In this document: piece after piece, positions 1 to 64,000 of the stretch | How the letters are laid out: each line of letters starts with the position of its first letter | Position numbering within the stretch: position 1 is the first letter of the stretch | Made by a program: the position numbers and the translations under genes | The notes under the pieces: generated by a model | The model's input: only the letters and a program-made list of their open reading frames with translations | The model's database searches: none | Told to the model about the DNA's origin: nothing | Virus record (IMG/VR): IMGVR_UViG_3300030616_000016 | Span: 70,561-134,560 of that record | Direction: 5' to 3' (one strand) | Length of the DNA stretch: 64,000 nt | Origin: a virus

Positions 1-576
1 CTTTGTTCTACCTTTAACAAGGAAGAAGATGTCATTGGGCTTATCAAAACCTATAGATCAAACGATAGCTCGCGTGAAACTAATGTTGTCAGAACGGTGT
101 TATCTGAATGGAAGAAGAGCCTAAACATTCCAGATGCTTGTAGTTTCTGTGGAGTTCATTCTATTCTCTCCGAGTCCCAGATGGTAGCGTTGCTAGACAC
201 TATTGATTTATATGTGTGTACTTCTCGGGGAGAAGGAATGTCAGGCCCATTAATTCATGCTATGGCAATGGGAAAGCCTGTTATTTCTTCTGACTTTAGT
301 GCTATGAGTGACTTTATTTATGGCGATACATCTTTAAAGGTTGTTCGATACTGTCTAGAACCTGTTCATTCTATGTCACACATACCTTGGTATGGTCATA
401 GACAAGACTGGGCTAGACTAAACGTTTCTGATATTAGGGAAGGAATGCGTGAAGGATATGAATTATGGAGAGATGACAGAGATAGATTTGAAGAGATTGG
501 ACAGCGTGGAAGGGATTTTGTCAGAAAGATCTACTCTGACGAAGCAGTCCAGAAACGAATTAAGGAACTTATCTGA
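1..576 (+). CDS. Glycosyltransferase family 1/4, C-terminal part (gene starts before the window)
   Basis: Frame 1 is open from base 1. Motif GEGMSGPLIHAMAMGKPVISSD matches the GT1/GT4 EGFGLPLLEAMAxGxPVIAS nucleotide-sugar binding region. This is the only long + strand gene. Confidence 0.6.
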   Translation, partial: LCSTFNKEEDVIGLIKTYRSNDSSRETNVVRTVLSEWKKSLNIPDACSFCGVHSILSESQMVALLDTIDLYVCTSRGEGMSGPLIHAMAMGKPVISSDFSAMSDFIYGDTSLKVVRYCLEPVHSMSHIPWYGHRQDWARLNVSDIREGMREGYELWRDDRDRFEEIGQRGRDFVRKIYSDEAVQKRIKELI

Positions 577-712
577 TTGCAATATATTAAAGTCAAGTCT
601 TCCTAATAAACAAATTGCATATCTCTTATTAAATGGCTATAAGCCTAAAGAGATATGCAATATGTTACGCATTTCTATAAGATCGTTTTATCGTAGACTT
701 AAACAAAACTAA
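449..712 (+). CDS. Small helix-turn-helix protein (LuxR / sigma-70 region-4-like HTH at C-terminus); start uncertain
   Basis: C-terminus LPNKQIAYLLLNGYKPKEICNMLRISIRSFYRRL resembles LuxR/GerE-type HTH. The 5' end overlaps the glycosyltransferase in another frame, so the true start may be downstream. Confidence 0.3.
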   Translation: MKDMNYGEMTEIDLKRLDSVEGILSERSTLTKQSRNELRNLSDCNILKSSLPNKQIAYLLLNGYKPKEICNMLRISIRSFYRRLKQN

Positions 713-877
713 ATACTTATTTTTACTAAACAGGGTTTAGTAAAAATGGTTTTAACCCATGCTATTGGGCTTGTCCATATTCCCATCAGGCAATGTGTAC
801 ACTGCCCTATTCTGTATAAACTATCACCAGAAATTTACTATTTAGTTATTTTTAGTTTAGTCTTATAGAAATACTCT

Positions 878-2026
878 TTAGAACGAGTCAGCGCTTTCCT
901 TTTCTCTAACTGCTCTTTTTATTTGACTACTTAGTCTTGCGTGTGATTGCTTTTCTTTTGCTATGTCTTCTAATATTTCTATATCTTTACTGCTTAACAA
1001 CTTTCTTACTCTGATAATATCAAGGTGAGCAGCATATGATAGAGTTGCAAACAATGTTTCCAACTCCTTTTTATCACATTCATAATTCATGACTTTATGG
1101 ATCCACCCTTTATATTGCTTATATTTTTTGGATCCTATTCCACTAATTCTTCTTGCCATTGTTCTACGACTTATGTCAACTCCAAATACAACACCCAATG
1201 CACTTATTCTATTTATACCGCTTAACATAACTTTTGACTTATGTTTATTAAATCTCATTCCTTCTACTGCTACGGCCTTATTTGCGCACTTGAAAATATC
1301 ATTTATCCATTCTTTCCAGAATCTTTTAGATATGTAAGGCATAGAGCTACTTAGTTGTATGTCGTCAGCATATCTTGAATATCTGATCCTTCCATATGGC
1401 CAACCCATGCTTGACATTGTTATATCAAACTTTCTCATACATAGATTTGATATTACAGGACTTGATGGAGCACCTTGTGGTAATCCATTTGTCATTGAAA
1501 CAAGAGGTATTAATGGTATCTTATATTTTCTGCAGCATGTATCTACAGTATGTAATGATATAAGCATCTTTCTAATATGTTTTGCTTTAATAGATGGAAA
1601 GAAGTTCTTAATATCCATACTAATCATTATTCTAGCTCCATCATGTATCGACTGTAATTTGTTAATTGCAGTTTGGAAGCGTCTAGAACGTCTTAGTATT
1701 CTTCTAAAAGATTCTTGTGTTGTAAACAGCGGTTTTGGACTATATGCTAAGCTATGTCCATTTCTGTCATACTTTTGCAATAGCCATGAGACATATCTTT
1801 GTGCCGTTTTTAAGTCTTCGTCTGGCTCATGTAAATGCCTGATGCCACCTGATCTTTTTCTTATCATGTGGTGTGTATATCTTGAGTCTCTATCGTTTGA
1901 GTTTTGTTGTAAGTCTTCAAACAATTGCTGAATTGTAATACCAGATGGCAAGACTAGACTTAGAAAATTGTCAGGAGTTATATCATGAAGTCTCAGTTTC
2001 TTCTTTATCTGATTCTGTTCCATCAT
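878..2026 (-). CDS. Reverse transcriptase (retron/group-II/Abi-like RT domain, unclassified)
   Basis: RT motifs read in order: IRKRSGGIRHLHEP (RT1), ISMDIKNFFPSI (motif A), GLPQGAPSSPVISNL (motif B'), YADD (motif C catalytic), ALGVVFG (motif E). Length 382 aa. Start overlaps the stop of the upstream RecA-like gene. Confidence 0.8.
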   Translation of the reverse strand: MMEQNQIKKKLRLHDITPDNFLSLVLPSGITIQQLFEDLQQNSNDRDSRYTHHMIRKRSGGIRHLHEPDEDLKTAQRYVSWLLQKYDRNGHSLAYSPKPLFTTQESFRRILRRSRRFQTAINKLQSIHDGARIMISMDIKNFFPSIKAKHIRKMLISLHTVDTCCRKYKIPLIPLVSMTNGLPQGAPSSPVISNLCMRKFDITMSSMGWPYGRIRYSRYADDIQLSSSMPYISKRFWKEWINDIFKCANKAVAVEGMRFNKHKSKVMLSGINRISALGVVFGVDISRRTMARRISGIGSKKYKQYKGWIHKVMNYECDKKELETLFATLSYAAHLDIIRVRKLLSSKDIEILEDIAKEKQSHARLSSQIKRAVREKESADSF

Positions 2027-3107
2027 CTCCGCCTTCCGATTCCGTATTGTCAGATATTAATTTGGTTATATCATTGTTTGCTGCAAATTCATATAGTGCT
2101 ATTATTCCTTGCACGCTTTCTTCGCCTATGTAGTAGTATCCACCACGCTTGGTGATTTTACCATCTACAATCATTTGATCTACTAAAAATCTTTCTTCAC
2201 TAAACCCATGATTAAAGATGAATGGATATTTTACTTCGGCTCCCTCCGGCATAGTACCAGACTGTCTAGTCTTATTGATTTTCATGTAATGCATGAAGCC
2301 AATAATTTTCTCTTTCTTCTTTCCATCTTCTTCTACAATGGCAGCTGGAGCTTCGCTTTTGCTACCTCTACGAGTCATCAGCCTTACGTGTGTAAAATGC
2401 TTAACCGCATTTCCTCCCTTAACGAGAGTTAGGTCACCATATCCACCAATATTGGTGTATATTTGACCAATCATTATGATTGTTGTGTTTGTCTTTGCTG
2501 CAGGACCACAAGCAAGTCTTAGGAACTGGCTCATTTTTCTTTGAAGAACACCGATGGTATCATCGTTTAGGCTACGGTTAGTACCGGTTTTACTTTCGAG
2601 TTCTGCGCGTGGAAGCAGACCGCCAATTGAATCAATAACTACGATGTCTACTAAATTCTCTCTCATAATGTCGAGACATTTATCTAGCATGTTCTCCATC
2701 GTATCTTTCTCAATTATAAAGAGCTCATCTGTATTGACTCCTTGTACTTTTAACCACTCTTTATCCAATGCTTCTTCTGCATCAACCCAGCATGCAATAC
2801 CATGGTTTTTCTGAACTTCTGCTACACATCTTGCACATGCAGTGCCTTTAGCTGTCTGTTCTGGTCCGGCGATTGTAACAATTTTACCTCTAGGAAAACC
2901 TCCGCCTAAATAGTCATCCCAGCCTTTAATGCCGGTTGATATTCTACCGTAATCCTCTAGTCCAAAATGTACAATTTGATTTTCATCATCGATGTCTTTG
3001 TTAATAGAAGTCGCTACTCTTTTTAGACGAGCCATCTTCTCTGCTTTTATATCTTGTGGAGATACAATCTTTTCTTCACTAGTATCTTTGCTTTTTCTCT
3101 TAGCCAT
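1983..3107 (-). CDS. RecA/UvsX/RadA-family recombinase
   Basis: Colinear with RecA core: KIVTIAGPEQTAKGT (P-loop region), ACWVDAEEALD, VDIVVIDSIGGLLPRAELES, MIGQIYTNIGG...GGNAVKHFTHVRL, acidic C-terminal tail. Walker A is atypical (AKG in place of GKT). Confidence 0.85.
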   Translation of the reverse strand: MAKRKSKDTSEEKIVSPQDIKAEKMARLKRVATSINKDIDDENQIVHFGLEDYGRISTGIKGWDDYLGGGFPRGKIVTIAGPEQTAKGTACARCVAEVQKNHGIACWVDAEEALDKEWLKVQGVNTDELFIIEKDTMENMLDKCLDIMRENLVDIVVIDSIGGLLPRAELESKTGTNRSLNDDTIGVLQRKMSQFLRLACGPAAKTNTTIIMIGQIYTNIGGYGDLTLVKGGNAVKHFTHVRLMTRRGSKSEAPAAIVEEDGKKKEKIIGFMHYMKINKTRQSGTMPEGAEVKYPFIFNHGFSEERFLVDQMIVDGKITKRGGYYYIGEESVQGIIALYEFAANNDITKLISDNTESEGGDDGTESDKEETETS

Positions 3108-3110
3108 GTG

Positions 3111-3287
3111 TTATTCTTCCAAACAAGTTTTACAGATTAAATTCCCAACGTCATCATGACTGCTACAATCTAAACAGATTGTTTTGCCACATGAACTACA
3201 TGATCCTAGATATGTGTCGGCCATAGTTTCCATAAACATTTGGTCGCATATTTCACAGTAGTTATCATTATCGTTGTTGTCACTCAT
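3111..3287 (-). CDS. Small zinc-ribbon protein (58 aa), not in supplied ORF track
   Basis: Hand translation MSDNNDNDNYCEICDQMFMETMADTYLGSCSSCGKTICLDCSSHDDVGNLICKTCLEE. Three CxxC pairs. Sits exactly between the RecA-like start and the next gene. Confidence 0.35.
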   Translation of the reverse strand: MSDNNDNDNYCEICDQMFMETMADTYLGSCSSCGKTICLDCSSHDDVGNLICKTCLEE

Positions 3288-3651
3288 TATCTATGCCCTG
3301 CATTAAATATAGTAAATGATCTAGCTTCAAAGTAACAAGAGTGGTTTCATTACTAGGCTTAGCACTTCCTGAAGTACATAAGATAGGAAATCTACCAGTA
3401 TTTCTTGCTTCGCCTATCAATTTCTTCCAATCTGATTTTGATGGCATAAATATTCCATCTTTATTTGTTCTTTGTTTAGCTTCGATCTGTAATAATCGGT
3501 TTTGTATATCGCTATCAGATGCAAATACATTTCCAGAGCCTGCTGTTTCTCTTAAAGATATACCATATTGCTGTGCTCTTTCAACAATGTATCGTTGCAT
3601 TAATGCAGCGTTTTTATTCCTTCCGCCAACTCTTGACATAGGAATCTCCAT
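3280..3651 (-). CDS. Putative PD-(D/E)xK nuclease, Hjc-like Holliday-junction resolvase fold
   Basis: GSGNVFASDSDI...LLQIEAKQ fits the D...E-x-K catalytic pattern of Hjc/archaeal-type resolvases. Adjacent to the recombinase. Confidence 0.4.
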   Translation of the reverse strand: MEIPMSRVGGRNKNAALMQRYIVERAQQYGISLRETAGSGNVFASDSDIQNRLLQIEAKQRTNKDGIFMPSKSDWKKLIGEARNTGRFPILCTSGSAKPSNETTLVTLKLDHLLYLMQGIDNE

Positions 3652-3752
3652 GCTTATTGCCTTTAAGTTTCTTATAGCCTGTCCATACTAATTCCCAACA
3701 GGCTATCTTAACTACCGTAGTGTATAATCTCCAGAGAATATATCCACAATGC

Positions 3753-4139
3753 CTATTCATGGCCCATATCCTCCTCAGGATTATACAAATAGGTTTTTCT
3801 GCCTATCATAAATCCTAATATACACATCTTTGTCATGCATAAATAGATATTCTTATCAAATTCTTCATCAGTATCACTATTTTCTAATATCCATTCTAGA
3901 TGGTCTTCACATACATTATCTATGAAATGCATGAGTGATCCTTCACATTCTTCTAACCAATCTTGTATCTCATTGCTCGTCTCTCTTTCTTCGAGCAATC
4001 TGTGACATTCGGAGATTATTTCTTTGGATACCATGTTGTAATCATCAAGTGTTATTTTCTTCATTGGTTTTTGGTCTCCATGTATATTTTGCATGCCAGG
4101 TTTTCTTTGCTTCAGTTGCATTGTCGTTTGTATTATCAT
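3753..4139 (-). CDS. Hypothetical protein
   Basis: ORF of 128 aa, phage-like codon usage, no recognisable motif. Confidence 0.4.
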   Translation of the reverse strand: MIIQTTMQLKQRKPGMQNIHGDQKPMKKITLDDYNMVSKEIISECHRLLEERETSNEIQDWLEECEGSLMHFIDNVCEDHLEWILENSDTDEEFDKNIYLCMTKMCILGFMIGRKTYLYNPEEDMGHE

Positions 4140-4584
4140 CCTGCTTTGTTTCCTGGCTCTCGTTGGCTTCGTTCTCTGGTTTAGGATCTTCTTTCTTTTC
4201 TTCTTTGATGCGATTGTGTTGATCTAAAATATCTACATTACATGTTTTGATAAATTCATTAAAGTCTGTTTCACTTAAACAGTAATCATTAACATGAATG
4301 TGATAATGTAGATGTTCAGAATCCATCTCAGAAGAAGTTACCAGTTTACCAACAATATACAATGTAGAATCCAAATCTACAGCCTTATCTATCTCCTCTT
4401 CTTCAGGATATTCGAAGTGTAGTTCGTATATATTACTATCATTTGGAGATATACTAGTACCTCTTGCTTTATATACTTTTGTAGATAGAGCTCCTTTCTT
4501 GTCATTGTCTACGGCATCGCTCATTAAATCAATCTTGATCGCCTTCAGAACTGTCATTCCTTGATTGAACCTCTGTATTATCAT
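4045..4584 (-). CDS. Hypothetical acidic protein
   Basis: 179 aa, strongly acidic C-terminus. Overlaps neighbouring ORF in a different frame. Confidence 0.45.
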   Translation of the reverse strand: MIIQRFNQGMTVLKAIKIDLMSDAVDNDKKGALSTKVYKARGTSISPNDSNIYELHFEYPEEEEIDKAVDLDSTLYIVGKLVTSSEMDSEHLHYHIHVNDYCLSETDFNEFIKTCNVDILDQHNRIKEEKKEDPKPENEANESQETKQDDNTNDNATEAKKTWHAKYTWRPKTNEENNT

Positions 4585-5764
4585 TATTTGCTCCTACAAA
4601 AAATCCTTCTCTCGTGTTCGATGAGTCTGATTGCTCACCGTGTTGTTCTTCTACTTTCCATAGTACTATGTTATTCTCTTCATGCTTAAGTATTTTAAGC
4701 TTGATGGTATTTGTTGCACAGCATTTAATCTGTTCTGCAAACTGTTTGATCGGCAGTAATATAGAGAAATCTTCTTCTGTTTCAGTTGTACAATTTAAGA
4801 TAATATTTGTACTGCCTTCCTCGCCATTAATATTTATTCTTATCCTTTTAACATTGTCATCGCTACCTTCTTCACCTGGAATAACAATAAAGTTAGCTAA
4901 TATTAGGCTTGGATCTTTTAGTATAAACCCTGTGAGATTAATACATTCTTCTCTATTAATAATGAAGGACGCCATTTCTATAGACTGTTCTTCTATTAAA
5001 GAAACACTATTCCATTCCGGTACAGCTTGATCAATATTGCGTTTCATACACTCAATGTTAATATACCATCTAGTGTCTGCATCAAAATGCGTGAGTCTTA
5101 TAAAGTTTAAATTATCAAATACAATAAAATTAAAGCTTGGTGAATGATTTATAATACTGCTCACGTTTGATAATACATCTCTTGTAAGTATAGATGGATT
5201 GTTTATGTCACTTAGGTCTTGTGATCTAATAATACTACTTTGAATTCTATCAATACAATACATTTTTGAGTTATCAATTGTAATTATATCGCCTAGCTGG
5301 TTAAATTCAAGCTTTGTTTTTGCCATAGCTTTAATATATTGTGGTGAAAATATTATTTTCGGTAATCCAATAGCATTAGGTGTAGCACTAAATTCATCTA
5401 TTCCGTTAGTTCCTTCTTCACATAATCTAAAGTCTCTGTTGATGTTGCCGCCGTTAATACTAATAAATCTATTATCATAGCTTATATGTATGACATCATC
5501 ACATGCAGAAATAAAATCAAGTAGCTTTTTGCAGTCATATTTAGTAATGACATTAGACTCAAGCTGTTCTTCTAGAGCATTAGCTGCCATAAATTTACCT
5601 GCTTGAGATCTTAGGCACATCATAAAGATTGAGTGACTTGTAACAAAATTGTTATCGTCATTCCAGAATCCAAAATATATGTCTGATGATTGAGCTATTT
5701 TAGTGGCATTTTGAAGTAGCTCAATCAAACGTGATTTATTAATTTGCATCTCTTCTCCCATCAA
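4529..5764 (-). CDS. Hypothetical protein (411 aa)
   Basis: Long uninterrupted ORF with no confident motif. Confidence 0.55.
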   Translation of the reverse strand: MMGEEMQINKSRLIELLQNATKIAQSSDIYFGFWNDDNNFVTSHSIFMMCLRSQAGKFMAANALEEQLESNVITKYDCKKLLDFISACDDVIHISYDNRFISINGGNINRDFRLCEEGTNGIDEFSATPNAIGLPKIIFSPQYIKAMAKTKLEFNQLGDIITIDNSKMYCIDRIQSSIIRSQDLSDINNPSILTRDVLSNVSSIINHSPSFNFIVFDNLNFIRLTHFDADTRWYINIECMKRNIDQAVPEWNSVSLIEEQSIEMASFIINREECINLTGFILKDPSLILANFIVIPGEEGSDDNVKRIRININGEEGSTNIILNCTTETEEDFSILLPIKQFAEQIKCCATNTIKLKILKHEENNIVLWKVEEQHGEQSDSSNTREGFFVGANNDNTEVQSRNDSSEGDQD

Positions 5765-6218
5765 TAGTTGCTCTTTTTAATGCTTCGTCTAGTTTATTAA
5801 CTAGCTGACCAGCGCTATACGAAATTCTATTAATCTTATTATATCCTGCTATTGCTTCGACATGTGCAATATACATATCTTTAGTATTCACACGTGCTTG
5901 TCTTAATGCTTCATCTCCTGTATAGTTCTTGTTAGTTGCTTCATTCTTTGTGCCTCTTAATTCGTTATATTCCTCATCTCTAGCAATTTCTCGCTCATAG
6001 TCTGCTTGTTTCTCAGCGCCTATTAATTCTCCAACCATTGGCGAGATGCTTACTAGCAATGCAGATAGGTGTAGAAGGTCATTTTGCATATCATAGTAGT
6101 TATCCCAAGTGTTTGGTTCTCCGCCAAACTCTTCTGGTGCATACTTTTGGGAGATTCTCATAATCTCCCTTATTTCCAGCTCGATGCTTCTTCTACCTTC
6201 TTCTGTTACTTCAATCAT
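5739..6218 (-). CDS. Hypothetical protein
   Basis: ORF of 159 aa. Confidence 0.45.
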   Translation of the reverse strand: MIEVTEEGRRSIELEIREIMRISQKYAPEEFGGEPNTWDNYYDMQNDLLHLSALLVSISPMVGELIGAEKQADYEREIARDEEYNELRGTKNEATNKNYTGDEALRQARVNTKDMYIAHVEAIAGYNKINRISYSAGQLVNKLDEALKRATIDGRRDAN

Positions 6219-6231
6219 AATTTACACCGCC

Positions 6232-6777
6232 TTAGACTGTTGTGAAATAGAACCTATGTGACATAAGCTCGCAATCTCCGCCACAATACGGGCAGGCAAT
6301 AGTTAATGCAACCATATCTTGTTCACTATCTGATTCAACATCATCGTGAATCAGATCACAATCTTCACATATATATAATTCATTCTTGTCAGATGCATAC
6401 ATGGTAACGATGTCGCTTAAGAAATCAGATATGAATAGTTCTAGAGACACTTTATTTTCTAGAAGACCTAAAGCATAGTCTTCTGCATCTATGGGAGATA
6501 ATGTACTTGCTTTCACAAACTTAGTCATTTTGTCTATGTCTGACTTCCCATCATTTATAATATATATAAGAGCATTGTCTTTATCAATGTGTAGCATGCT
6601 CATTCCATGTTCAGCATTTGTCGACTTTGATTCACTTATTAAGTCTTCCCACATATAGGCTAGTGCAGCTGGATGTATCATCAATTCTTTAGCTATATTT
6701 ATCAATGAAGCTTTGAATTGATCTTTCATCACATCCGAATTGACTAACGCTTTTGGTAAAATGTCTGTGTCTTTCAT
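6232..6777 (-). CDS. Hypothetical protein with C-terminal zinc ribbon
   Basis: C-terminus CEDCDLIHDD...CPYCGGDC. Distant member of the Zn-ribbon-tailed family seen later in the window. Confidence 0.5.
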   Translation of the reverse strand: MKDTDILPKALVNSDVMKDQFKASLINIAKELMIHPAALAYMWEDLISESKSTNAEHGMSMLHIDKDNALIYIINDGKSDIDKMTKFVKASTLSPIDAEDYALGLLENKVSLELFISDFLSDIVTMYASDKNELYICEDCDLIHDDVESDSEQDMVALTIACPYCGGDCELMSHRFYFTTV

Positions 6778-7069
6778 TTTTATGTATCCATCTGTAGAAG
6801 GTTCTATCGTTAGTCCATATAAACATTAGTTTGTGTGTATATGGTATTCTTTCTTTATAAAGATCACGAAGTATCTGTCTTAGCTCTCCTGATTCCTTAC
6901 CAGTATTATGTATTATAAGAAGTTCTGTTCTTGTATACAAAGTCTTCGCATAGAATATTTGAAGCCAATCTTTGTTTAAAATAGTATGCCATGTAGACTT
7001 AGCATTCTCAATTAGTTGCTCATCATAGTTGAATAGACTAAGAGATAACAACATTTTCTGGTATAACAT
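6689..7069 (-). CDS. Hypothetical protein
   Basis: ORF of 126 aa, overlaps neighbours. Uncertain. Confidence 0.3.
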   Translation of the reverse strand: MLYQKMLLSLSLFNYDEQLIENAKSTWHTILNKDWLQIFYAKTLYTRTELLIIHNTGKESGELRQILRDLYKERIPYTHKLMFIWTNDRTFYRWIHKNERHRHFTKSVSQFGCDERSIQSFIDKYS

Positions 7070-7475
7070 GATCAGGTACCAATGTTACTGTTTCATAATC
7101 ACTCTCTATATACCCATAGATAATAGATTTAGTATTCATATCAATTGGCATATCTTGGTTGACTTCACATTTAACATCATGTATTTTGCCTTCTTGTATG
7201 ACACCACAAGTTGAAAACATATTGATGAAGCAACGCTTGATTGTTGTTGAAATACGATCAACAATAATGTTATTCTTAAATACTTTTGCATCACAACAAA
7301 CAAAAGTATTTTTAGCAACGTTATCAATAGATGACTTTATTATAACGGGCACGATTGAAACATGGTCTTTACCATCTTTTACATACTCTTGATATATATT
7401 AAGAAACGTATGTTCCTTGTATATACATTTAGTTATAATATAGCCACCTATGATAGCGCTGATATTTTCACTCAC
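7038..7475 (-). CDS. Hypothetical protein
   Basis: ORF of 145 aa. Confidence 0.4.
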   Translation of the reverse strand: MSENISAIIGGYIITKCIYKEHTFLNIYQEYVKDGKDHVSIVPVIIKSSIDNVAKNTFVCCDAKVFKNNIIVDRISTTIKRCFINMFSTCGVIQEGKIHDVKCEVNQDMPIDMNTKSIIYGYIESDYETVTLVPDHVIPENVVIS

Positions 7476-7477
7476 AC

Positions 7478-8476
7478 TTATTCTCCTTGATTGTCTTGTG
7501 CACTTACACGAAACTCAATGTTCTCTGATGCATCCCTAATAGCATTGATCATCTTATTGATGCCTTTGTCCGTGGCTTCCAATACATTATCATCAGCTTC
7601 TGGACAAAGCTTCGTGATTTTGTAGTCACAGAAGTGAGGAGTAAGTACACATGTACGAGAAGGGCTATCGCTATTTAGTATATTTGTTAGAGCTTCGCTA
7701 TCAACTGATGAAGTGTTAAGACCAGTAAAGAAATCATTGTTAAATTTAAGGAAGGCAACAACAGTAAAATTATTTCTTCCACTAGTTTTTCTGCTGATTT
7801 GCTCGCTCTTATATACTTCTGTCAAGATTCTAAATCCCTTGTAATAGCGGACATAGCCTTTATAGAAGTCTTCTGCAGTGATATATGCAAGCACAACGGT
7901 TCTTGGATCAGGATCATTTTTGGAGAAAGACTCACTGATCTCAAGCTCTTTAGTATTAGCACGAACCATGTCTATATATTCTTTTAATTTCTGACGCTTA
8001 AGCCTAGCAATTCTACGCTGTTCAATAATGTTAGAGATACTTCCAATGGCTTCATCAAGTACTCTAACGTTACGAATCGCAGACATAAGATCATATAGAG
8101 AGTTCTTATATATAACCGCAAAGCTCTCCAGTCTTTCAAGAGCAGCTTTAGCAACTGCTTCAGCATAACTTTGGTCGTCTATCATATTATCCATGATAGA
8201 ATCGACCTCTTTTTTTACTAGCTCCTCAGAACTGTGACAATATTCTGGTATAGTCTCTGAAATAGAATAGCCTATTGCATTTGCTAGTTCTGATGGTGTC
8301 ATATTGATTATTCTGCTGATGTTTCTTAATGTATCTCCATTAGCAACTAACCTTGGCAAAGGATTGTTGAAGTTAGGTGTATAGGAGCCTTTAACAATAA
8401 CATCAGGGATCATGATACTTAAATTTTCTGTAAGAAAATTGCGTATCTTCTCTCTTTCTGTTTTAGGTGTAGACAT
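7478..8476 (-). CDS. Hypothetical protein (332 aa)
   Basis: Long ORF, no motif recognised. Confidence 0.55.
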   Translation of the reverse strand: MSTPKTEREKIRNFLTENLSIMIPDVIVKGSYTPNFNNPLPRLVANGDTLRNISRIINMTPSELANAIGYSISETIPEYCHSSEELVKKEVDSIMDNMIDDQSYAEAVAKAALERLESFAVIYKNSLYDLMSAIRNVRVLDEAIGSISNIIEQRRIARLKRQKLKEYIDMVRANTKELEISESFSKNDPDPRTVVLAYITAEDFYKGYVRYYKGFRILTEVYKSEQISRKTSGRNNFTVVAFLKFNNDFFTGLNTSSVDSEALTNILNSDSPSRTCVLTPHFCDYKITKLCPEADDNVLEATDKGINKMINAIRDASENIEFRVSAQDNQGE

Positions 8477-8492
8477 TAATTAACTCCGCTTT

Positions 8493-9485
8493 CTAGACTT
8501 TGTTGAAGTCTTTAATTACATGACTATGACATCTAGGACATTCCAGATTATTTTCATCATTAATTACAAACACATTATTACATGCAGGACATGTTATTCC
8601 TTCCTCTTCATCTGCATCTATAATAAGAGGATCAGTAATATGGTTATCAATTGGATCATCGATAGGATCGCCATATCCAGCCCAATTACGAATGTTTTGA
8701 GAAGTTCTGTGATGTCTGTTACCAAACCTAGGATTGTAATAGCTACCACCTATTGGAAACATAGTTGATTTTCCTTCAACTACTTCATCTTTGTCTTCAT
8801 CATATGAATGTGTAGTCATAGATTTTACAAGCTCATTTATCTCTTCTCTACATTTCTTATATGTTTCTGTGTAATCTGCAGTTACAACATTGAGATCAAT
8901 ATTGTCAATGACAAGCTTGGGGTTTTTCTGAACATATTTGACTAAGATGTTACCAGATTTATTTCCTACAAGCATTACTGCCCATCCATGTTGCTGAAGC
9001 ATCTCATCTGCAGCATCTACATCCTGTCCACTCCAGAATGTAGGCATGTTTACATGAGAATGCCAATGGAAATTCATGCGGCTGTATATTGATTTGCCAA
9101 TGTCTTGTTTAATAGTCAGCATATCTTCTTCTGATATATCATCAACAGATATATCTTTAAACTCCTCAGAGTCTTCAATATATTTGTTGATGTAGTTATC
9201 GATAATATCATGCTCTCCCTTAATGAGAGGAAGCTCAATTCTCTTACATCTGTCTTTATTACACAAACGAAAGTAGCCTGAGCTTGCTACTTGTTTAACG
9301 ATGAATACATTATCAATGATAAGATTACCATTCTTGTCTTGGATGATGGTACCAAGTCCACCACATTCGGTTGAACAAGCATTGATCCATCCTCTGATCT
9401 TTTCTCTTAGGATTGCTGGCATGTATATATTGATGCTTTCTTTAGTTTCTAAAGCATCTTTCTCGGATTCGTTCTTGATTTGCAT
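8493..9485 (-). CDS. JAB/MPN+ (JAMM) metalloprotease domain protein with C-terminal zinc ribbon
   Basis: Exact JAMM motif HSHVNMPTFWSGQD (H-x-H-x7-S-x2-D) with upstream ECGGLG Glu motif. C-terminal CPACN...CPRCH. Confidence 0.65.
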   Translation of the reverse strand: MQIKNESEKDALETKESINIYMPAILREKIRGWINACSTECGGLGTIIQDKNGNLIIDNVFIVKQVASSGYFRLCNKDRCKRIELPLIKGEHDIIDNYINKYIEDSEEFKDISVDDISEEDMLTIKQDIGKSIYSRMNFHWHSHVNMPTFWSGQDVDAADEMLQQHGWAVMLVGNKSGNILVKYVQKNPKLVIDNIDLNVVTADYTETYKKCREEINELVKSMTTHSYDEDKDEVVEGKSTMFPIGGSYYNPRFGNRHHRTSQNIRNWAGYGDPIDDPIDNHITDPLIIDADEEEGITCPACNNVFVINDENNLECPRCHSHVIKDFNKV

Positions 9486-9511
9486 ATCTTTCCTTTCTAT
9501 GCAAGGAGTTA

Positions 9512-19250: not shown

Positions 19251-19568
19251 TTATCCTCCTATGGTATAAAGTATAGCTGTGTCCCAGTTTGCTCCGCATA
19301 CTTTACATTTGTATCCGGATGTATATAAAGGTTTTAATATAGTTGTAGAACATGTTGCACATTTATATATTCTATTGTGACTCATATTGCCAACAGCATC
19401 TTCTTTATTTCTTCTATCCAGCTCTTCCATTACATAATTATCAAGAGGAGCACGAAGGGGAGTATTATCTAGCCATACTAAATATGCTGTTGGTATTTGA
19501 GCTAAAAACGTGCCTTTATGCTTTCCAAAGGGTATTCTAAAGTTCTGAGCAGACATATTTGTCACCAT
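19251..19568 (-). CDS. DUF3820-like protein (ExoX C-terminal-like motif) with zinc ribbon
   Basis: IPFGKHKGTFLAQIPTAYLVWL resembles the PFGKYKG...YL-x-WL motif. CATCS...CKVCG. Confidence 0.45.
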   Translation of the reverse strand: MVTNMSAQNFRIPFGKHKGTFLAQIPTAYLVWLDNTPLRAPLDNYVMEELDRRNKEDAVGNMSHNRIYKCATCSTTILKPLYTSGYKCKVCGANWDTAILYTIGG

Positions 19569-20196
19569 TCAAGTAATCGTCTATTTTGTTTGCTTCTAGC
19601 TCAATGCCTGGTAGAAATGATGCTTGTTTTCTACTGGCAATAAAGTCCGCTAGCTGCACAATTTTTACTTCAATATCATCACATTTTACTGCGAGATCGG
19701 CTTCAATTTTTGGTTTAGAAAATCTATACATATGGAATCTGACACACCGTGCTAGCATCATTTCAGTTACTTGAAATGAATACGTGTCTCTAAAGCTCAT
19801 AATATATTCAAAACCTAGGATGCCATGCCGATAATCTGTTTTATCTTTCCACCTATGTCCATTCTTTCTTATGTCATGTACAATAGCTGCACCGACTACT
19901 GCATCTTTCATATCTCCTGGTATGTCAAAGTATGTGGCGAGCTGTCCTGCTATATACATAACTTTGATAGTATGTCTAAGCAAGCCATGCTCTCCATTAT
20001 CTTCTGGTGGATGATATTTACCACTAGATGATGCAGCGGCATAGAAGAATTGTTCATCTGCTTCTTTCAGTGCACTTGATACTAGATTTCTTATATTTTT
20101 GTCTTTTATATTGAGTACAATACGGTTAATGAAATTGTCAATGTTCATATATTCTTCTTTCTTATTTTGATGCCCACCTATCTCTATATTTAGCAA
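19537..20196 (-). CDS. HD-domain phosphohydrolase
   Basis: H...HD signature (LLRHTIKV...AIVHDIRK). Confidence 0.7.
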   Translation of the reverse strand: MLNIEIGGHQNKKEEYMNIDNFINRIVLNIKDKNIRNLVSSALKEADEQFFYAAASSSGKYHPPEDNGEHGLLRHTIKVMYIAGQLATYFDIPGDMKDAVVGAAIVHDIRKNGHRWKDKTDYRHGILGFEYIMSFRDTYSFQVTEMMLARCVRFHMYRFSKPKIEADLAVKCDDIEVKIVQLADFIASRKQASFLPGIELEANKIDDYLNGDKYVCSEL

Positions 20197-20386
20197 AAGT
20201 GTTGTGCATTGCTTTATTCATTTCCTCTATTTTATGAGGCATGTCACACAATTCATGAACAATCTTATTGTTAAAAGATTTGCCACGGAATAGCTGTAGA
20301 GTTGCTCTGATAAATATGGTTATTATTACCCATATAATATATAGGTATAAGAACAATTTGTCAAGCAATAATAATTTATTTGTCAT
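20162..20386 (-). CDS. Small membrane protein
   Basis: Hydrophobic stretch LYLYIIWVIITIFI. Confidence 0.3.
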   Translation of the reverse strand: MTNKLLLLDKLFLYLYIIWVIITIFIRATLQLFRGKSFNNKIVHELCDMPHKIEEMNKAMHNTFAKYRDRWASK

Positions 20387-20536
20387 CTAGTTTATTCTCA
20401 AAAGAGAAAGAAAAGCTATTATCTTTGGCGCTTGCCATATAGAGTTCCCACTAAATATGAGACAAGCTGTAAATGATATACTCCTTAGTAGGTGTAGTTA
20501 TTTACTTAGATAATAGCTTTTCATAGTAATGACAGA

Positions 20537-20851
20537 CTATGTAGCACCAAGATCCCATGGTTCTTTTGGTGGTTCAGTCGCGTCTCCGTTAGTTACAGCT
20601 TGTAATGTTTGCTCCACATTGTGTTTAAATCTCATTGCAAACTGACTAGGCTTAAGGCTTGTAATACCGCAAACCTTAGTTAACGCCTCCTTATAAACAT
20701 TATAAATATTATCTCTTTCCTCAGAGCTAAGTATTTTGCCTTGTAATAGCGTCAGGCAGCTTACTATTTCAACCATACGTTTTAAATCTTCTTTGTCTAC
20801 ATAGTAATTACCTTCTAAGCTCTGCTTGTTCATAATACAGTTCCATAGCAA
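20537..20851 (-). CDS. Hypothetical protein
   Basis: ORF of 104 aa. Confidence 0.45.
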   Translation of the reverse strand: MLWNCIMNKQSLEGNYYVDKEDLKRMVEIVSCLTLLQGKILSSEERDNIYNVYKEALTKVCGITSLKPSQFAMRFKHNVEQTLQAVTNGDATEPPKEPWDLGAT

Positions 20852-21036
20852 CTGGTTTTGATTTATATCCCATACTCCTTTAAAGAGTGTAAGATAAAAC
20901 TTTTATTATATCATAAATGTGTGTAATATCAACCTTTATGTTTCAAAAAACGGGTACTTACTCTACTTCGATTAAAAAAAGAAACGGGTACTTACTCTAC
21001 TGATAAAAAAGAACTTATGCACACAAAAAACAAGAT

Positions 21037-21195
21037 TCACTTCTTTTCGTCACCACAAATAGTACATCTGTGACCTGAGGATGTTTTGTTGTGGACGCGC
21101 TGAAACTTTCCGTATCTCTTGTCCTGAAAGATAGCGCCGGCTTTATTCATCTTGCCGTTTGCAATATGACCTTCACAAGTACAAGTTTTTATCAT
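21037..21195 (-). CDS. Small zinc-ribbon protein (52 aa), not in supplied ORF track
   Basis: Hand translation MIKTCTCEGHIANGKMNKAGAIFQDKRYGKFQRVHNKTSSGHRCTICGDEKK. CxC...CxxC. Isolated in a 600-bp otherwise non-coding region. Confidence 0.4.
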   Translation of the reverse strand: MIKTCTCEGHIANGKMNKAGAIFQDKRYGKFQRVHNKTSSGHRCTICGDEKK

Positions 21196-21458
21196 GATGT
21201 GCTCCAAATTGGTAAAAGATAGAGACCATCTAAAGTAATATTCTATTCAAAGAGTATTAAAGTAGATGGTCTCATGATTTGATGCGATGGAAATTAATTC
21301 CAATCTCATCAATGAATGAAAGATAGCCCAGAGCGATTAACGCTATTTTCGTGCTATCAATTCATATATAATATTATCTGAAATTAATATTAGTGCATAG
21401 TCGCTTCTCCGTCAGAATTTAGATTTCTGGAATTGTTATTCTTGAATGTTATTTGAAA

Positions 21459-21872
21459 TTATCTGGTGTCAATTTTGCTACTCTCTCCTGTTTCTATGCA
21501 ATAATGGACTGTTGTTTCATGACCTGTCATTACTATCATATGATTTCCGCACATATTTATTACATTAGTACTTTCTAAATCATATACATTAAATACCTTT
21601 TGCAGTTCTTTGTCTTTGAATATGAAGACAAGATCCATATCGAACGCACTAAACTGTGTGTTAGTATCTGATACATTTATTATGTAGTCGAAATCTATCT
21701 TTTTATTGATGGATTCTTCAAGATATTCTTGATAATTTTCATCAATATCCTGAGGGTCTTCTACTCCATATACTTCTGATATTTCTTCTTCTGTCAAGAC
21801 TTCCTTGATTGTTTTGCCTTCGATTTCATCAATGTTTCTATACATTGAATTTCCTTTCTGAGAGAGTGACAT
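21459..21872 (-). CDS. Hypothetical acidic protein; its ATG lies inside the IS right end
   Basis: The start codon is the ATG within the IS terminal sequence GGGGTAATGTCAC. Confidence 0.5.
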   Translation of the reverse strand: MSLSQKGNSMYRNIDEIEGKTIKEVLTEEEISEVYGVEDPQDIDENYQEYLEESINKKIDFDYIINVSDTNTQFSAFDMDLVFIFKDKELQKVFNVYDLESTNVINMCGNHMIVMTGHETTVHYCIETGESSKIDTR

Positions 21873-23167
21873 TACCCCACGCCTAAAGGCGGGGGCTTCC
21901 TAATTCATCGAAAATTGCGTTCCATACTGGCTACGTCTTACATCTTCTCCAAAGGCTTTAGGTTCCCCTTGCCCAGGGGTACAAAATGCAAAATTCAAAA
22001 TATTACTAGATGCAAGGGCATCTCTATCGTGTTTGGCACCACAAGTGCAAGTCCAATATCTGTCACTTAGCTTAAGATTATTATTTATAGCGCCGCACTG
22101 GTTACACATCTTGCTGGATGGTTCAAATCTTCCTATAGTCAAAACATGCTTTCCATACCAACCTGCCTTATACTCAAGAAAGGTACGAAAAGTATACCAT
22201 CCAACATCAGAGATAGCCTTGGCCAAACAATGATTCTTCACCATTCCAGAAACGTTTAAATCCTCAAGACACACTGCTTGGTTCTCGTCAATGAGCCTTT
22301 TGGACAATTTATGCAAAAAATCTTTACGTTGATTAGAAATCTTCTCATGTATCAACGCTACCTTCCTACGAGCCTTGTTTCTATTTGAAGAACCTTTCTT
22401 CTTCTTTGATAATTGTTTTTGCTTTCTTGCCAATCTTCTTTCAAGTTTCTTTAGGTATCTTGGATTATCTATTTTCTCGCCTGTTGATAGTGTTGCAAAA
22501 TGTTTTAATCCAACGTCAACACCTACACTATTATCTCGTTCAGGATTACATTTGATAGGTAATTCTTCTCCATTGTCAACCAAAATAGAAGCAAAGTATT
22601 TCCCAGAAGGAGCCATGAATATAGTTACAGTTTTAATATTGCCTTCAAATTGTCTATGGAATTTGCATTTGATGCCATCACGGAATTTCATTACATATAG
22701 CCTATTATTATCAAAATCCACATTACTTCCTTGTGGAAATTGACAAGATTGCTTTTTGAATTTCTTCTTAAATTGAGGATATCTTGCCTGTTTCTTAAAA
22801 AACCGCCGGAAAGCATTGTCAAGGTTTCTAAAGGCCATTTGCAAAGATTGACTATTAACTTCCTTCAGCCAACCATGCTCAGATTTCATATGTTTCAATT
22901 GCTTTATCAAATCAAAACAGGAAGGAGATTTCCCCGTTTTTTGATAAGACTCTGTTTTCTTTTGGAGTCCCAAATTGTATATGAACCGTACACAACCAAA
23001 ATGCTTCACAAGAAGCTCCTGTTGTTTTTTGTTGGGGTATATTTTGTATTTATATGCTCGTATCATTATATTTATAGTATAGCACAGGTTTCTGTAAATG
23101 TCAAGAGAAAAACGCATTCTTATATCCCCATGGCTAAAGCCAGGGGTCTTACGAATGCACCTTGATA
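21866..23167 (-). mobile_element. IS200/IS605-family insertion sequence, TnpB-only (IS1341-like), with subterminal hairpin ends
   Basis: Left end (near 23167) TATCAAGGTGCATTCGTAAGACCCCTGGCTTTAGCCATGGGG and right end (near 21866) GCCCCCGCCTTTAGGCGTGGGGTAATGTCAC. Both carry GC-rich hairpins with TTTA loops. The same ends recur at 33634-33883 and 62731-62781. Confidence 0.8.
21900..23117 (-). CDS. tnpB: TnpB (OrfB) RNA-guided nuclease of IS200/IS605 family
   Basis: 405 aa. RuvC-like NQAVCLEDLNVSGMVKN (RuvC-II E), zinc finger CNQCG...CTCG, RuvC-III DRDALASSNILNFA. Confidence 0.85.
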   Translation of the reverse strand: MRFSLDIYRNLCYTINIMIRAYKYKIYPNKKQQELLVKHFGCVRFIYNLGLQKKTESYQKTGKSPSCFDLIKQLKHMKSEHGWLKEVNSQSLQMAFRNLDNAFRRFFKKQARYPQFKKKFKKQSCQFPQGSNVDFDNNRLYVMKFRDGIKCKFHRQFEGNIKTVTIFMAPSGKYFASILVDNGEELPIKCNPERDNSVGVDVGLKHFATLSTGEKIDNPRYLKKLERRLARKQKQLSKKKKGSSNRNKARRKVALIHEKISNQRKDFLHKLSKRLIDENQAVCLEDLNVSGMVKNHCLAKAISDVGWYTFRTFLEYKAGWYGKHVLTIGRFEPSSKMCNQCGAINNNLKLSDRYWTCTCGAKHDRDALASSNILNFAFCTPGQGEPKAFGEDVRRSQYGTQFSMN

Positions 23168-23335
23168 AAAGAGCAGGAGGAAGGTATCCTCTTCCCCCTG
23201 CCAGGTTTCATTATCAAAAGCTCCAGCTGCTTTCAATTATCAGTTGAACGCTGGAATTCAATGAAATGTTGCATTTATGTTGTCTACGGCGCTATAGCCA
23301 ATTTTTAGATCTAAGTACCTGCGACCTGCCATTAG

Positions 23336-23398
23336 TCCAAGGACACATAAGGAATAAAATGGAGTGTCCTGAGGGACTTGAACCCTCAACTCAGGCAT
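23336..23398 (-). other. tRNA-like 3' fragment (T-arm + 7-nt acceptor + discriminator + CCA) embedded in a hairpin
   Basis: - strand reads GAGGG-TTCAAGT-CCCTC AGGACAC T CCA. The complementary GTGTCCT lies 17 nt further on. No 5' half could be found by eye. Confidence 0.25.
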
Positions 23399-23520
23399 AG
23401 TTAATATTGGCGTTCGAGAAGACAACGCAACAAATGCTGAGCTTTCAGGGAATAGTCTGAATTTAGCGTGCTTTCATATTATCACCAGCTTTCGCCGCGT
23501 ATGCCAGTTCCGCCATCTTC

Positions 23521-23565
23521 CCATATAGTGGGAAGAGCAGGGTTCGAACCTGCACGGTGAAGGAA
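23521..23565 (-). other. Second tRNA-like T-arm motif next to an 8-bp hairpin
   Basis: GCAGG-TTCGAAC-CCTGC on the - strand. Neighbouring hairpin TCTTCCCA-tatag-TGGGAAGA. No full cloverleaf could be built by eye. Confidence 0.2.
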
Positions 23566-23608
23566 AGTACTTATTTCAGCTTAACCTTAAGCTTCAGCTT
23601 GCCCTGTA

Positions 23609-24346
23609 TTATCCGAAAATGAAGTTACAGATGTCCTTGCCGATTTCTTTGCGTTCAACAGACGTGTTGTTTGCTTCTTCTCGTGCAAACTTGACTGCTC
23701 TCATAAGAACAGCAATTTTGTCAAGCATTTCTTTCTTACGAGTTGCAGAAATACATGTACTGAGCTTTGTAGTAGTCCAGTAACCGATAATCTCATCGCT
23801 GACTACAAGCTGAGTCTGTGCAGGATGCTTTTCAGTAGCAGCATAAAGAACGATAGGTTTCTCAACCTTACGTGTTTTATGTGTCTGACGCGCGCCTGAT
23901 TTGAACATTCCGGAATCTTCATCACGAGCCCATGTTTCTGCTGGATCCAGTTCAGGAAGTTTCTCGACATATGTTTTAATATCGTTCAGCTGTTTTTCGA
24001 GGTACAGCAAGAATGTGGGAGGGGCGTCTTTTACAATTACTGTGTCGCCAACCTTAATATCTGCTTTTGCAATGGTATTGCCAAAGTCTTTAGTTGCAGT
24101 AACATCAAACAGATCTGCGAGAGATTCCGCTACTTCGTTAATTACATTGTTCAGATTTTCTTGTACCTTTACTGATTCTTCTGGAAAGTTCTCACCTTCT
24201 TCGTCTTTAGGCTCATATACTTTATGAAGGCCATTGAATATTTGTGGTGCATCTGACAAACGATGAGCCTGAGTAATGATAGAATTATGGCGGGATTTTT
24301 CGCCCTTCTCAACTGCAATAATCTGATTAAGTTTAACTTCAGACAT
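23609..24346 (-). CDS. Hypothetical protein, probably highly expressed (strong SD, elevated GC)
   Basis: Preceded by AAGGAGGTAACAA-ATG. Composition is richer in G+C than its neighbours. Confidence 0.55.
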   Translation of the reverse strand: MSEVKLNQIIAVEKGEKSRHNSIITQAHRLSDAPQIFNGLHKVYEPKDEEGENFPEESVKVQENLNNVINEVAESLADLFDVTATKDFGNTIAKADIKVGDTVIVKDAPPTFLLYLEKQLNDIKTYVEKLPELDPAETWARDEDSGMFKSGARQTHKTRKVEKPIVLYAATEKHPAQTQLVVSDEIIGYWTTTKLSTCISATRKKEMLDKIAVLMRAVKFAREEANNTSVERKEIGKDICNFIFG

Positions 24347-24371
24347 TTGTTACCTCCTTCTGTAAGATTTA

Positions 24372-25121
24372 TTATTCAATTATTTCTTTTATTTCTTTTA
24401 TGATACTTTCTTTTGATTTAATTTTTGGTTTTGACTCATGCAATATATTATTAGTACTTTCTTGTATCATATAATCTTCAACTTGGATAGATTTTAATGT
24501 GTCTTTATACAAGTCATCGATTGTTATATCTGAAATATCATTTACACTATCAGAATATGTTGATATCATGTTATTAAATTTTGATTTAAGCTCTACTTGT
24601 TTAGACTTTGCCCTCAGAGAAATGAGCTTAGAATCATATTCATTACATTTCTTTTCATATTCTTTTATCTTATTTTCCCAGCTAATCAGAATTTTTCTTA
24701 AAGAGCTTAGTGTTTCTTTTTTAAGCTTAACTTCTTCTTTCATTTTCTTTAGAACAAGTGACCTAGAATGAATCGTTTCTAGTTCTTTTAGGTTTCGCTC
24801 TACATTTGATTCTTTTAGATTTTTCTTTATGTTACTTGTAACTTCTTGTATATTTTGTTCAAGTCCATAAACTTCTTCTTCCAGAAACTTTATATCTATT
24901 TTTAACTCTATTGCCTGTGATTTACTTACTTTCAAATTACTTTTCAGGTCATCTATAACGACCTCGATTCTATCAATTTTTACATCTGTAGGAATTGATT
25001 TTTCTATCTTCTTAACAGTAGTTTTCTGTGCTGTTTTGACATAGCTTTTAACTCTGCTGTATCCAATAAATACGATTGCTAATATTGTTATTATGGCTAC
25101 GACAACAAGTTTTTTAATCAT
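24372..25121 (-). CDS. Membrane-anchored coiled-coil protein
   Basis: N-terminal TM MIKKLVVVAIITILAIVFIGY followed by a K/E-rich heptad-like sequence. Confidence 0.55.
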   Translation of the reverse strand: MIKKLVVVAIITILAIVFIGYSRVKSYVKTAQKTTVKKIEKSIPTDVKIDRIEVVIDDLKSNLKVSKSQAIELKIDIKFLEEEVYGLEQNIQEVTSNIKKNLKESNVERNLKELETIHSRSLVLKKMKEEVKLKKETLSSLRKILISWENKIKEYEKKCNEYDSKLISLRAKSKQVELKSKFNNMISTYSDSVNDISDITIDDLYKDTLKSIQVEDYMIQESTNNILHESKPKIKSKESIIKEIKEIIE

Positions 25122-26298
25122 TCAATTTCTCCTCTGATTTTGTTGATTTTTGTAGATTATATTGCATTATGTTTTTATCAAATTCTCTAATCTGTGTCTT
25201 CATTTCTTCTGATTCTTTTATAAGTTTGCTATATTTATGTTTGATAATAGCTTTAGAATGTAATAAGCCAATATGTTCAATAAGTTTATTAAATTTGTAA
25301 GCGAATCTAGTAGCTTTTGCTGGAATTTCTGTCAATGCTTCTACTTCTTGATCAGTTAGAGTTGAAGTTTTTAATTTATCAACTCTTGATTTTAATTCAT
25401 TAAGTTTACTTTGTGGTAATTTCAACTTATTTAATTGGTATTTGAAATCATCTTTGAGGAGATCTGCGAACTTTCCTTCTTTTGCTTCAAGTATATTATC
25501 AAAGAATCCTGTACCTTTCTTAGGTTCTTCTTCTATATATTTATCAAATCTAGTTACGGGTTCTTCCGGAGCACTCGCAAGTTCTTTCAGATACTCTGAA
25601 GGCTTAGGTAATGTTTTAGGTTCTTCTGTTGTTATTTTCTGTTGTAATGATCTTATCCACTCAGCACGTCCATCAAACTTGATGCTGTTTAAAGAAATAT
25701 GGTTATAATAATATTCAATAAGACAATCTGTTACATTTTTTAATATTTGTTCTTTTGGCATTTGATATATACAAGTCTTAAGACATTTTTTACTAATACT
25801 TTCCAAAACATTTTCTTTAATGTTTGGATATTCTGCTTTAATGTATTCTTTTATTAATGGAAGTCTTCTTTCAATAAGTTCATTATTTCTAAGATTATTC
25901 ATCATTAATAATATTACGATTGTTAAGCAAGTTCCAAAAATATATGGATTTATTTTGGTCTCAACTTTTGCAGCATCTCCATATAAGCTATGCCATATTA
26001 CAATAAGTTTTCCTGCTTGGATTATTGAATATACAATTAATGGGATAAATAATATGTATCCTAATGCCTCATATGCACTCATATATGGAAGTGTATTTAT
26101 ATTCATTATTGGCATTGGCTCCTTGGTTTGTGGAACATGGACATTGCTAAGTATTGATATAAGAATAAGTACAAACGAGATTATTAGTGCACAAAATAAT
26201 GACTTACTGGTTTGTATGATTTCAGATAAAAGTATTATCAATGCAAGTAATGGTAATCCAATACAAATGATTATTATAATGTATATAAGCACTACCAT
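25114..26298 (-). CDS. Polytopic membrane protein with C-terminal coiled-coil region
   Basis: Several hydrophobic segments in the N-terminal 130 aa, then a K/E-rich region. Confidence 0.55.
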   Translation of the reverse strand: MVVLIYIIIIICIGLPLLALIILLSEIIQTSKSLFCALIISFVLILISILSNVHVPQTKEPMPIMNINTLPYMSAYEALGYILFIPLIVYSIIQAGKLIVIWHSLYGDAAKVETKINPYIFGTCLTIVILLMMNNLRNNELIERRLPLIKEYIKAEYPNIKENVLESISKKCLKTCIYQMPKEQILKNVTDCLIEYYYNHISLNSIKFDGRAEWIRSLQQKITTEEPKTLPKPSEYLKELASAPEEPVTRFDKYIEEEPKKGTGFFDNILEAKEGKFADLLKDDFKYQLNKLKLPQSKLNELKSRVDKLKTSTLTDQEVEALTEIPAKATRFAYKFNKLIEHIGLLHSKAIIKHKYSKLIKESEEMKTQIREFDKNIMQYNLQKSTKSEEKLND

Positions 26299-26300
26299 AA

Positions 26301-27305
26301 TTATCTCATTAAATATAGATTGCGTAGTTCATCTCTATCATAAAACACATTACGGATTTCTTGTCTAATATTATAGTCTTGAAATATTCTATCATAAAAA
26401 CTAGTAGTATCTCCACCAAGAAATTCTATTGCATCATTTATTGGTTGAGTTGTATTATGGTCTGGAGTAATTCCAATTCCTTCTTTCTCGACTCCATATA
26501 TATCATATATAATTCCTGCTGTGTAATTGAATCCATCGCCTCTATAAAACTTATATGCTTGTACGGCTCTAAAAGCACCAAATGTTTTAGAGCCAAATAT
26601 TGTAGCTTCTGAATAGTATTTCATTGCTGAAACAAATATTTCTGCGAATTGAAATGTACAAGCACTCGTAAGTATACACATATTATTTTTATGAAGCCAT
26701 GTATTTTCTGTTTGCACAGACATATCTGCAAAATCACTAAACGCAAATGCTGTATTATTAATTGCTGCAACTAATTCATTAGAATAAGTTTTGTGAGTAA
26801 ATCCAGCAAGCAGTTTTATGTATTCGCCTAATCCGCCATTATTACAATATCTAAGATCGAGAATTAAAGAATTGCATTCGAATTCATACATGTAATGGTT
26901 GACATTAAGCATAACAGTTTCTGCCATTCCAGCAGACATTTTATCTACAGATATATATAATATATCTGGTTCAATTTTATATATTTTTAATGTTCCTGAT
27001 GCTTCATTATCTGATATGGCTGCTTCCATTTCTTCGCTGTTTATATACCTTGTATATAAATCTGTTTCAGAACGGAGTCTATTTATATATGATTCTAAAG
27101 TATCTGAAGTTAAAGGTGGTTGAACGTTTCCATAAATATAGCCTTGTGATAATACCGAATATGCTTCTTGTAGATATTCTTCATCTACGTTTGTAATTTG
27201 ATTTTCTGTATTTGGATTGCTACTATTTCCTCCTCCTCCACAGCCATTACAAAATATAATTATGATACATAATATGAACAAATTAATTTTGATATTTTTT
27301 ATCAA
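26301..27305 (-). CDS. Lipoprotein, S41 (C-terminal processing peptidase)-like domain
   Basis: Signal and lipobox LFILCIIIIFCNGCGGGG. CILTSACTFQFAEIFVSAMKYYSEATIFGSKTFGAFRAVQ aligns with the S41 LVNxxSASASEIFAGALQD...GxxTFGKG region but with a non-canonical Ser motif. Confidence 0.45.
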   Translation of the reverse strand: MIKNIKINLFILCIIIIFCNGCGGGGNSSNPNTENQITNVDEEYLQEAYSVLSQGYIYGNVQPPLTSDTLESYINRLRSETDLYTRYINSEEMEAAISDNEASGTLKIYKIEPDILYISVDKMSAGMAETVMLNVNHYMYEFECNSLILDLRYCNNGGLGEYIKLLAGFTHKTYSNELVAAINNTAFAFSDFADMSVQTENTWLHKNNMCILTSACTFQFAEIFVSAMKYYSEATIFGSKTFGAFRAVQAYKFYRGDGFNYTAGIIYDIYGVEKEGIGITPDHNTTQPINDAIEFLGGDTTSFYDRIFQDYNIRQEIRNVFYDRDELRNLYLMR

Positions 27306-27428
27306 GACTACCTCTTTCTGTTTAATAATGGTTGTAATGAATAGGAAAGTCTCTGGTAAGGCAAAAGGATGAAGAGCACGAGGGCTCTTTGGGGGAAGTC
27401 GAAAATTCTCACCAGAGACGGGATATAT

Positions 27429-28220
27429 TTAGAAATCAGTTGATTTTGCGGTTCTCATACCGCGAGCCATCATTTCTTTCACAAAGTCTTCTCCAAGACT
27501 TTCGAAGGTCGCTACATTTGAAGTTGTATCTTCAATTAATACAAACTTCTTAATATTCTCATCGCCGAAGTTATCAGCAATGTCTCTTACTGTATTTGCA
27601 ACACAGTGTGACAGAGCTTCTCCAGTTATGAGAATATCGTCTGCTTCCAGTAGGCTATCAAGAAGATTGCCATTAAGTCTTGTAGTAGGGTCAGACGGGT
27701 CTTCTACATCGGCTTTTACTGCTGAGTAGTGTTCTGTAAAAGGATTAGACCCTTTAGTAACATAGTCAATCATAGCAAACTGATTTTCCCACTCAGTTAT
27801 TGCTTCGAACACATTAGCATCGATTGAATGTCCTTGCGAACCAATAAGACAATGTGGCCGCCAGATGCAGAGAACATATCTGCCATTGTCTTCAAGTGTT
27901 TTTGTATAATCTGAAGCTTTCTGTTGAAGAGCTGGGTTATAGGAATGCCAGACACCATTTTTTACATCATCATGGGATATTACTGTAAATGGGTTTGGAT
28001 GTTTACCATCTTTATCAACCCAGAATATAGGATGTGCAATATGAATGGTTCTGTGAGAATCCATTGTAATATGGATATCATCTAATCCGTCTTTCATTCT
28101 GTTGACCATTTCTGCAAGACGTTTCATATCCTCATCTGCTCTAGGAACAACTAGGGCTCCTTTTGGATTACAGAAGTCATATTGAGGATCAATAGCAAGA
28201 AGATGAGTTTTCTTGTTCAT
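27429..28220 (-). CDS. Isochorismatase-family hydrolase, nicotinamidase (PncA)-like
   Basis: LLAIDPQYDFCNPKGALVV (LLVIDMQNDF-type), IHITMDSH, RPHCLIGSQG (catalytic Cys region). Confidence 0.7.
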   Translation of the reverse strand: MNKKTHLLAIDPQYDFCNPKGALVVPRADEDMKRLAEMVNRMKDGLDDIHITMDSHRTIHIAHPIFWVDKDGKHPNPFTVISHDDVKNGVWHSYNPALQQKASDYTKTLEDNGRYVLCIWRPHCLIGSQGHSIDANVFEAITEWENQFAMIDYVTKGSNPFTEHYSAVKADVEDPSDPTTRLNGNLLDSLLEADDILITGEALSHCVANTVRDIADNFGDENIKKFVLIEDTTSNVATFESLGEDFVKEMMARGMRTAKSTDF

Positions 28221-28239
28221 AATTGCTGACCTTTCTTAG

Positions 28240-29895
28240 TTATTTTTTAATACTGATAGAGAACATTTCTTTATCCTCTGTAAAGTATACACTGGTACCA
28301 TCAGTGTATAGTGGCATTGATGAGTCTATCGGCGGATTAGTAATAATGCGTTTTTGATTATCTTTAGAGATCTCAATCTTTTGATCGCTAAATACATCAA
28401 TGCAAACTCCATTATTAAGAACAATGAAATTGATATTATCAACATCGCGCTCTTCTTTGTCTAGCAGAATACCTTTATTTTCTTTGCTGCATAGTTTGAA
28501 TCGGAATCTATAATATTTACCAGATTCTTCTGCTATGCATACTAGAATTCCTCTGCTATGTTTTGCATTGATTATTCTAAGTCCATGGAGTTCCTCAATA
28601 GGACCTAGAAAACTACCAGAATCTTCTAATGGCGCATATGCCCAACATTTGTCTAGGAAGTTGCTAATTACTACTCCACTAAACATTTGATTCATAGTAC
28701 CAAGATTTTGGGATGGATTCGAGCATGCCGCGCTCTTATTCCCCATATTTTTTGCATATACCTCATATACTGAGGCGCCGTTTCTGCAAAATATACTACC
28801 ATTGTATATCATGGCTTTGTCTGCGGCAAATTTACCTGGTATATCCGTTTCTATTTCTACACAGCCATTATCAATTATGCCTAACACAGGGTCAGGAGAT
28901 AGATTGCATAGAAATGCCTTTTTATTGGATATATCCTTAAATATGGATTTACCACAGTATATTGCCTTATCCGTAAATGTATAGAAAATACCATTTAGGA
29001 ATTGTATTGATTTAATCGGCTCATTGTACTTATACATTGATTTAATGTCAAAATTTGCTGTGCTTCTTATAGTCTTTTGAACCATAGCTATATTAATTGT
29101 AGCGTCAGGTTTAGGTGGAGCGCTGCGTTTATTCTCAATGAATATTGACTTAAACCACTCCATATGAGCTTTAGGAATAACTGAGAAGTCTTGACATACG
29201 GATGGAATGGTAACCTTACTATCAAATACGGATATACCATCATCCATTCGCTTAGTAAATTCTCTTGGTTTATAGTCTGGGTGTTTACCCTTATAAGGAT
29301 GGATACCAACATAAAGCTGAAATGCTATTACTGCAAACGAGAACCAATCGCTTAGTTCTGTGAACTTTTTGGCTAAGCGGTCTCTTATTGAATCCATAAT
29401 AGCATTAGCTGGAAATGACTTTGTCTGATAACTGTCAACGTCAATAAAGTAAGGTACTTTATGACCTTTGTCTATCAGAAAGTTCATTTCATTCATATCT
29501 ACTATCAGGCATTGTTTAGAATGAATGTGCTCGACCGTGTCTTGTATATTGCGCACAATTTCTAATACTTGATTAGGAGATATATTATTATCTTTTCTGT
29601 ACTGCTTAGTAAAGAGCTTGCATAGAGCACTTGTCTCTTTAATATACTTCATTGTATATCCGATGACATTGCTTGTCTTTTTATCGCAAACAATATCTTC
29701 CGGTTTGATAACATTGCCGGCTGTTATATAGCCAAGCTCTTCAATCTTTCTTAATGGTATCATATGCTTGATATCATTATAAATCTTGAAGGCAATATTG
29801 TCTTTTTTATATACAGAACCTTGACCACCAGATGCAATAAAATCATTGTCTTTCAGGTCAAATGAAGCCTTTGTTCTATTTACAATGACTCTCAT
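28240..29895 (-). CDS. Ser/Thr protein kinase-like domain protein with large C-terminal domain
   Basis: Gly-rich loop SGGQGSVYKK with IAFKIY (VAIK Lys), catalytic-loop-like LIVDMNEMNFLI, DFG-like IDVDS. C-terminal ~280 aa unassigned. Confidence 0.65.
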   Translation of the reverse strand: MRVIVNRTKASFDLKDNDFIASGGQGSVYKKDNIAFKIYNDIKHMIPLRKIEELGYITAGNVIKPEDIVCDKKTSNVIGYTMKYIKETSALCKLFTKQYRKDNNISPNQVLEIVRNIQDTVEHIHSKQCLIVDMNEMNFLIDKGHKVPYFIDVDSYQTKSFPANAIMDSIRDRLAKKFTELSDWFSFAVIAFQLYVGIHPYKGKHPDYKPREFTKRMDDGISVFDSKVTIPSVCQDFSVIPKAHMEWFKSIFIENKRSAPPKPDATINIAMVQKTIRSTANFDIKSMYKYNEPIKSIQFLNGIFYTFTDKAIYCGKSIFKDISNKKAFLCNLSPDPVLGIIDNGCVEIETDIPGKFAADKAMIYNGSIFCRNGASVYEVYAKNMGNKSAACSNPSQNLGTMNQMFSGVVISNFLDKCWAYAPLEDSGSFLGPIEELHGLRIINAKHSRGILVCIAEESGKYYRFRFKLCSKENKGILLDKEERDVDNINFIVLNNGVCIDVFSDQKIEISKDNQKRIITNPPIDSSMPLYTDGTSVYFTEDKEMFSISIKK

Positions 29896-30731
29896 GGCTT
29901 ATCCTTAAGCAGTGTAGCACATGCTATATCATCAAAGTGCTTATTGTTTATTTTGGAATCCATGATGCGTATTTTCTTCATTCTTCTTTTTACAAACTCT
30001 CCTTTGAAGGTTTTATATACAGTCATTCGTATAGCGTTATCAAGCACACTTGTATTTTCAAAAGAGCTTATACCATCAGTGAACAGGCTTATGCTCATTC
30101 CTTCTGCCATTGGCGCACTAGACATTATGTATGGCTCGAACATGGGGATTGTAGAGCTCTTAAAGTCTTCGTCTGGGTTATATGACAATACTGTTTTTTC
30201 TGGATTGCCCAATATATCCATAGTATTCATATAGTCTTTAATCTTTTCATCTTCCATGCGATATGCAAGATAGTATGGCATGTTAGATGTATATGATATT
30301 TCTTCAATACGAATCCATGGATTTGGGTCATTCGCTCTATCAAAACCATCATTAAAGACAACTACTCCATCTCCCCATACTGCTATGCCAAATCCCTCAT
30401 TATTGGCTATTACTACCATAAGCGTGGCATAGAATGTCTGGATGTCAAGACAAAGAGCTATTGCTACTTTTGATAGCGCTCCCAACACTTTATTTTCAAA
30501 TGAACAAAGAGCAGTTGATAATGTCTTGTGTCCAAACATAACTATTGAGCTTCTTAATGCTTGTTCTGCAGCAATTCCAAGTATTTTTGCACCAAGGTCT
30601 GTGTTTTGTGCAGAAGAACAGCCGTCACAGACGATACCATAGGAATAACCATAGATATCGCCTGTGATAGCATAATCTTCACACATATCATGACTGGCAC
30701 CAATTTCTACAAAACTATCTTTCTGTATCAT
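29892..30731 (-). CDS. PP2C-family (PPM) Ser/Thr phosphatase
   Basis: GIVCDGCSSAQNTDLGAK (PP2C metal-binding region F-G-V-x-DGHGG-like) and FTDGIS (DG motif). Confidence 0.6.
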   Translation of the reverse strand: MIQKDSFVEIGASHDMCEDYAITGDIYGYSYGIVCDGCSSAQNTDLGAKILGIAAEQALRSSIVMFGHKTLSTALCSFENKVLGALSKVAIALCLDIQTFYATLMVVIANNEGFGIAVWGDGVVVFNDGFDRANDPNPWIRIEEISYTSNMPYYLAYRMEDEKIKDYMNTMDILGNPEKTVLSYNPDEDFKSSTIPMFEPYIMSSAPMAEGMSISLFTDGISSFENTSVLDNAIRMTVYKTFKGEFVKRRMKKIRIMDSKINNKHFDDIACATLLKDKP

Positions 30732-30747
30732 TGGTACTCCCAGTCAT

Positions 30748-31497
30748 TTAGAAGTTAAGAATTGAAGATGCCGAGCCGGATCCAAGAGACTGTGATTGTG
30801 AGGATATGCTTTGACTCACAAATTCAGCCAGCTTTGCAAGCTTGGATGGAGTAGCTTCTCCGACAGATACGTATTTATCAAGGTTTGCATTATCCTTGAA
30901 TGTAGTCAAGAAATTCTTGACTGCAGGATCTTTATCAATCCCGATAAGAACCGTAATAATTGATTCGAGGCTTTCTTCTCTTGTGATATCATCTACTAAC
31001 GTAGCAACTTGTACTGGCGCATTATTTGATTGATTATCAGCGCCATCTGTAATGATAAATACAATTGCATTTGTTAGGAGATCTACTTTATCATACATCT
31101 GCTTGCTATACTGATGTGTTGCTTCGATGCCTTCATATGTTGCATCAAATAATGCAGTTGTACCGCCTGTACGGATGATATTAGAGTATTCATCATCACT
31201 AATATCACTTAGGAGGCGGAAACCATGCATTTCGTTCAGATTAGCATTGAATGTAGTGAAGCGAACCATTAAGTTTTCTGCACGTGGAGACTTTTTGCAT
31301 GATTCGATTACAGTTTTCAGCATATCCTCAATATCATCTTTGTATGGAGACACTGAAGAAGATACGTCGATAATAATTGAAACGAGTGTATATTCAGAAG
31401 CACCTAGTTCATCAAGCTTTACAGCACTGAATCTGAAGTTTGATGCAGTCTGCATACTGGTTATGTTTGCAAGATCTTTATCCATTAATCTTGGCAT
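30748..31497 (-). CDS. von Willebrand factor A (vWA) domain protein, TerY-like
   Basis: MIDAS motif VSIIIDVSSSVSP (D-x-S-x-S), downstream T and D residues consistent with vWA. Confidence 0.7.
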   Translation of the reverse strand: MPRLMDKDLANITSMQTASNFRFSAVKLDELGASEYTLVSIIIDVSSSVSPYKDDIEDMLKTVIESCKKSPRAENLMVRFTTFNANLNEMHGFRLLSDISDDEYSNIIRTGGTTALFDATYEGIEATHQYSKQMYDKVDLLTNAIVFIITDGADNQSNNAPVQVATLVDDITREESLESIITVLIGIDKDPAVKNFLTTFKDNANLDKYVSVGEATPSKLAKLAEFVSQSISSQSQSLGSGSASSILNF

Positions 31498-31499
31498 GG

Positions 31500-32486
31500 T
31501 TATTTCCTTTCTTTGTTAAGCCTGTTTCCTTCTCCTAAATGCATAAGGGGAAGCGGTTTAGGGCTATCACCATTTAGGAAGTATACCTTGGTAGCCGGGT
31601 CTTTTGTAATTGTACCTAGTGCTTTAAGTGCTTCAAGCTGGATATATGCAGGATTATTTGCAATAGCATCGTTAACTTTCTGAATTTCATATGCTTTTGC
31701 GTCTGCAAGGATCTTCTGTTTTTCTGCTGAAAGCATTGCGGCGTCTTTATCTGCCTGAGCAGTTTTAACTTTCTTCTGCTGTTCAGTCTCAAACCTGCGC
31801 AACTCTGCTTTCTCACGTTCAGCTTCCTGCTCGCGTTTCTTCTTACTCTCAACACCTTGCTGGATTGTGTTGGGAAGTTGAATATTTCTAATGAGAACAG
31901 CTTCAACATCAAGGCCCTTTGGTGCAACGTATTCTTTAATTGAAGTAAGAAGATTTGCCTGCATCTTTTGCTGAATTTCTTCCCTAAAGAATGACTCTGC
32001 AGTTTTCACACTTTTACCTTGTTCTCGCAATAAGCTTCGGAACTTGGGTAACATGTGTACTTCCATAAGGTCTTTAGGATTACCGGTTTCTTGCAGAATG
32101 TCTGGAGCCATAGACTTGATAATTCGATACTGACAGCTTACATCGAATGTCGTAACAAGCTGGTCCATACTTGGGATGGGAACCTGGCTCATTGTAATAC
32201 TTTTCTGACGACAATCGAATTCTTCCCAATCATACAAAGGATTGGTAAGGTGAATGCCTGCTTCATAGGGCTGATCAACGACTTTACCAAAGAATGTAGC
32301 TACTCCAATATGTCCTGGAGGTATTGAGATAACACATGAAGCGATGAGAGTAATAGCGCCGACGGCTCCTACCAGTAGACCGCCAAGAATATAAGGACGC
32401 CTTTTTTCTTCTGATTTAGCCATAAGACCATATACAAACACCAACAAACCGATTAATGCAATTATAATACCAAGAGCAAGTATCAT
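31500..32486 (-). CDS. SPFH/band-7 (stomatin/prohibitin/HflKC) membrane protein
   Basis: N-terminal TM, then IPPGHIGVATFFGKV and an extended E/K/A-rich coiled region typical of SPFH proteins. Confidence 0.75.
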   Translation of the reverse strand: MILALGIIIALIGLLVFVYGLMAKSEEKRRPYILGGLLVGAVGAITLIASCVISIPPGHIGVATFFGKVVDQPYEAGIHLTNPLYDWEEFDCRQKSITMSQVPIPSMDQLVTTFDVSCQYRIIKSMAPDILQETGNPKDLMEVHMLPKFRSLLREQGKSVKTAESFFREEIQQKMQANLLTSIKEYVAPKGLDVEAVLIRNIQLPNTIQQGVESKKKREQEAEREKAELRRFETEQQKKVKTAQADKDAAMLSAEKQKILADAKAYEIQKVNDAIANNPAYIQLEALKALGTITKDPATKVYFLNGDSPKPLPLMHLGEGNRLNKERK

Positions 32487-32508
32487 ATTACTACCTTTCT
32501 AAATCAAA

Positions 32509-32646
32509 TTACTTTTTAGTATATATACCAATGAAACCATTCCACTGGTAATTTTTGTACTTAATACCACAAATGAATCCAAACAATAGTGTAGATAGAA
32601 CAACAAAGCCTATCATTATTAAAGTAGCTTTTGCTAATTGTTTCAT
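32509..32646 (-). CDS. Small single-TM protein (45 aa), not in supplied ORF track
   Basis: MKQLAKATLIMIGFVVLSTLLFGFICGIKYKNYQWNGFIGIYTKK, directly downstream of the SPFH gene. Confidence 0.25.
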   Translation of the reverse strand: MKQLAKATLIMIGFVVLSTLLFGFICGIKYKNYQWNGFIGIYTKK

Positions 32647-32921
32647 TCTACACCTCTATAATAAGTAAGTTTCCGTATAGCAGCCAACTCCTGGGGAAAT
32701 CGACATTAGGAAAGCATGTCGACTAACTATATGTCTCCATATAGAACAGGTGAAACGTTGGTTTCTCGATTAACTTTCACCTTTCAGCTGTCAACTTTCA
32801 AATCCTGAACTTTGAATTTTAAAGTTTGAGCTTTGAAGGGCTAAGTTTAGTTCGTATTATGAGTACGATACGTAATTCCTATTTTCTTTTCTCCCTCTTC
32901 GCTATGGAAAACTTATTGTAT

Positions 32922-33440
32922 TTATTCTATTGTAATAGTAGTCGTTGCATTGATCATTGACAGCTTACCGTCAATTTCATCTTCAATTTCGCCAAGCTCT
33001 TCCAGTTTCTTATGAACACTTGGTGCATCGACACTGATGACAAGTCCCGCACTGTCTTTGTCGAAGCTGTTGTTCATCGATTCTTCTTGCTTTACATGGC
33101 TATAAACTTGCATATATGAAGTTTTAATTGAAGGGAGAGTTTCTCTTCTCCAAATTAGCCATTCTGCAATTGTCATTTCATAATTGCCAATTTTAACAAC
33201 AGTTGCTTCATTTGCAAGCTGAATTGCCATTCTGATGTTCTTTTTGCGTTCGGCAAGATCAGTGATTGTTTGCATTGTATCTTGCACGAATTTTGCTGAT
33301 CCGCCTTCATTTTCGTATGGATCCTTAAATTTCTCATTCCTTATAGAAACATCAATAACTGCTTTAGTTTTCTTGTTAATCTTATTATTGATGAGTTTAA
33401 TTTCTGCGAGCCCTTCCGTAATAGTCATGTTTGATTCCAT
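32922..33440 (-). CDS. Hypothetical protein
   Basis: Start placed at MESNMTIT, which has GAGGAAAGG SD-like sequence upstream. Confidence 0.5.
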   Translation of the reverse strand: MESNMTITEGLAEIKLINNKINKKTKAVIDVSIRNEKFKDPYENEGGSAKFVQDTMQTITDLAERKKNIRMAIQLANEATVVKIGNYEMTIAEWLIWRRETLPSIKTSYMQVYSHVKQEESMNNSFDKDSAGLVISVDAPSVHKKLEELGEIEDEIDGKLSMINATTTITIE

Positions 33441-33633
33441 GCTGAACCTTTCCTCTCTATTAATTTGTTTTAACCAAAAATTCACCAAACAACACAACTT
33501 GCTTATTAAATGATAATTAGATAGTTACTTAGATAATCAAATTATTTGATAGATCGGTAACATATCTCAATTATGCAATTTTTTGGTAATATATGTATAT
33601 CACTGTGCCTTAAAATGAGTACCTATTATCGTT

Positions 33634-33883
33634 TATCAAGGTGCATTCGTAAGACCCCTGGCTTTAGCCATGGGGATATAAGAATGCGTTTTTCTCTTGA
33701 CATTTACAGAAATCTGTGCTATACTTTTGCTAATGATCGAAAACCAAGATCATTGGCAAAGAATTTAGATACCGCAGGGCATGCGGAAATTTACGCCTTT
33801 GGAGAAGATGTAAGACTTGTCTGCTTGAAAGCAGTCTTCAGTGAATTAGGAAGCCCCCGCCTTTAGGCGTGGGGTAATGTCAC
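33634..33883 (+). mobile_element. Miniature deletion derivative (MITE-like) of the IS200/IS605 element at 21866-23167
   Basis: Keeps the left end, the first 14 codons of tnpB (MRFSLDIYRNLCYT), then jumps to the last ~50 codons and the right-end hairpin. Near-identical at nucleotide level to the full copy. Confidence 0.75.
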
Positions 33884-33887
33884 CTGA

Positions 33888-35558
33888 TTAGTTTATAAGG
33901 CAAAACAGATACTTCTGAATTCTGTCACTGCCTGTTGCATATTCGTCTATCAGGCGATATAAGAGCTTGTCCCAGCCTTTAGATAGCATCAACTGCATTA
34001 CAGTGATGTATATCCTTGTTCCAGACCTCTTACCACTATTTGCATATATTCCATCATCAGATAGCTTACGACTGCATGCATGAGTATTTGTCTGGTGGCT
34101 GAACTTATCTAATACTATCCAGAACACTTTCCCAGACCATGCCTCAACTGTCTGTCCGTTATAAGTATGCTTTTGTGGCTTGCATTCTTTTATAAGAGCA
34201 GATGGTATATTCCCATCTTCTCCTTCTAGAAAGTGAGGAACGGGCGCCGGCCCTGATTCCTCTGCAATATTATTAAGCATAGCTTCTACTATCTGACCTG
34301 GATTCCTACGCTTTAGAGTTGCAAGAGCGTTGGTTACCACTTCTGCTGGTTTGCCATCTATCTTAGGCATTTGCTCGTCTGGTATAATATTTACTATACC
34401 TTTATTACCGTGACGATTTGTAATTTTGTCGCCACTTCTGAGAATATGAAATCTCTCGTATTCGACAATAAGTTTTGTACAAACTGTGTTTGCTACTTTT
34501 GTTCTTATCTCACTGATATTAGACAGTTTAGCTTCACGCTTGACATGACATTTAAGCGTGATTGTTTCTTCTCCATCAGAATAAGAACCAATTATCTGAT
34601 TTGGTCTTACAATGTCTCCGGCTTTGGCTTCCATCTTTAGGCTTTGTTTGCACCATCCTGGTACTACGAATGTCTGTTTCTCAGGAATGACACATGTCAT
34701 TTTTCTAGCTGCTGACTTACTCATAACAATCTGTTCTTTGTATACACCAGGCATGATTGCATGAACTGTAAGTAAGTGCTTGCCATTAAGATTGTTATCA
34801 TAATCTTCTGGAAACACCATAGGTTTATCTGGACTAACTAGCTTGCTGGAAGCCTTGAAATTAGATGCAGTGGTTCTGCGGCGATTATATTCTGGTACAA
34901 TAAGATTCTTATTGAGTATATCGCAATAAACCCGACCTCTTTTGGTGAAGCATCCAATATCGTTTATTTTGCATTCTTCAGCCATGTACATTGTGCGACC
35001 ACAATTCCCCGATGACTGACTTATACTTGTCCAATCAAGAATGCCTTCTGTATTGAATGGCATAAATTCATCCGTTCGTTCTTGAAATAGCTCTAATGAT
35101 ATTTTGGGTCCATAGTGAGTAGCTATTCCCTTTACGACATGAGATAATCTTGAAGTTTTAAGTAAATTATCGAGCTTCATTTGAGCTGTGGTAGAATCTT
35201 CTTGATGTCCGAACATAAAGAAGTCTGACAGTTGTGTAGCATATGCTTGCTTAATGAATTTAAGAAGAAGCTCGTATGGTGTTGATAAATATGTGTGATT
35301 AATATTCATACATCTGTTATTAAAGATTGGCATTGGATTAAGTGTATAGCATAATTGCCGGCTTATTCCATTTACAGAAAACATACCCTTGTTATCAATC
35401 TTAGGTATATTTAGTTTTACGACTGTTTGCATGCTCTGGGATGCCTCTTTAACAAGCATTTTTGTATGAAATAGGTCATCATATTCTTCTATATGACAGT
35501 CAACAGGCAAACAATTACATATAGGAAACAATCTTGCAAGATGAGACTTATTCATCAT
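33888..35558 (-). CDS. Multisubunit RNA polymerase beta-subunit-like protein (C-terminal half homolog)
   Basis: SGDKITNRHGNKGIVNII matches beta region GDK-x-AGRHGNKGV. AIMPGVY...QIVMSKSA resembles the beta AVMPWxGYNFEDAI region. Confidence 0.7.
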   Translation of the reverse strand: MMNKSHLARLFPICNCLPVDCHIEEYDDLFHTKMLVKEASQSMQTVVKLNIPKIDNKGMFSVNGISRQLCYTLNPMPIFNNRCMNINHTYLSTPYELLLKFIKQAYATQLSDFFMFGHQEDSTTAQMKLDNLLKTSRLSHVVKGIATHYGPKISLELFQERTDEFMPFNTEGILDWTSISQSSGNCGRTMYMAEECKINDIGCFTKRGRVYCDILNKNLIVPEYNRRRTTASNFKASSKLVSPDKPMVFPEDYDNNLNGKHLLTVHAIMPGVYKEQIVMSKSAARKMTCVIPEKQTFVVPGWCKQSLKMEAKAGDIVRPNQIIGSYSDGEETITLKCHVKREAKLSNISEIRTKVANTVCTKLIVEYERFHILRSGDKITNRHGNKGIVNIIPDEQMPKIDGKPAEVVTNALATLKRRNPGQIVEAMLNNIAEESGPAPVPHFLEGEDGNIPSALIKECKPQKHTYNGQTVEAWSGKVFWIVLDKFSHQTNTHACSRKLSDDGIYANSGKRSGTRIYITVMQLMLSKGWDKLLYRLIDEYATGSDRIQKYLFCLIN

Positions 35559-37074
35559 TATCTTTCTCCAATACTAGGACTCTGTCCCTGAGATACTTGA
35601 TGAGTTGATTTTTGTCTTCGTTATTCAGTACATTCATGATGTGTTCTATGGCTAGAGTATAGAAAGCGTCGCCTTCTACCATGCTTAGTCTAGGATCAAA
35701 CACTGCATAGAATATAGAATTCTCTGCGTCTACTATATCATTAATTAACTTAGGGTTATCCCTATTATATAGTAGATTAAGATATGGCTCGACTTGTTCT
35801 ACGTCTATCTCACAATCTTTAAGTATTTCGCGAGCTACGTTTATGTCGCTAATACCATCATTTTTAAGTACTTTAATGAGACTGACATATGATTCATCAA
35901 GTTTATGTTTAGAATCAAATAGGCGCTGGTTTGCTTGTTCTGATAGCTTATCTGCAGCTTTGGCTATTTCTATATTGCCATCTGCCAATACTCTTGCACG
36001 ACATGCTGCGGCTCCAGCCTTGCCAATCTCTGATTTCTGGAGAATGAGGCCTTTTGCAACCTTGATGTCGTCTTCTCGTATTTCAGATAAGGACTTGCCT
36101 TTAAAGAATCCTGTAAGGTCCTTAACGTCAATGTCTTCTGCATTACACATGGCTTTTATTGTCTCAGAATTTTCTGTGTCAATAAGGTCATGTGGTCCAA
36201 TTACTCTGAATTTTGAGATTCTTTTTACACCATCATCTATTATGTTTTCCAAGTCAGGGGTTTCTTCTTGATTATCGATAAGAAACTCTTTGTCCCACTT
36301 TGTTGTGGACCAGTCTTCTTCTATATCAATATCAGGATACCCAAGTACTGTTTCAATTAGATCTCCATCGGAATCAGCACCCATGCCATCAGTAATAATG
36401 GGATGAATAATGATCCTGTTGGATTTAGTAGGAAGTATGTATAACTTGCGCATAGAATCGTTGTGTAGCAAGGGATTTCTGAATGCAATTACATAAGGCT
36501 TCCCTTCTGTATTGGACTCTTCTTTCCTTTCTTTCCACTTTTCTATGAACTTGACATATATATGCTGAGGTAATTTTATGTGGTCATAAGGCATTCTGAA
36601 GTCGGTAGCAATATGGCCTTTACCAGAATATAATGCTCTGAAACCAAGGATATATGTATTAAACAATCCTGATTTACCGACCAGCTCTTTAGCCATTATT
36701 TTCCATACTCTTTCAGCACTATCTTCCACTACTTCTGTGTCAATATTGCCAATACCAAGTTGGCTAATTGACACAAGTAGTTTTTCTGTAGCGATTTGTA
36801 TATCATTTAATACTATGTGCCCGGCTACTGGTCCTGGCATATTCATATTAGGGATTATTACTTTTTGAACCTTCTTGCCGAAGTAATTATTTATTTCAAT
36901 CGGCAAGTGTACATACCCGCCATACTGAAGTACATCTTCATCAAGTATGGTGTTTTTGAGGTTCTTATTAAGTAAATCCGGTTTTGAAATGATCGCTTTT
37001 GTTGTATTCGAAAATAGATTTCTTCGTATCTGTATATTACCACACTGTTTCGATAAACTCGTCAGATTCATCAT
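35548..37074 (-). CDS. Multisubunit RNA polymerase beta-prime-like protein (N-terminal part with catalytic loop)
   Basis: AFRNPLLHNDSMRKLYIL...IIIHPIITDGMGADSDGD parallels the beta-prime LNRQPTLHRLGIQAF...IQLHPLVCAAFNADFDGD region. Confidence 0.65.
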   Translation of the reverse strand: MMNLTSLSKQCGNIQIRRNLFSNTTKAIISKPDLLNKNLKNTILDEDVLQYGGYVHLPIEINNYFGKKVQKVIIPNMNMPGPVAGHIVLNDIQIATEKLLVSISQLGIGNIDTEVVEDSAERVWKIMAKELVGKSGLFNTYILGFRALYSGKGHIATDFRMPYDHIKLPQHIYVKFIEKWKERKEESNTEGKPYVIAFRNPLLHNDSMRKLYILPTKSNRIIIHPIITDGMGADSDGDLIETVLGYPDIDIEEDWSTTKWDKEFLIDNQEETPDLENIIDDGVKRISKFRVIGPHDLIDTENSETIKAMCNAEDIDVKDLTGFFKGKSLSEIREDDIKVAKGLILQKSEIGKAGAAACRARVLADGNIEIAKAADKLSEQANQRLFDSKHKLDESYVSLIKVLKNDGISDINVAREILKDCEIDVEQVEPYLNLLYNRDNPKLINDIVDAENSIFYAVFDPRLSMVEGDAFYTLAIEHIMNVLNNEDKNQLIKYLRDRVLVLEKDNDE

Positions 37075-37417
37075 CTATGTCTCCGTCTTCAATTTTTGTT
37101 TTATACCAGAAAGATATTGTATCATTTCCATAGTTCTTTCCAGGGATTCTGGAACCATGGAGTTCTCCGAATGCTGCGTTGCTTTCGCAACTCCAGGGAA
37201 GATTTATATGCATCTTATTCTTTAATCTTCCGTCTTCGGCTCTTTCTAACTTTCTGACTTTAACAAAAACTGGAACAGGCACGTATACAGAACCATCTTC
37301 TTCCTTTTTAACTGGCAATCCGCATATTTTGCCCTCTTGATCCTTTGAACTTGTGAATCTTACTGCTTGATCGATAATCTCAGTGAAGCGCTGATTAGGC
37401 TTGAGAAACGTTAGCAA
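37037..37417 (-). CDS. Hypothetical protein
   Basis: ORF of 126 aa. Confidence 0.4.
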   Translation of the reverse strand: MLTFLKPNQRFTEIIDQAVRFTSSKDQEGKICGLPVKKEEDGSVYVPVPVFVKVRKLERAEDGRLKNKMHINLPWSCESNAAFGELHGSRIPGKNYGNDTISFWYKTKIEDGDIDDESDEFIETVW

Positions 37418-37525
37418 TTGGCAACTCCTTACGTCTTTTTTGAGGTAGGAAGGGAATAAAAAGAGCTGGAATACTTACCAATAAAGGTAAATATTCCAGC
37501 TCAATCCATGTTTGGAGACATTGGA

Positions 37526-47153: not shown

Positions 47154-47439
47154 TTCTATCAGAAGGTCTTTTGCGCAATTCTTGAATATAAATCGCGCGT
47201 CTTTTGGTAAGATTATCTATCCTCTCTTTTAGTTTCACTTCTTTCCTTGAAATATAAAACTTTCTTACTATTGGTGATAGAACAAACCATCTACTCTTTA
47301 GTTTTTCGTACTTTACTTTCAATAGCCATATTTCATCATTTAAATTGTTTATGGCAATAGATAAATCAGCACCTGACATTTTTGGAATAAGGTTAGTTTT
47401 CATGCTCTCTCCATATTTCATAATAATGTAGAGCCGCAT
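47110..47439 (-). CDS. Hypothetical coiled-coil protein
   Basis: ORF of 109 aa. Confidence 0.4.
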   Translation of the reverse strand: MRLYIIMKYGESMKTNLIPKMSGADLSIAINNLNDEIWLLKVKYEKLKSRWFVLSPIVRKFYISRKEVKLKERIDNLTKRRAIYIQELRKRPSDRIDAFLNVIRQQHNQ

Positions 47440-47777
47440 AAATCACAAATCTTCTGCTCTATATTAATATCTTTATTCCCACAAAATGGACATAATGCTA
47501 AATGAATGTTCTGAATGTCTGTTGATGTTAATGCTGCTGTATGCCAATAAGAGTCTATGACTATTGATTTATACTCCATGTGTATTCTAGATATTTTGAT
47601 ACTCTTGTTTGCTATAGTATTTGGAAGCCTGCATTGATACATTGTTGTACCATCTCCTTTATCATATATAGCACCATTAATAAGAGGAGAGTTTTCATCT
47701 TGTACATAAATTACAGACCATTGGTTTTCGTATGCAATAACACATTCTTCATAGGTCATTATGATACTCTCCTTCAA
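47418..47777 (-). CDS. Zn-ribbon-tailed family member
   Basis: MTYEECVIAYENQ..., C-terminus CPFCGNKDINIEQKICDLCGS. Confidence 0.5.
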   Translation of the reverse strand: MKESIIMTYEECVIAYENQWSVIYVQDENSPLINGAIYDKGDGTTMYQCRLPNTIANKSIKISRIHMEYKSIVIDSYWHTAALTSTDIQNIHLALCPFCGNKDINIEQKICDLCGSTLL

Positions 47778-47784
47778 TAATCAA

Positions 47785-48108
47785 TTAGTATTCTATAATG
47801 ACTTCTGGCTGTTTATACTCATTTGTATCTTTGTTAGTTTTAACCGGCGGCAAGACATTAATGATCCTACCATATGTGTCTTTTACTGTGCGGCTCGCTT
47901 CAAATTCTTCTTGTGTTAGTTCATTGGGATTGCCATACTGTTTGACCCATCCATTATATAGCTGCTTAGCATTTCTTTCTCTTTTTTGTATGATGCTTTT
48001 GCTGCTTCTAAATGTACATATAATCATTGATGAAAGTATGCAGATTATCGCTAATAGTACTACTAATTCAATAAAGGCAAACCCTTTATTACACTTTAAT
48101 ATTTTCAT
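47785..48108 (-). CDS. Type IV pilin / pseudopilin-like protein (prepilin N-terminal methylation motif)
   Basis: N-terminus NKGFAFIELVVLLAIICILSSMII matches the class III signal (K-G-F-T-L-I-E + hydrophobic helix). Confidence 0.5.
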   Translation of the reverse strand: MKILKCNKGFAFIELVVLLAIICILSSMIICTFRSSKSIIQKRERNAKQLYNGWVKQYGNPNELTQEEFEASRTVKDTYGRIINVLPPVKTNKDTNEYKQPEVIIEY

Positions 48109-48119
48109 GATATCTCCTG

Positions 48120-48488
48120 TTAGTCAATGTACCCATTTTTCTTAAAGCTAACTAATACTATCTTATTTTTCTCGCGATCATGTTGAAGCTTGATGTATAC
48201 TTTGGTATTACCTATTACTGTTTTGTATACATCCATATATTTTCTTACGTATAGATTTGCTTTTGTTGCATAAGCAAAATCTGGCTCTTTTAAGTTGAGC
48301 AGAGTTTCTACAACTTGGCTTTTTGAAAAGCTAAAGTCTTTTTGCGCATGATATCTCGCATCTCTTAATATCATATATCTATCATTCTTAATGAGAGTTT
48401 TTGCGCCTTCTAACTCAATAGAAGGCATGGCTCTCCTTTTTATGACAGGGAGATCTATGTCATTATTATTTGCTAAAGATACTTTCAC
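48120..48488 (-). CDS. Hypothetical protein
   Basis: ORF of 122 aa. Confidence 0.45.
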   Translation of the reverse strand: MKVSLANNNDIDLPVIKRRAMPSIELEGAKTLIKNDRYMILRDARYHAQKDFSFSKSQVVETLLNLKEPDFAYATKANLYVRKYMDVYKTVIGNTKVYIKLQHDREKNKIVLVSFKKNGYID

Positions 48489-48516
48489 TGGTCATTACTC
48501 CTCTGACAAAAAATGT

Positions 48517-48912
48517 TCATGGTAGTTCTGAATCGCAGCCGCAATTATTGCAAGCCTTATGCTTAATGTCTATATCTTGATTACCGCAATATTTGCATCT
48601 TATTACTTCAAGATCCTCAATTGATACATTTAGGTATAGAATTGTTTCTCCATCTGATACTGCAAATCCGCCTACATTCTCTGAATTTATCACATTAAGT
48701 TCATCTTTTACTATATCGACTCCTACAATATTTAGTGTCTTACCACGAAATATATCCACATAACAAGGCCCACAAATTGATGATTGTGAGACACAACCAT
48801 TTTCATCTATGTCAGCATGTCTTGCAGTTAAATTATATTCTTCATGTTCACCTATATTTAAGAATACAGGTGTTTTGTTAATATATGCCCGAACTGCCTC
48901 TTTGAACGTCAT
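48517..48912 (-). CDS. Zn-ribbon-tailed family member
   Basis: MTFKEAVRAYINK..., C-terminus CKYCGNQDIDIKHKACNNCGCDSELP. Confidence 0.55.
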   Translation of the reverse strand: MTFKEAVRAYINKTPVFLNIGEHEEYNLTARHADIDENGCVSQSSICGPCYVDIFRGKTLNIVGVDIVKDELNVINSENVGGFAVSDGETILYLNVSIEDLEVIRCKYCGNQDIDIKHKACNNCGCDSELP

Positions 48913-49036
48913 GATTTATCCTCACGGTCTTTAAAGATTATCAATAGTATTTTTAGCGAAATAACATACAGTATGAGAATACCTAGAAATAGCTTTAACC
49001 ATAGAAATAGCATCGAATATTCTTCTCGATAGTATA

Positions 49037-49381
49037 TTATTTCGCTTCACGGACATCAATCCCAAGTTTGTCTTTAATCCACTTTGCAACAAGATGTCTG
49101 TGACAAAACTTCGTTGATCCTTCCCAGCATAATAGTATGGGTTCGCCGTCTACTAGCTCATGAATTTCATCATAAACTTCAGCGGCATTTAATTTACTTA
49201 GAATCTTGTCGTATTCTCGTACATAGGCTATTTTATCCAAGTTTCTTCTATAGGACTGTAATAATTCTTGTGATGGAGCTAATGTACGATATGTTGAGCC
49301 TATATAGAATTTTGGAGGAAATAGCGCTATAGACACTGCATCTGGATGAGTACCATAATTTCTGAAGTATGAAGTTTTCAA
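49037..49381 (-). CDS. DUF488-family protein
   Basis: ILLCWEGSTKFCHRHLVAKWI matches the DUF488 LLC-x-E...CHR-x-L block. Confidence 0.5.
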   Translation of the reverse strand: MKTSYFRNYGTHPDAVSIALFPPKFYIGSTYRTLAPSQELLQSYRRNLDKIAYVREYDKILSKLNAAEVYDEIHELVDGEPILLCWEGSTKFCHRHLVAKWIKDKLGIDVREAK

Positions 49382-49614
49382 TTATCTTCTCCTTTGCTTT
49401 TATTATAATAGTATCTGTAAGCTTCTGTGGCTAATGCGCTCATCATAATTAGTGTGGAAGAACGATTGATATCATTTATTCTTATGAACTCATCAGTGAG
49501 CATACGTAATTTGCAATCGCCAATTTCTCCCTTATCTCTTAGAGTTTCATAATTAGATAGCAGTTCTTTTCTATCTTCGTCTGTCATTTCACCAATATAT
49601 TCTTCCATACTCAT
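49378..49614 (-). CDS. Small hypothetical protein
   Basis: ORF of 78 aa. Confidence 0.35.
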   Translation of the reverse strand: MSMEEYIGEMTDEDRKELLSNYETLRDKGEIGDCKLRMLTDEFIRINDINRSSTLIMMSALATEAYRYYYNKSKGEDN

Positions 49615-49617
49615 TAT

Positions 49618-50052
49618 TTAATCTCCATTGAGAGTTTCTATTGCACGCTCTTTAATGATTTCTTTTACTTTGTCTTCTATCTCATCCATTTTATCTTCAT
49701 CAAGATTATTTGATTCTGGTTTACGAGGACAGCTTGATTCCCAGTCACATTCGAAATCTACTGCAGATTTATCTGGTTCAATTGTGTATGTAGCACGACC
49801 ATGATAATCTTGATATCTCCAATCAGTACTTACTGTCTGTACTGATTTATAATTGGAGAGTTTTACTGTATTATGCTCTCTTGCTTCTTGTATATCATCC
49901 TGGATTTGTTCTTGTGTAACAATCTTATAGATTTGAGTAATATACTTTTTATTACAAGAAGTTTTCATAGCTGCATCATGTATGGTTTCTGCTTCTATGA
50001 TCTCGCTTTGTCCATTACAGCATAATACCTCAAAATGTGCTTTATTACTCAT
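49618..50052 (-). CDS. Hypothetical protein
   Basis: ORF of 144 aa. Confidence 0.45.
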   Translation of the reverse strand: MSNKAHFEVLCCNGQSEIIEAETIHDAAMKTSCNKKYITQIYKIVTQEQIQDDIQEAREHNTVKLSNYKSVQTVSTDWRYQDYHGRATYTIEPDKSAVDFECDWESSCPRKPESNNLDEDKMDEIEDKVKEIIKERAIETLNGD

Positions 50053-50294
50053 TGCTTGTCCTCCTTCTCCATGAATTCAAGTGTATTGTAATCAATAGCT
50101 TTGAAGCCCTTCTCTTCGAATGTTTCCATATATTTAAGCTGGCGCTCAAGATCTTTCAACAAAGCTTGAGCATTTGCTCTAGGAGAGCCTTCTGCAGGTA
50201 TGTTCTTCTTAACAAGATCAATTTTATCTCTGAGCTTCTGCTTAAATACATTCCTGTGTTTCATTGTCTCAGGGATATTTACTTTATGTGGCAT
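50049..50294 (-). CDS. Small hypothetical protein
   Basis: ORF of 81 aa. Confidence 0.35.
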   Translation of the reverse strand: MPHKVNIPETMKHRNVFKQKLRDKIDLVKKNIPAEGSPRANAQALLKDLERQLKYMETFEEKGFKAIDYNTLEFMEKEDKQ

Positions 50295-50295
50295 A

Positions 50296-51069
50296 TTACT
50301 CCCTTTCTAGACAGAATGTCTCCATCATGTGATTTTGAACTCCTCTGTATTGCCATTGAAAAGTACAATTGACTCCCTTAATCTTAGGAAACTCTCCAAC
50401 ATTTCTATCTTGTATTTTGCTATTTCTTGAGTCACTCTGAATAGTTATGAAAATTAACTTACAATCGCTTTTGTTCACGAGATGTTTGACTGAAGATATT
50501 CTTTGATGCGTTAGTGGACCATTATAATCTAAGTGTGCTACATCAATGTCTATACGACTACATTTCTTGAGAAATGAATCGACATTCTGGTTTATCAGTT
50601 TTACATCCTTACTTAGCTTGCTCTTTATCGAGTTTTCGCAGATTGTATATATACTGTTTTTCGCCTCAAAGGCTAGAATGTTGTATGTATCTACTCCAAC
50701 CATGTTATTAATTATTACTAATTCAGTTCCTAGGTATGGTAGACATAGAAATTTGATGCTTCTTAGTCCTTTTGAGTGAATAATATTGCCTATGCTAGTA
50801 ATGCTATACCGCTTACCTATTGTGGCATATTTATCATTATTAGCGTCAATATTATTCTTTTTCTTAATGATTGGAAGGTTGGTTCTAACTTTTGTTTTGA
50901 TGTTATGCAAATGTGTCTCAACAGTTCTTGGCTTTATATCAAGCTTAGCTGATATTTGAGGAATAGAAAGACCACGCATGAATAGATCAACATGTTCTTT
51001 TTCTCTCTTTGTAAACAAATGCTTTTTATTAGAGACATCTGACGGCAAATGAACTTTTGTCCTATTCAT
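50296..51069 (-). CDS. LuxR/GerE-family HTH transcriptional regulator with C-terminal unknown domain
   Basis: LFMRGLSIPQISAKLDIKPRTVETHLHNIKTKV matches the LuxR-type HTH. Confidence 0.55.
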   Translation of the reverse strand: MNRTKVHLPSDVSNKKHLFTKREKEHVDLFMRGLSIPQISAKLDIKPRTVETHLHNIKTKVRTNLPIIKKKNNIDANNDKYATIGKRYSITSIGNIIHSKGLRSIKFLCLPYLGTELVIINNMVGVDTYNILAFEAKNSIYTICENSIKSKLSKDVKLINQNVDSFLKKCSRIDIDVAHLDYNGPLTHQRISSVKHLVNKSDCKLIFITIQSDSRNSKIQDRNVGEFPKIKGVNCTFQWQYRGVQNHMMETFCLERE

Positions 51070-51310
51070 CTGGATTCCTTTCTGCTGAAGTATCTCTATC
51101 TGGTCCTCTTACTATTGATCTTAAACTCCATGATTTAGACTGTGGACAGGTTACGAAATGGCTTGTAAAGCATTCTGTTAAATGCCACTTCCCATTTTTA
51201 TCTTTTGTCCAAGCTTTTATTGGATCGACATCTAATGGCATACGTTTGCCATTGGCTGTTGTGATCCATTTAATATTTGCTTCACATGTTCTGCATTTCT
51301 CATATCCCAT
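51062..51310 (-). CDS. Small Cys-containing protein
   Basis: ORF of 82 aa (CRTCE...). Confidence 0.35.
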   Translation of the reverse strand: MGYEKCRTCEANIKWITTANGKRMPLDVDPIKAWTKDKNGKWHLTECFTSHFVTCPQSKSWSLRSIVRGPDRDTSAERNPDE

Positions 51311-51330
51311 ATCTTTCTCCTATCTTTGTT

Positions 51331-51621
51331 CTAAAGTCCAAACAGTTTTCTGTCTGATCCTAGGTGATCAACTATTTCACGAGCTAATCTTCTAGTAACG
51401 AGAATACGTATCATATCATCATCTGCATATGGCTCCTTTCTTTCAAAGTTCAATTGAAGATGTTCTTCTTGTGTGCGCAGTGCAATGACTATTTCAGCAA
51501 ACCACGATTCCATTTTACTGACTTCCATTTTTGCTTTATGTAGCTCGGAACTCATCTCCCAACATTTTTTATTTAGCTTCTTTTCGAGCTCTGTTTTTGG
51601 TTTTTGATTATGACAGTTCAT
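51331..51621 (-). CDS. Hypothetical protein
   Basis: ORF of 96 aa. Confidence 0.4.
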   Translation of the reverse strand: MNCHNQKPKTELEKKLNKKCWEMSSELHKAKMEVSKMESWFAEIVIALRTQEEHLQLNFERKEPYADDDMIRILVTRRLAREIVDHLGSDRKLFGL

Positions 51622-51693
51622 TTTTTTCCTTCCTGTTGGACAGAAATATATGGGGTCGGGCTCTATTCCCTTATGCTAAAATTATATGTTAGT

Positions 51694-51972
51694 TTACCAC
51701 CCTTCCAAAAAACCTAAATTTTCCCAATGGATGTTTTCTTCCTTGTCTTTTTTCCATCCTCGTACTACAGTAACTTTCCTAAACCACTTTGTTTTAAAGT
51801 TTATTGTTACCGGTAGTATGGCAAACCAAGTTTTTATTTCTATCTCTGTTTCATCTCTTTCAGGATCTAAAAATCTCGCCAGTTCCCATCTTTTATCAAT
51901 CATACATTCCATTATTGCGACTACTTGTTCCAACCATCGAGTTTCATTATTAGTTTTGCTCGTCGCTGGCAA
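51694..51972 (-). CDS. Hypothetical protein, paralog of 56787-57083
   Basis: Shared ETRWLE(Q/R)V and (S/T)WFA(I/L)LPVT blocks. Confidence 0.45.
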   Translation of the reverse strand: MPATSKTNNETRWLEQVVAIMECMIDKRWELARFLDPERDETEIEIKTWFAILPVTINFKTKWFRKVTVVRGWKKDKEENIHWENLGFLEGW

Positions 51973-52128
51973 TAATGCAAACCAAGACTTAATTTCTACA
52001 TCACCACAAACAGGGGGGGTTTACGTTTACGCTTTATTCTCATTTCTCTTATATCCTTAACAAAAAAGTCAGTGGACCGGTTACTACTCAGACTACATCT
52101 TTACCTATTAATTCTATTGCTATGAACT

Positions 52129-52560
52129 TCATGTCTTGTCCTCTCGCCTAACTAAAAATGGCCCGCTTTGGTTATCCTTCACAAGCCTTTGTATTGTACC
52201 CTCGTCCAACTCAAAGCATTCCAAATTAGCCGATGTATGAGCAGACGGGACATGCGGAGCATAATCAGGATGTGATGACAAGCCCGCAGATGTTCTTAAA
52301 ATTCCCTTATCAAAAGGAAGCTCAAATACAGTAAAGTAACCATTATCGTTAGTAGCTTGTATTGCTTTTGATTGAGCTTGCTTCGAATTAAATCCGGTTG
52401 TTCTAACTTCATAATTAAAAATACAAAGCACATCACCAGATTTCAAGTCAGAAGCGTTATGTACTACAACCAAATTAAACTTATCTTGGATTTCTTTGCT
52501 AAAGTTAAAGCATCCTCCAGCTTCTACTATTTCATCAGACATTTTTGACTCCTTATCCAT
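52129..52560 (-). CDS. Hypothetical protein
   Basis: ORF of 143 aa. Confidence 0.45.
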   Translation of the reverse strand: MDKESKMSDEIVEAGGCFNFSKEIQDKFNLVVVHNASDLKSGDVLCIFNYEVRTTGFNSKQAQSKAIQATNDNGYFTVFELPFDKGILRTSAGLSSHPDYAPHVPSAHTSANLECFELDEGTIQRLVKDNQSGPFLVRREDKT

Positions 52561-52761
52561 TAAGGTCTTTGTGCCGGTGGTGCTATATCGGGCTTTGGTG
52601 TTTTAGGAGGCTCGTTTACACCACCTTTTTGATATGCCCTTCTTTAATTGGATGTACTTGTCCCAGCACCTCCTAGCCCCGCCCTGAGAATATAAACCTT
52701 GACTGGGCAAAACAAACCTGCTTCCCCTCAGGAAATCGAAAATCCCAGTCAAGGAGGTTAA

Positions 52762-54402
52762 TTACTTATCGAGATGCCATGAATCGAATTGCGCGGCTCT
52801 TCCTTCATGCCCACCAAAATGATTAACTTTTGCGACTCTACCAATATAATCATTTGGATTGTTCATAATTTGGATTACCTCTTCGCGGCTTCCCATACTT
52901 GAAGCTCCAATCTTAAATGGCTTGCCTGATTCTAGGCTTTCGAAATTGACAACGCCGGCTATTCCGCCTTTGTCACCTGGTTTAAGATTGACACTTGTTA
53001 CTTCCCAATCTGCCTCATCGTCCTTAAACTTGAACTTTCTTCCGTCATTAATAGAGGCGTTGGCAGGAACACCAACAAACCCTTCAATATCTCTATGTCT
53101 ATCGATATTGTTTATGTCTGCCTTTTCGGGTAATTTGATTAATCCGCCGCTTTTTGATACAAGAGACTTAAGTATGCTGTGATTATCAGACTGGCTGACT
53201 TCTCCAATAGACTTATTGTCTATTTTATCTGCCCGATATGCTCTTATCTCAGGTTTGATTGTTGGATCAAGGTTAGATCCATTGAGAATACCACCAATCT
53301 CATGCGCTTTGAGATATTTGCCATCTCTCTTAAAAGTAAGCTCGCCCATTGATAGCATCTTCTTGGAAGTCTTTATTTTCTCAATACCAGGAACTTTTGC
53401 GGTATATTCAATACGCTGACCAGTCTTCTTGCTAATTCTTGGAGACCAAAGCCTTGTGCCTTTGGGTCCGCTTTCAATATAAGCACTAGCACCGTCGTAT
53501 TTTATTCTTACATCACCATCTTTACCAACAATTCTTTTGAACTTATCAATATCCTGGTCATATGTTAGATGGAGCCTGTCTTTAACAGCCGGCGCGTTTG
53601 GTTTCTTAACTCCAAGACTAATAATAGGCACACTTCTATTATCATTCTTATCCATGATTTTATATAGATAGAGTTTTCTATTATTGATAATATGAGGCGC
53701 GCTTATCTCTAGTGAGTTCTCACTACCATGCATATATATTGTCTTAGATGAAACTACCTGTCTGGATTCGCCTGCTCCATAGCCTGTAGGCCCATTCTCT
53801 TCTCCTATCCAGGATGTTTCTGCATCCTTAGGAGAATGATCAAGATTTTGTGCCAGCCAGGCATTACCTTCAAATTCAGACCTGACAAGCTGCATGATTC
53901 TATCTTTAGTTGCTTCAGTAATAGAACCATCAGTATTTTTGCTTATCTTAAAATCTTGTGGAAGACGCTTCACAATACTAATGTTACCAATGTGTATATC
54001 TACATGGTTACCTGCCTTATTTGCTTCATGTAATATAATGACCATTTTGGTAAATTGCGCCTTAGCCTTAGTAAATTCATTTGTTCTTCCTGCAGATAGA
54101 TTGTTAGCAGAAGTAGGACGGCTTGTGTTTACAATTGATGTTAGCATTCTTGCACAAGACTTTGCACATGGTTTTCTTACTGCTTTATTGAACAACATAT
54201 TACCAATATGCTCAGGAAGCCTGTCTTTCTTGTATGCATCATACAACTTGTAAGCACTTCTGAATCTTCTGGCTCTACTAATTACTTTTGCAAGTCTTCT
54301 GCTCTTGAAAATGAGCGGACCTACAATTAGCTCTTCTGCTACTTCTCTATATAGAAATTCAGCGTCATGAGTTTTCTTCTCAACTCTCGCTAGAATGTTC
54401 AT
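52762..54402 (-). CDS. ATP-dependent DNA ligase-like nucleotidyltransferase with ~270-aa N-terminal extension
   Basis: Motif I IKYDGAS (KxDG), motif III MGELTF, motif IV IEGFVGV, motif V RKFKFKDD, followed by an OB-like C-terminus. Confidence 0.6.
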   Translation of the reverse strand: MNILARVEKKTHDAEFLYREVAEELIVGPLIFKSRRLAKVISRARRFRSAYKLYDAYKKDRLPEHIGNMLFNKAVRKPCAKSCARMLTSIVNTSRPTSANNLSAGRTNEFTKAKAQFTKMVIILHEANKAGNHVDIHIGNISIVKRLPQDFKISKNTDGSITEATKDRIMQLVRSEFEGNAWLAQNLDHSPKDAETSWIGEENGPTGYGAGESRQVVSSKTIYMHGSENSLEISAPHIINNRKLYLYKIMDKNDNRSVPIISLGVKKPNAPAVKDRLHLTYDQDIDKFKRIVGKDGDVRIKYDGASAYIESGPKGTRLWSPRISKKTGQRIEYTAKVPGIEKIKTSKKMLSMGELTFKRDGKYLKAHEIGGILNGSNLDPTIKPEIRAYRADKIDNKSIGEVSQSDNHSILKSLVSKSGGLIKLPEKADINNIDRHRDIEGFVGVPANASINDGRKFKFKDDEADWEVTSVNLKPGDKGGIAGVVNFESLESGKPFKIGASSMGSREEVIQIMNNPNDYIGRVAKVNHFGGHEGRAAQFDSWHLDK

Positions 54403-54414
54403 GGTCTTTCTCCG

Positions 54415-54747
54415 TTAGTGTTGTGAGCCACAGCTTGAACACACGCGTGTATCTACTGAAACATCTCCCCCACAAAATTTGCATATAAAGTTCTTTGTAT
54501 CTTTTATGTTTTTGACACTGCACGACTCACATACGTTACTATATTTCGCTATTGTTTCTATATCTATGTTCTGTGGAACAAGGAATGCGACTATTTGTTC
54601 GTATTTCCCAGCAGTGTAGTAATCTTGACAGGTTATGCAAACGCATTCCTCGATGAACTGATATACATCATACTTATATGTATCAGGGTCTACCCATTTT
54701 TTGATTTTAATTAAGTCTCCTTGTATGAACTTTAGGTATGTCCTCAT
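54415..54747 (-). CDS. Zn-ribbon-tailed family member
   Basis: C-terminus CKFCGGDVSVDTRVCSSCGSQH. Confidence 0.5.
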   Translation of the reverse strand: MRTYLKFIQGDLIKIKKWVDPDTYKYDVYQFIEECVCITCQDYYTAGKYEQIVAFLVPQNIDIETIAKYSNVCESCSVKNIKDTKNFICKFCGGDVSVDTRVCSSCGSQH

Positions 54748-54756
54748 CTGAATCTC

Positions 54757-55101
54757 CTAAATACTTGTCTCACATCCGCAGTTCTTACAAACACCTTTTT
54801 GTATTTCATCGCTGCCACAGAATTCACAAATTGCTAATTTCGCATATCTAATCGATTCGGATATTAAAAAATATTTTGAACCATTTGATACTATAAAGCA
54901 ATCGGTAGGAAATAGTGCATCAACAGACTGTATGGTACAAATTTTATCTCTTATTAAGTCTTCCACAAGTACATCAAATAGTTCTGTGCTTCTAATTCCT
55001 TTTGCATCAGTAAGTGTTGTTTTCATAGGATATGAACGAGGTATATCGAATACGATTTTTAGCTTATGTTTTATGGCATGCATTGCTTCTTCTATGGTCA
55101 T
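54757..55101 (-). CDS. Zn-ribbon-tailed family member
   Basis: Start set to MTIEEAMHAIKHK. C-terminus CEFCGSDEIQKGVCKNCGCETSI. Confidence 0.5.
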   Translation of the reverse strand: MTIEEAMHAIKHKLKIVFDIPRSYPMKTTLTDAKGIRSTELFDVLVEDLIRDKICTIQSVDALFPTDCFIVSNGSKYFLISESIRYAKLAICEFCGSDEIQKGVCKNCGCETSI

Positions 55102-55124
55102 AATATTATCCTTTGGAAATGATA

Positions 55125-55331
55125 TTAGGCAGCAAGCTTCCATACTCCAGCTGAGGCGCCTGCTAATGCCCATGTAGAAGAAATGCCCATATATGTCAAT
55201 ATACTTGCTCCTCCAAGAGTGGAGAGGCATAGCAATGAGAATCCTTTCCAGTGATTAGCTATTCCTAAAAAGAAATTTTTTGCTGATGACACGAATGAGT
55301 TTGTAGTTCTTGTAATAAAGTCTTTCATCAA
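55125..55331 (-). CDS. Small membrane protein (glycine-zipper-like)
   Basis: GGASILTYMGISSTWALAGASAG hydrophobic, Gly-rich. Confidence 0.35.
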   Translation of the reverse strand: MMKDFITRTTNSFVSSAKNFFLGIANHWKGFSLLCLSTLGGASILTYMGISSTWALAGASAGVWKLAA

Positions 55332-55355
55332 TATACCTCTGATAAAATGTTAGTT

Positions 55356-55637
55356 TTAGTAATTTGCTATCTGACATAGTGTCACTGCAATAAGAGTTGT
55401 TACGACTATGGCGAAGCTTATTGACGCAAGTGAGCCGCATCCCATTAGATTTGTAAAGAAATATATGGCCGCGCCGCATCCTCCTCCAATAGCTCCATTC
55501 ATAAACTTCTGCATTTTTGTTAGTTTTCTTTTGTTATCGTACATGTTGGTTCTCCTAAGTATTAGTTTCACATCCACAATTGCAGCATACTTCATCTTGA
55601 ATCTCCTTACTGCCACAAAATTGACATTGTATTTCAT
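55356..55637 (-). CDS. Small membrane protein (glycine-zipper-like)
   Basis: GAIGGGCGAAIYFFTNLMGCGSLASISFAIVV. Confidence 0.35.
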   Translation of the reverse strand: MKYNVNFVAVRRFKMKYAAIVDVKLILRRTNMYDNKRKLTKMQKFMNGAIGGGCGAAIYFFTNLMGCGSLASISFAIVVTTLIAVTLCQIANY

Positions 55638-55866
55638 AAGGAATTATATATCCTTCATCTACCCAGCGTCTGAGAGTAGTTGCTGTAATTGCGCTCCAGT
55701 TACTGCCACACCCTATTTCATTTAGATTACAATCTAGTCCAATCAGATAAAATGCAGCATCGCAAACGGAATGACGTTCTACTCTGAATATTTGTCCTGA
55801 ATTGCGCTCAATTTTATCTGTCCATTGCCATAGCTCACCAACTTGTGGCATTCTTGTTTCACTCAT
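55555..55866 (-). CDS. Zn-ribbon-tailed family member
   Basis: C-terminus CQFCGSKEIQDEVCCNCGCETNT. Confidence 0.5.
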   Translation of the reverse strand: MSETRMPQVGELWQWTDKIERNSGQIFRVERHSVCDAAFYLIGLDCNLNEIGCGSNWSAITATTLRRWVDEGYIIPYEIQCQFCGSKEIQDEVCCNCGCETNT

Positions 55867-56099
55867 TTCTCCTCCTTAGATGACAGTGCGCAATATATGC
55901 CATATCTGCTATTACTCCTGCAAATAGTGAATTTGAGAAGTCGGCGCCAAGTGCCTTCATAAGAGAAAACATGATAAGTCCAATAACTGTTGCTATAAGA
56001 ATTTCCTTACTAGCATTATATGTTTCTTTAGAGCTCATTATTATATCTCCTATTATTTGCTATGCATTTCTTGTCAAAAGTTGCCAAAAACGTGTGCGT

Positions 56100-56312
56100 G
56101 CTTCTTGTTCCCATGCTATACGCCGGTCTTTTACGTCAGGGCCATCGCATTACACGTCTCAGATTTGTTCTGAGTGCGGCAAAAATGTCAAGAAATCGTT
56201 GTCCGCAAGAACCCACATATGCTCCTGCGGATTCGTTGCGAATCGAGATCACAACGCAGCGTTGAATATTTTGCGACTCGGGATGGAGTCGCTTGCAGCT
56301 TCGACTGCATAG
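56100..56312 (+). pseudogene. TnpB C-terminal fragment (a third, different family), GC-rich
   Basis: HYTSQICSECGKNVKKSLSARTHICSCGFVANRDHNAALNILRLG (TSQ-x-CS-x-CG ... C-x-CG ... D-x-NAA-x-NIL). Followed by hairpin GCTCGGCAATTCATTGCCGAGAGC. Confidence 0.6.
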
Positions 56313-56324
56313 ATGCTCGGCAAT

Positions 56325-56756
56325 TCATTGCCGAGAGCATTCACTTTTGCGTTCTTCTATAGGCATTTCTGAATTGCAGCCGCAATTTAAACATACATCC
56401 TTAATCTCATTATGCCCGCAGAATTTGCATATGGCAATAGACAGCTCACGTGGCTCGATAATTATATAGATATCTGATGTCCATTCTAAGATAACAAAGT
56501 CTATCTTCTCTCCATCATAACCCGTTTCTTTATAGACTCTTGCTATCTTCAATGGTTCGTGGTCTGCGCACTCAAGTGAGATACATAATAGCACGCCTTC
56601 TTCATCTACAATATAGCGTTCTTTATTATGTATTACATTTTGAGCCTTAAGCGCGGCAGGATTAAATGCATACCATGCATAATTATCATTAGGATCAACT
56701 ATAACCATAACCTTTAGTCCATTCTTGTAGCACTGCCTTACTTCTTTCAGTTTCAT
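56325..56756 (-). CDS. Zn-ribbon-tailed family member
   Basis: MKLKEVRQCYKNG..., C-terminus CKFCGHNEIKDVCLNCGCNSEMP. Confidence 0.5.
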   Translation of the reverse strand: MKLKEVRQCYKNGLKVMVIVDPNDNYAWYAFNPAALKAQNVIHNKERYIVDEEGVLLCISLECADHEPLKIARVYKETGYDGEKIDFVILEWTSDIYIIIEPRELSIAICKFCGHNEIKDVCLNCGCNSEMPIEERKSECSRQ

Positions 56757-56786
56757 TATTTTTTCTCCAATATGGATTCACTTGTT

Positions 56787-57083
56787 CTAACTATCAATCG
56801 TAAAATCTATTGGATGGTGTATAGTATCGCCTCCTGGTTGTACTTTTGTGTCTTCTCTACTTTGTTGGTCTGTAAATTCGACATTGACCCATTTAAGAAA
56901 ACGCATTGGCTCATATGTAAAATCACTAAATGACATTAACTCCTGTGCCTCTTGAACTACTGTTACTCGTTCCAGCCATCGTGTTTCTTTAATGTTATTC
57001 TTACATATGGTTACTGGCAATAATGCAAACCATGATTTTACACGTCTATTGCCTTCTTTCATTTCTTTCTTTTGGAATCTCAC
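56787..57083 (-). CDS. Hypothetical protein, paralog of 51694-51972
   Basis: SWFALLPVT...ETRWLERV blocks. Confidence 0.45.
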   Translation of the reverse strand: MRFQKKEMKEGNRRVKSWFALLPVTICKNNIKETRWLERVTVVQEAQELMSFSDFTYEPMRFLKWVNVEFTDQQSREDTKVQPGGDTIHHPIDFTIDS

Positions 57084-57085
57084 GC

Positions 57086-57439
57086 TTAATCTCCTCTCAT
57101 TTCCTCAAGTAGGATATTCAGTGCTTCCCTAGCACGGTCTGTAAGCCATTGTTGGTCACATGACATACGTAATAATGTGCATTTCATCGGCTTTTCTTCG
57201 CTATACATCCATTCAATAAGCTCCTCTGCTTGCTCCCTGTCTGCAACCTCGACAGTCAGGTAAACAATTTTCTTTCTTGTAAGCATATCTACTATGCCGT
57301 TAAAAGTTTTCTCTGCTTGTTCAGGGTTCATCTGTATCACCGCCTTTCTTTGCCATAATCGATCTCCTATAGCGTTAATATAACAACTGTAGCGTATCCC
57401 CTTACATCTCCTTTCAATATACGATACCGTTAATGTCAA
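57086..57439 (-). CDS. Hypothetical protein
   Basis: ORF of 117 aa. Confidence 0.45.
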   Translation of the reverse strand: MTLTVSYIERRCKGIRYSCYINAIGDRLWQRKAVIQMNPEQAEKTFNGIVDMLTRKKIVYLTVEVADREQAEELIEWMYSEEKPMKCTLLRMSCDQQWLTDRAREALNILLEEMRGD

Positions 57440-57644
57440 ATTCTTCTATCTTATTTTCTACAGGCCCGATTTTATTACCTAATATGATTCCAGCTGCAAA
57501 ACATTTTGCACATATAATACCTACATCCAAGTTACCTTGTGATCCATGTAGCTTGGAATAATTACTTTGATTTATTTCATGATGTGTTATTGTTAATCTT
57601 GATTTGCCTTCAGTTCTAACTAAATAAACATATGTTTTATTCAT
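57414..57644 (-). CDS. Small hypothetical protein
   Basis: ORF of 76 aa. Confidence 0.3.
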   Translation of the reverse strand: MNKTYVYLVRTEGKSRLTITHHEINQSNYSKLHGSQGNLDVGIICAKCFAAGIILGNKIGPVENKIEEFDINGIVY

Positions 57645-57669
57645 TGCTTATTCCTTTCATATTTTGGCA

Positions 57670-58047
57670 TTACAAAAGCATTGCGATTTCTTGAATAATA
57701 AATAGTTTGGGAGCAACGCATATTTTAACTAAGCATATTGTATTACAAATTATAAATGGTATAGAAACCAATCCGCAAGTAATTCCTGCTACCCAATAAA
57801 ACACTTCTTTATTATCGCAAGAATCAAACTCCTTGGTAATCAAGCAGTAAAAACAATAAATAGCTGTTGTCAATAATATAATGCCTGCTGTAACTCCAAT
57901 TATAGACAACCAGAAATTATACCTTAGGAGCTGATTGACTATATCTGGAGCCTGAGAAATAGCAAAATCCTTGGTTTTGACTATTGATTCCAGAATTTCC
58001 TTGACTAACGACATTGATTCTTTCTCCATATTAAATTTCCTTTCCAA
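57670..58047 (-). CDS. Membrane protein (2-3 TM)
   Basis: Hydrophobic segments WLSIIGVTAGIILLTTAIYCFYCL and WVAGITCGLVSIPFIICNTICL. Confidence 0.45.
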   Translation of the reverse strand: MERKFNMEKESMSLVKEILESIVKTKDFAISQAPDIVNQLLRYNFWLSIIGVTAGIILLTTAIYCFYCLITKEFDSCDNKEVFYWVAGITCGLVSIPFIICNTICLVKICVAPKLFIIQEIAMLL

Positions 58048-58073
58048 TAAGGGTTAAATTGGCCTAATTCTTT

Positions 58074-58403
58074 TCACGATTGTTCACTTCCGCAGTTTGT
58101 GCATGTAGTACCACTAAGATTTGTATAGCCACAATATTTACAACTGGCTGTTTCTACAACACTACTGTATGTCCAATAGTATCCTCCTGCAGATATGCAT
58201 ACCAATAAGTATTCGTCTATCTTTGATGCACTTGTTTTTATAGTATCAATTATAAATGGAATGTTAAGCGGCGGCTGCATGGTCTCAGATAAGGAGTAAT
58301 GGTCGTGCTGTGTTCCAAAACTTGGATATTCATTAGGTGTATGCCTTCTAATAACACACTTGGTTTTATTCTCCTTGGCTATTTGAAGCTCTTGAATTGT
58401 CAT
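58074..58403 (-). CDS. Zn-ribbon-tailed family member
   Basis: MTIQELQIAKEN..., C-terminus CKYCGYTNLSGTTCTNCGSEQS. Confidence 0.55.
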   Translation of the reverse strand: MTIQELQIAKENKTKCVIRRHTPNEYPSFGTQHDHYSLSETMQPPLNIPFIIDTIKTSASKIDEYLLVCISAGGYYWTYSSVVETASCKYCGYTNLSGTTCTNCGSEQS

Positions 58404-58476
58404 TTGATATTATCCTAACCATGGTAATATTCTTCAAGTTCTTCTACGAACTCATGCAATTCTTTAAAGACTGTTT

Positions 58477-58740
58477 CTACGCATTTGAGACTATGCCATC
58501 CGGCTTCTTTCCACTTTTGCAATTTCCTCTGTTGTAATATCCACTGTTGTTTTTCTCATCTACAGCCACTTTAATATCCTCCTTTGACAGATTTTTAACA
58601 AGTTTTATTTTATTTGTACACGCCTTATCCGAACATACTATACGGTCATTGTCAAATCCACATCCGTACACTGGCAACATGATTTCACCACAAATATCAC
58701 ACTTGATCTGCACCTCAATAGCCCTTATAAATTGGTTCAT
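58477..58740 (-). CDS. Small zinc-finger protein
   Basis: CDICGEIM...CSDKACTNK. The start overlaps the upstream stop (ATGA) inside a conserved junction. Confidence 0.4.
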   Translation of the reverse strand: MNQFIRAIEVQIKCDICGEIMLPVYGCGFDNDRIVCSDKACTNKIKLVKNLSKEDIKVAVDEKNNSGYYNRGNCKSGKKPDGIVSNA

Positions 58741-59105
58741 TGTTCACCGTCCTTCAATAATTCCGGGTTCTCGTGGATGTTGCCGATAATTTTGCCACTT
58801 GTGGCACCATAAAAAATTTGCCCGTCTTCGGTTTCAATATAAAAAGTTCCTCCCATCCATTTAACTACACCAATGAGGACGATTTCGAGATCGTATTTTA
58901 TAATATCACCTTGATAAACATCTTTGTCATCCCTGTCTTTAATATCGGTGAAGAACTCAGCAATACAGCCCTTTGCCAGCCTCTGAAAATAAGTGTGTCT
59001 AAGGTCAGCAACACAAAGCTCGCCGTTTGGGTTGAGGTAATATTCATCTTCGTCATGGTCATACTTGCCTTCGTTTTCATTCCATACCCTGAATTTACCA
59101 GTCAT
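58737..59105 (-). CDS. YopX-like protein
   Basis: C-terminal GNIHENPELLKDGEQ matches the YopX-family GNI(Y/H)ENPELL ending. Confidence 0.55.
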   Translation of the reverse strand: MTGKFRVWNENEGKYDHDEDEYYLNPNGELCVADLRHTYFQRLAKGCIAEFFTDIKDRDDKDVYQGDIIKYDLEIVLIGVVKWMGGTFYIETEDGQIFYGATSGKIIGNIHENPELLKDGEQ

Positions 59106-59153
59106 TGTTCTCCGTCCTCCTGTTCTGGTTCTGGTTCCGGTCCACCGTCTGGA

Positions 59154-59615
59154 CTATTGCTCTGATCCCACCACCTCAAACCACCGACACCGATATTTAT
59201 TTCCAGCTTGATGAATTTCAGATAATTTAGTTCGTACTTTAATAATCTCTACCTTATTGACACTGTATTCTTTCGCATGTCGCAAAGTGGGCCATAAATA
59301 TAAGCCGGGATGACATTCTGTGGTGCATACTGAGAAAAAATCAGCCGAGTAAAACCGACCATCTCTATATTTATCAATATGCCCAGCTTCCCGAGTTCGA
59401 TAACCAATAGCATAACCTTCGTCAATTTCGGGCCAGTCCGTTGGCGTGTTTAATGTCGCGTTCGGATCTAAAACGGTGTTCGACAAATTGGCTCCGGACA
59501 GATTAGCTCCGGACAGGTTGGCTCTGTACAGATTAGCTCCGGACAAATAGGCTCCGGACAAAGATGTCCCTTCGATCTCTTTTAACAATATTCCATCTTT
59601 ATTTTTGATTTTCAT
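59154..59615 (-). CDS. Pentapeptide-repeat protein with C-terminal globular domain
   Basis: LSGAYLSGANLYRANLSGANLSGANLSNTVL (A-[ND]-L-x-x repeats). The DNA shows 15-bp tandem GCTCCGGACAGATTA-like repeats at 59460-59570. Confidence 0.7.
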   Translation of the reverse strand: MKIKNKDGILLKEIEGTSLSGAYLSGANLYRANLSGANLSGANLSNTVLDPNATLNTPTDWPEIDEGYAIGYRTREAGHIDKYRDGRFYSADFFSVCTTECHPGLYLWPTLRHAKEYSVNKVEIIKVRTKLSEIHQAGNKYRCRWFEVVGSEQ

Positions 59616-59835
59616 TTTTTATCTCCATCAGCCACTGCCTTTCCCGATAATAATCGTCCCATCTTTCCTTCCAATACGCATCGTTCTCTTTCCTGCAATC
59701 CGGGCAGAGTGTAACCCAATTTTTCTCTTCATCAGTAAAAAGCGTGTTCTGTCTATATCTTTCAGCGTCATTTGCACCGCACGCTTGACATTTATTCTCT
59801 TTTTTAATATCCTTTAACTGAGATTCTGTTTTCAT
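59599..59835 (-). CDS. Small zinc-finger protein
   Basis: CQACGANDAERY...CPDCRKEN. Confidence 0.4.
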   Translation of the reverse strand: MKTESQLKDIKKENKCQACGANDAERYRQNTLFTDEEKNWVTLCPDCRKENDAYWKERWDDYYRERQWLMEIKNENQK

Positions 59836-60335
59836 TGTTCACCGTCCTTCCAGACGATGCCGACGATTTTGGCACGCTTAATTTTTTTGTAATCTAAATG
59901 GTATAACGAATTGTACCAGCCGCCGCTGTTTGCCCCAAACCAGCCATGAGTAGTGCTTATTATATAATTATCAGGACGGCCCGGTTCCACCTGTAGCAGG
60001 CCGAGGCATTGGTTGAGATCCATGAGTTTGGATTCTGTTTTTAAAAGACCGTATATTTTATATAGTCTTTTAGTTCCAAATCTTTCTTTGTGACGTTTTT
60101 TCTCCGGCTCAATTAATCTGTACCCCTCTGGCAACTGGTAAATAGGCTTCTCTGGCTCTAGCTCTTTGAGTTCCAAGCCGATTTCTTCTGGGTCGGTGTA
60201 TCCCATTGGGCTGTTATAACCACAACAACATACTATATAGTTTGACATTGTACTTAGTGTAAGTTTATGGCCAAGCGAGGTTGCTGCTTTGTTTATCACA
60301 TTCTCATACGGACATTTATAATCTTCAATCTTCAT
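59832..60335 (-). CDS. Hypothetical protein ending KDGEQ
   Basis: 167 aa. Shares its C-terminal KDGEQ-stop junction with the YopX-like gene. Confidence 0.5.
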   Translation of the reverse strand: MKIEDYKCPYENVINKAATSLGHKLTLSTMSNYIVCCCGYNSPMGYTDPEEIGLELKELEPEKPIYQLPEGYRLIEPEKKRHKERFGTKRLYKIYGLLKTESKLMDLNQCLGLLQVEPGRPDNYIISTTHGWFGANSGGWYNSLYHLDYKKIKRAKIVGIVWKDGEQ

Positions 60336-60634
60336 TCACCATCCTCCTGTGGTTTGATAGTTATTTTGCCATCTAAACAAAAGTGTTTGCAGTTTTTTCT
60401 TCTACCTTTTATTGATTTACATAGTATATTTTTATATGCGTAGCAAACTGCAAAATAAGAAATATTCCACGCTGAAATACCCCATGCTGAAATGTCCCAT
60501 GCTGAAATATTCTCTGCTGAAATATTTCTTGCTGAAATATCCCCTGCTGAAATACTAAAACTAATATCAATGTCACAGCATATGCACACATCATCATCAA
60601 TAACAGCAGTATTAGTTTTATCAACGTATTTCAA
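60332..60634 (-). CDS. Repeat protein (tandem ISAxx pentapeptides); start codon uncertain (TTG)
   Basis: DISARNISAENISAWDISAWGISAWNIS, encoded by 15-bp tandem repeats GCTGAAATATYYC at 60470-60560. Confidence 0.4.
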   Translation of the reverse strand: MKYVDKTNTAVIDDDVCICCDIDISFSISAGDISARNISAENISAWDISAWGISAWNISYFAVCYAYKNILCKSIKGRRKNCKHFCLDGKITIKPQEDGE

Positions 60635-60681
60635 TAACTCTTCCTGTTTTTTATTATAATCATTCTCCGTCCTCCTCTGGT

Positions 60682-61008
60682 TCAGTCAATAACGTTTCGT
60701 ATTTCATTTTCAAATGGATCGACCTCACGTACAATTCCGATTTTATATTTGCCGGGCGATAGTGTTACTGGTCCATGCTCCTGATGCATAACGATTGCCT
60801 CTTTATCAACATAGCAATAGTGTTCGCCAGTGGCATCTTCCATTAGCATAACTCCGTCTGCAACACACGAATGATGGTGCCCTGTGACTTTTCCTTCAGC
60901 AAAAGTAACAAGTCCTTTTCGTGTGTTTTTTACCGGCTTTAAATTCGCAGGTATGCTATCAACTTCCTTAAACAGTACATCTCCCTGCTGTATTAAACGT
61001 TTCTCCAT
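60682..61008 (-). CDS. Hypothetical protein (His-rich segment HHHSCVADGV)
   Basis: 108 aa. A deleted copy of this gene recurs at 63840-63918. Confidence 0.5.
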   Translation of the reverse strand: MEKRLIQQGDVLFKEVDSIPANLKPVKNTRKGLVTFAEGKVTGHHHSCVADGVMLMEDATGEHYCYVDKEAIVMHQEHGPVTLSPGKYKIGIVREVDPFENEIRNVID

Positions 61009-61019
61009 TATTTAAACTC

Positions 61020-62240
61020 CTATGTCAATTGTTCTGGAATAAGCTCGCTTTGATTTCTCCAATTTAGAGCTTGTTCCACTGTTTTGATATTTTGTGGTAC
61101 GCATTCCATGTGCCATGTACCAATGCTTGGATTTAGCATTTTAAGATAAGGCCATTTGCCGGTCTCACCCTTCAGATCTACTACAACCAATTCATAATCT
61201 CCTTGCGTGTCCAGTGATTCAGCGCCCGTAGATTTGACAATTCGTTCTATACCTACCTTTCTTATAAACTCCCTACGGACTTCTGCATTATCAAGTTCTG
61301 CGAATTTAGCAGGGTCAATGTCATGCTCATTCGTTTCTGCTAACCACTGCGGAACTCGTACATTATTCAAATGCCACAGTCCCCAACCGTCCGCAAATTT
61401 TACAGACATTCCTCCATCTTTATGCAGATGACTGGCTTTCCAGTTTATTTCGATTGGATTCCGACTTACAATAGCAACATTTTTATACAGTGCGCTTGAG
61501 GATATTTTTCTGTTGTAATTTAGAAATATATCATATTTTTCTTTCTCATATTTAACGCCTATATATTTCCCAAACTCGTAAACTCCGCACCAATCATTCC
61601 ACCATATGTTTATATACTGCTCGGTTTTTAATTTGTTGGCACTAAGCCTGTCACGAAGGCTGTCACGAAGGCTGTCACGAAGGCTGGCATCAAGACTGTT
61701 ACGAAGACCGGCACTAAGACTATCATAAAAACTATTATGAAGACTGTCATAAAGACTGTTACGAATATTGTCATGAAGGCTGTTACGAAGACTTTTATGA
61801 AGACTGGCATAAAGACTGTCATAAAGACTGGCATAAAGTTTGTCATAAAGATTGTCATGGAGACTGTTACGAAGACTTTTACGAAGACTTTTACGAAGAC
61901 TGGCATCAAGACTGTAATAAAGACTGTCATAAAGACTGGTATAAAGTTTGTCATAAAGATTGTCATGGAGACTGTTACGAAGACTTTTATGAAGATTGTC
62001 ATGAAGATTGTTATGAAGATTGTCACTAAGCAAATGTTCTGTTAGTGCTGTTGTTAATGGGCTATCACAGATTATAATTTTAATGGCATTATCTGCACCA
62101 GTCATTTTTACAATAGGCAATACTGCGTGTTTAATTTCTTCATCACTGTATTGCGCCGATATGAGGTTTAAACAGCGATTTATATGTCTTGGTATCATTT
62201 TTTCTTGTTCTTTTGTTAAACTCATAATTTCCTCTTTCAT
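61020..62240 (-). CDS. Repeat protein: ~35 tandem xSLx tetrapeptides (12-bp DNA period) plus conserved ~220-aa C-terminal domain
   Basis: SLRNSLHDNLYDKLYTSLYDSLYYSLDASLRKSLRKSL... The DNA at 61620-62030 is tandem 12-mers (GACTGTCACGAAGGCTGTCACGAAGG...). A paralogous C-terminus restarts at 63926. Confidence 0.6.
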   Translation of the reverse strand: MKEEIMSLTKEQEKMIPRHINRCLNLISAQYSDEEIKHAVLPIVKMTGADNAIKIIICDSPLTTALTEHLLSDNLHNNLHDNLHKSLRNSLHDNLYDKLYTSLYDSLYYSLDASLRKSLRKSLRNSLHDNLYDKLYASLYDSLYASLHKSLRNSLHDNIRNSLYDSLHNSFYDSLSAGLRNSLDASLRDSLRDSLRDRLSANKLKTEQYINIWWNDWCGVYEFGKYIGVKYEKEKYDIFLNYNRKISSSALYKNVAIVSRNPIEINWKASHLHKDGGMSVKFADGWGLWHLNNVRVPQWLAETNEHDIDPAKFAELDNAEVRREFIRKVGIERIVKSTGAESLDTQGDYELVVVDLKGETGKWPYLKMLNPSIGTWHMECVPQNIKTVEQALNWRNQSELIPEQLT

Positions 62241-62512
62241 TCTGCGTCCTCCTGTTCTGGTTCTGGTCTTGTTACTTTAAATCCCATGTTTTCAACTTCA
62301 TCCAAAGTATAAGCATCCTTCCGTGGTTCTTTATATTTTCTGCTTAATTCTATCCATTTATTACAACTTGGACAACGGCTATACATGTTCCTGATTTCTG
62401 TAGGGTCAACCTTATTCAGCATGCACTCTCCATCTTTGCTTTGAAATGAATCAACAGTGGTTCCACAAAAAGGGCAATACATTTCAAAGTTTACATAGTC
62501 ATACATTCCCAT
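62237..62512 (-). CDS. Small zinc-ribbon protein
   Basis: CPFCGTTVDSF...CPSCNKW. C-terminus PEPEQEDAE overlaps the conserved junction sequence. Confidence 0.45.
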   Translation of the reverse strand: MGMYDYVNFEMYCPFCGTTVDSFQSKDGECMLNKVDPTEIRNMYSRCPSCNKWIELSRKYKEPRKDAYTLDEVENMGFKVTRPEPEQEDAE

Positions 62513-62730
62513 TCTACGTCCTCCTCAATTATTTTTTGAAGACTTTTGAAATCTGACTTTAAGTCAAAAATTGCTTTTATCATCCATCCTATCGATGTTA
62601 GTATAAATGTGATAAAGCAATAGAAAACTATATCCATTTGGTATTCTCCTGTATGTGTATCCGGCCATTTATTAGGCCAAAATGGCCTGATTGATAATTA
62701 AGTTTGTTCGATAGGCGCCGCTTAACCGCT

Positions 62731-62781
62731 TATCAAGGTGCATTCGTAAGACCCCTGGCTTTAGGCGTGGGGTAATGTCAC
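62731..62781 (+). mobile_element. 51-bp minimal derivative of the IS200/IS605 element (left-end 5' arm fused to right-end 3' arm)
   Basis: TATCAAGGTGCATTCGTAAGACCCCTGGCTTTAGGCGTGGGGTAATGTCAC. The junction lies in the CTTTAG shared by both hairpin loops. It supplies the last 7 codons and stop of ORF 62761-63024. Confidence 0.7.
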
Positions 62782-63024
62782 TTCTAAATCTAGTTCATAT
62801 TTAATTGTTTTTACTAGATCATTAATTAATTCTGGACGTGTAGCCATAGTTTCTACATTCCAATTTCTGTTGATGTATTGTGGTTTACATCTTAAATTAA
62901 AATTTCCTCCAATATCAGAGATAGATTCAATTATAGCTTTGATTCTTTCAGGAGTTAAACCAGCATTATGATAGTCTTCAAAACTCAAATGGATTATTGT
63001 TGTTGTATAATAATTAAGTTTCAT
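62761..63024 (-). CDS. Hypothetical protein, C-terminus provided by the mini-IS
   Basis: Ends EVTLPHA-stop, encoded by GTGACATTACCCCACGCCTAA of the element. Confidence 0.4.
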   Translation of the reverse strand: MKLNYYTTTIIHLSFEDYHNAGLTPERIKAIIESISDIGGNFNLRCKPQYINRNWNVETMATRPELINDLVKTIKYELDLEVTLPHA

Positions 63025-63274
63025 TGTTCAATTCCTTTAGTTTAGCTTTCCATTGTTTTTCTGAATACCATTTGCCATCGAGACACCAAGCCTTATCTCC
63101 ACTAGCCCACTCAATTGAAGGTCCATCTTCTCTGTGATATTTGTCATTAATACACCAATACTTACTTCCATTGAAACCCTCAATTGCTGGAGCACCTTTT
63201 CGATGTAAGATTTTGTTTTTATCATAATGATCAAGAATGCTACCATCTTTATAATAGAATTTACTTCTTCTCAC
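63014..63274 (-). CDS. Repeat-containing small protein (two HR(K/E)(D/G)GP(A/S)IE...KYWC(I/L)-like repeats)
   Basis: HRKGAPAIEGFNGSKYWCINDKYHREDGPSIEWASGDKAWCLDGKW. Confidence 0.4.
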   Translation of the reverse strand: MRRSKFYYKDGSILDHYDKNKILHRKGAPAIEGFNGSKYWCINDKYHREDGPSIEWASGDKAWCLDGKWYSEKQWKAKLKELNNET

Positions 63275-63318
63275 GTTTAGCCCTTTCTCTTATTAAATAA
63301 TTAATCTATTTTCAATAT

Positions 63319-63792
63319 TTAAGTGGTTTGTAACTCGGCAATAAGTAATGTGTTTCGTAAGATACTGCGCACGCTCTCAAAACTAAGATACAAATCGCTG
63401 TAGCAATCATTACATGACTCATATGGATAGTTATTGTATATATTATCACTCCCACAAAATGGACATGTTAATTTATATAAACTATCAGATACACATTTGT
63501 TAATATTGAATGTGAATAATTTTAATGTTAGTGCGTTGCCTTCATCGAGCGGGACTTTGAACAATAAACTATAGGTACATATATTGTCACTCCCCTTTTT
63601 TCCTATACTTTCTAGATAAAGCGGCAATTTTCTTTGTTGGCCTATGTTAAGTTCTTGAGATACAACAGTCTCCTCCTCATCTGTCATATGGAACCTATAG
63701 TTAGTCGTTTGAGTCTCGTTAAGTGTATATGGGTTAGCAATATAAATAAGCGGCCATTTCTCTTTCATAGCCTTAAGTAAGTTCAATTCCAT
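63319..63792 (-). CDS. Zn-ribbon-tailed family member
   Basis: MELNLLKAMKEK..., C-terminus CPFCGSDNIYNNYPYESCNDC. Confidence 0.5.
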   Translation of the reverse strand: MELNLLKAMKEKWPLIYIANPYTLNETQTTNYRFHMTDEEETVVSQELNIGQQRKLPLYLESIGKKGSDNICTYSLLFKVPLDEGNALTLKLFTFNINKCVSDSLYKLTCPFCGSDNIYNNYPYESCNDCYSDLYLSFESVRSILRNTLLIAELQTT

Positions 63793-63839
63793 ATTTGATT
63801 GCTCCTTCTTGCCATCAATGTTGTTTTATACATTGATTA

Positions 63840-63918
63840 TATTAGTCACGAACCATGTTAATTTCTTTTTTGAATGGATCTACTTCTCTTACAATGTCTA
63901 TCTTTTCTCCATTGTTTG
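63840..63918 (-). pseudogene. Internally deleted remnant of a 60682-61008 paralog
   Basis: Retains MEKR at the start and VDPF..stop at the end, in nucleotide homology to 60682-60740 and 60990-61010, with the core missing. Confidence 0.5.
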
Positions 63919-63925
63919 ACTCCTA

Positions 63926-64000
63926 TGTCAATTGTTCTGGAATAAGCTCGCTCCGATTTCTCCAATTTAGAGCTTGCCGCACTGTTTTGATATTTTGTGG
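63926..64000 (-). CDS. C-terminal end of a paralog of the xSLx-repeat protein (continues beyond the window)
   Basis: 63930-64000 is near-identical to 61017-61087 (CAATTGTTCTGGAATAAGCTCGCT...TTTGATATTTTGTGG). Confidence 0.55.

What the first reader, a model, noticed from the sequence alone, without database searches (positions are those of the whole stretch)
878..3107. Reverse transcriptase gene translationally overlapping a RecA/UvsX recombinase gene
A 382-aa RT with RT1-RT7 motifs including YADD starts inside the last 44 nt of the RecA-like gene. The pair is immediately followed by a tiny Zn-ribbon ORF and an Hjc-like nuclease. The RT has the QGxxSP motif rather than the DGR-specific IGxxxSQ, is too short for a group II intron protein, and leaves the RecA reading frame intact. 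It therefore looks like a free-standing RT coupled to the recombination genes, as in retron, Abi or DRT-type RTs. An RT co-expressed with a strand-exchange protein in a phage could be involved in cDNA-mediated recombination or repair, or be an embedded defence or anti-defence retroelement. The 165-bp region downstream (712-877) is non-coding and might encode an associated structured RNA.
Basis: partly seen in the sequence, partly recalled or inferred. Interest (0 to 1): 0.7.

Follow-up and report, generated by a model that had tools for sequence, protein, structure and literature searches.

The report
Phage retron-like RT beside RecA
The recombination operon of an uncultured jumbo phage ends with a retron-family reverse transcriptase that sits next to RecA in at least four related phages and is followed by a hairpin-rich RNA region, which looks like a domesticated retroelement whose role is still unknown.

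Summary
A 382-aa RT ORF (878-2026, minus strand) starts 44 nt inside a 374-aa RecA ORF (1983-3107). A Zn-ribbon ORF and a weakly Hjc-like ORF lie just upstream on the same strand.

The RT belongs to the retron lineage by profile, solved-structure and fold comparisons. It falls below every curated family cut-off. It has L[KQ]xxH and [AV]LG in place of the retron motifs NAxxH and VTG. It is not a DGR, group II intron, Abi or DRT enzyme.

Only five such RTs turned up among about 1.8 billion protein cluster representatives. All four that have genomic context sit directly after the phage RecA, inside a syntenic replication and recombination module.

The RecA-RT junction in the window is unstructured. 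The region just after the RT stop codon is different: it forms a multi-hairpin domain closed by a long-range helix (window 669-874, z -5.8; relatives z -8 to -17). Ordinary retrons have their structured RNA upstream of the RT, so the polarity here is reversed.

My best reading is a vertically inherited retron-like RT with a 3' template RNA, co-expressed with RecA. No cDNA product, biological role or RNA covariation could be shown. I rate it a new variant of a known kind, of moderate to high interest.

The parts
878..2026 (-). Retron-type reverse transcriptase gene (382 aa). YADD is at 1361-1372, QGAPSSP at about 1457-1477, the region-X His (H128) at 1643-1645, and region-Y ALG (in place of VTG) at 1193-1201.
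   Evidence: AF2 model pLDDT 88.2 and Foldseek top hits are all retron RTs.
1983..3107 (-). Phage RecA/UvsX-type recombinase gene (374 aa) with an acidic C-terminal tail.
   Evidence: It is 58-66% identical in three related phages.
1983..2026 (-). 44-nt overlap of the RecA 3' end and the RT 5' end. An SD-like GGAAGGCGGAG precedes ATGATG. The region is unstructured.
   Evidence: z +0.94.
669..874 (-). Candidate RT-associated structured RNA. It is a multi-hairpin domain closed by a long-range helix and starts 3 nt after the RT stop codon.
   Evidence: MFE -57.6 kcal/mol, z -5.77, 0 of 200 shuffles as good. The same architecture occurs at the same place in L001, L003 and L006.
861..874 (-). 5' arm of the closing helix (a1-like), GUAUUUCUAUAAGA.
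   Evidence: (I10: 12-nt perfect inverted repeat 861-872/671-682).
669..682 (-). 3' arm of the closing helix (a2-like), UCUUAUAGAAAUGC. It lies antisense within the last codons of the HTH ORF.
719..747 (-). Terminal perfect 13-bp hairpin. It is the last hairpin before the inner helix's 3' strand, which is the msd-like position. It could equally be a bidirectional terminator.
   Evidence: I7; unique in the window. The equivalent 15-bp hairpin is L001 11091-11124.
3111..3287 (-). Conserved 58-aa zinc-ribbon protein gene immediately upstream of RecA.
   Evidence: weak Zn-finger hits; 8 invariant Cys in 4 phages.
3280..3651 (-). 123-aa putative Holliday-junction-resolvase-like (Hjc-like) nuclease gene.
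   Evidence: phrog_2002 9e-7; 1gef E 0.27, weak; 70% identical in L001.
449..712 (+). Conserved 87-aa HTH protein gene, convergent with the RT. It overlaps the 3' end of the glycosyltransferase gene in another frame.
   Evidence: HTH_23 1.7e-4; conserved in L001 and L003.
97..576 (+). 3' part of a group-1 glycosyltransferase gene. It is the convergent neighbour and marks the end of the RT-bearing operon.

Best explanation
This is a domesticated retron-type retroelement built into the replication and recombination operon of a small clade of uncultured jumbo phages.

Shown:
- The RT is an intact, catalytically complete member of the retron RT lineage.
- It forms its own very small family of five clusters.
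- It has been inherited vertically together with RecA and the surrounding syntenic module.
- The RNA that begins 0-9 nt after its stop codon folds into a multi-hairpin domain closed by a long-range helix in every relative where that region is available whole.

Inferred:
- RecA and RT are translated in a coupled way. Coupling would come from overlap in this phage, from a 24-nt spacer in L001, and from a structured spacer in L003/L006 whose closing helix pairs the RecA stop codon with the RT start region.
- The RT then acts in cis on the 3' structured RNA of its own transcript, as retron RTs act on msr-msd. It would copy the last hairpin(s) into a small single-stranded DNA or RNA-DNA product during the replication phase.

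Most speculative step:
- That product would serve the phage's RecA-dependent recombination and replication pathway, or act as a decoy against host immunity. It would not arm a toxin, because no retron effector is present.
For: Retron lineage:
- PADLOC's 25 best hits are all retron RT models (RT_II-A 1.4e-37).
- NCBIfam retron_St85_RT scores 1e-40, against group II 1e-16 and Drt3a 1.6e-15.
- A PDB profile search gives retron Ec86 1.2e-37, Ec67 and Ec78/83, against group II 1.8e-13, Drt2 1e-11, AbiK 1e-5 and G2L4 2.5e-5. The region-X His, region-Y Gly and the GIGRxKY segment all align.
- The AF2 model (pLDDT 88) has retron RTs as its top 12 Foldseek hits.

Distinct small family:
- Members score 485-560 bits (P0319 scores 319). 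The next best proteins score 164-173 bits.

Conserved RecA-RT pair:
- The pair is present in the window, L001, L003 and L004/L005.
- 18 genes are syntenic with L001 and 14 with L003. RT identity (37%) lies inside the 19-72% range of its neighbours.
- None of 80 generic retron loci has RecA nearby.

3' structured RNA:
- z is -5.8 for the window, -9.9 for L001, -8.2 for L006 and -17.3 for L003.
- The closing helix starts +3, +9, +0 and +4 nt after the stop codon in those four loci.
- The RT-sense strand folds better and has more G-U pairs than the antisense strand in all four.
- L006 shows a textbook retron layout: 17-bp a1/a2, an unpaired G after a1, short hairpins, and a roughly 105-nt hairpin before a2.
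- The polarity is reversed relative to 70 generic retron loci, which are structured upstream and not downstream.

Coupling:
- The junction is unstructured in the window and L001.
- In L003/L006 the 8-bp stop/start helix is invariant, and the hairpins inside it carry compensatory changes.
Against: - No covariation test is possible. Only 4-5 very divergent sequences exist, and the downstream regions share no k-mer.
- The window's own element is the weakest. It consists of AT-rich hairpins, and its terminal hairpin could simply be a bidirectional terminator for the convergent HTH/GT transcript.
- A 3' position for a retron ncRNA has no precedent that I could find.
- L003/L006 also have a structured element in the canonical upstream position, which could be the real template in that subclade.
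- The strict retron motifs NAxxH and VTG are not met, and all curated family cut-offs are missed.
- No effector gene is present.
- The fifth member (L007) has no RecA within about 190-320 nt upstream.
- Gene adjacency inside a conserved phage module does not by itself prove a functional partnership.
- No RNA or cDNA data exist.
Confidence: 0.45

Rival explanations
1. RNA-independent repair polymerase. The RT has been recruited as a DNA-repair, translesion or end-joining polymerase, like the group II intron-like G2L4 RTs. It would work alongside RecA, the Hjc-like nuclease and RuvC. The downstream hairpins would be only terminators or stability elements between convergent transcripts.
For: The gene sits in a replication and repair module with UvrD, RecA, resolvases and PolIII alpha. 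It has no effector gene. No conserved sequence is found in the downstream RNA. The window's last hairpin lies 7 nt from the HTH stop codon.
Against: The protein is retron-type, not G2L-type. The G2L4 profile hit is only 2.5e-5, against 1e-37 for retron RTs. It keeps YADD and the retron thumb region (GIGRxKY) that binds msr in retrons. A single terminator does not explain 4-5 hairpins enclosed by a 10-17-bp long-range helix that begins right at the stop codon in four phages. It also does not explain z values down to -17.
Confidence: 0.17
2. Phage-borne abortive-infection or superinfection-exclusion retron. The RT, its RNA and neighbouring proteins (for example the Hjc-like nuclease, Zn-ribbon and a RecA-fold ATPase, or an unlinked effector) would form a defence system that excludes competing phages, as bacterial tripartite retrons do.
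For: The closest relatives are defence retron RTs. An ATPase plus nuclease next to an RT is superficially like type I-A retrons. The same idea was raised for the retron-like RT of MarsHill-type jumbo phages (bioRxiv 10.1101/2020.12.14.422802).
Against: No PADLOC defence or effector model matches any of 13 neighbouring proteins. The 'ATPase' is a genuine RecA: 36-40% identical to bacterial RecA, and 58-66% conserved among the phages. The whole block is a syntenic core replication module rather than a variable island. The RT is vertically inherited at an ordinary rate.
Confidence: 0.13
3. Counter-defence decoy. The RT makes abundant small RT-DNA that titrates or misleads host sensors of phage ssDNA or recombination intermediates, or mimics host msDNA to keep retron toxins silent.
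For: It shares the molecular evidence of the best explanation (RT plus 3' structured RNA, no toxin). The RT and RNA diverge faster than RecA (37% against 66% identity). The RNA shares no sequence between phages. Both points fit an arms-race component.
Against: An RT identity of 37% is within the range of neighbouring non-defence genes. No known anti-defence family matches. The tight and repeatedly re-engineered coupling to RecA is not explained.
Confidence: 0.15
4. Diversity-generating retroelement, or a mobile group II intron or selfish retroelement inserted after RecA.
For: RTs in phages are most often DGR or intron RTs (general knowledge).
Against: No TR/VR-like repeat links 1-4200 to the 64-kb window. 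The RT4 motif is QGAPSSP, not IGxxxSQ. No Rfam intron or other family matches at E<=1 in four loci. The RT is 309-382 aa with no maturase or endonuclease domain. The group II profile match is 20 or more orders of magnitude weaker than the retron match. The position is fixed and syntenic in four diverged phages.
Confidence: 0.03

Closest known systems
Bacterial retrons, especially type II-A (St85/Sen2-type) and Ec86/Ec67 RTs
   Same: It is the best match by sequence profile, solved structure and predicted fold. The RT1-7 motifs, the region-X His, the region-Y Gly and the GIGRxKY thumb segment are all present. There is an adjacent structured RNA closed by an inverted repeat, with a G after the 5' arm in 3 of 4 loci and a long terminal hairpin.
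   Different: It scores below all curated family cut-offs (139.8 against 235 bits). NAxxH is replaced by L[KQ]xxH and VTG by [AV]LG. The candidate RNA lies 3' of the RT instead of 5'. There is no effector gene. It is encoded in the core recombination operon of a lytic-type jumbo phage and is always next to RecA. No msDNA has been shown.
Retron-like RT gp206 of Staphylococcus jumbo phages MarsHill/Madawaska/Machias (bioRxiv 10.1101/2020.12.14.422802)
   Same: It is a retron-like RT in a jumbo phage that has its own multisubunit RNA polymerase. It has no DGR features and no effector, lies next to a long non-coding region, and has no known function.
   Different: gp206 is 501 aa with a roughly 200-aa N-terminal domain, and its non-coding region (1.2 kb) is upstream. 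No RecA linkage is described. It was not retrieved as a close relative: the best Staphylococcus phage hit is 29% identical over 63% of the query.
Group II intron-like G2L4 RTs acting in double-strand-break repair
   Same: Both are free-standing bacterial-type RTs used in DNA repair rather than mobility. This gives a conceptual precedent for an RT working with recombination proteins.
   Different: The sequence relationship is very distant (2.5e-5). The fold ranks behind all retron RTs. G2L4 needs no dedicated ncRNA.
Engineered retron recombineering (SCRIBE, recombitrons): retron RT-DNA plus a single-strand annealing recombinase
   Same: Both juxtapose a retron-type RT, a template RNA and a recombinase.
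   Different: Those are artificial systems that use RecT/Beta-type annealases and designed msd donors. Here the recombinase is RecA. No homology between the candidate template and any other site in the 64-kb window was found.
Diversity-generating retroelements of phages
   Same: Both are phage-encoded RTs with an adjacent non-coding template.
   Different: There is no TR/VR pair, no Avd and no IGxxxSQ motif, and the RT belongs to a different clade.

Membership tests
Retron | RT belongs to the retron/retron-like RT clade | tested here: met
   Retron models are the best hits in PADLOC (1.4e-37), NCBIfam (1e-40), PDB profile (1.2e-37) and Foldseek (2.8e-15, top 12 hits). However, the score is below the curated St85 cut-off (139.8 < 235 bits), so it is not a member of any named retron RT family.
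Retron | Region X NAxxH motif between RT2 and RT3 (PMC7736814) | tested here: not met
   The family has L[KQ]S/E-x-H. Only the His is kept (H128, invariant). That paper calls His the most conserved residue of the motif.
Retron | Region Y VTG triplet in RT7 (PMC7736814) | tested here: not met
   The family has [AV]LG aligned to Ec86 VTG. Only the Gly is kept (G278, invariant), again the most conserved residue of the motif. The following GIGRxKY segment is shared.
Retron | Contiguous msr-msd ncRNA upstream of the RT, flanked by a1/a2 inverted repeats | tested here: not met
   In the window the RT start lies inside RecA and the junction is unstructured (z +0.94). A candidate with a1/a2-like closure exists, but it is downstream of the RT (669-874). 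L003/L006 also have a 119-130-nt structured spacer upstream.
Retron | Branching G immediately 3' of a1, and a long msd hairpin next to a2 | tested here: inconclusive
   In MFE folds, a G follows the 5' arm in the window, L001 and L006 but not in L003. The terminal hairpin before the 3' arm is 13 bp (window), 15 bp (L001) and about 105 nt (L006). These are predictions only, with no covariation.
Retron | Production of msDNA (2'-5' branched RNA-DNA) | not testable with these tools
   This needs expression and nucleic-acid analysis.
Retron | Associated effector gene or fused effector domain (tripartite system) | tested here: not met
   No PADLOC effector model matches RecA, Zn-ribbon, Hjc-like, HTH or nine further upstream proteins beyond marginal noise. 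The RT has no extra domain.
Diversity-generating retroelement | Template/variable repeat pair near the RT and a DGR-type RT4 motif (IGxxxSQ) | tested here: not met
   No repeat of 30 nt or more links 1-4200 to the rest of the window. The motif is LPQGAPSSP. Only 74 kb of the 231-kb contig could be examined.
Group II intron | Intron RNA domains flanking the ORF, and a maturase (X) domain | tested here: not met
   There is no Rfam hit at gathering threshold or at E<=1. The upstream flank is an intact RecA reading frame. TIGR04416 scores 61 bits against a cut-off of 300.
DRT / Abi / UG defence RTs | Membership of Drt1-5/9, AbiA/K/P2 or UG RT families by profile | tested here: not met
   Drt3a scores 57 bits (cut-off 200), Drt2 46 (390) and Drt4 16 (450). 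AbiK scores 1e-5 and DRT1 8e-7 in the PDB profile search.
G2L4-type repair RT | Sequence or fold membership of the group II intron-like 4 clade | tested here: not met
   The PDB profile hit is 2.5e-5 over 55 residues only. Foldseek places it at rank 23 with TM 0.44.

The most novel reading that the evidence does not exclude
A natural 'retron plus recombinase' machine. The phage RT would reverse-transcribe the RNA encoded just 3' of its gene into single-stranded DNA. The co-translated phage RecA would load onto this DNA, either to prime recombination-dependent replication or repair or to form constitutively active RecA filaments. That would be a new biological use of retron-type reverse transcription inside a virus's core replication apparatus. 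It would also have an inverted (RT-then-ncRNA) module order not described for retrons.
Probability: 0.15. Interest if true: 0.85.

Novelty: new variant of a known kind. Interest (0 to 1): 0.6.

Why it matters
Retron RTs are known as bacterial anti-phage toxin-antitoxin sensors and as genome-editing tools. Their presence in phages has been noted only in passing and without a function. A 2026 review of jumbo-phage biology does not mention RTs at all.

Here a retron-lineage RT is a stable, vertically inherited part of a phage's replication and recombination operon. Its expression appears tied to RecA by three different junction designs. It lacks any effector. Its candidate template RNA is on the opposite side from all described retrons.

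If the RT does make DNA from that RNA, this would show that retron-type reverse transcription has been repurposed by viruses. It would also give compact new RT/ncRNA pairs, naturally matched with a recombinase, for RT-DNA technologies. If it does not, the locus is still a clean test case of what a retron RT does without an effector.

Tried and rejected
- Close relatives in GenBank phages: megablast of 12 kb gave nothing. tblastn of the RT gave only 23-30% hits to unrelated retron-type RTs.
- IMG/VR scans with the RT and with RecA found no relatives.
- A JGI metagenome scan with the family profile returned 80 generic retron RT loci and no family member.
- Rfam found nothing at gathering threshold on the window. 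At E<=1 on L001/L002/L003/L005 it gave only spurious coding-sequence hits in the UvrD gene.
- The search for msr/msd at the RecA-RT junction found the region unstructured.
- The shared-motif search among the five downstream regions found no common 6-9-mers.
- blastn of the 1.2-kb L003 non-coding region against phages gave no match.
- A search for a genomic target homologous to the terminal hairpin found none in the window.
- The sigma-70 promoter and terminator scan was at background level and uninformative for a phage with its own RNAP.
- No tRNA or tmRNA genes were found.
- Literature searches for phage RecA-RT pairs or 3'-located retron ncRNAs found nothing relevant beyond the MarsHill note.
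- A first sliding-window folding scan timed out. The repeat used only 12 shuffles per window and is noisy. It ranks the window's downstream region 2nd of 280 windows but is not decisive.
- DGR, group II intron, Abi/DRT and G2L4 memberships were considered and rejected on the tests listed.
Full report
**Observation**

The six-frame ORF list shows a 382-aa ORF at 878..2026 and a 374-aa ORF at 1983..3107, both on the minus strand and overlapping by 44 nt. Further upstream on the same strand are a 58-aa Cys-rich ORF (3111..3287) and a 123-aa ORF (3280..3651).

- The first ORF is a reverse transcriptase: Pfam RVT_1 7.6e-20, with YADD at 1361-1372 and LPQGAPSSP.
- The second is a genuine RecA/UvsX-type recombinase: Pfam RecA 1.6e-40, PHROG UvsX-like 1.1e-49, TIGR02012 9.7e-47, and 36-40% identity to bacterial RecAs.
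- The Zn-ribbon has eight Cys that are invariant in four phages.
- The 'Hjc-like' label rests on weak evidence: PHROG resolvase 9e-7 and PDB Hjc E 0.27.
- The RT start ATGATG is preceded by GGAAGGCGGAG.

The description is therefore correct, with two nuances. In transcription order the genes run Hjc-like, Zn-ribbon, RecA, RT. The 44-nt overlap is peculiar to this phage.

**What kind of RT**

Every comparison points to the retron lineage.

- PADLOC's 25 best models are all retron RTs (RT_II-A 1.4e-37).
- NCBIfam gives retron_St85_RT 1e-40 and Ec67 2.6e-32, against group II 1e-16, Drt3a 1.6e-15 and Drt2 3.5e-12.
- A family profile against PDB sequences gives Ec86 1.2e-37, Ec67 1.3e-35, and the type I-A/Ec78/Ec83 RTs. 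Group II RTs come only at 1e-13, Drt2 at 1e-11, AbiK at 1e-5 and G2L4 at 2.5e-5.
- An AlphaFold model (pLDDT 88.2, pTM 0.83) has retron RTs as its twelve best Foldseek hits (7v9x_A E 2.8e-15; TM up to 0.78 on the target).

Membership of any named retron family fails, however. All curated cut-offs are missed (139.8 against 235 bits for St85). The two motifs that Mestre et al. use to define retron RTs are degenerate: NAxxH is L[KQ]xxH and VTG is [AV]LG. Only the His and the Gly are kept, and that paper calls these the most conserved residues of the motifs. The GIGRxKY segment after RT7 is shared with Ec86.

**Other RT classes excluded**

- DGR: no TR/VR-like repeat between 1-4200 and the 64-kb window, and the wrong RT4 motif.
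- Group II intron: no Rfam hit at gathering threshold or at E<=1, an intact RecA frame upstream, and no maturase domain.

**How rare, and where**

The contig is a 231.6-kb metagenomic assembly. It has no GenBank phage relative. All its genes lie on one strand. It carries UvrD- and SNF2-type helicases, an RNA-polymerase beta-like protein and PolIII alpha, so it is a jumbo phage.

Searching 5.8 billion proteins with the RT and then with a family profile, and 1.84 billion cluster representatives with full HMMER, found only five family clusters. Four score 485-560 bits and a fifth scores 319. The next best proteins, which are ordinary St85-type retron RTs, reach only 164-173 bits.

Independently, RecA homologues at 58-66% identity led to three more phage contigs. 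In every contig with context (window/L002, L001, L003, L004/L005) the RT gene lies directly after RecA. It sits inside a long syntenic block: UvrD, about 10 unknown genes, Hjc-like, Zn-ribbon, RecA, RT, then a convergent HTH and glycosyltransferase, then a second glycosyltransferase (its strand differs between phages), RuvC, PolIII alpha.

Eighteen genes are shared in order with L001 and fourteen with L003. Identities are 19-72%, and the RT (37%) is not an outlier. The RT is therefore an old, vertically inherited component of the module and not a recent insertion.

As a control, none of 80 generic retron-RT loci from metagenomes has a RecA, Hjc-like, Zn-ribbon, HTH or GT homologue within 6 kb. 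The fifth and most divergent RT is on a 1.5-kb contig with no RecA in the 190-320 nt upstream.

**The RecA-RT junction**

The spacing is -44 nt in the window, +24 in L001, +130 in L003 and +119 in L004/5/6. In the window and L001 the junction is less structured than shuffled sequence (z +0.94 and +1.05). There is therefore no msr-msd-like RNA where a canonical retron would have it.

In L003 and L006 the spacer is a four-way junction (z -4.7 and -4.3). Its 8-bp closing helix is identical in both. It pairs UAAUGUCU, which contains the RecA stop codon, with AGACAUUA, which lies between the AAGGAG Shine-Dalgarno sequence and the RT AUG. The three enclosed hairpins differ in sequence, and eight pairs are maintained through changes on both sides.

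The simplest reading is inferred, not shown. A ribosome terminating on RecA opens the helix and frees the RT start. Translation of the RT would then be tied to RecA in all four phages by three different designs. An alternative is that this spacer is a canonically placed retron RNA in that subclade.

**The region after the RT**

In the window, the RNA on the RT strand from 874 to 669 folds into a domain closed by a 14-bp helix. The helix includes a 12-nt perfect inverted repeat, 861-872/671-682, and starts 3 nt after the stop codon. Inside it are an inner helix, three hairpins and a terminal perfect 13-bp hairpin (719-747). The MFE is -57.6 kcal/mol, z is -5.77, and 0 of 200 shuffles fold as well.

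The same architecture is found at the same place in relatives. A long-range helix begins 0-9 nt after the stop and encloses several hairpins, with the longest next to the 3' arm.

- L001 10994-11142: z -9.9.
- L006 1386-1625: z -8.2.
- L003 12304-12972: about 670 nt, 57% GC, z -17.3.
- L007: structured, but cut by the contig end.

In all four complete cases the RT-sense strand folds better than the antisense strand, by 3.7 to 18.8 kcal/mol, and uses more G-U pairs.

L006 looks like a textbook retron ncRNA. It has a 17-bp a1/a2 stem, an unpaired G right after a1, short stem-loops, and a roughly 105-nt imperfect hairpin just before a2. A G follows the 5' arm in three of four folds.

A control with fixed 200-nt flanks of 70 generic retron loci shows the expected pattern there. 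They are structured upstream (median z -2.6; 20% below -5.5) and not downstream (median z -1.0; 4% below -5.5). The phage family is the reverse, with downstream z of -2.9, -7.1, -3.6, -9.0 and -6.7.

The caveats are real:
- The regions share no sequence motif.
- No Rfam family matches.
- Too few sequences exist for covariation statistics.
- The window's element is the weakest.
- Its last hairpin lies 7 nt from the stop of the convergent HTH gene and could be a terminator.
- Its 3' arm overlaps that gene's last codons.

**Mechanism**

My best-supported account has confidence of about 0.45 for the molecular core. This is a retron-derived RT with its RNA partner encoded immediately 3' of the RT ORF. 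It is transcribed at the end of the recombination operon and translated together with RecA. The RT acts in cis on the structured 3' RNA to make a small DNA.

Shown: lineage, intact catalytic motifs, rarity, vertical inheritance with RecA, absence of effectors, and thermodynamic structure with conserved placement.

Inferred: translational coupling, template use, and any cDNA.

Purpose is the least certain part. The persistent coupling to RecA favours a role in the phage's own recombination or replication, such as ssDNA for RecA filaments. A decoy or anti-defence role, or a superinfection-exclusion role, cannot be excluded. The rivals are an RNA-independent repair polymerase (G2L4-like in function), a defence retron with unrecognised effectors, and a counter-defence decoy.

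**Comparison and novelty**

It works most like a retron but fails several membership tests: motifs, ncRNA position, effector and family cut-offs. A precedent for retron-like RTs in jumbo phages exists in MarsHill gp206, which has a 1.2-kb non-coding region upstream and no known function. I found no description of a conserved phage RecA-RT pair or of a 3'-placed retron RNA. A 2026 jumbo-phage review mentions neither RTs nor retrons.

I rate it a new variant of a known kind, with interest 0.6. The most novel reading not excluded is a natural retron-plus-RecA system feeding RT-DNA into recombination-dependent replication. I give that reading a probability of about 0.15, and it would be of high interest.

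Noticed in passing
window 449-712 (+); L001 11197-11469 (-); L003 13477-13743 (-): An 87-90-aa HTH protein ORF starts about 128 nt inside the 3' end of the glycosyltransferase gene, in another frame. It is conserved over its whole length in three phages. It was not called by the gene callers. It could be an overlapping gene or a frameshift product.
   Followed up: partly
window 609-627 / 648-666: A 19-nt inverted repeat (95% complementary, 20-nt loop) lies inside the HTH coding sequence. This is also the most DNA-conserved stretch between the window phage and L001. It could be an operator or an RNA hairpin.
   Followed up: no
L003 11024-11160; L006 268-392; L004 11036-11160: The RecA-RT spacer forms a four-way junction. 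Its invariant closing helix pairs the RecA stop codon with the RT ribosome-binding/start region. The internal hairpins carry compensatory changes. It is a candidate structure-mediated translational coupler.
   Followed up: partly
L003 12304-12972 (and 12990-13476): A roughly 670-nt, 57% GC, extremely structured domain (z -17) lies after the RT in a 48% GC phage, followed by about 490 nt more of structured non-coding sequence. It has no Rfam or phage-database match, and the gene-caller's 178-aa Arg-rich ORF there looks spurious.
   Followed up: partly
window 21900-23117 (-): A 405-aa IS605/TnpB-type 'transposase' (phrog_506, 1.5e-133) lies inside the jumbo-phage genome.
   Followed up: no
window 33888-35558 (-): A protein with an RNA-polymerase beta-subunit-like segment (phrog_3295, 2e-14). 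This suggests the phage encodes its own multisubunit RNAP, as phiKZ/AR9-like jumbo phages do.
   Followed up: no
L002 15538-20260 (left of the window, outside it): PolIII alpha is split into two ORFs (893 aa and 391 aa) with a 273-aa ORF between them that carries a faint LAGLIDADG hit. In L001 it is a single 1143-aa gene. This may be a homing-endonuclease, intein or intron insertion.
   Followed up: no
window 1983-3107 (-) RecA: The best cellular RecA matches (36-40% identity) are mostly from Candidate Phyla Radiation bacteria (Falkowbacteria, Uhrbacteria, Magasanikbacteria). This is a possible but weak hint about the host or the gene's origin. The window and L001 RecAs carry acidic C-terminal tails that are absent in L003/L005.
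   Followed up: no
window 7302-7451 (= L002 4576-4725): This was the most strongly structured 150-nt window in the 21-kb scan (z about -7.5 with only 12 shuffles). It lies inside the 145-aa ORF 7038..7475.
   Followed up: no
window 44039-45196 (-): A nicotinamide phosphoribosyltransferase-like gene (phrog_448, 1.9e-19), an NAD-salvage auxiliary gene often linked to countering NAD-depleting defences.
   Followed up: no

Follow-up and report, generated by a model that had tools for sequence, protein, structure and literature searches.

The minus-strand feature described here is very probably a tnpB-only (IS1341-like) insertion sequence of the IS200/IS605 type, and the match in frame between the ATG of its right end and the neighbouring gene is most likely a coincidence. 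It is a known kind of element: an ordinary, intact insertion sequence that encodes the guide-RNA nuclease TnpB and is carried by a huge phage. The genome of this phage is ~232 kb, of which the window (the whole stretch of DNA that was analysed) covers 64 kb. The window matches about 97,042-161,041, reversed, of contig k141_1275754 (231,593 bp; ENA ERZ27252234). On one side of the element is a terminator-like hairpin, on the other the ribosome-binding site (RBS) of a phage ORFan gene. Elements carrying only tnpB and PATEs carrying an omega-RNA have been documented (PMC10055086), and TnpB has been reported to be frequent in phages (PMC12607003).

TnpB protein and element boundaries

The features of the element body and its upstream flank are the following:
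21866..23164, minus strand: full, non-autonomous tnpB-only IS200/IS605 element of 1,299 bp, assigned from shared ends and TnpB domains
21900..23066, minus strand: intact tnpB of 388 aa, with D184, E268, D349 and C321/C324/C340/C342
23165..23169, minus strand: target or transposon-adjacent motif (TAM) TTTAT, outside the element; TTTAT, TTTAT and CTTAT stand before the three copies
23172..23202, minus strand: terminator-like hairpin of the upstream transcription unit, a 12-bp stem then CTTTTAT

The preliminary description proposed an intact TnpB-only element of the IS200/IS605 type, and the Pfam, NCBIfam and ISDra2 structure matches confirmed this. The Pfam domains HTH_OrfB_IS605, OrfB_IS605 and Cas12f1-like TNB were all found above their cutoffs, and the HTH, RuvC and zinc-ribbon domains are all kept. 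The RuvC/zinc-finger architecture, whose absence had been named as evidence against the assignment, was present on profile search. TnpB scored 352.8 bits with NCBIfam guided_TnpB (cutoff 100) and 424.6 with IS200_TnpB, 0.4 bit short of its cutoff of 425. IS607-type membership was ruled out by the hairpinned ends and by a score of 176 bits with NCBIfam IS607_TnpB against a cutoff of 350.

The TnpB of ISDra2 (PDB 8EXA, 8BF8, 8H1J) has the same architecture and was aligned over residues 3-378 with an E of 2.8e-67. The ISDra2 residues D191/E278/D361 and four zinc cysteines are conserved in the window TnpB, the former as D184/E268/D349. The window element differs from ISDra2 in that ISDra2 is autonomous and carries tnpA. 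The TAM of ISDra2 is TTGAT, unlike the TTTAT of the window element.

The start of TnpB is the ATG at 23066 (MIRAYKYK): residue 1 of this form opens the Pfam HTH domain, and the homologues begin there too. A 405-aa ORF that starts from the ATG at 23117 is a mechanical extension of tnpB, ruled out by the position of the HTH domain and the starts of the homologues.

The boundaries were placed from the TTTAT/CTTAT 5′ flank and the ...TAATGTCAC 3′ end, which are common to the copies; beyond them the flanks are unrelated. On the minus strand, the terminus reads ...CCCCCGCCTTTAGGCGTGGGGTAATGTCAC, at 21866. The right end of the span first described (21866-23167) was retained, and the left boundary was moved most likely to 23164, with TTTAT at 23169-23165. 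This TTTAT also closes the T-tract of the terminator-like hairpin upstream. The exact boundaries and recent mobility are inferred, since no empty site was recovered. With 9 kb around the element as query, megablast found no match among GenBank phages, and distant blastn of the element gave weak matches at the TnpB level only. A phage TIGR-Tas locus was found in passing.

Ends, target motif and three copies

The subterminal hairpins of the full element are the following:
23126..23146, minus strand: left-end hairpin CCCCTGGC-TTTA-GCCATGGGG with a bulged T
21875..21895, minus strand: right-end hairpin CCCCCGCC-TTTA-GGCGTGGGG with a bulged T

Imperfect hairpins with TTTA loops at both ends, of the type of this family, had been noticed before and are present with the same geometry: 4 bp, a bulged T, 4-5 bp and the TTTA loop. 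The left-end hairpin is enclosed by an outer stem, GCATTC/GAATGC. Folding as DNA gave -6.9 kcal/mol for the left hairpin and -8.2 kcal/mol for the right one. The two hairpins lie in direct orientation on the same strand, and terminal inverted repeats are absent. The pattern CCCCNNNCTTTAGNNNTGGGG occurred five times in the window versus 0.04 expected, TTATCAAGGTGCATTCGTAAGA occurred three times versus 0 expected, and three occurrences of GGGGTAATGTCAC were found.

The sequence TTATCAAGG, suggested earlier as a conserved target or left-end core, is both: the target motif TTTAT, as in the TAM of ISGst2, followed by CAAGG, the start of the left end. The three copies are inserted 3′ of TTTAT, TTTAT and CTTAT without target-site duplication, and their 3′ flanks (TCTCTCAG, CTGATTAG and TTCTAAAT) do not repeat the 5′ flanks. 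The predicted empty or excised junctions would be TTTAT|TCTCTCAG and TTTAT|CTGATTAG, and likewise TTTAT|TCTCTCAGAAAGG, TTTAT|CTGATTAGTTT and CTTAT|TTCTAAATC. At the other end, the terminus ATGTCAC is conserved in the relatives L002, L003 and L007.

The element resembles ISGst2 of Geobacillus stearothermophilus (Meers et al. 2023), which has the TAM TTTAT and a TTCAC end motif (PMC10055086). Both are tnpB-only, with subterminal hairpins on one strand, the TAM TTTAT and a TTCAC-type end motif, which is GTCAC in the window element and TTCAC in most relatives. As in ISGst2, the putative omega-RNA overlaps the 3′ end of tnpB and the right end. This likeness is one of motifs and layout. Unlike ISGst2, which is carried by a bacterial chromosome, the window element is carried by the ~232-kb phage, and its left end is mosaic. 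Around the left hairpin, the sequence is similar to the autonomous element in L064, whose left end resembles that of the window element, and the TnpB and omega-RNA are like those of L002/L003.

The imperfect hairpins with an extrahelical T are also like those of IS608 of Helicobacter pylori, the model for end recognition by Y1 TnpA. Predicted cleavage 3′ of a 4-nt left-flank motif and a right end ~9-10 nt after the hairpin agree with IS608 as well. The pairing scheme of IS608 is GAAT/TCAA. GAAG (4 nt before the right-end hairpin) and TCAC in the window element may fit this scheme with a change from T:A to G:C, which we take as a lead only. The IS608 pairing rule for the left-end target found no clean fit at the left end (AAGA versus TTAT) or in L002/L003.

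Three copies had been reported in the window. All three are present, but just one is full-length, beside a gene-less derivative and a short remnant:
33637..33883, plus strand: gene-less derivative (PATE) of 247 bp, with both ends and no transposon gene
33632-33636, plus strand: TAM TTTAT of the PATE
33655-33675, plus strand: left-end hairpin of the PATE
33697-33725, plus strand: promoter of the PATE
33770-33883, plus strand: putative omega-RNA scaffold of the PATE
33854-33874, plus strand: right-end hairpin of the PATE
62734..62781, plus strand: one-hairpin remnant of 48 bp, with CTTAT before it

The PATE derives from a related element by internal deletion, and its interior holds the first ~10 nt of tnpB and a 14-bp stem. 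Like the PATEs of ISGst2, it is gene-less and keeps the putative omega-RNA, and both TnpB and TnpA would have to act on it in trans. A single ORF (33573-33866, plus strand) crosses the PATE; this ORF is mechanical and starts outside the element. The right end of the PATE lies 4 nt past the stop of a convergent RNAP-beta-like gene. In L241, the only related phage found, the orthologous RNAP-beta-like gene (66% identical) is followed by a 57-nt spacer with no element, which is too diverged for an exact empty site.

The 48-bp copy is a hairpin-to-hairpin deletion product. In it, a left end that stops at the hairpin loop joins a right end that runs from the loop on, giving a hybrid hairpin at 62752-62772, and the microhomology CTTTAG is present in both loops. 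The remnant provides the last six codons and the stop of a convergent ORF (62761-63024), and it is probably inert. It resembles REP/RAYT units in that one hairpin, flanked by short conserved sequences, derives from the ends of an IS200/IS605 element. Membership of that class was rejected: the window has one hybrid hairpin, no Y1 protein or RAYT gene, and no spread. The remnant is better explained as an in-situ deletion than as a REP/RAYT unit.

No TnpA was found in the 64-kb window of the ~232-kb genome by tblastn and a nine-sequence HMM (best E 0.5), so mobility would need a transposase in trans. A phage-borne tnpA may lie in the other ~167 kb of the contig. Relatives at a greater distance that share this right-end type (L016, L023 and L064) have a Y1 tnpA beside tnpB. 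The (T/C)TTAT sites with different flanks in the three copies imply TnpA-type insertions in the history of the genome. Two clearly degraded TnpB C-terminal remnants occur in the same window.

These observations bear on the possibility that all three copies are inert relics, decaying DNA with neither a functional TnpB-RNA complex nor mobilisation. The lack of TnpA in the window is consistent with it, and the degraded remnants show that decay occurs. Exact-pattern scans of IMG/VR and JGI metagenomes with the right end and the left end also recovered no further copies, host copies or empty sites. Against this, tnpB is full length and lacks none of its catalytic and zinc residues, its promoter is near consensus, and the three copies occupy (T/C)TTAT sites with different flanks. 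The 97-nt left ends of the full copy and the PATE are 98% identical, and their terminal 34 nt (GAAGCC, the hairpin and ...GTCAC) are identical. We consider it unlikely that all the copies are relics.

Promoter, putative omega-RNA and predicted guides

The predicted transcription and RNA features of the intact element are the following:
23076..23104, minus strand: sigma-70-like promoter in the left end, TTGACA-17-TATACT with TG (11/12)
21866..21981, minus strand: putative omega-RNA scaffold of 116 nt, overlapping the last 27 codons of tnpB
21846..21865, minus strand: predicted omega-RNA guide TCTCTCAGAAAGGAAATTCA, its position taken from TnpB biology

The left-end promoter is conserved in L002, L003, L008 and L064. 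The tnpB ATG lies 9 nt after the -10 and has no Shine-Dalgarno (SD) sequence, which is a leaderless-type arrangement.

The scaffold is made up of a P1 hairpin, a P2 long-range helix, a variable hairpin, and GAAGCC with the right-end hairpin and TAATGTCAC. A covariance model built from relatives only gave exactly two matches in the window, at 78-79 bits (78 at 21866..21981). A search of 93 related loci with the same model gave 70 matches, almost all of them at the tnpB 3′ end. Pairing across those matches was 98%, with 242 double-change cells, part of this covariation being measured on the model-fitted alignment. P1 and P2 together were 93% paired with 32 double-change cells, which 0/500 shuffles matched; P2 had been spotted by eye and was tested afterwards. 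The two scaffold helices covary across about 70 related loci. P1 is also kept in the PATE via compensatory changes (CCCCT/AGGGG versus CCGCA/TGCGG). P2 is weak in the sub-lineage of the window element (3 bp plus two U-U), and RNAalifold on a plain MAFFT alignment recovered P1 only. Recognition by TnpA would by itself make the right-end hairpin covary, and this hairpin says nothing specific about RNA.

Folding the end of the element as an omega-RNA had been proposed as a check. As a single sequence, the last 165 nt of the full copy were no more stable than shuffles (z -0.78), and the evidence for an omega-RNA therefore rests on covariation. The PATE transcript folds well (z -3.9). Rfam gave nothing relevant, either in the whole window at the gathering threshold or at 21780-22150 at E<=10. 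We regard this structured RNA module as a putative omega-RNA, supported by covariation across relatives.

Established TnpB/TnpA biology suggests how the element may work. The left-end promoter would drive a tnpB transcript, and the 3′ part of this transcript would be processed into the omega-RNA. The 16-20 nt after ...GTCAC would then act as the guide, and TnpB with its RNA would cut DNA where TTTAT abuts the guide sequence (TTTAT+TCTCTCAGAAAGGAAA), which is the empty or excised site. Such a site may lie in a sister genome or in the genome of a co-infecting phage, where recombinational repair would restore or copy the element. Moves to new TTTAT sites would need a Y1 TnpA in trans. The PATE, with a promoter and a scaffold, would provide another guide-RNA cassette, with TnpB acting in trans.

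The guides and the relatives of TnpB also bear on whether TnpB has been exapted and no longer serves a selfish transposon, acting instead as a TldR-like, guide-RNA-directed regulator of the gene next to it or as a weapon aimed at hosts or rival phages. TnpB has its closest relatives (73-87% identity) exclusively on phage-like contigs; among cellular genomes, identity reaches no more than 55% (Methanosarcina and others). Protein-guided scanning of metagenomes and GTDB genomes did not point to a host. The predicted guide, whose sequence is unique in the window, contains the SD of the downstream gene, and the PATE adds a second guide cassette; both would suit exaptation. However, the catalytic residues are intact, unlike those of the nuclease-dead TldR, and both transposon ends and hairpins are retained. 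The occupied site has ...GTCAC rather than the TAM before the guide match, and self-binding is not expected. No second match in the window was found for any of the three guides. We consider exaptation very unlikely.

A further reading is that this TnpB lineage is phage-adapted and could persist in phage genomes mainly via RNA-guided homing between co-infecting phages. Two guides, that of the element itself and that of the PATE, would direct cutting of the empty alleles of related phages, recombination would copy the element in, and the right end would be tuned to spare the resident gene. We speculate on this with little confidence. If true, the right-end ATG and read-through would keep an insertion upstream of the RBS from silencing the resident gene. 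Homing of this kind could be tested on the locus. One genome here holds a full element, a guide-only PATE with a promoter and a one-hairpin deletion product, a well-resolved example for large phages.

Right-end ATG and downstream gene

The gene after the right end is the following:
21459..21845, minus strand: resident phage gene of 128 aa, an ORFan, most likely starting at the ATG at 21845

The right-end ATG (21872-21870) is in frame with the ORF 21459-21872, with no stop between. The preliminary description took the right end as the donor of the start codon of this gene, a claim that was not supported: the gene has its own SD and ATG at 21845, and the public gene call for the contig, the 128-aa form, starts there. 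The ATG at 21845 lies 27 nt downstream of the right-end ATG and has CAGAAAGGAAATTCA before it. This SD type precedes 44 of the 72 first ATGs of long minus-strand ORFs in the window, versus a background of 8%. The right-end ATG has no such SD and lies 2 nt after a GC-rich hairpin (8-9 bp). The ORFan had no homologue other than itself.

If the ATG at 21872 were a functional start, it would donate a nine-residue extension (MSLSQKGNS) and couple the gene to the omega-RNA region. That it is in frame and open agrees with this. Read-through from tnpB into the resident gene is also plausible, because no terminator was found between them. L002 is the one other relative whose downstream gene is co-oriented. 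Its right-end ATG is likewise in frame with that gene, with 68 open codons, but the gene also carries its own start, GAGG-6 nt-GTG. Elsewhere the right-end ATG opens little: 4 and 9 codons in the PATE and the 48-bp remnant, 3 codons in L003, and in L007 just an ORF that runs antisense to a real gene of 637 aa.

The right-end ATG is in frame in both of the two co-oriented cases, each with a gene that has its own SD and start, and these numbers are too small to decide the matter. For an ATG lying 27 nt upstream, the probability of being open and in frame by chance is about 0.13-0.20 per case, and L002 is the sole independent test of the frame coincidence (p about 0.1-0.16). Together with the SD of the ATG at 21845, its public call and the GC hairpin before the ATG at 21872, this makes a donated start highly improbable. 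The right-end ATG, judged from the termini of the relatives, is part of the conserved transposon terminus, and its frame match with the neighbouring gene is most likely a coincidence. In practice, the extension of a longest ORF into a transposon end can mimic a "donated start codon".

TnpB protein and architecture of the element

The 388-aa ORF starting from ATG 23066 carries HTH_OrfB_IS605, OrfB_IS605 and Cas12f1-like TNB domains (Pfam), lies above the cutoff of an NCBIfam TnpB subfamily model and aligns to ISDra2 TnpB structures (E 2.8e-67). D184/E268/D349 align on D191/E278/D361 of ISDra2 TnpB and all four zinc cysteines are kept, confirming the TnpB identity proposed in the preliminary description. 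TnpB homologues number in the thousands. The closest have 87, 79, 74 and 73% identity; these are tnpB-only, with small phage-like genes around them, and one is found on an IMG/VR viral contig beside Bro-N, SSB and HNH genes. The best match in cellular genomes was 55% identical.

On the minus strand, the left part reads ...CTCTTTTAT/CAAGGTGCATTCGTAAGA-CCCCTGGCTTTAGCCATGGGG-ATATAAGAATGCG...TTGACA-17-TATACT-ataaatata-ATG(tnpB), and the right part tnpB...TAG-GAAG-CCCCCGCCTTTAGGCGTGGGG-TAATGTCAC/TCTCTCAGAAAGGAAATTCA-ATG (slash, element boundary). Both terminal hairpins have the same fold, with 4 bp, a bulged T, 4–5 bp and a TTTA loop. This hairpin pattern occurs 5 times in the window (0.04 expected); the left-end core (22 nt) and the right terminus (13 nt) are found 3 times each. 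The sequence was thus correctly described at the outset. Three copies are indeed present, but they are not alike:

23164..21866, minus strand: full element, 1,299 bp (copy 1)
33637-33883, plus strand: gene-less element, 247 bp (PATE, copy 2)
62734-62781, plus strand: 48-bp unit, left end to hairpin loop fused with right end from the loop on (copy 3)

The hybrid hairpin of the 48-bp unit is CCCCTGGC-TTTA-GGCGTGGGG. Immediately 5′ of copies 1, 2 and 3 stand TTTAT, TTTAT and CTTAT, respectively, and all three end in TAATGTCAC; apart from this, their flanks are unrelated and show no duplication. ISGst2 has the TAM TTTAT and the end motif TTCAC (Meers et al., PMC10055086). Given this TAM and the 5′ flanks of the copies, "TTATCAAGG", noted earlier as a possible target or left-end core, resolves into TTAT, from the target, and CAAGG, the bases that open the left end. 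The majority of relatives terminate in GGTAGTTCAC, and the closest (L002, L003 and L007) in GGTATGTCAC. In its left-end hairpin region (CGTAAGA-CCCC...GGGG-ATATAAG), the window element is similar to L064, which is autonomous and carries tnpA and tnpB; the left ends of L002 and L003 differ from it. Set against the protein, the element ends are mosaic.

No Y1 TnpA is encoded in the 64-kb window; in several more distant relatives, TnpA adjoins tnpB. Read alongside the literature on tnpB-only elements, PATEs and phage TnpB, these observations identify copy 1 as a non-autonomous IS200/IS605 element. It would be mobilised, now or formerly, by TnpA in trans, and its TnpB/omega-RNA maintenance module is probably functional. 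What is unusual is limited to the derivative with one hairpin and to the lineage's apparent link with phages; the rest is of a known kind.

Predicted omega-RNA scaffold and promoter

For the putative omega-RNA of the right end, a single-sequence fold of copy 1 was uninformative (z −0.78), but comparison across relatives was decisive. Among 13 sequences, strong covariation was found in a 5-bp hairpin (P1) and in a long-range helix (P2), which pairs the 5 nt preceding GGAG with the 5 nt ending at the first G of GAAGCC. Together they were 93% paired with 32 double-change cells, versus 39–48% pairing in slid controls; 0 of 500 shuffles were as good. A covariance model trained on ten relatives only matched at full length exactly twice in the window:

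21866-21981, minus strand: omega-RNA scaffold of copy 1 (78 bits)
33770-33883, plus strand: omega-RNA scaffold of the PATE (79 bits)

Searched over 93 related loci, the model also gave 70 matches, almost always at the tnpB 3′ end; pairing in them was 98%, with 242 double-change cells, although the alignment used was fitted to the model. P1 is preserved in the PATE through compensatory changes, and its termini are near-identical to those of copy 1. Since its linker and variable hairpin are like those of L003, whereas those of copy 1 are like L002, the PATE derives from a related element and not from copy 1.

The left-end promoter (TTGACA-17-TATACT with a TG extension, 11/12) is conserved among relatives and in the PATE. 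There it would transcribe a 14-bp stem and then the scaffold, so the PATE looks like a compact guide-RNA cassette. The tnpB ATG lies 9 nt past the −10 without a Shine-Dalgarno sequence (SD), which suggests a leaderless mRNA. This arrangement is kept in tnpB-only relatives (6–9 nt past the −10 hexamer, no SD, at window 23066-23104, minus strand, and in L002, L003 and L008). In L064, tnpA stands behind the same promoter, and both a ~30-nt leader and an SD are present.

Start codon of the downstream gene

The right end had been proposed to supply the start codon of the downstream gene. Although the right-end ATG at 21872 shares the reading frame of this gene, it lacks an SD and adjoins the hairpin, whereas ATG 21845 has an SD (CAGAAAGGAAATTCA); the proposal is not upheld. 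Among long minus-strand ORFs, 44 of 72 first ATGs have an SD core upstream, versus 8% of random positions, and the form GAAAGGAA is common to several window genes. The public gene call also starts at 21845 (128 aa; no other homologue of this gene was found). The right-end ATG belongs to the conserved transposon terminus: it opens 4 codons in copy 2, 9 in copy 3 and 3 in L003, in L007 only an ORF antisense to a real gene, and the L002 gene whose frame it shares has its own GAGG-GTG start. Eight open in-frame codons are found upstream of 39% of the SD-supported starts in the window, so an in-frame coincidence has p ~0.13–0.20.

Insertion sites and neighbouring loci

The window comes from a large phage genome and has almost all of its ORFs on the minus strand; PHROG matches include helicases and an RNA-polymerase-beta-like protein. 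No close match was found among GenBank phages searched with the region, which is contained in an ENA metagenome contig of 231,593 bp. The copies are placed as follows:

Copy 1: directly 3′ of a terminator-like hairpin whose T-tract includes the TAM, 20 nt ahead of the gene's ATG
PATE: end 4 nt past the stop codon of the RNAP-beta-like gene, which runs convergent to it
Copy 3 (48 bp): provides the final six codons and stop of a convergent 87-aa ORF

A convergent right end can provide a neighbour's stop codon. At 62761-62781, the 48-bp unit adds VTLPHA and TAA to the 87-aa ORF; in L007 (4204-4207) a 637-aa gene takes its TGA stop from the terminal TCA read in reverse. Window 21459-32921 was compared with the related phage contig L241, whose RNAP-beta-like protein is 66% identical. 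In L241, only ~1.5 kb separates the RNAP gene from the HD-domain and QSregVF_b genes, versus ~13.7 kb in the window, IS included; the IS therefore lies in a ~12-kb block absent from L241. A stretch of ~400 nt (23203-23608) separates the DUF7873 gene from the IS; it holds no convincing ORF and terminates in a terminator-like hairpin (23202-23172), and Rfam gave no match there.

Two arrays and two TnpB remnants were also recorded:

40755-40980, plus strand: non-coding array, ~7 units, strict 35-nt period
42347-42916, plus strand: non-coding array, ~16 units, strict 35-nt period
43010-44020, minus strand: 336-aa protein gene beside the arrays, matching NCBIfam 'TIGR-Tas system RNA-guided endonuclease' and PDB TasH
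41987-42295, plus strand: TnpB C-terminal remnant between the arrays (Pfam Cas12f1-like TNB, E 5e-20)
about 56140-56309, plus strand: TnpB C-terminal remnant (Pfam Cas12f1-like TNB, E 7e-13)

The array unit is TGATTCATTC, ~7 variable nt, TGGTATTT and ~10 variable nt. With the 336-aa protein (E 1.8e-46; 158.8 bits, cutoff 100), the arrays look like a phage-encoded TIGR-Tas locus; such systems are already known (PMC12045711). An IMG/VR scan for the array pattern gave a single match, by chance. Both remnants are antisense to phage genes and retain only the final 50–70 residues (...NPAYTSQTCSKCG...DADLNASRNI in the first, YTSQICSECG...NRDHNAALNI in the second); the omega-RNA model had no match adjoining either.

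Other repeats include ~32 occurrences of a 12-nt repeat (61640-62030) inside ORF 61020-62240 (minus strand), encoding a segment with a four-residue period (...SLRNSLHDNLYDKLY...), and an 82-nt direct repeat (94% identical; 61016-61097 and 63919-64000, 2.9 kb apart), whose second copy extends to the window end. An intergenic gap holds a 42-nt imperfect inverted repeat (10567-10654; 74%, 4-nt spacer) with TTGAC/TATAGT-like motifs on each arm.

What the first reader, a model, noticed from the sequence alone, without database searches (positions are those of the whole stretch)
27429..28220. Phage-encoded NAD salvage pair: PncA-like nicotinamidase (27429-28220) and PncB-like nicotinate phosphoribosyltransferase (44039-45196)
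The cysteine-hydrolase motifs (LLAIDPQYDFC..., catalytic Cys in HCLIGS) and the NAPRTase EFGTRRR signature are both present, although the genes are 16 kb apart. Together they convert nicotinamide to NaMN. Nicotinamide is the product of NAD-cleaving defence effectors such as TIR, SIR2 and SEFIR. A viral PncA-PncB route would be a Preiss-Handler-type NAD reconstitution pathway, analogous in purpose to the described NadV/NMNAT- or ADPR-based phage NARP pathways but using different enzymes.
Basis: partly seen in the sequence, partly recalled or inferred. Interest (0 to 1): 0.65.

Follow-up and report, generated by a model that had tools for sequence, protein, structure and literature searches.

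The report
Phage nicotinamide salvage with kinase cassette
A 231-kb probable phage encodes a genuine nicotinamidase and a nicotinate phosphoribosyltransferase, the first two steps for rebuilding NAD+ from nicotinamide; that gene pair is already catalogued in large phages, but the nicotinamidase proves to be wired to a vWA/phosphatase/kinase trio in many phage contigs and bacterial genomes, a link I could not find described.

Summary
Both ORFs exist, on the minus strand. 44039-45196 is an unambiguous PncB-type NAPRTase (TIGR01514 394 bits, cutoff 269.6). 27429-28220 fails the curated thresholds (Pfam Isochorismatase 18.8 < 27). It is still a nicotinamidase by profile, structure and residues: pLDDT 94.4, the top 17 PDB fold matches are all nicotinamidases, and the triad D11/K156/C206 and metal site D54/H56/H123 are conserved. 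That motif is the WPxHC metal-His motif, and the nucleophile is C206 (SHCV).

The two genes are linked elsewhere: adjacent PncA-like/PncB/NadE/NadD in a 198-kb viral contig, and similar sets in phage G and other loci. No NadD or NadE lies in the 83 kb of this contig that I could see, so the last two steps fall to the host or to unseen phage genes. A counter-defence role is plausible but untested. Phage Preiss-Handler gene sets are already published, so the pair is not new.

The new point is that the PncA-like gene ends a tight vWA-PP2C-Ser/Thr-kinase operon. This cassette recurs with PncA-like in 73 of 80 viral loci and in most of the 80 best bacterial loci, often with PncB/NadD/NadE adjacent or interleaved. 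I found no description of this link.

The parts
27429..28220 (-). Long-form (263 aa) metal-dependent nicotinamidase, PncA-like. Catalytic triad D11/K156/C206; metal ligands D54/H56/H123 (WRPHC).
   Evidence: The ORF is. It is sub-threshold on curated HMMs. A family profile against the PDB gave nicotinamidases in 10 of 11 hits, best yeast Pnc1 at 1.3e-13, with all six functional residues aligned. These residues are invariant or at least 90% conserved in 47 homologues. They are also invariant across viral homologues at 31-59% identity, phage G gp275 and Mtb PncA. The AF2 model has pLDDT 94.4. Foldseek PDB ranks 1-17 are all nicotinamidases.
28240..29895 (-). 551-aa Ser/Thr protein kinase: kinase domain about residues 1-260, then an all-beta C-terminal domain at 274-551. 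It ends 19 nt before the PncA-like start codon.
   Evidence: Pfam Pkinase 4.2e-7. There are 1677 homologues of conserved length, with invariant G23 G24, D133, N138 and D152, and K37 at 90% or more. AF2 pLDDT is 91.1. The best fold matches are CDK, BRAF and IRAK4 protein kinases. The C-terminal domain has no Pfam or PDB sequence match.
29892..30731 (-). PP2C-family protein phosphatase; overlaps the kinase start by 4 nt.
   Evidence: Pfam PP2C_2 3.7e-10, 40.1 bits against a gathering score of 24. Homologues were found by tblastn in 79 of 80 viral kinase loci.
30748..31497 (-). vWA-like protein with an intact MIDAS motif (D44-x-S-x-S48 ... T114 ... D151); 16 nt upstream of the PP2C gene.
   Evidence: The sequence is. 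D44, S48, T114 and D151 are invariant in 14 family members. A 44%-identical homologue in L058 carries a precomputed Pfam PF00092 VWA hit. The window copy itself has no Pfam or PDB sequence hit.
31500..32486 (-). SPFH/Band 7 protein, 2 nt upstream of the vWA gene and probably co-transcribed. It is not part of the conserved cassette elsewhere.
   Evidence: Pfam Band_7 2.7e-24. No homologue was found next to the cassette in other loci.
27372..27389 (-). Terminator-like hairpin about 40 nt after the PncA-like stop codon; a possible operon end.
   Evidence: Consensus scan only, so this is weak evidence.
44039..45196 (-). PncB-type nicotinate phosphoribosyltransferase (385 aa) with the EFGTRRR motif and the conserved His209 in GTQAHEW. 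It lies 15.8 kb from the cassette.
   Evidence: Pfam NAPRTase 9.1e-57 and NAPRTase_N 7.9e-31. TIGR01514 equivalog 394.3 against 269.55; NF003704 438 against 379. All six PDB hits are NAPRTases, best 2im5 at 6.6e-79. It is 43-44% identical to PncBs that sit directly beside the cassette in other viral loci.

Best explanation
The window is the reverse complement of positions about 97-161 kb of a 231.6-kb probable jumbo-phage contig. It carries the first two enzymes of the deamidating (Preiss-Handler) nicotinamide salvage route.

The 263-aa protein is a metal-dependent nicotinamidase that hydrolyses nicotinamide to nicotinate. Cys206 is the nucleophile, assisted by Asp11 and Lys156. The pyridine ring is held by a metal bound to Asp54, His56 and His123. 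The 385-aa PncB then condenses nicotinate with PRPP, driven by ATP, to give NaMN. Conversion of NaMN to NAD+ needs NadD and NadE. These are absent from the 83 kb of the contig that could be read, so they are supplied by the host or by unseen phage genes.

The nicotinamidase is not a free-standing gene. It is the terminal gene of a tightly packed operon, (SPFH)-vWA-PP2C-Ser/Thr kinase-PncA. This vWA/PP2C/kinase/PncA-like cassette is an ancient mobile unit shared by many bacteria and large phages. In other genomes it carries PncB, NadD and NadE beside it or interleaved within it.

The most likely working model is a nicotinamide-to-NAD+ recycling module. Its activity or assembly would be switched by reversible phosphorylation, with the kinase and PP2C as writer and eraser and the MIDAS-containing vWA protein as the phospho- or metal-dependent binding partner. 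The phage would use it to hold up the NAD+ pool of the infected cell, including after NAD+ cleavage by host NADases.

Shown: gene presence, the enzyme family of both proteins, conservation of catalytic and metal residues, and conserved gene linkage. Inferred: substrate and activity, dependence on host NadD/NadE, any regulatory role of the triad, and the counter-defence purpose.
For: Enzyme identity: PncB above the equivalog cutoffs; all PDB hits are NAPRTases; nicotinamidases in 10 of 11 PDB profile hits, with D11=D8, D54=D51, H56=H53, H123=H94, K156=K122 and C206=C167 of yeast Pnc1; these residues are conserved in close and distant homologues; pLDDT 94.4; the top 17 fold matches are all nicotinamidases, ahead of maleamate amidase, biuret hydrolase, CSHase and RutB.

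Functional linkage of PncA-like with NAD synthesis:
- L051 has PncA-like, PncB, NadE and NadD on one strand.
- L002 has a type-II NAPRT-like gene, NadD, PP2C, kinase, PncA-like, vWA and NadE.
- L056 and L058 contain NAPRTase_N, NADAR, PARP, ARH and NadM-like genes.
- The L003-L044 lineage has NadE two genes upstream.
- Bacterial loci show the order PncA-like>vWA>PP2C>kinase>PncB, or PncA-like>PncB directly.

Cassette statistics: among 51 bacterial loci with at least 5 kb downstream, 40 have vWA, 28 the full triad, 17 a PRTase and 48 at least one of these. From the kinase side, among 80 viral loci, 79 have PP2C, 74 vWA, 73 PncA-like, 38 a PRTase, 25 NadE and 17 NadD. NAD genes are interleaved inside the triad in about 10 loci.

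Operon packing in the window: gaps of 2, 16, -4 and 19 nt. The GC content of both genes (38.6% and 37.1%) is close to the window's 36.1%. Literature context: jumbo phage PA5oct induces the host pncA-pncB1-nadE operon during infection (PMC7318152).
Against: - The 263-aa protein misses the curated Pfam and NCBIfam thresholds, and no activity has been measured.
- PncB is 15.8 kb away in a different operon, so co-regulation in this genome is not shown.
- No NadD or NadE was found in the window or flanks. None was traceable to this contig among the 120 closest relatives of a related phage's NadE.
- 28 of 80 viral loci and most bacterial loci show the cassette with no PRTase within 10 kb, so NaMN synthesis may not be the cassette's only or main output.
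- The triad is not recognised by PADLOC TerY-P models, and nothing shows what the kinase phosphorylates.
- No virion gene was seen in the 83 kb examined, so 'phage' rests on indirect evidence.
- The counter-defence role has no direct support here.
Confidence: 0.68

Rival explanations
1. The point of the cassette is to remove nicotinamide, not to rebuild NAD+. A switchable nicotinamidase would lower free nicotinamide. That could relieve product inhibition of NAD-consuming enzymes such as sirtuins, ADP-ribosyltransferases and NADases. It could also starve competitors, for example co-infecting phages that use NadV- or Namat-based NARP pathways, of their substrate. On this reading the cassette is a conflict or regulatory device, and PncB is only an optional add-on.
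For: The bare PncA-like>vWA>PP2C>kinase arrangement, with no PRTase, NadD or NadE within 10 kb, is the commonest architecture: 28 of 80 viral loci and 25 of 80 bacterial loci. TerY-P-like triads are reported as stand-alone anti-phage systems and as parts of restriction systems (PMC11090510). The cassette neighbours include PARP, ADP-ribosylglycohydrolase and NADAR. From general knowledge, yeast Pnc1 activates Sir2 by clearing nicotinamide.
Against: About half of the viral loci do carry a PRTase within 10 kb. NAD-synthesis genes are interleaved inside the cassette in about 10 loci, which is hard to explain if NAD+ rebuilding were incidental. This phage has kept a PncB of the cassette-linked type. 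Hosts usually have their own PncB, so a 'bare' cassette can still feed salvage.
Confidence: 0.15
2. The two genes are ordinary auxiliary metabolic genes that simply boost NAD+ supply for a large phage's own NAD-dependent enzymes, such as NAD-dependent ligase, dehydrogenases and ADP-ribosyltransferases. They would have no specific relation to NAD-depleting defence systems.
For: The same cassette sits in a normal chromosomal neighbourhood in a Desulfobacterales MAG, among histidine kinases, binding proteins and glycogen phosphorylase. The closest relative of the PncA-like protein (68% identity) lies a few genes from an NAD-dependent DNA ligase. Published surveys interpret phage NAD genes both ways (PMC11662467). 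No known anti-defence gene was recognised next to either gene.
Against: This rival is not exclusive of the main explanation, because the chemistry is identical. Nicotinamide is specifically the product of NADase, ART and sirtuin reactions, not of redox use, so a nicotinamide-specific entry step fits NAD+ cleavage better than general demand. The association with macro/DarG-like, NADAR, ARH and PARP genes in related loci points to ADP-ribose-centred conflicts.
Confidence: 0.3
3. The 263-aa protein is an isochorismatase-like hydrolase acting on another amide or ester, not on nicotinamide.
For: It falls below the Pfam gathering score and far below the NCBIfam nicotinamidase equivalog cutoff. It has an insertion of about 55 residues (roughly residues 64-118) that is absent from short PncAs such as Mtb PncA and phage G gp275. 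The superfamily is broad.
Against: The Asp-His-His metal site is kept. By established knowledge of the family, this site distinguishes nicotinamidases from other isochorismatase-like hydrolases, and it is invariant together with the Asp-Lys-Cys triad. All 17 best structural matches are nicotinamidases. There is repeated adjacency to PncB, NadD and NadE.
Confidence: 0.07
4. The contig is not a phage but another large mobile element or a fragment of a small cellular genome, so 'phage-encoded' is a mislabel.
For: No virion, terminase or portal gene was identified in the 83 kb examined. There was no megablast match to deposited phages and no exact match in IMG/VR. The RNAP beta-like fragment has only weak phage matches.
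Against: The contig is 231.6 kb with almost all genes on one strand, mostly ORFans, and no tRNA, rRNA or ribosomal-protein genes. There are PHROG hits to a UvsX-like recombinase (1e-49) and phage helicases (6e-92, 2e-74). It has split RNAP beta-like genes, and Pol III alpha, RuvC and HU in the flanks, as in jumbo phages. Cassette homologues occur in IMG/VR contigs and in three published huge-phage genomes.
Confidence: 0.1

Closest known systems
Bacillus phage G NAD cluster (gp273 NUDIX, gp275 isochorismatase hydrolase/PncA-like, gp277 NAPRT, gp281 NadD, gp283 NAD synthetase)
   Same: A phage-encoded nicotinamidase-family protein together with a nicotinate phosphoribosyltransferase, giving the same nicotinamide to nicotinate to NaMN logic (PMC12484599).
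   Different: Phage G has a short canonical PncA of 180 aa, only 24% identical to the window protein. Its NAPRT is of a different type, 26% identical. NadD and NadE lie in the same cluster, and there is no vWA/PP2C/kinase triad. In the window the two genes are 15.8 kb apart and NadD/NadE are not seen.
'NAD-jumbo phages' with Preiss-Handler gene sets (Microbiome 2024, PMC11662467; e.g. Kuafu_71 pncB-nadD-nadE)
   Same: Large uncultured phages carrying pncB and sometimes pncA. The authors interpret these as autonomous NAD+ synthesis and as possible counter-defence against Sir2-type depletion.
   Different: That work is KEGG-level annotation. It does not describe the divergent 263-aa PncA clade or its linkage to a signalling triad. 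The window lacks the nadD and nadE that define their 'complete pathway' class.
NARP1 (Adps+Namat), NARP2 (NadV+NMNAT) and NARP3 (PnuC+NadR) phage NAD+ reconstitution pathways
   Same: The same proposed purpose: rebuilding NAD+ from its breakdown products or precursors in an infected cell. NARP2 also starts from nicotinamide.
   Different: The enzymes and intermediates differ: the deamidated route through nicotinate and NaMN needs four steps, against two for NARP2. The last two steps are not encoded here. No experiment shows rescue from NADase defence. The NARP papers do not mention PncA or PncB.
Bacterial PncA-PncB salvage (e.g. the E. coli, Salmonella and Pseudomonas pncA-pncB1-nadE operon)
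   Same: The same two reactions. PncB reaches the equivalog model and keeps the conserved His in the GT.AHEW motif. PncA keeps the triad and the metal site.
   Different: The nicotinamidase belongs to a long-form clade with an insertion of about 55 residues. In both bacteria and phages it is typically encoded with vWA, PP2C and kinase genes rather than in a plain metabolic operon.
TerY-P triad (TerY-like vWA + PP2C phosphatase + Ser/Thr kinase)
   Same: The same three-domain composition and tight operon. MIDAS is intact in the vWA protein, and the kinase and PP2C appear catalytically competent (definition from PMC11090510).
   Different: The kinase carries an all-beta C-terminal domain of about 280 aa instead of the zinc ribbon or OB fold described for TerY-P. 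PADLOC TerY-P models do not match. The partner is a nicotinamidase and NAD-synthesis genes rather than Ter, restriction or CoCoNuT components.

Membership tests
Nicotinamidase (PncA/Pnc1; isochorismatase-like cysteine hydrolase superfamily) | Asp-Lys-Cys catalytic triad | tested here: met
   D11, K156 and C206 align with Pnc1 D8, K122 and C167 in the profile-PDB alignment. They are invariant in 47 homologues and in distant viral homologues, phage G gp275 and Mtb PncA. The functional roles of the Pnc1 and Mtb residues come from established literature, recalled from memory.
Nicotinamidase (PncA/Pnc1; isochorismatase-like cysteine hydrolase superfamily) | Asp-His-His metal-binding site, including the WPxHC motif, that positions the pyridine ring | tested here: met
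   D54 and H56 (TMDSH) and H123 (WRPHC) align with Pnc1 D51, H53 and H94. D54 and H123 are invariant and H56 is at least 90% conserved. All three are invariant in the wider alignment.
Nicotinamidase (PncA/Pnc1; isochorismatase-like cysteine hydrolase superfamily) | Isochorismatase-like alpha/beta fold closest to solved nicotinamidases | tested here: met
   AF2 pLDDT 94.4 and pTM 0.90. Foldseek PDB ranks 1-17 are all nicotinamidases (A. baumannii 1.7e-14, target-normalised TM 0.77; Pnc1; Leishmania; P. horikoshii; Drosophila; Mtb; S. pneumoniae; S. mutans). Other amidases of the superfamily rank lower.
Nicotinamidase (PncA/Pnc1; isochorismatase-like cysteine hydrolase superfamily) | Score above the curated HMM thresholds (Pfam PF00857 gathering score; NCBIfam NF008623 equivalog cutoff) | tested here: not met
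   18.8 bits against 27, and 33.7 bits against 174. The clade is divergent: some homologues carry a precomputed PF00857 hit and many do not.
Nicotinamidase (PncA/Pnc1; isochorismatase-like cysteine hydrolase superfamily) | Nicotinamide deamidase activity | not testable with these tools
   This needs an enzyme assay or pncA complementation.
PncB-type nicotinate phosphoribosyltransferase (EC 6.3.4.21) | NAPRTase_N plus NAPRTase catalytic domains, above curated thresholds, including the equivalog model | tested here: met
   PF04095 193 bits against 20.8; PF17767 107.4 against 32.6. TIGR01514 394.3 against 269.55; NF003704 438 against 379.
PncB-type nicotinate phosphoribosyltransferase (EC 6.3.4.21) | Closer to nicotinate- than to nicotinamide-specific PRTases (NadV/NAMPT/Namat) | tested here: met
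   All six PDB hits are NAPRTases, best P. gingivalis 2im5 at 6.6e-79. The PHROG nicotinamide-PRTase family matches only at 1.9e-19.
PncB-type nicotinate phosphoribosyltransferase (EC 6.3.4.21) | Conserved His of the ATP-coupling (autophosphorylation) site | tested here: met
   H209 in GTQAHEWFMFHG aligns with the His of GTHPHEWIQFHG in 2im5. The role of this His (His219 in Salmonella PncB) is from memory and was not tested.
Complete phage-encoded Preiss-Handler pathway (PncA, PncB, NadD, NadE) | NadD (NaMN adenylyltransferase) and NadE (NAD synthetase) encoded by the same genome | tested here: inconclusive
   Neither was found in the window or the 10-kb flanks, by tblastn with NadD/NadE from two phages and by Pfam. 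No NadE from a contig of this length appeared among the 120 closest relatives of L002 NadE. About 149 kb of the contig could not be read.
NARP1 / NARP2 / NARP3 phage NAD+ reconstitution pathways | Defining enzyme pairs: Adps+Namat, NadV+NMNAT, or PnuC+NadR | tested here: not met
   The only PRTase is a PncB equivalog. No NMNAT, NadR, PnuC, Nudix or PRPS-like Pfam hit occurs in the window or flanks. Definitions are from PMC13464706.
NARP1 / NARP2 / NARP3 phage NAD+ reconstitution pathways | Demonstrated restoration of NAD+ and phage growth under NADase defence | not testable with these tools
   This needs infection assays.
TerY-P triad | vWA (MIDAS) + PP2C + Ser/Thr kinase in one operon | tested here: met
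   The genes are contiguous with gaps of 16 and -4 nt. PP2C_2 scores 40.1 bits. The kinase fold and catalytic residues are supported. MIDAS residues D44, S48, T114 and D151 are invariant.
TerY-P triad | Kinase fused at the C-terminus to a zinc ribbon (or an OB fold in the defence version); recognised by TerY-P models | tested here: not met
   The C-terminal 274-551 region is an all-beta domain of about 28 strands with no Pfam or PDB sequence match. PADLOC gives only weak mad6 and PD-T4-6 kinase hits and nothing for the vWA or PP2C. The definition is from PMC11090510.

The most novel reading that the evidence does not exclude
The PncA-like/vWA/PP2C/Ser-Thr-kinase cassette, often extended by PncB, NadD and NadE, is a previously undescribed, phosphorylation-gated nicotinamide-recycling system. 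It is shared by many bacteria and by large phages. In phages it would act as a regulated, Preiss-Handler-type NAD+ reconstitution pathway (in effect a fourth NARP-like route) that is switched on when NAD+ is cleaved. In bacteria it would be the cellular counterpart, or a conflict module built on nicotinamide control.
Probability: 0.35. Interest if true: 0.75.

Novelty: new variant of a known kind. Interest (0 to 1): 0.5.

Why it matters
NAD+ depletion is a major bacterial anti-phage strategy. The three phage reconstitution pathways shown experimentally all use the amidated route or ADP-ribose. If the deamidating PncA/PncB route also rescues phages, it would add a pathway that partly relies on host NadD and NadE, which makes its weak points predictable.

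The comparative result is the more interesting part. A divergent nicotinamidase clade that standard HMM thresholds miss is hard-wired to a vWA/PP2C/kinase switch. I found it in at least 145 viral contigs and, for the 80 best of at least 574 bacterial loci examined, in most of those with enough flanking sequence. That would give TerY-P-like triads, whose mechanism is unknown, a concrete metabolic partner. It also suggests that nicotinamide salvage can be under phosphorylation control in prokaryotes and their viruses.

If the pair is only an auxiliary metabolic gene set, the finding is ordinary: one more large phage with NAD salvage genes.

Tried and rejected
- Megablast of 24 kb against deposited phages gave no match. 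The tRNA scan found none.
- An exact 44-mer search of IMG/VR for this contig gave no match.
- I tried to detect a NadE elsewhere on the contig. I searched with the related phage's NadE and looked for a hit whose longest contig was 231,647 or 231,593 bp. None appeared among the 120 listed, which is inconclusive for a divergent copy.
- Walking the contig beyond 10 kb from each window end was not possible, because only window-encoded proteins can be looked up.
- PADLOC on the cassette, PncA and PncB gave no TerY-P or other system hit, only weak kinase matches.
- PDB sequence and profile searches for the vWA-like protein and the kinase C-terminal domain found nothing. Pfam on the C-terminal domain also found nothing.
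- The RNAP beta-like fragment against deposited phages gave only weak partial hits, so no clade placement was possible.
- The 336-aa ORF next to pncB (weak IS110 Transposase_20 hit) and the ORFs flanking pncB have no homologues next to pncB or the cassette elsewhere. I judged them not part of the system.
- SPFH, the PspA-like protein and the S41 peptidase next to the cassette are not conserved with it elsewhere.
- The Ter-system paper by Anantharaman et al. (2012; PMC4104200) is not held, so I could not check whether it mentions a nicotinamidase link.
- I considered and rejected the idea that the kinase is a small-molecule kinase, because its best fold matches are protein kinases.
- The supplementary tables of PMC11662467 are not held, so phage pncA counts could not be taken from them.
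Full report
**Observation.** Both ORFs exist as described but lie on the minus strand: 27429-28220 (263 aa) and 44039-45196 (385 aa). The window is 36.1% G+C, nearly all of its ORFs of 90 aa or more lie on the minus strand, and it has no tRNA. An exact-protein look-up places it on ENA contig ERZ27252234:k141_1275754, which is 231,593 bp long. From the record coordinates of four genes, the window is the reverse complement of roughly positions 97,042-161,041.

**PncB.** The 385-aa protein is unambiguous.
- Pfam NAPRTase scores 9.1e-57 and NAPRTase_N 7.9e-31.
- The NCBIfam equivalog TIGR01514 scores 394.3 bits against a cutoff of 269.55, and NF003704 scores 438 against 379.
- All six solved relatives are nicotinate phosphoribosyltransferases, the best being P. 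gingivalis 2im5 at 6.6e-79. The alignment shows His209 in GTQAHEW opposite the conserved His.
- The PHROG family for nicotinamide PRTase matches only at 1.9e-19.

So this is a nicotinate-specific enzyme, not a NadV or Namat type.

**The PncA-like protein.** Pfam Isochorismatase scores 18.8 bits against 27, and NCBIfam nicotinamidase scores 33.7 against 174. The protein is nevertheless a nicotinamidase by every other test I could run.
- A single-sequence PDB search already puts yeast Pnc1 first.
- The protein has 3168 homologues; the best 120 are almost all about 263 aa.
- A profile of 47 of them finds 11 solved sequences, 10 of which are nicotinamidases; Pnc1 scores 1.3e-13.
- In that alignment D11, D54, H56, H123, K156 and C206 lie opposite Pnc1 D8, D51, H53, H94, K122 and C167. 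From the established structural literature, recalled from memory, these are the Asp-Lys-Cys triad and the Asp-His-His zinc site.
- Five of the six are invariant and H56 is at least 90% conserved in the family. All six are invariant in an alignment that adds viral homologues of 31-59% identity, phage G gp275 and Mtb PncA.
- An AlphaFold2 model is confident (pLDDT 94.4, pTM 0.90). Its 17 best PDB matches are all nicotinamidases, ahead of maleamate amidase, biuret hydrolase, carbamoylsarcosine amidase and RutB.

That string is the WPxHC metal-ligand motif, and the nucleophile is C206 in SHCV. Compared with short PncAs, this clade has an insertion of about 55 residues at roughly positions 64-118.

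**Are the two genes functionally linked?** In this window they are 15.8 kb apart, in different tight gene strings. Linkage is clear elsewhere.
- In L051, a 197.7-kb IMG/VR contig, a 52%-identical PncA-like gene is followed on the same strand by PncB. The cluster also holds NadE (TIGR00552, 227 bits) and NadD (TIGR00482, 111 bits against 112.45).
- An 83-aa kinase remnant lies between the PncA-like gene and PncB in L051.
- L002, an 86-kb viral contig with 59% PncA identity, has a type-II NAPRT-like gene, NadD, PP2C, kinase, PncA-like, vWA and NadE.
- A T4-like contig carries PncA-like, a NAPRTase_N protein, NADAR, PP2C and the kinase.
- A 157.8-kb contig has a NadM-like NTase-Nudix protein, PARP and ADP-ribosylglycohydrolase upstream, then PncA-like, vWA, PP2C, kinase and PncB.
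- A lineage of 120-400-kb contigs has NadE two genes upstream of a 35%-identical PncA-like gene.
- Among deposited phage genomes, PncA-like and this type of PncB co-occur in the huge phages LR756511.1 and LR756500.1, 28-29 kb apart.

**Pathway completeness.** tblastn with NadD and NadE from two phages found nothing in the window. Precomputed Pfam calls for the window and for 10 kb beyond each end show no NadD, NadE, NMNAT, Nudix, NADAR or macro domain, and extra Pfam scans added none. An indirect test for a NadE elsewhere on the contig was negative but inconclusive. About 149 kb of the contig could not be examined. As far as can be seen, the phage makes NaMN and relies on NadD and NadE from elsewhere.

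**The unexpected context.** The PncA-like gene is the last gene of a tightly packed string. In transcription order the string is:
- SPFH, 32486-31500;
- a vWA-like protein, 31497-30748;
- PP2C, 30731-29892;
- a 551-aa kinase, 29895-28240;
- the PncA-like gene, 28220-27429.

The gaps are 2, 16, -4 and 19 nt, and a terminator-like hairpin follows.

The vWA-like protein has an intact MIDAS motif that is invariant in its family, and a homologue carries a Pfam VWA hit. The kinase has the canonical catalytic residues conserved. Its confident model shows an N-terminal domain that best matches Ser/Thr protein kinases and an unassigned all-beta C-terminal domain.

This trio has the composition of a TerY-P triad as defined in PMC11090510. 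It lacks the zinc-ribbon or OB-fold fusion, and PADLOC does not recognise it.

**The linkage is reciprocal and widespread.**
- A scan of one genome per bacterial species found at least 574 loci encoding the long-form PncA, including complete chromosomes.
- Among the best 80, the dominant order is PncA-like>vWA>PP2C>kinase, sometimes followed by PncB.
- Of the 51 loci with at least 5 kb downstream, 40 have the vWA gene, 28 the whole triad, 17 a PRTase and 48 at least one of these.
- One such operon lies in an ordinary chromosomal neighbourhood.
- Starting from the kinase instead, 145 IMG/VR contigs encode a relative. In the best 80, PP2C is present in 79, vWA in 74, PncA-like in 73, a PRTase in 38, NadE in 25 and NadD in 17. 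In about ten loci the NAD genes are interleaved inside the triad.
- In deposited phages the kinase occurs only in the three huge-phage genomes that also hold the PncA-like gene, 2-10 kb from it. No cultured phage has the cassette.

**Mechanism.** What is shown is a nicotinamidase and a nicotinate PRTase with intact active sites, and a conserved genomic coupling of this nicotinamidase clade to a vWA/PP2C/kinase trio and to the rest of the Preiss-Handler pathway.

What is inferred is the following. Nicotinamide is deamidated and converted to NaMN, and host or unseen phage NadD and NadE finish NAD+. The trio gates or assembles this activity by reversible phosphorylation. The phage benefits by sustaining NAD+, including when host NADases cleave it.

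The main rivals are these:
- The cassette's purpose is nicotinamide removal. This is supported by the many 'bare' cassettes and by the defence associations of TerY-P triads.
- The genes are general auxiliary metabolism.
- The substrate is not nicotinamide. This is unlikely given the metal site and the gene context.
- The contig is not a phage. No virion gene was seen in 83 kb, but the PHROG replication genes, the split RNAP beta-like genes, the ORFan content and the viral homologues argue for a phage.

**Comparison with what is known.**
- NARP1, NARP2 and NARP3 use Adps+Namat, NadV+NMNAT and PnuC+NadR. The NARP papers do not mention PncA, PncB or the deamidated route.
- The gene combination is not new for phages. 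The Bacillus phage G record annotates NUDIX, isochorismatase hydrolase, NAPRT, NadD and NAD synthetase in one cluster (PMC12484599).
- PncB is annotated in Agrobacterium phage Atu_ph07, Sinorhizobium phage Phosso and an Acinetobacter phage.
- A 2024 survey reports 174 of 668 gut jumbo phages with complete salvage or Preiss-Handler sets. It mentions phage pncA and proposes counter-defence (PMC11662467).
- Two comparative surveys of phage NAD systems describe only NadV with NadM or NadR (PMC9503650; PMC7824862).
- I found no paper linking a nicotinamidase to a vWA/PP2C/kinase triad. The original Ter-system paper is not held, so it could not be checked.

**Verdict.** The 'new NARP-like pathway' framing overstates the case, because the pair is a member of an already catalogued kind and is incomplete here. 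The conserved nicotinamidase-triad cassette is the part worth following up.

Noticed in passing
window 28240-31497 (minus strand); also L002, L056-L059, L062-L223: A vWA/PP2C/Ser-Thr-kinase trio resembling a TerY-P triad is encoded by a phage and is consistently fused in operons with a long-form nicotinamidase and NAD-synthesis genes. This holds in at least 145 viral contigs and in most of the 80 bacterial loci examined. The kinase has an unassigned all-beta C-terminal domain of about 280 aa.
   Followed up: yes
L051 9522-9773: An 83-aa ORF between the PncA-like gene and PncB is a remnant of the cassette kinase (VVDLNEMN motif; 34% identity by tblastn). This suggests the triad was lost from an ancestral cassette, leaving a plain PncA-PncB-NadE-NadD cluster.
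   Followed up: partly
L051 5489-8427 and 15015-16655: The complete Preiss-Handler cluster in this 198-kb viral contig is flanked by a macro/DarG-like protein, an RtcB RNA ligase and an Rsr/Ro60 RNA-binding protein. The region therefore combines RNA repair, ADP-ribose removal and NAD+ synthesis.
   Followed up: partly
L058 1-9919: Upstream of the cassette in a 157.8-kb contig lie a PARP-like protein (WGR + PARP_reg + PARP catalytic), an ADP-ribosylglycohydrolase, a NadM-like NTase-Nudix fusion and a CTP_transf_like-CoaE fusion. Together they form a dense NAD/ADP-ribose island.
   Followed up: partly
window 21900-23117 (minus strand): A 405-aa IS605-family OrfB/TnpB-like transposase (phrog_506 1.5e-133; Pfam OrfB_IS605 and Cas12f1-like_TNB) lies inside the phage-like contig.
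   Followed up: no
window 878-3107 (minus strand): A reverse transcriptase-like protein (RVT_1; phrog_2825 4e-31) starts inside the 3' end of a UvsX/RecA-like recombinase gene, with an overlap of about 44 nt.
   Followed up: no
window 14572-16042 (minus strand): A ThiF/E1-like protein (1.4e-21) overlaps the end of a uracil-DNA-glycosylase-superfamily protein (6.3e-30). The pairing may indicate DNA-base modification or repair.
   Followed up: no
window 33888-37074 (minus strand): A 556-aa protein has an RNA polymerase Rpb2 domain 6 hit (2.4e-13) and is preceded by a 508-aa ORF with no hit. This looks like split multisubunit RNAP beta genes, as in jumbo phages, but it has only weak similarity to deposited phages.
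   Followed up: partly
window 48120-48488 and 49037-49381 (minus strand): There are precomputed Pfam hits to an MqsR-toxin-like protein and a DUF488 protein among small ORFs upstream of pncB. Coordinates were converted from L060.
   Followed up: no
window 43010-44020 (minus strand): The 336-aa ORF that starts 18 nt after the pncB stop codon has a weak IS110-family Transposase_20 hit (7.7e-5). It has no homologue next to pncB or the cassette in any other locus examined.
   Followed up: partly
window 24372-27305 and 31500-32486 (minus strand): Membrane- or envelope-stress-type genes surround the cassette: a weak PspA/IM30 match, an S41 peptidase with a lipoprotein-like N-terminus, and SPFH/Band 7. 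None is conserved with the cassette elsewhere.
   Followed up: partly
L224 3976-5892: The closest relative of the PncA-like protein (68% identity) lies about 4 kb from an NAD-dependent DNA ligase and near 7-deazaguanine-type genes (GCHY-1 and a Fer4_12 radical-SAM protein). The context is phage-like.
   Followed up: no
L053 11451-20260 (contig beyond the window start): The flank carries two glycosyltransferases, RuvC, and a Pol III alpha gene that appears to be interrupted by a LAGLIDADG-like ORF (PHP/DNA_pol3_alpha, then LAGLIDADG_3, then HHH_6).
   Followed up: no

What the first reader, a model, noticed from the sequence alone, without database searches (positions are those of the whole stretch)
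28240..32486. TerY-P-like triad (vWA, PP2C phosphatase, Ser/Thr kinase) preceded by an SPFH/band-7 membrane protein, encoded by the phage
Transcription order on the - strand is SPFH (31500-32486), then vWA with MIDAS DxSxS (30748-31497), then PP2C-like (29892-30731), then protein kinase-like with an extra 280-aa C-terminal domain (28240-29895). The genes are tightly abutted or overlap by a few nt. vWA, then PP2C, then STK is the gene order of the TerY-phosphorylation triad described by Anantharaman, Iyer and Aravind and listed as an antiphage defence type. Finding it inside a viral genome, fused in an operon with a flotillin-like SPFH scaffold, suggests a virus-deployed signalling, superinfection-exclusion or counter-defence module. 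The upstream 270-bp non-coding region (32650-32920) carries four CTTT(C/G)AA half-sites that could be its operator.
Basis: partly seen in the sequence, partly recalled or inferred. Interest (0 to 1): 0.8.

Follow-up and report, generated by a model that had tools for sequence, protein, structure and literature searches.

The report
Nicotinamidase-linked vWA/PP2C/kinase module in huge phage
The vWA–phosphatase–kinase trio is real, but its conserved partner is a nicotinamidase (first enzyme of NAD+ salvage) just outside the reported coordinates, not the SPFH protein, and this four-gene set recurs in hundreds of huge phages and in some bacterial chromosomes, apparently undescribed.

Summary
All four ORFs exist exactly as reported, and their domains hold up: SPFH; a vWA with an invariant MIDAS; PP2C; and a Ser/Thr kinase whose extra C-terminal domain is a β-propeller. 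The trio is homologous to the E. coli YegL/PphC/YegI (TerY-P-type) cluster. The SPFH link is incidental: SPFH is absent from 86/86 related loci and from the closest relatives. The true fourth member is the next gene downstream (27429-28220), a PncA-type nicotinamidase with intact catalytic and metal sites. PncA, vWA, PP2C and the kinase co-occur in about 90-95% of loci whichever gene seeds the search, and PncA–vWA is the tightest pair. PncB, NadD, NadE and the ADP-ribose-responsive repressor NrtR are frequent neighbours, and the window has PncB 11.5 kb away. The same cluster sits in native, non-prophage contexts in bacterial chromosomes. Best reading: a TerY-P-like phospho-switch coupled to nicotinamide-to-NAD+ salvage, which huge phages use to sustain or rebuild NAD+. 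The regulatory mechanism is inferred, not shown. No description was found in the searchable literature; the original TerY-P paper could not be read.

The parts
30748..31497 (-). TerY/YegL-like vWA protein (249 aa) with a complete MIDAS (D44-x-S46-x-S48, T114, D151) and an invariant Ser-rich C-terminal helix (residues 217-240)
29892..30731 (-). PP2C-family Ser/Thr phosphatase (279 aa). Metal-binding Asp residues are invariant across the family (D19, D36, D121, D219, D267/D268). Overlaps the kinase start by 4 nt.
28240..29895 (-). YegI-like Ser/Thr kinase (residues 1-~270; G23/G24, K37, E53, D133, N138, D152 conserved) fused to a C-terminal β-propeller (~282-549)
27429..28220 (-). PncA-type nicotinamidase (263 aa): catalytic D11/K156/C206 and metal ligands D54/H56/H123 are invariant. 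This is the conserved fourth member of the module and lies outside the finding's coordinates.
31500..32486 (-). SPFH/Band-7 membrane protein (328 aa). Probably co-transcribed here, but not a conserved part of the module.
32509..32646 (-). 45-aa hydrophobic small ORF with a Shine-Dalgarno sequence, immediately upstream of the SPFH gene
32774..32837 (-). Cluster of five direct NT(C/G)AAAG repeats (three exact CTTTSAA on the + strand). Unique in the window; possible regulatory site; function unknown.
27372..27389 (-). Terminator-like hairpin with a T-rich tail directly after the nicotinamidase gene; likely end of the transcription unit
44039..45196 (-). Nicotinate phosphoribosyltransferase PncB, the next enzyme of the Preiss-Handler pathway. 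It is often inside or beside the module in relatives; here it is 11.5 kb away, next to an IS110-like transposase gene.

Best explanation
The unit is a four-gene module: a PncA nicotinamidase, a TerY/YegL-like vWA protein, a PP2C phosphatase and a YegI-like Ser/Thr kinase with a β-propeller. It couples a reversible phosphorylation switch to the first step of nicotinamide-to-NAD+ (Preiss-Handler) salvage.

Shown:
- All four genes are intact, with catalytic and ligand-binding residues conserved.
- They are co-oriented and tightly packed, and a terminator-like hairpin follows them.
- They travel together in huge phages and in some bacteria, often with PncB, NadD, NadE and the ADP-ribose-sensing repressor NrtR.

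Inferred:
- PncA converts nicotinamide, the product of NAD+-cleaving enzymes, into nicotinate.
- PncB (present in the window), together with NadD and NadE (phage or host), turns nicotinate back into NAD+.
- The kinase uses its β-propeller as a sensor or docking domain, and the PP2C opposes it. Together they set the phosphorylation state of a target.
- The most likely target is the invariant Ser-rich C-terminal helix of the vWA protein and/or PncA itself. The vWA MIDAS site would then bind or release its partner and so gate nicotinamidase activity.
- In the phage, this would keep NAD+ available during infection and blunt NAD+-depleting host defences.

Rough likelihoods: about 0.6 that the module functions in NAD+/nicotinamide metabolism; about 0.25 for the specific 'vWA gates PncA' mechanism.
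For: Linkage:
- vWA-seeded loci: PncA 84/86, PP2C 77/86, kinase 77/86 within ±10 kb. All other window neighbours, including SPFH, 0/86.
- De novo clustering gives the same four families on top (72-77 of 87 loci), then a drop to 32 or fewer.
- PncA-seeded viral loci with adequate flanks: vWA 61/64, PP2C 60/64, kinase 60/64.
- PncA-vWA is the tightest pair: immediately adjacent in 42/66 loci, median gap 47 bp, against 25/69 and 24/73 for the other pairs.

Enzyme identity:
- The PncA profile's best PDB hits are nicotinamidases (yeast Pnc1, E=2.3e-15), and the triad and metal site are invariant.

NAD context:
- The next-ranked neighbours are NAPRTase (32 loci), NUDIX (28), NAD synthase (23) and NadD-like (12). 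41/87 loci have at least one of PncB/NadE/NadD, sometimes between module genes.
- The window's PncB passes NCBIfam cut-offs (438 against 379 bits).
- An NrtR-like gene lies directly upstream of PncA in 29/80 cellular loci and is present in 10/157 viral loci.
- The cluster PncA-vWA-PP2C-STK-PncB is flanked by leuA/leuB and other housekeeping genes in complete Capsulimonadaceae chromosomes, and sits in cellular contexts in two other phyla.

Switch components:
- Kinase catalytic residues are invariant. S155 aligns with a mapped YegI activation-loop autophosphorylation site (bioRxiv 10.1101/819920).
- PP2C metal ligands are invariant.
- The vWA MIDAS and the Ser-rich helix are invariant.

Literature:
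- Jumbo phages are reported to carry pncB-nadD-nadE clusters and pncA (PMC11662467).
- Phage NAD+ reconstitution is an established counter-defence (abstracts listed; PMC13464706).
Against: - No experiment links the triad to PncA; the coupling is inferred from gene neighbourhood only.
- In this window, the otherwise tight PncA-vWA adjacency is broken (order vWA-PP2C-STK-PncA).
- NadD, NadE and Nudix genes were not found in the 64-kb window.
- Only about half of related loci have further NAD genes within ±10 kb, so the triad+PncA core may have a role not limited to NAD+ synthesis.
- TerY-P triads elsewhere act as antiphage defence with no known NAD link (PMC11090510).
- The substrate of the PncA-like enzyme is assigned by homology and could be another amide.
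- The target of the kinase is unknown, as it is for E. coli YegI.
Confidence: 0.55

Rival explanations
1. The triad is a phage-borne TerY-P antiphage system used for superinfection exclusion against competing phages. PncA would be an accessory or effector, for example removing nicotinamide or altering NAD metabolism to the competitor's cost.
For: TerY-P-like modules are reported as stand-alone antiphage systems (PMC11090510). All three components are homologous to the E. coli YegL/PphC/YegI triad. The kinase weakly matches defence-kinase models (mad6, PD-T4-6). The cluster also occurs in bacterial chromosomes.
Against: There is no match to the PADLOC TerY model, although the E. coli control shows that model is narrow. 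The kinase's C-terminal domain is a β-propeller, not the OB-fold or Zn-ribbon of described TerY-P kinases. Neighbours are NAD-biosynthesis genes and NrtR, not defence-island genes. The module is conserved across hundreds of very diverse huge phages, which fits a core infection function better than an accessory exclusion gene.
Confidence: 0.15
2. One reading: an SPFH/flotillin scaffold organises the vWA/PP2C/kinase triad at the membrane as a five-part signalling or exclusion complex specific to this phage.
For: The SPFH stop codon and the vWA start are 2 nt apart on the same strand. A small TM ORF and a unique repeat cluster precede SPFH. E. coli YegI is itself a membrane protein.
Against: SPFH is absent from 86/86 related loci, from the closest relatives with 68-71% identical vWA, and from the cellular versions. 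The nearest phage SPFH homologue has none of these neighbours. The kinase model shows no membrane segment. SPFH belongs to a common phage family (phrog_200).
Confidence: 0.05
3. The kinase and phosphatase remodel host or phage proteins generally during takeover, as known phage protein kinases do. The vWA and PncA proteins are functionally independent genes that merely hitch-hike in the same early or metabolic gene block.
For: In many loci unrelated ORFs are inserted between vWA, PP2C and the kinase (median gaps 421-497 bp). Gene order is permuted in several loci, including the window.
Against: Reciprocal co-occurrence is about 90-95% across phages with GC from 22% to 68%. The same four genes are contiguous in bacterial chromosomes with entirely different flanks. 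Hitch-hiking would not survive that much divergence and transfer.
Confidence: 0.12

Closest known systems
TerY-P triad (Anantharaman, Iyer & Aravind 2012; Gao et al. 2020), as summarised in PMC11090510
   Same: Three genes in the order vWA (TerY-like, MIDAS) -> PP2C phosphatase -> Ser/Thr kinase carrying an extra C-terminal domain. Proposed to act as a phosphorylation-dependent switch.
   Different: The kinase's C-terminal domain is a β-propeller, not a Zn-ribbon or OB-fold. A PncA nicotinamidase is an almost obligatory fourth gene. Neighbours are NAD+ salvage genes and NrtR rather than restriction or Ter genes. No hit to the PADLOC TerY model. Carried mainly by huge phages.
E. coli yegL-pphC-(yegJ)-yegI cluster (bioRxiv 10.1101/819920 and 10.1101/303594)
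   Same: Kinase domain BLASTP E=2e-11, sharing the unusual D-x-N-x-x-N-F catalytic loop and D-x-D-S-[FY]-Q in place of DFG. vWA profile hhalign E=2.7e-5. Both vWA proteins have a Ser-rich C-terminal motif. The PP2C/kinase genes overlap by 4 nt here and (ATGA) in some E. coli strains. Both PP2Cs look like the PP2C_2 type (only the phage one was scanned).
   Different: [quoted passage not shown] There is no nicotinamidase in the E. coli locus. PP2C similarity is not significant pairwise (E=0.096).
Preiss-Handler NAD+ gene clusters of 'NAD-jumbo phages' (PMC11662467)
   Same: Large phages encoding pncB, nadD, nadE and pncA, physically clustered. Proposed to give the phage its own NAD+ supply.
   Different: That study does not mention any kinase, phosphatase or vWA protein. 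Here the nicotinamidase is linked more tightly to the phospho-switch triad than to the other pathway enzymes.
Phage NAD+ reconstitution pathways NARP1, NARP2, NARP3 (bioRxiv 10.1101/2024.02.11.579819; PMC13464706)
   Same: Phage-encoded routes that rebuild NAD+ from breakdown products or precursors to overcome NAD+-depleting defences. The proposed role here is analogous.
   Different: Different enzymes: Adps/Namat, NamPT/Nmnat and PnuC/NadR, against PncA/PncB(/NadD/NadE) here. No dedicated signalling proteins are described for the NARPs. Function here is untested.
Archaeal ArnA/ArnB (FHA-vWA) phospho-regulated complex (PDB 8s05 among the fold hits; biology from my own knowledge)
   Same: A cytoplasmic vWA protein whose interactions are controlled by Ser/Thr kinases and a phosphatase. 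It serves as a precedent for a phosphorylation-gated vWA adaptor.
   Different: Different partners (FHA protein, archaellum regulation). No enzyme such as PncA is attached. Only fold-level similarity.

Membership tests
TerY-P triad | TerY-like vWA protein with a MIDAS metal site | tested here: met
   vWA fold. D44/S46/S48/T114/D151 conserved. 11/31 family members hit PF00092. hhalign to E. coli YegL E=2.7e-5, probability 74%.
TerY-P triad | PP2C-like phosphatase encoded next to the vWA gene | tested here: met
   PP2C_2 40.1 bits against a cut-off of 24. Invariant metal-binding Asp residues. Profile hits Stp1 structures at 4e-4. 16-nt gap after the vWA gene.
TerY-P triad | Ser/Thr kinase encoded after the phosphatase | tested here: met
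   Pkinase 30.1 bits, just under the 31.7 cut-off. Kinase fold. Invariant K37/E53/D133/N138/D152. BLASTP 2e-11 to YegI. 4-nt overlap with the PP2C gene.
TerY-P triad | Kinase fused at its C-terminus to a zinc ribbon (CoCoNuT-linked) or an OB-fold (Gao 2020 defence type) | tested here: not met
   The C-terminal 270 residues are an all-β propeller that matches Nup133, PROPPIN and CNH propellers and the LRRK2 kinase-WD40 region.
TerY-P triad | Recognition by defence-system HMMs (PADLOC TerY-P models) | tested here: inconclusive
   No TerY hit for the vWA or PP2C proteins even at E<=10. The E. coli positive control is barely recognised (YegL 0.032; PphC none; YegI only PD-T4-6), so the models are too narrow to decide.
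TerY-P triad | Confers antiphage defence | not testable with these tools
   Needs expression and phage challenge.
Preiss-Handler NAD+ salvage (PncA-PncB-NadD-NadE) | Nicotinamidase with a Asp-Lys-Cys triad and an Asp-His-His metal site | tested here: met
   D11/K156/C206 and D54/H56/H123 are invariant in 37 sequences. Best PDB hits are all nicotinamidases; Pnc1 2.3e-15.
Preiss-Handler NAD+ salvage (PncA-PncB-NadD-NadE) | Nicotinate phosphoribosyltransferase present | tested here: met
   Window 44039-45196: NAPRTase 9e-57. NCBIfam 438 bits against a cut-off of 379. PncB lies within ±10 kb of the module in 32/87 loci.
Preiss-Handler NAD+ salvage (PncA-PncB-NadD-NadE) | NaMN adenylyltransferase (NadD) and NAD synthetase (NadE) present | tested here: not met
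   Family HMMs find neither in the 64-kb window. They are present near the module in 12 and 23 of 87 related loci. The remaining ~168 kb of the contig could not be examined.
SPFH/NfeD membrane-scaffold operon | SPFH/Band-7 domain protein | tested here: met
   Band_7 2.7e-24; phrog_200 2.7e-55.
SPFH/NfeD membrane-scaffold operon | Adjacent NfeD-type partner | not tested
   Only a 45-aa hydrophobic ORF precedes the SPFH gene. It was not scanned against profiles and looks too short for a full NfeD protein.

The most novel reading that the evidence does not exclude
The vWA/PP2C/kinase-propeller triad is a dedicated sensor-switch. It would detect NAD+ cleavage (for example through nicotinamide, ADP-ribose or a protein signal bound by the propeller) and turn on a phage-encoded Preiss-Handler NAD+ reconstitution route by phospho-controlled release or activation of PncA. 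That would make it a regulated, fourth kind of phage NAD+ counter-defence, and the first TerY-P-type triad with a defined enzymatic output.
Probability: 0.2. Interest if true: 0.85.

Novelty: new variant of a known kind. Interest (0 to 1): 0.6.

Why it matters
TerY-P-type triads are widespread and one form is a validated antiphage system, yet what they sense and what they control is unknown. E. coli YegI, for example, still has no known substrate. Here a branch of that family is almost always tied to one enzyme with an easily assayed activity, nicotinamidase. It sits in an NAD+ salvage neighbourhood that in bacteria includes the ADP-ribose sensor NrtR. That gives a concrete, testable output for the switch.

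It also bears on phage NAD+ reconstitution as a counter to NAD+-depleting immunity. Hundreds of uncultured huge phages from very different hosts appear to carry a Preiss-Handler entry step bundled with its own signalling proteins. The three described NARP pathways have nothing like this. The shared phage and bacterial distribution also documents exchange of a metabolic-plus-regulatory cassette between huge phages and their hosts.

Tried and rejected
- **PADLOC TerY-P models:** no hits. The E. coli YegL/PphC/YegI control shows the models are too narrow, so this is not used as evidence against homology.
- **vWA by sequence against the PDB:** neither the window protein nor the family profile gave a vWA hit. 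Only the fold search did.
- **Single-sequence locus search in viral contigs:** found nothing. The alignment-based search was needed.
- **DNA-level search of GenBank phages:** one weak 300-bp match. No cultured phage carries the module.
- **SPFH as part of the system:** rejected.
- **The module inserted into a conserved SPFH/S41/PspA membrane cluster:** rejected. The related SPFH locus has none of those genes.
- **The repeat cluster as a general phage promoter motif:** rejected. It occurs only once in the window. Sigma-70-like promoter matches are not enriched (42 against 35±5).
- **The 'cellular' copies as mis-binned phage or prophage:** rejected for at least L179, L206 and L165, which have housekeeping flanks. 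It may still hold for many short MAG contigs.
- **Not possible:** the afdb50 fold library was unavailable. The original TerY-P paper (PMC4104200) is not held.

Full report
**1. The observation.**
The four ORFs are at exactly the stated coordinates on the minus strand. Reading the coordinates gives a 2-nt SPFH/vWA gap, a 16-nt vWA/PP2C gap and a 4-nt PP2C/kinase overlap.
- SPFH is clear: Band_7 E=2.7e-24 and phrog_200 E=2.7e-55.
- PP2C passes Pfam's cut-off (PP2C_2, 40.1 against 24 bits).
- The kinase is just under the cut-off (Pkinase 30.1 against 31.7 bits).
- The vWA candidate has no Pfam hit of its own.

I therefore built families. The vWA protein has 1,139 relatives. In a 31-member alignment, the MIDAS residues D44, S48, T114 and D151 are invariant and S46 nearly so. 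Eleven of the 31 members hit PF00092. The AlphaFold model (pLDDT 88.9, pTM 0.88) matches only vWA/integrin I-domains in the PDB.

The kinase has 1,677 relatives, almost all about 560 aa and covering the full length. G23/G24, E53, D133, N138 and D152 are invariant and K37 is nearly so. The model (pLDDT 88.2) has an N-terminal kinase fold and a C-terminal all-β domain. That domain matches β-propellers (Nup133, Hsv2, CNH), and the top full-length hit is the LRRK2 kinase-WD40 region.

**2. Phage origin.**
- The window's contig is about 231.6 kb.
- Nearly all substantial ORFs are on one strand.
- The window encodes split RNAP β/β′-like proteins, helicases and a UvsX-like recombinase.
- DNA and protein searches of GenBank phages find only three uncultured 462-595 kb phage genomes with the module, and no cultured phage.
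- The RNAP β-like gene has only remote matches to jumbo-phage RNAPs.

**3. What the conserved unit really is.**
Contexts of vWA homologues first showed a recurring ~264-aa 'isochorismatase-like' gene and no SPFH. I then measured this systematically with 80 IMG/VR loci plus six others.

| Window protein | Loci with a match within ±10 kb (of 86) |
|---|---|
| 27429-28220 protein | 84 |
| PP2C | 77 |
| Kinase | 77 |
| SPFH | 0 |
| S41 peptidase, PspA-like, 394-aa membrane protein, DUF7873, RNAP genes | 0 |

- De novo clustering of all ORFs gives the same four families on top (72-77 of 87 loci), then a drop to 32 or fewer.
- The usual order is PncA→vWA→PP2C→kinase, and the window's order is a circular permutation of it.
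- Seeding instead with the 27429-28220 family gives vWA 61/64, PP2C 60/64 and kinase 60/64 in viral loci with adequate flanks.
- PncA-vWA is the tightest pair: adjacent in 42/66 loci with a median gap of 47 bp.
- The closest relatives (vWA 68-71% identical) have the canonical order and no SPFH.
- The one related phage SPFH gene has none of these neighbours.
- In the window the PncA-like gene starts 19 nt after the kinase stop and is followed by a terminator-like hairpin. The likely transcription unit is therefore small ORF-SPFH-vWA-PP2C-kinase-PncA.

**4. Identity of the fourth gene and the wider context.**
The family profile's best PDB matches are all nicotinamidases (yeast Pnc1 E=2.3e-15, M. 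tuberculosis PncA and others). The catalytic D11/K156/C206 and metal ligands D54/H56/H123 are invariant.

The next most frequent neighbours are NAPRTase/PncB (32 loci), NUDIX (28), NAD synthase (23) and NadD-like adenylyltransferase (12). They sometimes lie between module genes. At least one of PncB, NadE or NadD is within ±10 kb in 41 of 87 loci.

The window has a genuine PncB at 44039-45196, beside an IS110-like transposase gene. It has no NadD, NadE or Nudix gene.

**5. Not only viral.**
The PncA-like family has at least 577 matches in genome assemblies, mostly MAGs. In three complete 4-6 Mb Capsulimonadaceae chromosomes the order is PncA-vWA-PP2C-kinase-PncB. In L179 the flanks are LeuA, LeuB, a serpin, a PAS histidine kinase and an MFS transporter. 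A Pyrinomonadaceae locus and a Deltaproteobacteria-MAG locus also have cellular flanks.

In 29 of 80 such loci, an NrtR-like gene lies directly upstream of PncA. NrtR is the ADP-ribose-responsive NAD-regulon repressor; the match is full-length at E=2.5e-48. Ten of 157 viral loci also have one.

In a neighbour-joining tree of concatenated PncA+vWA+kinase, 32 Armatimonadota and Acidobacteriota loci form one block nested among far more diverse viral sequences. The window groups with viral ones. This implies phage-host exchange. The direction is unresolved.

**6. Relation to TerY-P.**
TerY-P is defined as a TerY-like vWA protein, a PP2C and a Ser/Thr kinase fused to a Zn-ribbon or an OB-fold. OB-fold versions act as antiphage systems (PMC11090510).

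PADLOC gives no TerY hit, but the same library barely recognises E. coli YegL and misses PphC. That negative result therefore carries little weight.

Direct comparison with E. coli yegL-pphC-yegI:
- Kinase: BLASTP E=2e-11, with shared unusual motifs. This is far better than any kinase of known structure (best E=0.003).
- vWA: hhalign E=2.7e-5.
- PP2C: not significant.
- YegL also has a Ser-rich C-terminal motif.

YegI is an active kinase that autophosphorylates on activation-loop serines, and its substrates are unknown. The phage kinase's S155 aligns with one of those sites.

The module is therefore a TerY-P-like triad, but with a different kinase C-terminal domain and an added enzyme.

**7. 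Mechanism.**
- *Shown:* intact active sites, tight co-orientation, reciprocal co-occurrence, and the NAD-salvage/NrtR neighbourhood.
- *Inferred:* PncA feeds nicotinamide into Preiss-Handler salvage. The kinase/PP2C pair sets a phosphorylation state, most plausibly on the vWA Ser-rich helix or on PncA. The vWA MIDAS site then gates PncA. In phages this would sustain or rebuild NAD+.

Phage Preiss-Handler clusters and phage pncA are reported (PMC11662467), as are the NARP1-3 counter-defences. None involves signalling proteins.

**8. Novelty.**
Full-text searches found no paper combining nicotinamidase/PncA with vWA and PP2C or a kinase. The jumbo-phage comparative paper mentions no PP2C, TerY or isochorismatase. 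One uncultured-phage UniProt entry shares the kinase-propeller architecture, with only an automatic name. The original 2012 TerY-P paper could not be read, so prior mention there cannot be excluded.

**9. The upstream region.**
There are three exact CTTT(C/G)AA sites plus two CTTTCA near-copies, reading as NT(C/G)AAAG direct repeats on the coding strand. They lie at 32774-32837. The cluster is unique in the window and is reached in 0 of 500 simulations. Its function is unknown.

**Verdict.**
The real finding is a conserved nicotinamidase-linked TerY-P-like module shared by huge phages and some bacteria.

Noticed in passing
window 32509-32646 (-): Unannotated 45-aa hydrophobic ORF (MKQLAKATLIMIGFVVLSTLLFGFICGIKYKNYQWNGFIGIYTKK) with a GAGGTG Shine-Dalgarno sequence, directly upstream of the SPFH gene. 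It could be a small membrane partner of SPFH.
   Followed up: partly
window 23609-27305 (-): Downstream block of envelope-related genes: an S41 C-terminal-processing-peptidase-like protein (Peptidase_S41 3.9e-16) whose N-terminus looks lipoprotein-like by eye, a 394-aa multi-pass membrane protein, a weak PspA/IM30-like coiled-coil protein, and DUF7873 (8e-90). None co-occurs with the module elsewhere.
   Followed up: partly
window 33888-37074 (-): Adjacent genes with short matches to RNA polymerase beta (5e-14 range) and beta' (weak). These look like split multisubunit RNAP genes of the jumbo-phage type and are only remotely related to those of PBS1-like and other jumbo phages.
   Followed up: partly
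window 43010-44020 (-) and 21900-23117 (-): Two mobile-element genes inside the phage genome: an IS110-family-like transposase right next to PncB, and a 405-aa transposase (phrog_506, 1.5e-133). They may explain why PncB is separated from PncA and why the module order is permuted here.
   Followed up: no
window 878-3107 (-): A polymerase/reverse-transcriptase-like protein (phrog_2825 4e-31; phrog_1423 'reverse transcriptase' 4e-11) next to a UvsX-like recombinase.
   Followed up: no
window 50296-51069 (-): 257-aa protein with a LuxR/GerE and sigma-70 region-4-like HTH; a possible phage transcription factor.
   Followed up: no
L004 (508-kb contig JBINOA010003471.1), locus 1-2546 and 12958-16744: Near the module in this very large contig are a 968-aa protein with a weak Cas12f/TnpB-like hit, an NMNAT-like cytidylyltransferase (353 aa) and a WGR-PARP protein. 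This is a further link between the module and NAD+/ADP-ribose biology.
   Followed up: no
L072/L073, L023, L029, L032, L101, L144, L147, L058, L027 (viral loci): NrtR-like (Nudix + wHTH, ADP-ribose-responsive repressor) genes occur near the module in about 10 viral loci. Phage-encoded NrtR would be a notable regulator to look at.
   Followed up: partly
L178 (contig DAOUVJ010000012.1, binned as Promethearchaeota) and loci from Beggiatoa/Thiomargarita MAGs (L170, L242): The module appears on contigs binned to an Asgard archaeon and to giant sulfur bacteria, with low GC (L178: 0.28). These may be mis-binned huge-phage contigs or hints to the hosts.
   Followed up: no
L001 (LR756511.1, 595-kb phage): In this curated huge-phage genome the module genes are spread over about 12 kb (kinase, PP2C, vWA, then PncA outside the fetched stretch) with several inserted ORFs. 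This shows the module tolerates insertions while staying co-oriented.
   Followed up: partly

Follow-up and report, generated by a model that had tools for sequence, protein, structure and literature searches.

Introduction

Palindrome-associated transposable elements (PATEs) are protein-less derivatives of IS200/IS605 transposons that have been described in Haloquadratum (PMC3119063) and in Geobacillus stearothermophilus (PMC10055086). According to Meers et al. 2023, PATEs "often encode omegaRNAs" that require TnpB in trans (PMC10055086). In characterised IS200/IS605 systems, TnpA excises the element precisely and leaves the transposon-adjacent motif (TAM) joined to the right flank; with a guide RNA derived from that flank, TnpB then cuts the empty site, and recombination restores the element (PMC10055086). 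A PATE has also been described in a virus: HRTV-DL1, an archaeal tailed virus, carries a 489-bp PATE that is 99% shared with the host genome, no TnpB has been reported on the virus, and no other region of the viral genome is transcribed as highly as one end of the PATE (PMC10544981). Among structured RNAs, RAGATH-18 is the core of the IS607-type TnpB reRNA and has been reported only with IS607 TnpB, with AGGAG or GAGGG as the TAM (Ren et al. 2024, PMC11061315).

Here we analyze a 247-bp element located at positions 33637-33883 (+ strand) of a 64,000-nt stretch of viral DNA (hereafter the window), which is in all likelihood an element of the PATE type whose omegaRNA module is intact. Like PATEs, it is gene-less, its subterminal-hairpin ends match those of a tnpB-bearing element in the same genome, the omegaRNA module is retained, and the insertion lies beside a fixed tetranucleotide without target duplication. 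Unlike the PATEs of cellular chromosomes, it resides on a large phage-like contig and keeps what appears to be the tnpB promoter; it also differs from PATEs in having an extra 5' hairpin in common with a distant bacterial copy, an interior that is mosaic relative to that of its partner, and only one copy seen. With the PATE of HRTV-DL1 it shares the condition of a protein-less IS200/IS605-type element within a viral genome, whereas HRTV-DL1 infects an archaeal host and here the virus itself carries the TnpB partner, with no known host copy of the element. The first-pass annotation regarded such a locus as rare, a view that is superseded by the omegaRNA-encoding PATEs (PMC10055086) and the transcribed viral PATE (PMC10544981) already in the literature. 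The concept is therefore published, and the points specific to this element are its TnpB-encoding phage carrier, its promoter, its 5' hairpin, its mosaic history and its predicted target in the tail of an essential gene.

Results

Genomic context of the element

The window comes from a metagenomic contig of 231,593 bp (ENA ERZ27252234, k141_1275754) with a GC content of ~36%, ORFs that lie nearly all on the minus strand, and no tRNAs. The PHROG and Pfam matches of this ~232-kb contig indicate a large phage; they include an RNA polymerase beta subunit, several helicases, a DNA polymerase III alpha subunit and RuvC, and a UvsX/RecA-like recombinase gene is found at 1983-3107 (PHROG). Directly adjoining the recombinase gene is a reverse-transcriptase-like ORF (878-2026, -; Pfam RVT_1 in the gene call of the contig, PHROG "polymerase/reverse transcriptase"). 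Beyond the right end of the short element comes an ORF (33888-35558, -; stop codon at 33888-33890) with matches to Pfam Rpb2_6 (E 2.4e-13) and to PHROG 3295 "RNA polymerase beta subunit" (E 2e-14). With the 508-aa ORF that precedes it, this ORF has the appearance of a split phage beta subunit, and the label "RNAP beta-like" is thus a fair one.

In the nearest related phage contig, L037 (5672-6487), the RNAP beta-like protein is 66% identical, and the sequence is collinear with both sides of 20852-33887. This block of ~13 kb, which carries both the short element and a full-length copy, is missing from L037; its accessory genes include Band_7, PP2C, kinase-like, S41 peptidase and DUF7873 genes, and the short element lies exactly at one of its edges.

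The resident full-length element and its TnpB

A TnpB-only IS200/IS605 element occupies 21866-23164 on the minus strand, 10 kb from the short element, as identified by Pfam, a structure match and the omegaRNA covariance model R1 described below. Its tnpB gene (21900-23069, -) encodes 388 aa, corresponds exactly to the called protein P0001, and contains the Pfam domains HTH_OrfB_IS605, OrfB_IS605 and Cas12f1-like_TNB. The closest solved structure is that of ISDra2 TnpB (E 2e-67), and the D-E-D triad of the RuvC domain is intact, with GVDVG, LEDL and HDRD aligned. By these alignments, the resident TnpB is intact in its catalytic residues and ISDra2-like. We also considered a composite transposon bracketed by the full-length and short copies and rejected it: the two are inverted with their left ends inward, an arrangement that the strand-specific IS200/IS605 mechanism cannot use.

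Boundaries and ends of the short element

The region 33600-33920 was compared with the window by local blastn. Two significant matches to the full-length element were obtained, which rules out low-complexity similarity: 33629-33725 against 23172-23076 on the left (95/97 identical, 98%, E 9e-44) and 33770-33883 against 21981-21866 on the right (96/116 identical, 83%, 2 gaps, E 2e-27). A global MAFFT alignment of the two copies misplaced the right end, and homology was taken from the local search. The right 114 nt of the short element correspond to the 3' end of tnpB plus the right end of the full-length element, and over the 42 nt that immediately precede the guide (33842-33883) the blastn alignment with the resident copy shows no difference. 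For the 44 nt at 33726-33769, the full-length element, which lies on the opposite strand, has no counterpart.

Boundaries were set by comparing three copies in the window (the short and full-length elements and a 48-bp mini copy) with the relatives L002 and L003. The interval originally proposed, 33634-33883, proved right at its right end and needed correction at its start, which is 33637, as 33634 takes in 3 nt of a TTAT motif. This TTAT (33633-33636, +), the putative target motif and TAM, stands immediately 5' of the left end, and all three window copies are preceded by it (23165-23168 on the minus strand for the full-length copy and 62730-62733 for the mini copy), while L002 and L003 have TTAC instead ahead of the common CAAG... 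start. Compared with TTGAT, the TAM of ISDra2, the motif here is TTAT (TTAC in relatives), and the comparison with ISDra2 covered TnpB and the layout. All three window copies end in ...TAATGTCAC, have unrelated flanks and lack target-site duplications; the flanks of the short element, CGTTTAT and CTGATTAG, likewise contain no duplication. The insertion thus has the form expected of a PATE or MITE, with a fixed 5' motif and neither inverted terminal repeats nor target-site duplication. The right end at 33883 and the stop codon of the RNAP beta-like gene are separated by CTGA, exactly the 4 nt first reported.

The left end (33637-33696, +), 98% identical to that of the full-length element, includes an imperfect subterminal hairpin with a bulged T at one site. 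This hairpin (33655-33675, CCCCTGGCTTTAGCCATGGGG; DNA fold -11.9 kcal/mol, z -4.5) is presumed to be the TnpA recognition site. The right end (33854-33883, +), delimited by blastn and DNA folding, consists of a second hairpin (33854-33874, CCCCCGCCTTTAGGCGTGGGG; DNA fold z -3.5) and the terminal TAATGTCAC, and is at once the transposon right end and the 3' end of the scaffold. Both hairpins are identical to those of the full-length element, in agreement with the initial view that the two hairpin ends had been kept. Five matches to the hairpin pattern CCCCNGSCTTTAGSCNTGGGG lie in the window (0 expected), two in the full-length copy, two in the short copy and one in the mini copy; each of these hairpins carries the bulged T and folds well as single-stranded DNA. 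The sole ORF of the short element (33573-33866, including a 60-codon MRFSL frame) has no Pfam match and is a read-through of the leader, a hairpin and the frame-shifted tnpB 3' remnant; the element is protein-less.

The mini copy (62734-62781, +), recognised by blastn, sequence and the hairpin pattern, is a single hybrid hairpin in which the left-end foot and 5' hairpin arm are joined, within the shared CTTTAG loop, to the 3' arm and terminus of the right end. No omegaRNA module is present, and model R1 has no match there. ORF 62761-63024 (-) takes its last 7 codons and its stop from the mini copy. The neighbouring ORF 61020-62240 was examined as a possible second TnpB and rejected, being unrelated to TnpB. 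It contains a long run of imperfect short tandem repeats (61620-62030, -), with units like GTCATAAAGACT and GTTACGAAGACT, which encodes the ...LHDNL.. / SLRNSL.. region of a 406-aa protein without TnpB similarity.

A complete omegaRNA module

To describe the RNA module, we used a covariance model of 94 positions (R1) built from 13 tnpB-linked copies, with all tnpB-less copies excluded. It produces exactly two matches in the window. One is the module of the full-length element (21896-21982, -; 87.5 bits), and the other lies in the short element at 33769-33853 (+), where a score of 84.6 bits (E 7e-20) is reached over model positions 1-94 of 94. The proposal that the short element keeps the omegaRNA scaffold part is borne out: a complete scaffold is recovered, at full coverage, by a model built without the short copy. 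The assignment of the scaffold core is further supported by covariation and by a sub-threshold Rfam match to RAGATH-18. In order, the module comprises a 5-bp stem-loop SL1 (33772-33786), a linker, the invariant 22-mer core GCCTTTGGAGAAGATGTAAGAC (33795-33816), a variable hairpin SL2, the motif TGAATTAGGAAG, the right-end hairpin and a short terminal motif. In the short element it runs to 33883, and the flank beyond differs between copies, so the guide corresponds to flanking DNA. The scaffold of the ISDra2 omegaRNA falls in a length range that includes the 114 nt seen here. The general layout is also that of the ISDra2 TnpB-omegaRNA (reRNA) complex (PDB 8H1J, 8EXA), in which the RNA overlaps the 3' end of tnpB, extends as far as the right end and takes its guide from the flank.

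Multiple alignment of 18 copies with RNAalifold revealed changes on both sides in 4 of the 5 SL1 pairs, and the base of SL2 covaries too. Between the short and resident copies, all four substitutions in SL1 are compensatory, converting CCCCT/AGGGG into CCGCA/TGCGG (C-G to G-C and T-A to A-T). In the P2 helix (GARG/CYTC), the variable R/Y pair alternates between A-T and G-C, with one or the other in 12 of 13 copies linked to tnpB and a G-T wobble in L002. The short copy forms every pair of the covarying model, and its P2 pairs better than that of the full-length copy. SL2 of the short element differs in sequence from the resident one with the hairpin kept, and the 22-nt core is identical between the two.

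The interior of the short element has a different affinity from its ends. From SL1 to the AGGAA motif, it is identical to the resident copy at 64/87 positions (~74%) and to L003 at 69/87; across SL1 and the linker, the values are 21/26 with the tnpB-less copy L020 and 17/26 with the resident copy. Thus, the earlier description of the locus as a derivative of the same IS holds in that the two are relatives with ends at least 98% identical, and fails if a simple deletion is meant, as the interior (~74% identical) is slightly nearer to other lineages. Ends this similar around an interior closer to L003 and L020 suggest that the short element belongs to a tnpB-less lineage whose ends have been exchanged or homogenised with those of the resident element. 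With an interior only ~74% identical, compatibility with the resident TnpB is assumed.

Rfam at gathering thresholds returned no match in the whole window. In a permissive Rfam scan, RAGATH-18 (RF03064) scored 21.2 bits, below its gathering threshold of 44.9, which leaves the module outside that family; the resemblance was seen at 33796-33852 (+) and at 21896-21982 (-). As in RAGATH-18, a variable hairpin is closed by the motif CCU..GGAG ... UGAA..AGGAA, a stem-loop lies on its 5' side, and the segment on its 3' side leads to the guide. Unlike RAGATH-18, the module here is associated with IS200/IS605-type hairpin ends and a TTAT TAM, and its 3' flank is ~30 nt compared with 64 nt. It may be that this IS200/IS605 lineage and the RAGATH-18 guide RNAs share a kink-turn-like core, as their common motifs would suggest.

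A candidate promoter and an additional 5' hairpin

The short element was initially thought to retain 14 N-terminal and ~50 C-terminal codons of tnpB, and neither reading survives closer examination. The supposed N-terminal stretch, MRFSLDIYRNLCYT, lies upstream of the real tnpB start: P0001 and all relatives begin at MIRAYKYK, 16 codons downstream, the Pfam HTH domain starts at residue 18 of the long tnpB ORF, and in L002 the extension upstream of the tnpB start is closed by an in-frame TAG. What the stretch does carry is a sigma-70-like site (33697-33725, +), TTGACA-17 nt-TATACT with a TG extension, which matches the consensus at 11 of 12 positions and is aimed into the omegaRNA module. The position of this TTGACA-17-TATACT site upstream of tnpB is conserved in the full-length copy, L002, L003 and L005. 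Because the site falls within MRFSLDIYRNLCYT, the short element appears to keep a candidate promoter from the tnpB leader, not N-terminal codons. At the other end, the retained part of tnpB amounts to 79 nt (~26 codons) plus 36 nt past the stop, in a frame broken by indels.

Immediately downstream of the promoter-like site is a hairpin that is absent from the full-length element. This hairpin, HP0 (33726-33760, +), has a 13-bp stem and the loop GAAAACCAAG, with a fold z of -5.2; the RNA fold of 33726-33883 (158 nt) as a whole gives z -4.0. A transcript starting ~7 nt past the -10 box would lack part of the 5' arm of HP0. In L017, a tnpB-less copy from a Synergistaceae bin, a hairpin occupies the HP0 position, agreeing with HP0 in its outer stem (TTTGC...GCAAA) and in its loop GAAAACCAAG and departing from it in the inner stem. 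A hairpin of this type at the same position in L017 indicates that the middle piece is a shared module rather than filler. The 10-mer of the HP0 loop (33739-33748) equals the E-N-Q codons beside the catalytic Glu of tnpB in L002-L005; it is located at 948-957 in L002, 4453-4462 in L003, 1991-2000 in L004, 2389-2398 in L005 and 253-262 in L017, and the resident full-length copy has one mismatch to it. The loop may be a tnpB fragment turned hairpin, or may provide a functional RNA contact.

Relatives and searches for further copies

The TnpBs of L002-L005 are 87-73% identical to the resident TnpB, and these loci have the same omegaRNA module. Searching with the invariant 22-mer GCCTTTGGAGARGATGTAAGAC yielded loci L006-L019 sharing the module, among them Synergistaceae and Promethearchaeota bins whose TnpBs are only 25-46% identical; model R1, which extends from SL1 to the AGGAA motif, finds further copies as well. 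Besides the short element, five module copies are tnpB-less (L014, L016, L017, L019 and L020). Two of the five have a promoter-like site upstream, extended -10-like in L017 and TGATATAAT, identified by eye, in L019. L020 (5430-5516, -) has no recognisable left end, and its SL1 again contains compensatory changes. On an unrelated 38-kb phage contig (IMGVR_UViG_3300037504_000175), the full element L003 (L021/L003) and the tnpB-less L020 occur together, the same pairing as in the window.

Across ~83 kb of the contig (the window plus ~10 kb on each side), the short form was seen once. Exact scans of viral contigs with the left and right ends, an exact right-end scan of metagenome contigs, and megablast of the short and full regions against a phage collection returned no match; when phages and plasmids were searched with the 247 bp by distant blastn, just 35-nt hairpin-like matches came up. 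The HP0 pattern had 15 matches in viral contigs, which were judged to be chance, none of the 15 having an adjoining omegaRNA module. A tblastn search with IS608 TnpA as query gave no TnpA match in the window or the fetched loci. Close relatives of the RNAP beta-like gene were not found in viral contigs, and the neighbouring 168-aa gene is found on this contig only. No empty site was recovered: the fetched RNAP beta-like homologues have 52-66% protein identity and unrelated intergenic DNA. For mobility of the PATE kind, then, these scans gave no second short copy, and related phages gave no empty site; the three different derivative forms at three TTAT sites would bear on mobility indirectly.

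Predicted guide and target

The predicted guide region of the short element is CTGATTAGTTTATAAGGCAA (33884-33903, +), placed by analogy with characterised TnpB systems, in which the guide adjoins the right end (PMC10055086). It is antisense to the stop codon and the last 4-5 codons of the RNAP beta-like gene, and the earlier proposal of the flank CTGATTAGTTTATAAGG as guide had placed it correctly. The suggested target search with the flank after the right end uncovered no TTAT-flanked copy elsewhere in the window; at up to 3 mismatches, the closest match is at 25209, with 2 mismatches and preceded by CTTC, and the others are at chance frequency. In the present genome, GTCAC instead of TTAT directly precedes the guide-matching DNA, so the phage would not cut itself. 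The predicted guide of the full-length element, TCTCTCAGAAAGGAAATTCA (21846-21865, -), covers the ribosome-binding site of the next gene, the start ATG of which follows immediately. With one at a ribosome-binding site and the other at a stop codon, both predicted guides overlap functional gene boundaries.

Discussion

On balance, we lean towards the short element being a PATE/MITE-type guide-RNA locus that the resident TnpB could use in trans, a reading based on its scaffold, promoter-like site and ends. We infer transcription, trans-loading, cleavage, homing and mobilisation of the element along the following lines. The left end would be recognised by TnpA, and the inner promoter would be the one that normally drives tnpB. 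From this candidate promoter, a transcript would comprise ~150 nt of scaffold and read on into the flank, giving the guide CTGATTAGTTTATAAG... TnpB produced by the full-length copy would bind this RNA in trans, and the complex would cut only DNA in which TTAT is directly followed by CTGATTAGTTTATAAG... Such a target would be the empty site in copies of the phage genome that lost or never had the insertion, and the cut would fall within the last codons of the RNAP beta-like gene. Recombination repair off an insertion-bearing copy, presumably by the UvsX/RecA-like recombinase of the phage, would then restore or spread the element, whereas movement to new TTAT sites would need a host-supplied Y1 TnpA.

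Another explanation is that the locus is an inert relic, a decaying remnant of internal deletions or recombination between IS copies that is neutral in its spacer and whose module survives by chance or recency. The single copy, with no twin in any collection searched, would be expected of a relic, as would the lack of a TnpA found within reach, and the 48-bp single-hairpin scrap of the same family shows that degenerate derivatives accumulate in this window. However, the divergence of the short element is non-random: all four SL1 substitutions are compensatory, P2 pairing is better than in the resident copy, and neither the 22-nt core nor the final 42 nt has changed. Its R1 score is on par with those of tnpB-linked copies, and the module from SL1 to the right end recurs without tnpB at five other loci, of which two have a promoter-like site upstream. 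We consider decay unlikely.

It is also conceivable that the element is a mobilisable MITE and nothing more, its ends selected as a TnpA substrate and the RNA module idle, the 114 nt being needed as DNA for right-end recognition. The pattern of kept ends is also expected of a purely TnpA-selected MITE: the hairpin ends and the TTAT/...TCAC junctions have stayed intact, with at least 98% identity to the resident copy of autonomous type, as selection by a shared transposase would give. IS608 TnpA is not known to require more than a hairpin and a short flank at each end. If TnpA needs so little beyond the end hairpins, the conserved SL1, core, SL2 and promoter are left unexplained; the covariation of SL1 and P2, moreover, is a signature of RNA (or single-strand) structure outside the TnpA hairpins, and selection by a transposase cannot account for L020, where the RNA module is kept and a left end is lacking altogether. 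This possibility appears improbable to us. Equally poorly placed is a regulatory by-product, in which a plus-strand transcript acts as antisense RNA to the 3' end of the RNAP beta-like mRNA or the minus-strand hairpins act as a terminator or stabiliser: the promoter is aimed at the convergent RNAP gene with predicted read-through overlapping its last codons, and strong hairpins lie 4 nt past the stop codon on the gene's strand, but neither strand has a terminator-like site (hairpin plus T-run), the conserved module occurs in unrelated contexts of other genomes and is not specific to this neighbourhood, and any such regulation would be secondary to an omegaRNA locus, not an alternative to it.

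A bolder extension of the trans-acting guide-RNA reading, which we regard as doubtful, is a multi-guide TnpB system in which one tnpB is served by separate, independently promoted guide-RNA-only loci of their own tnpB-less lineage, accompanying full elements in mutually unrelated phages (this contig and the L003/L020 contig). Loss of the RNA-only locus would expose the end of the essential RNAP gene to cutting, making the locus an addiction or gene-drive module between co-infecting genomes, and the arrangement would be intermediate between a transposon guide and a CRISPR-like trans-guide array.

Whatever its activity, the locus marks the minimal scaffold of this omegaRNA lineage as the 114 nt from SL1 to the right end, plus the TTAT motif. 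If inactive, it amounts to an ordinary transposon remnant lying between genes. If active, it would be a transposon-maintenance nuclease system in a virus, in which insertion-free genomes are cut in the tail of an essential gene, in a homing-endonuclease-like manner during mixed infections. It would then also represent a compact natural case of a TnpB nuclease using a guide from a separate, promoter-equipped RNA-only locus, a guide modularity of the kind thought to predate CRISPR arrays.
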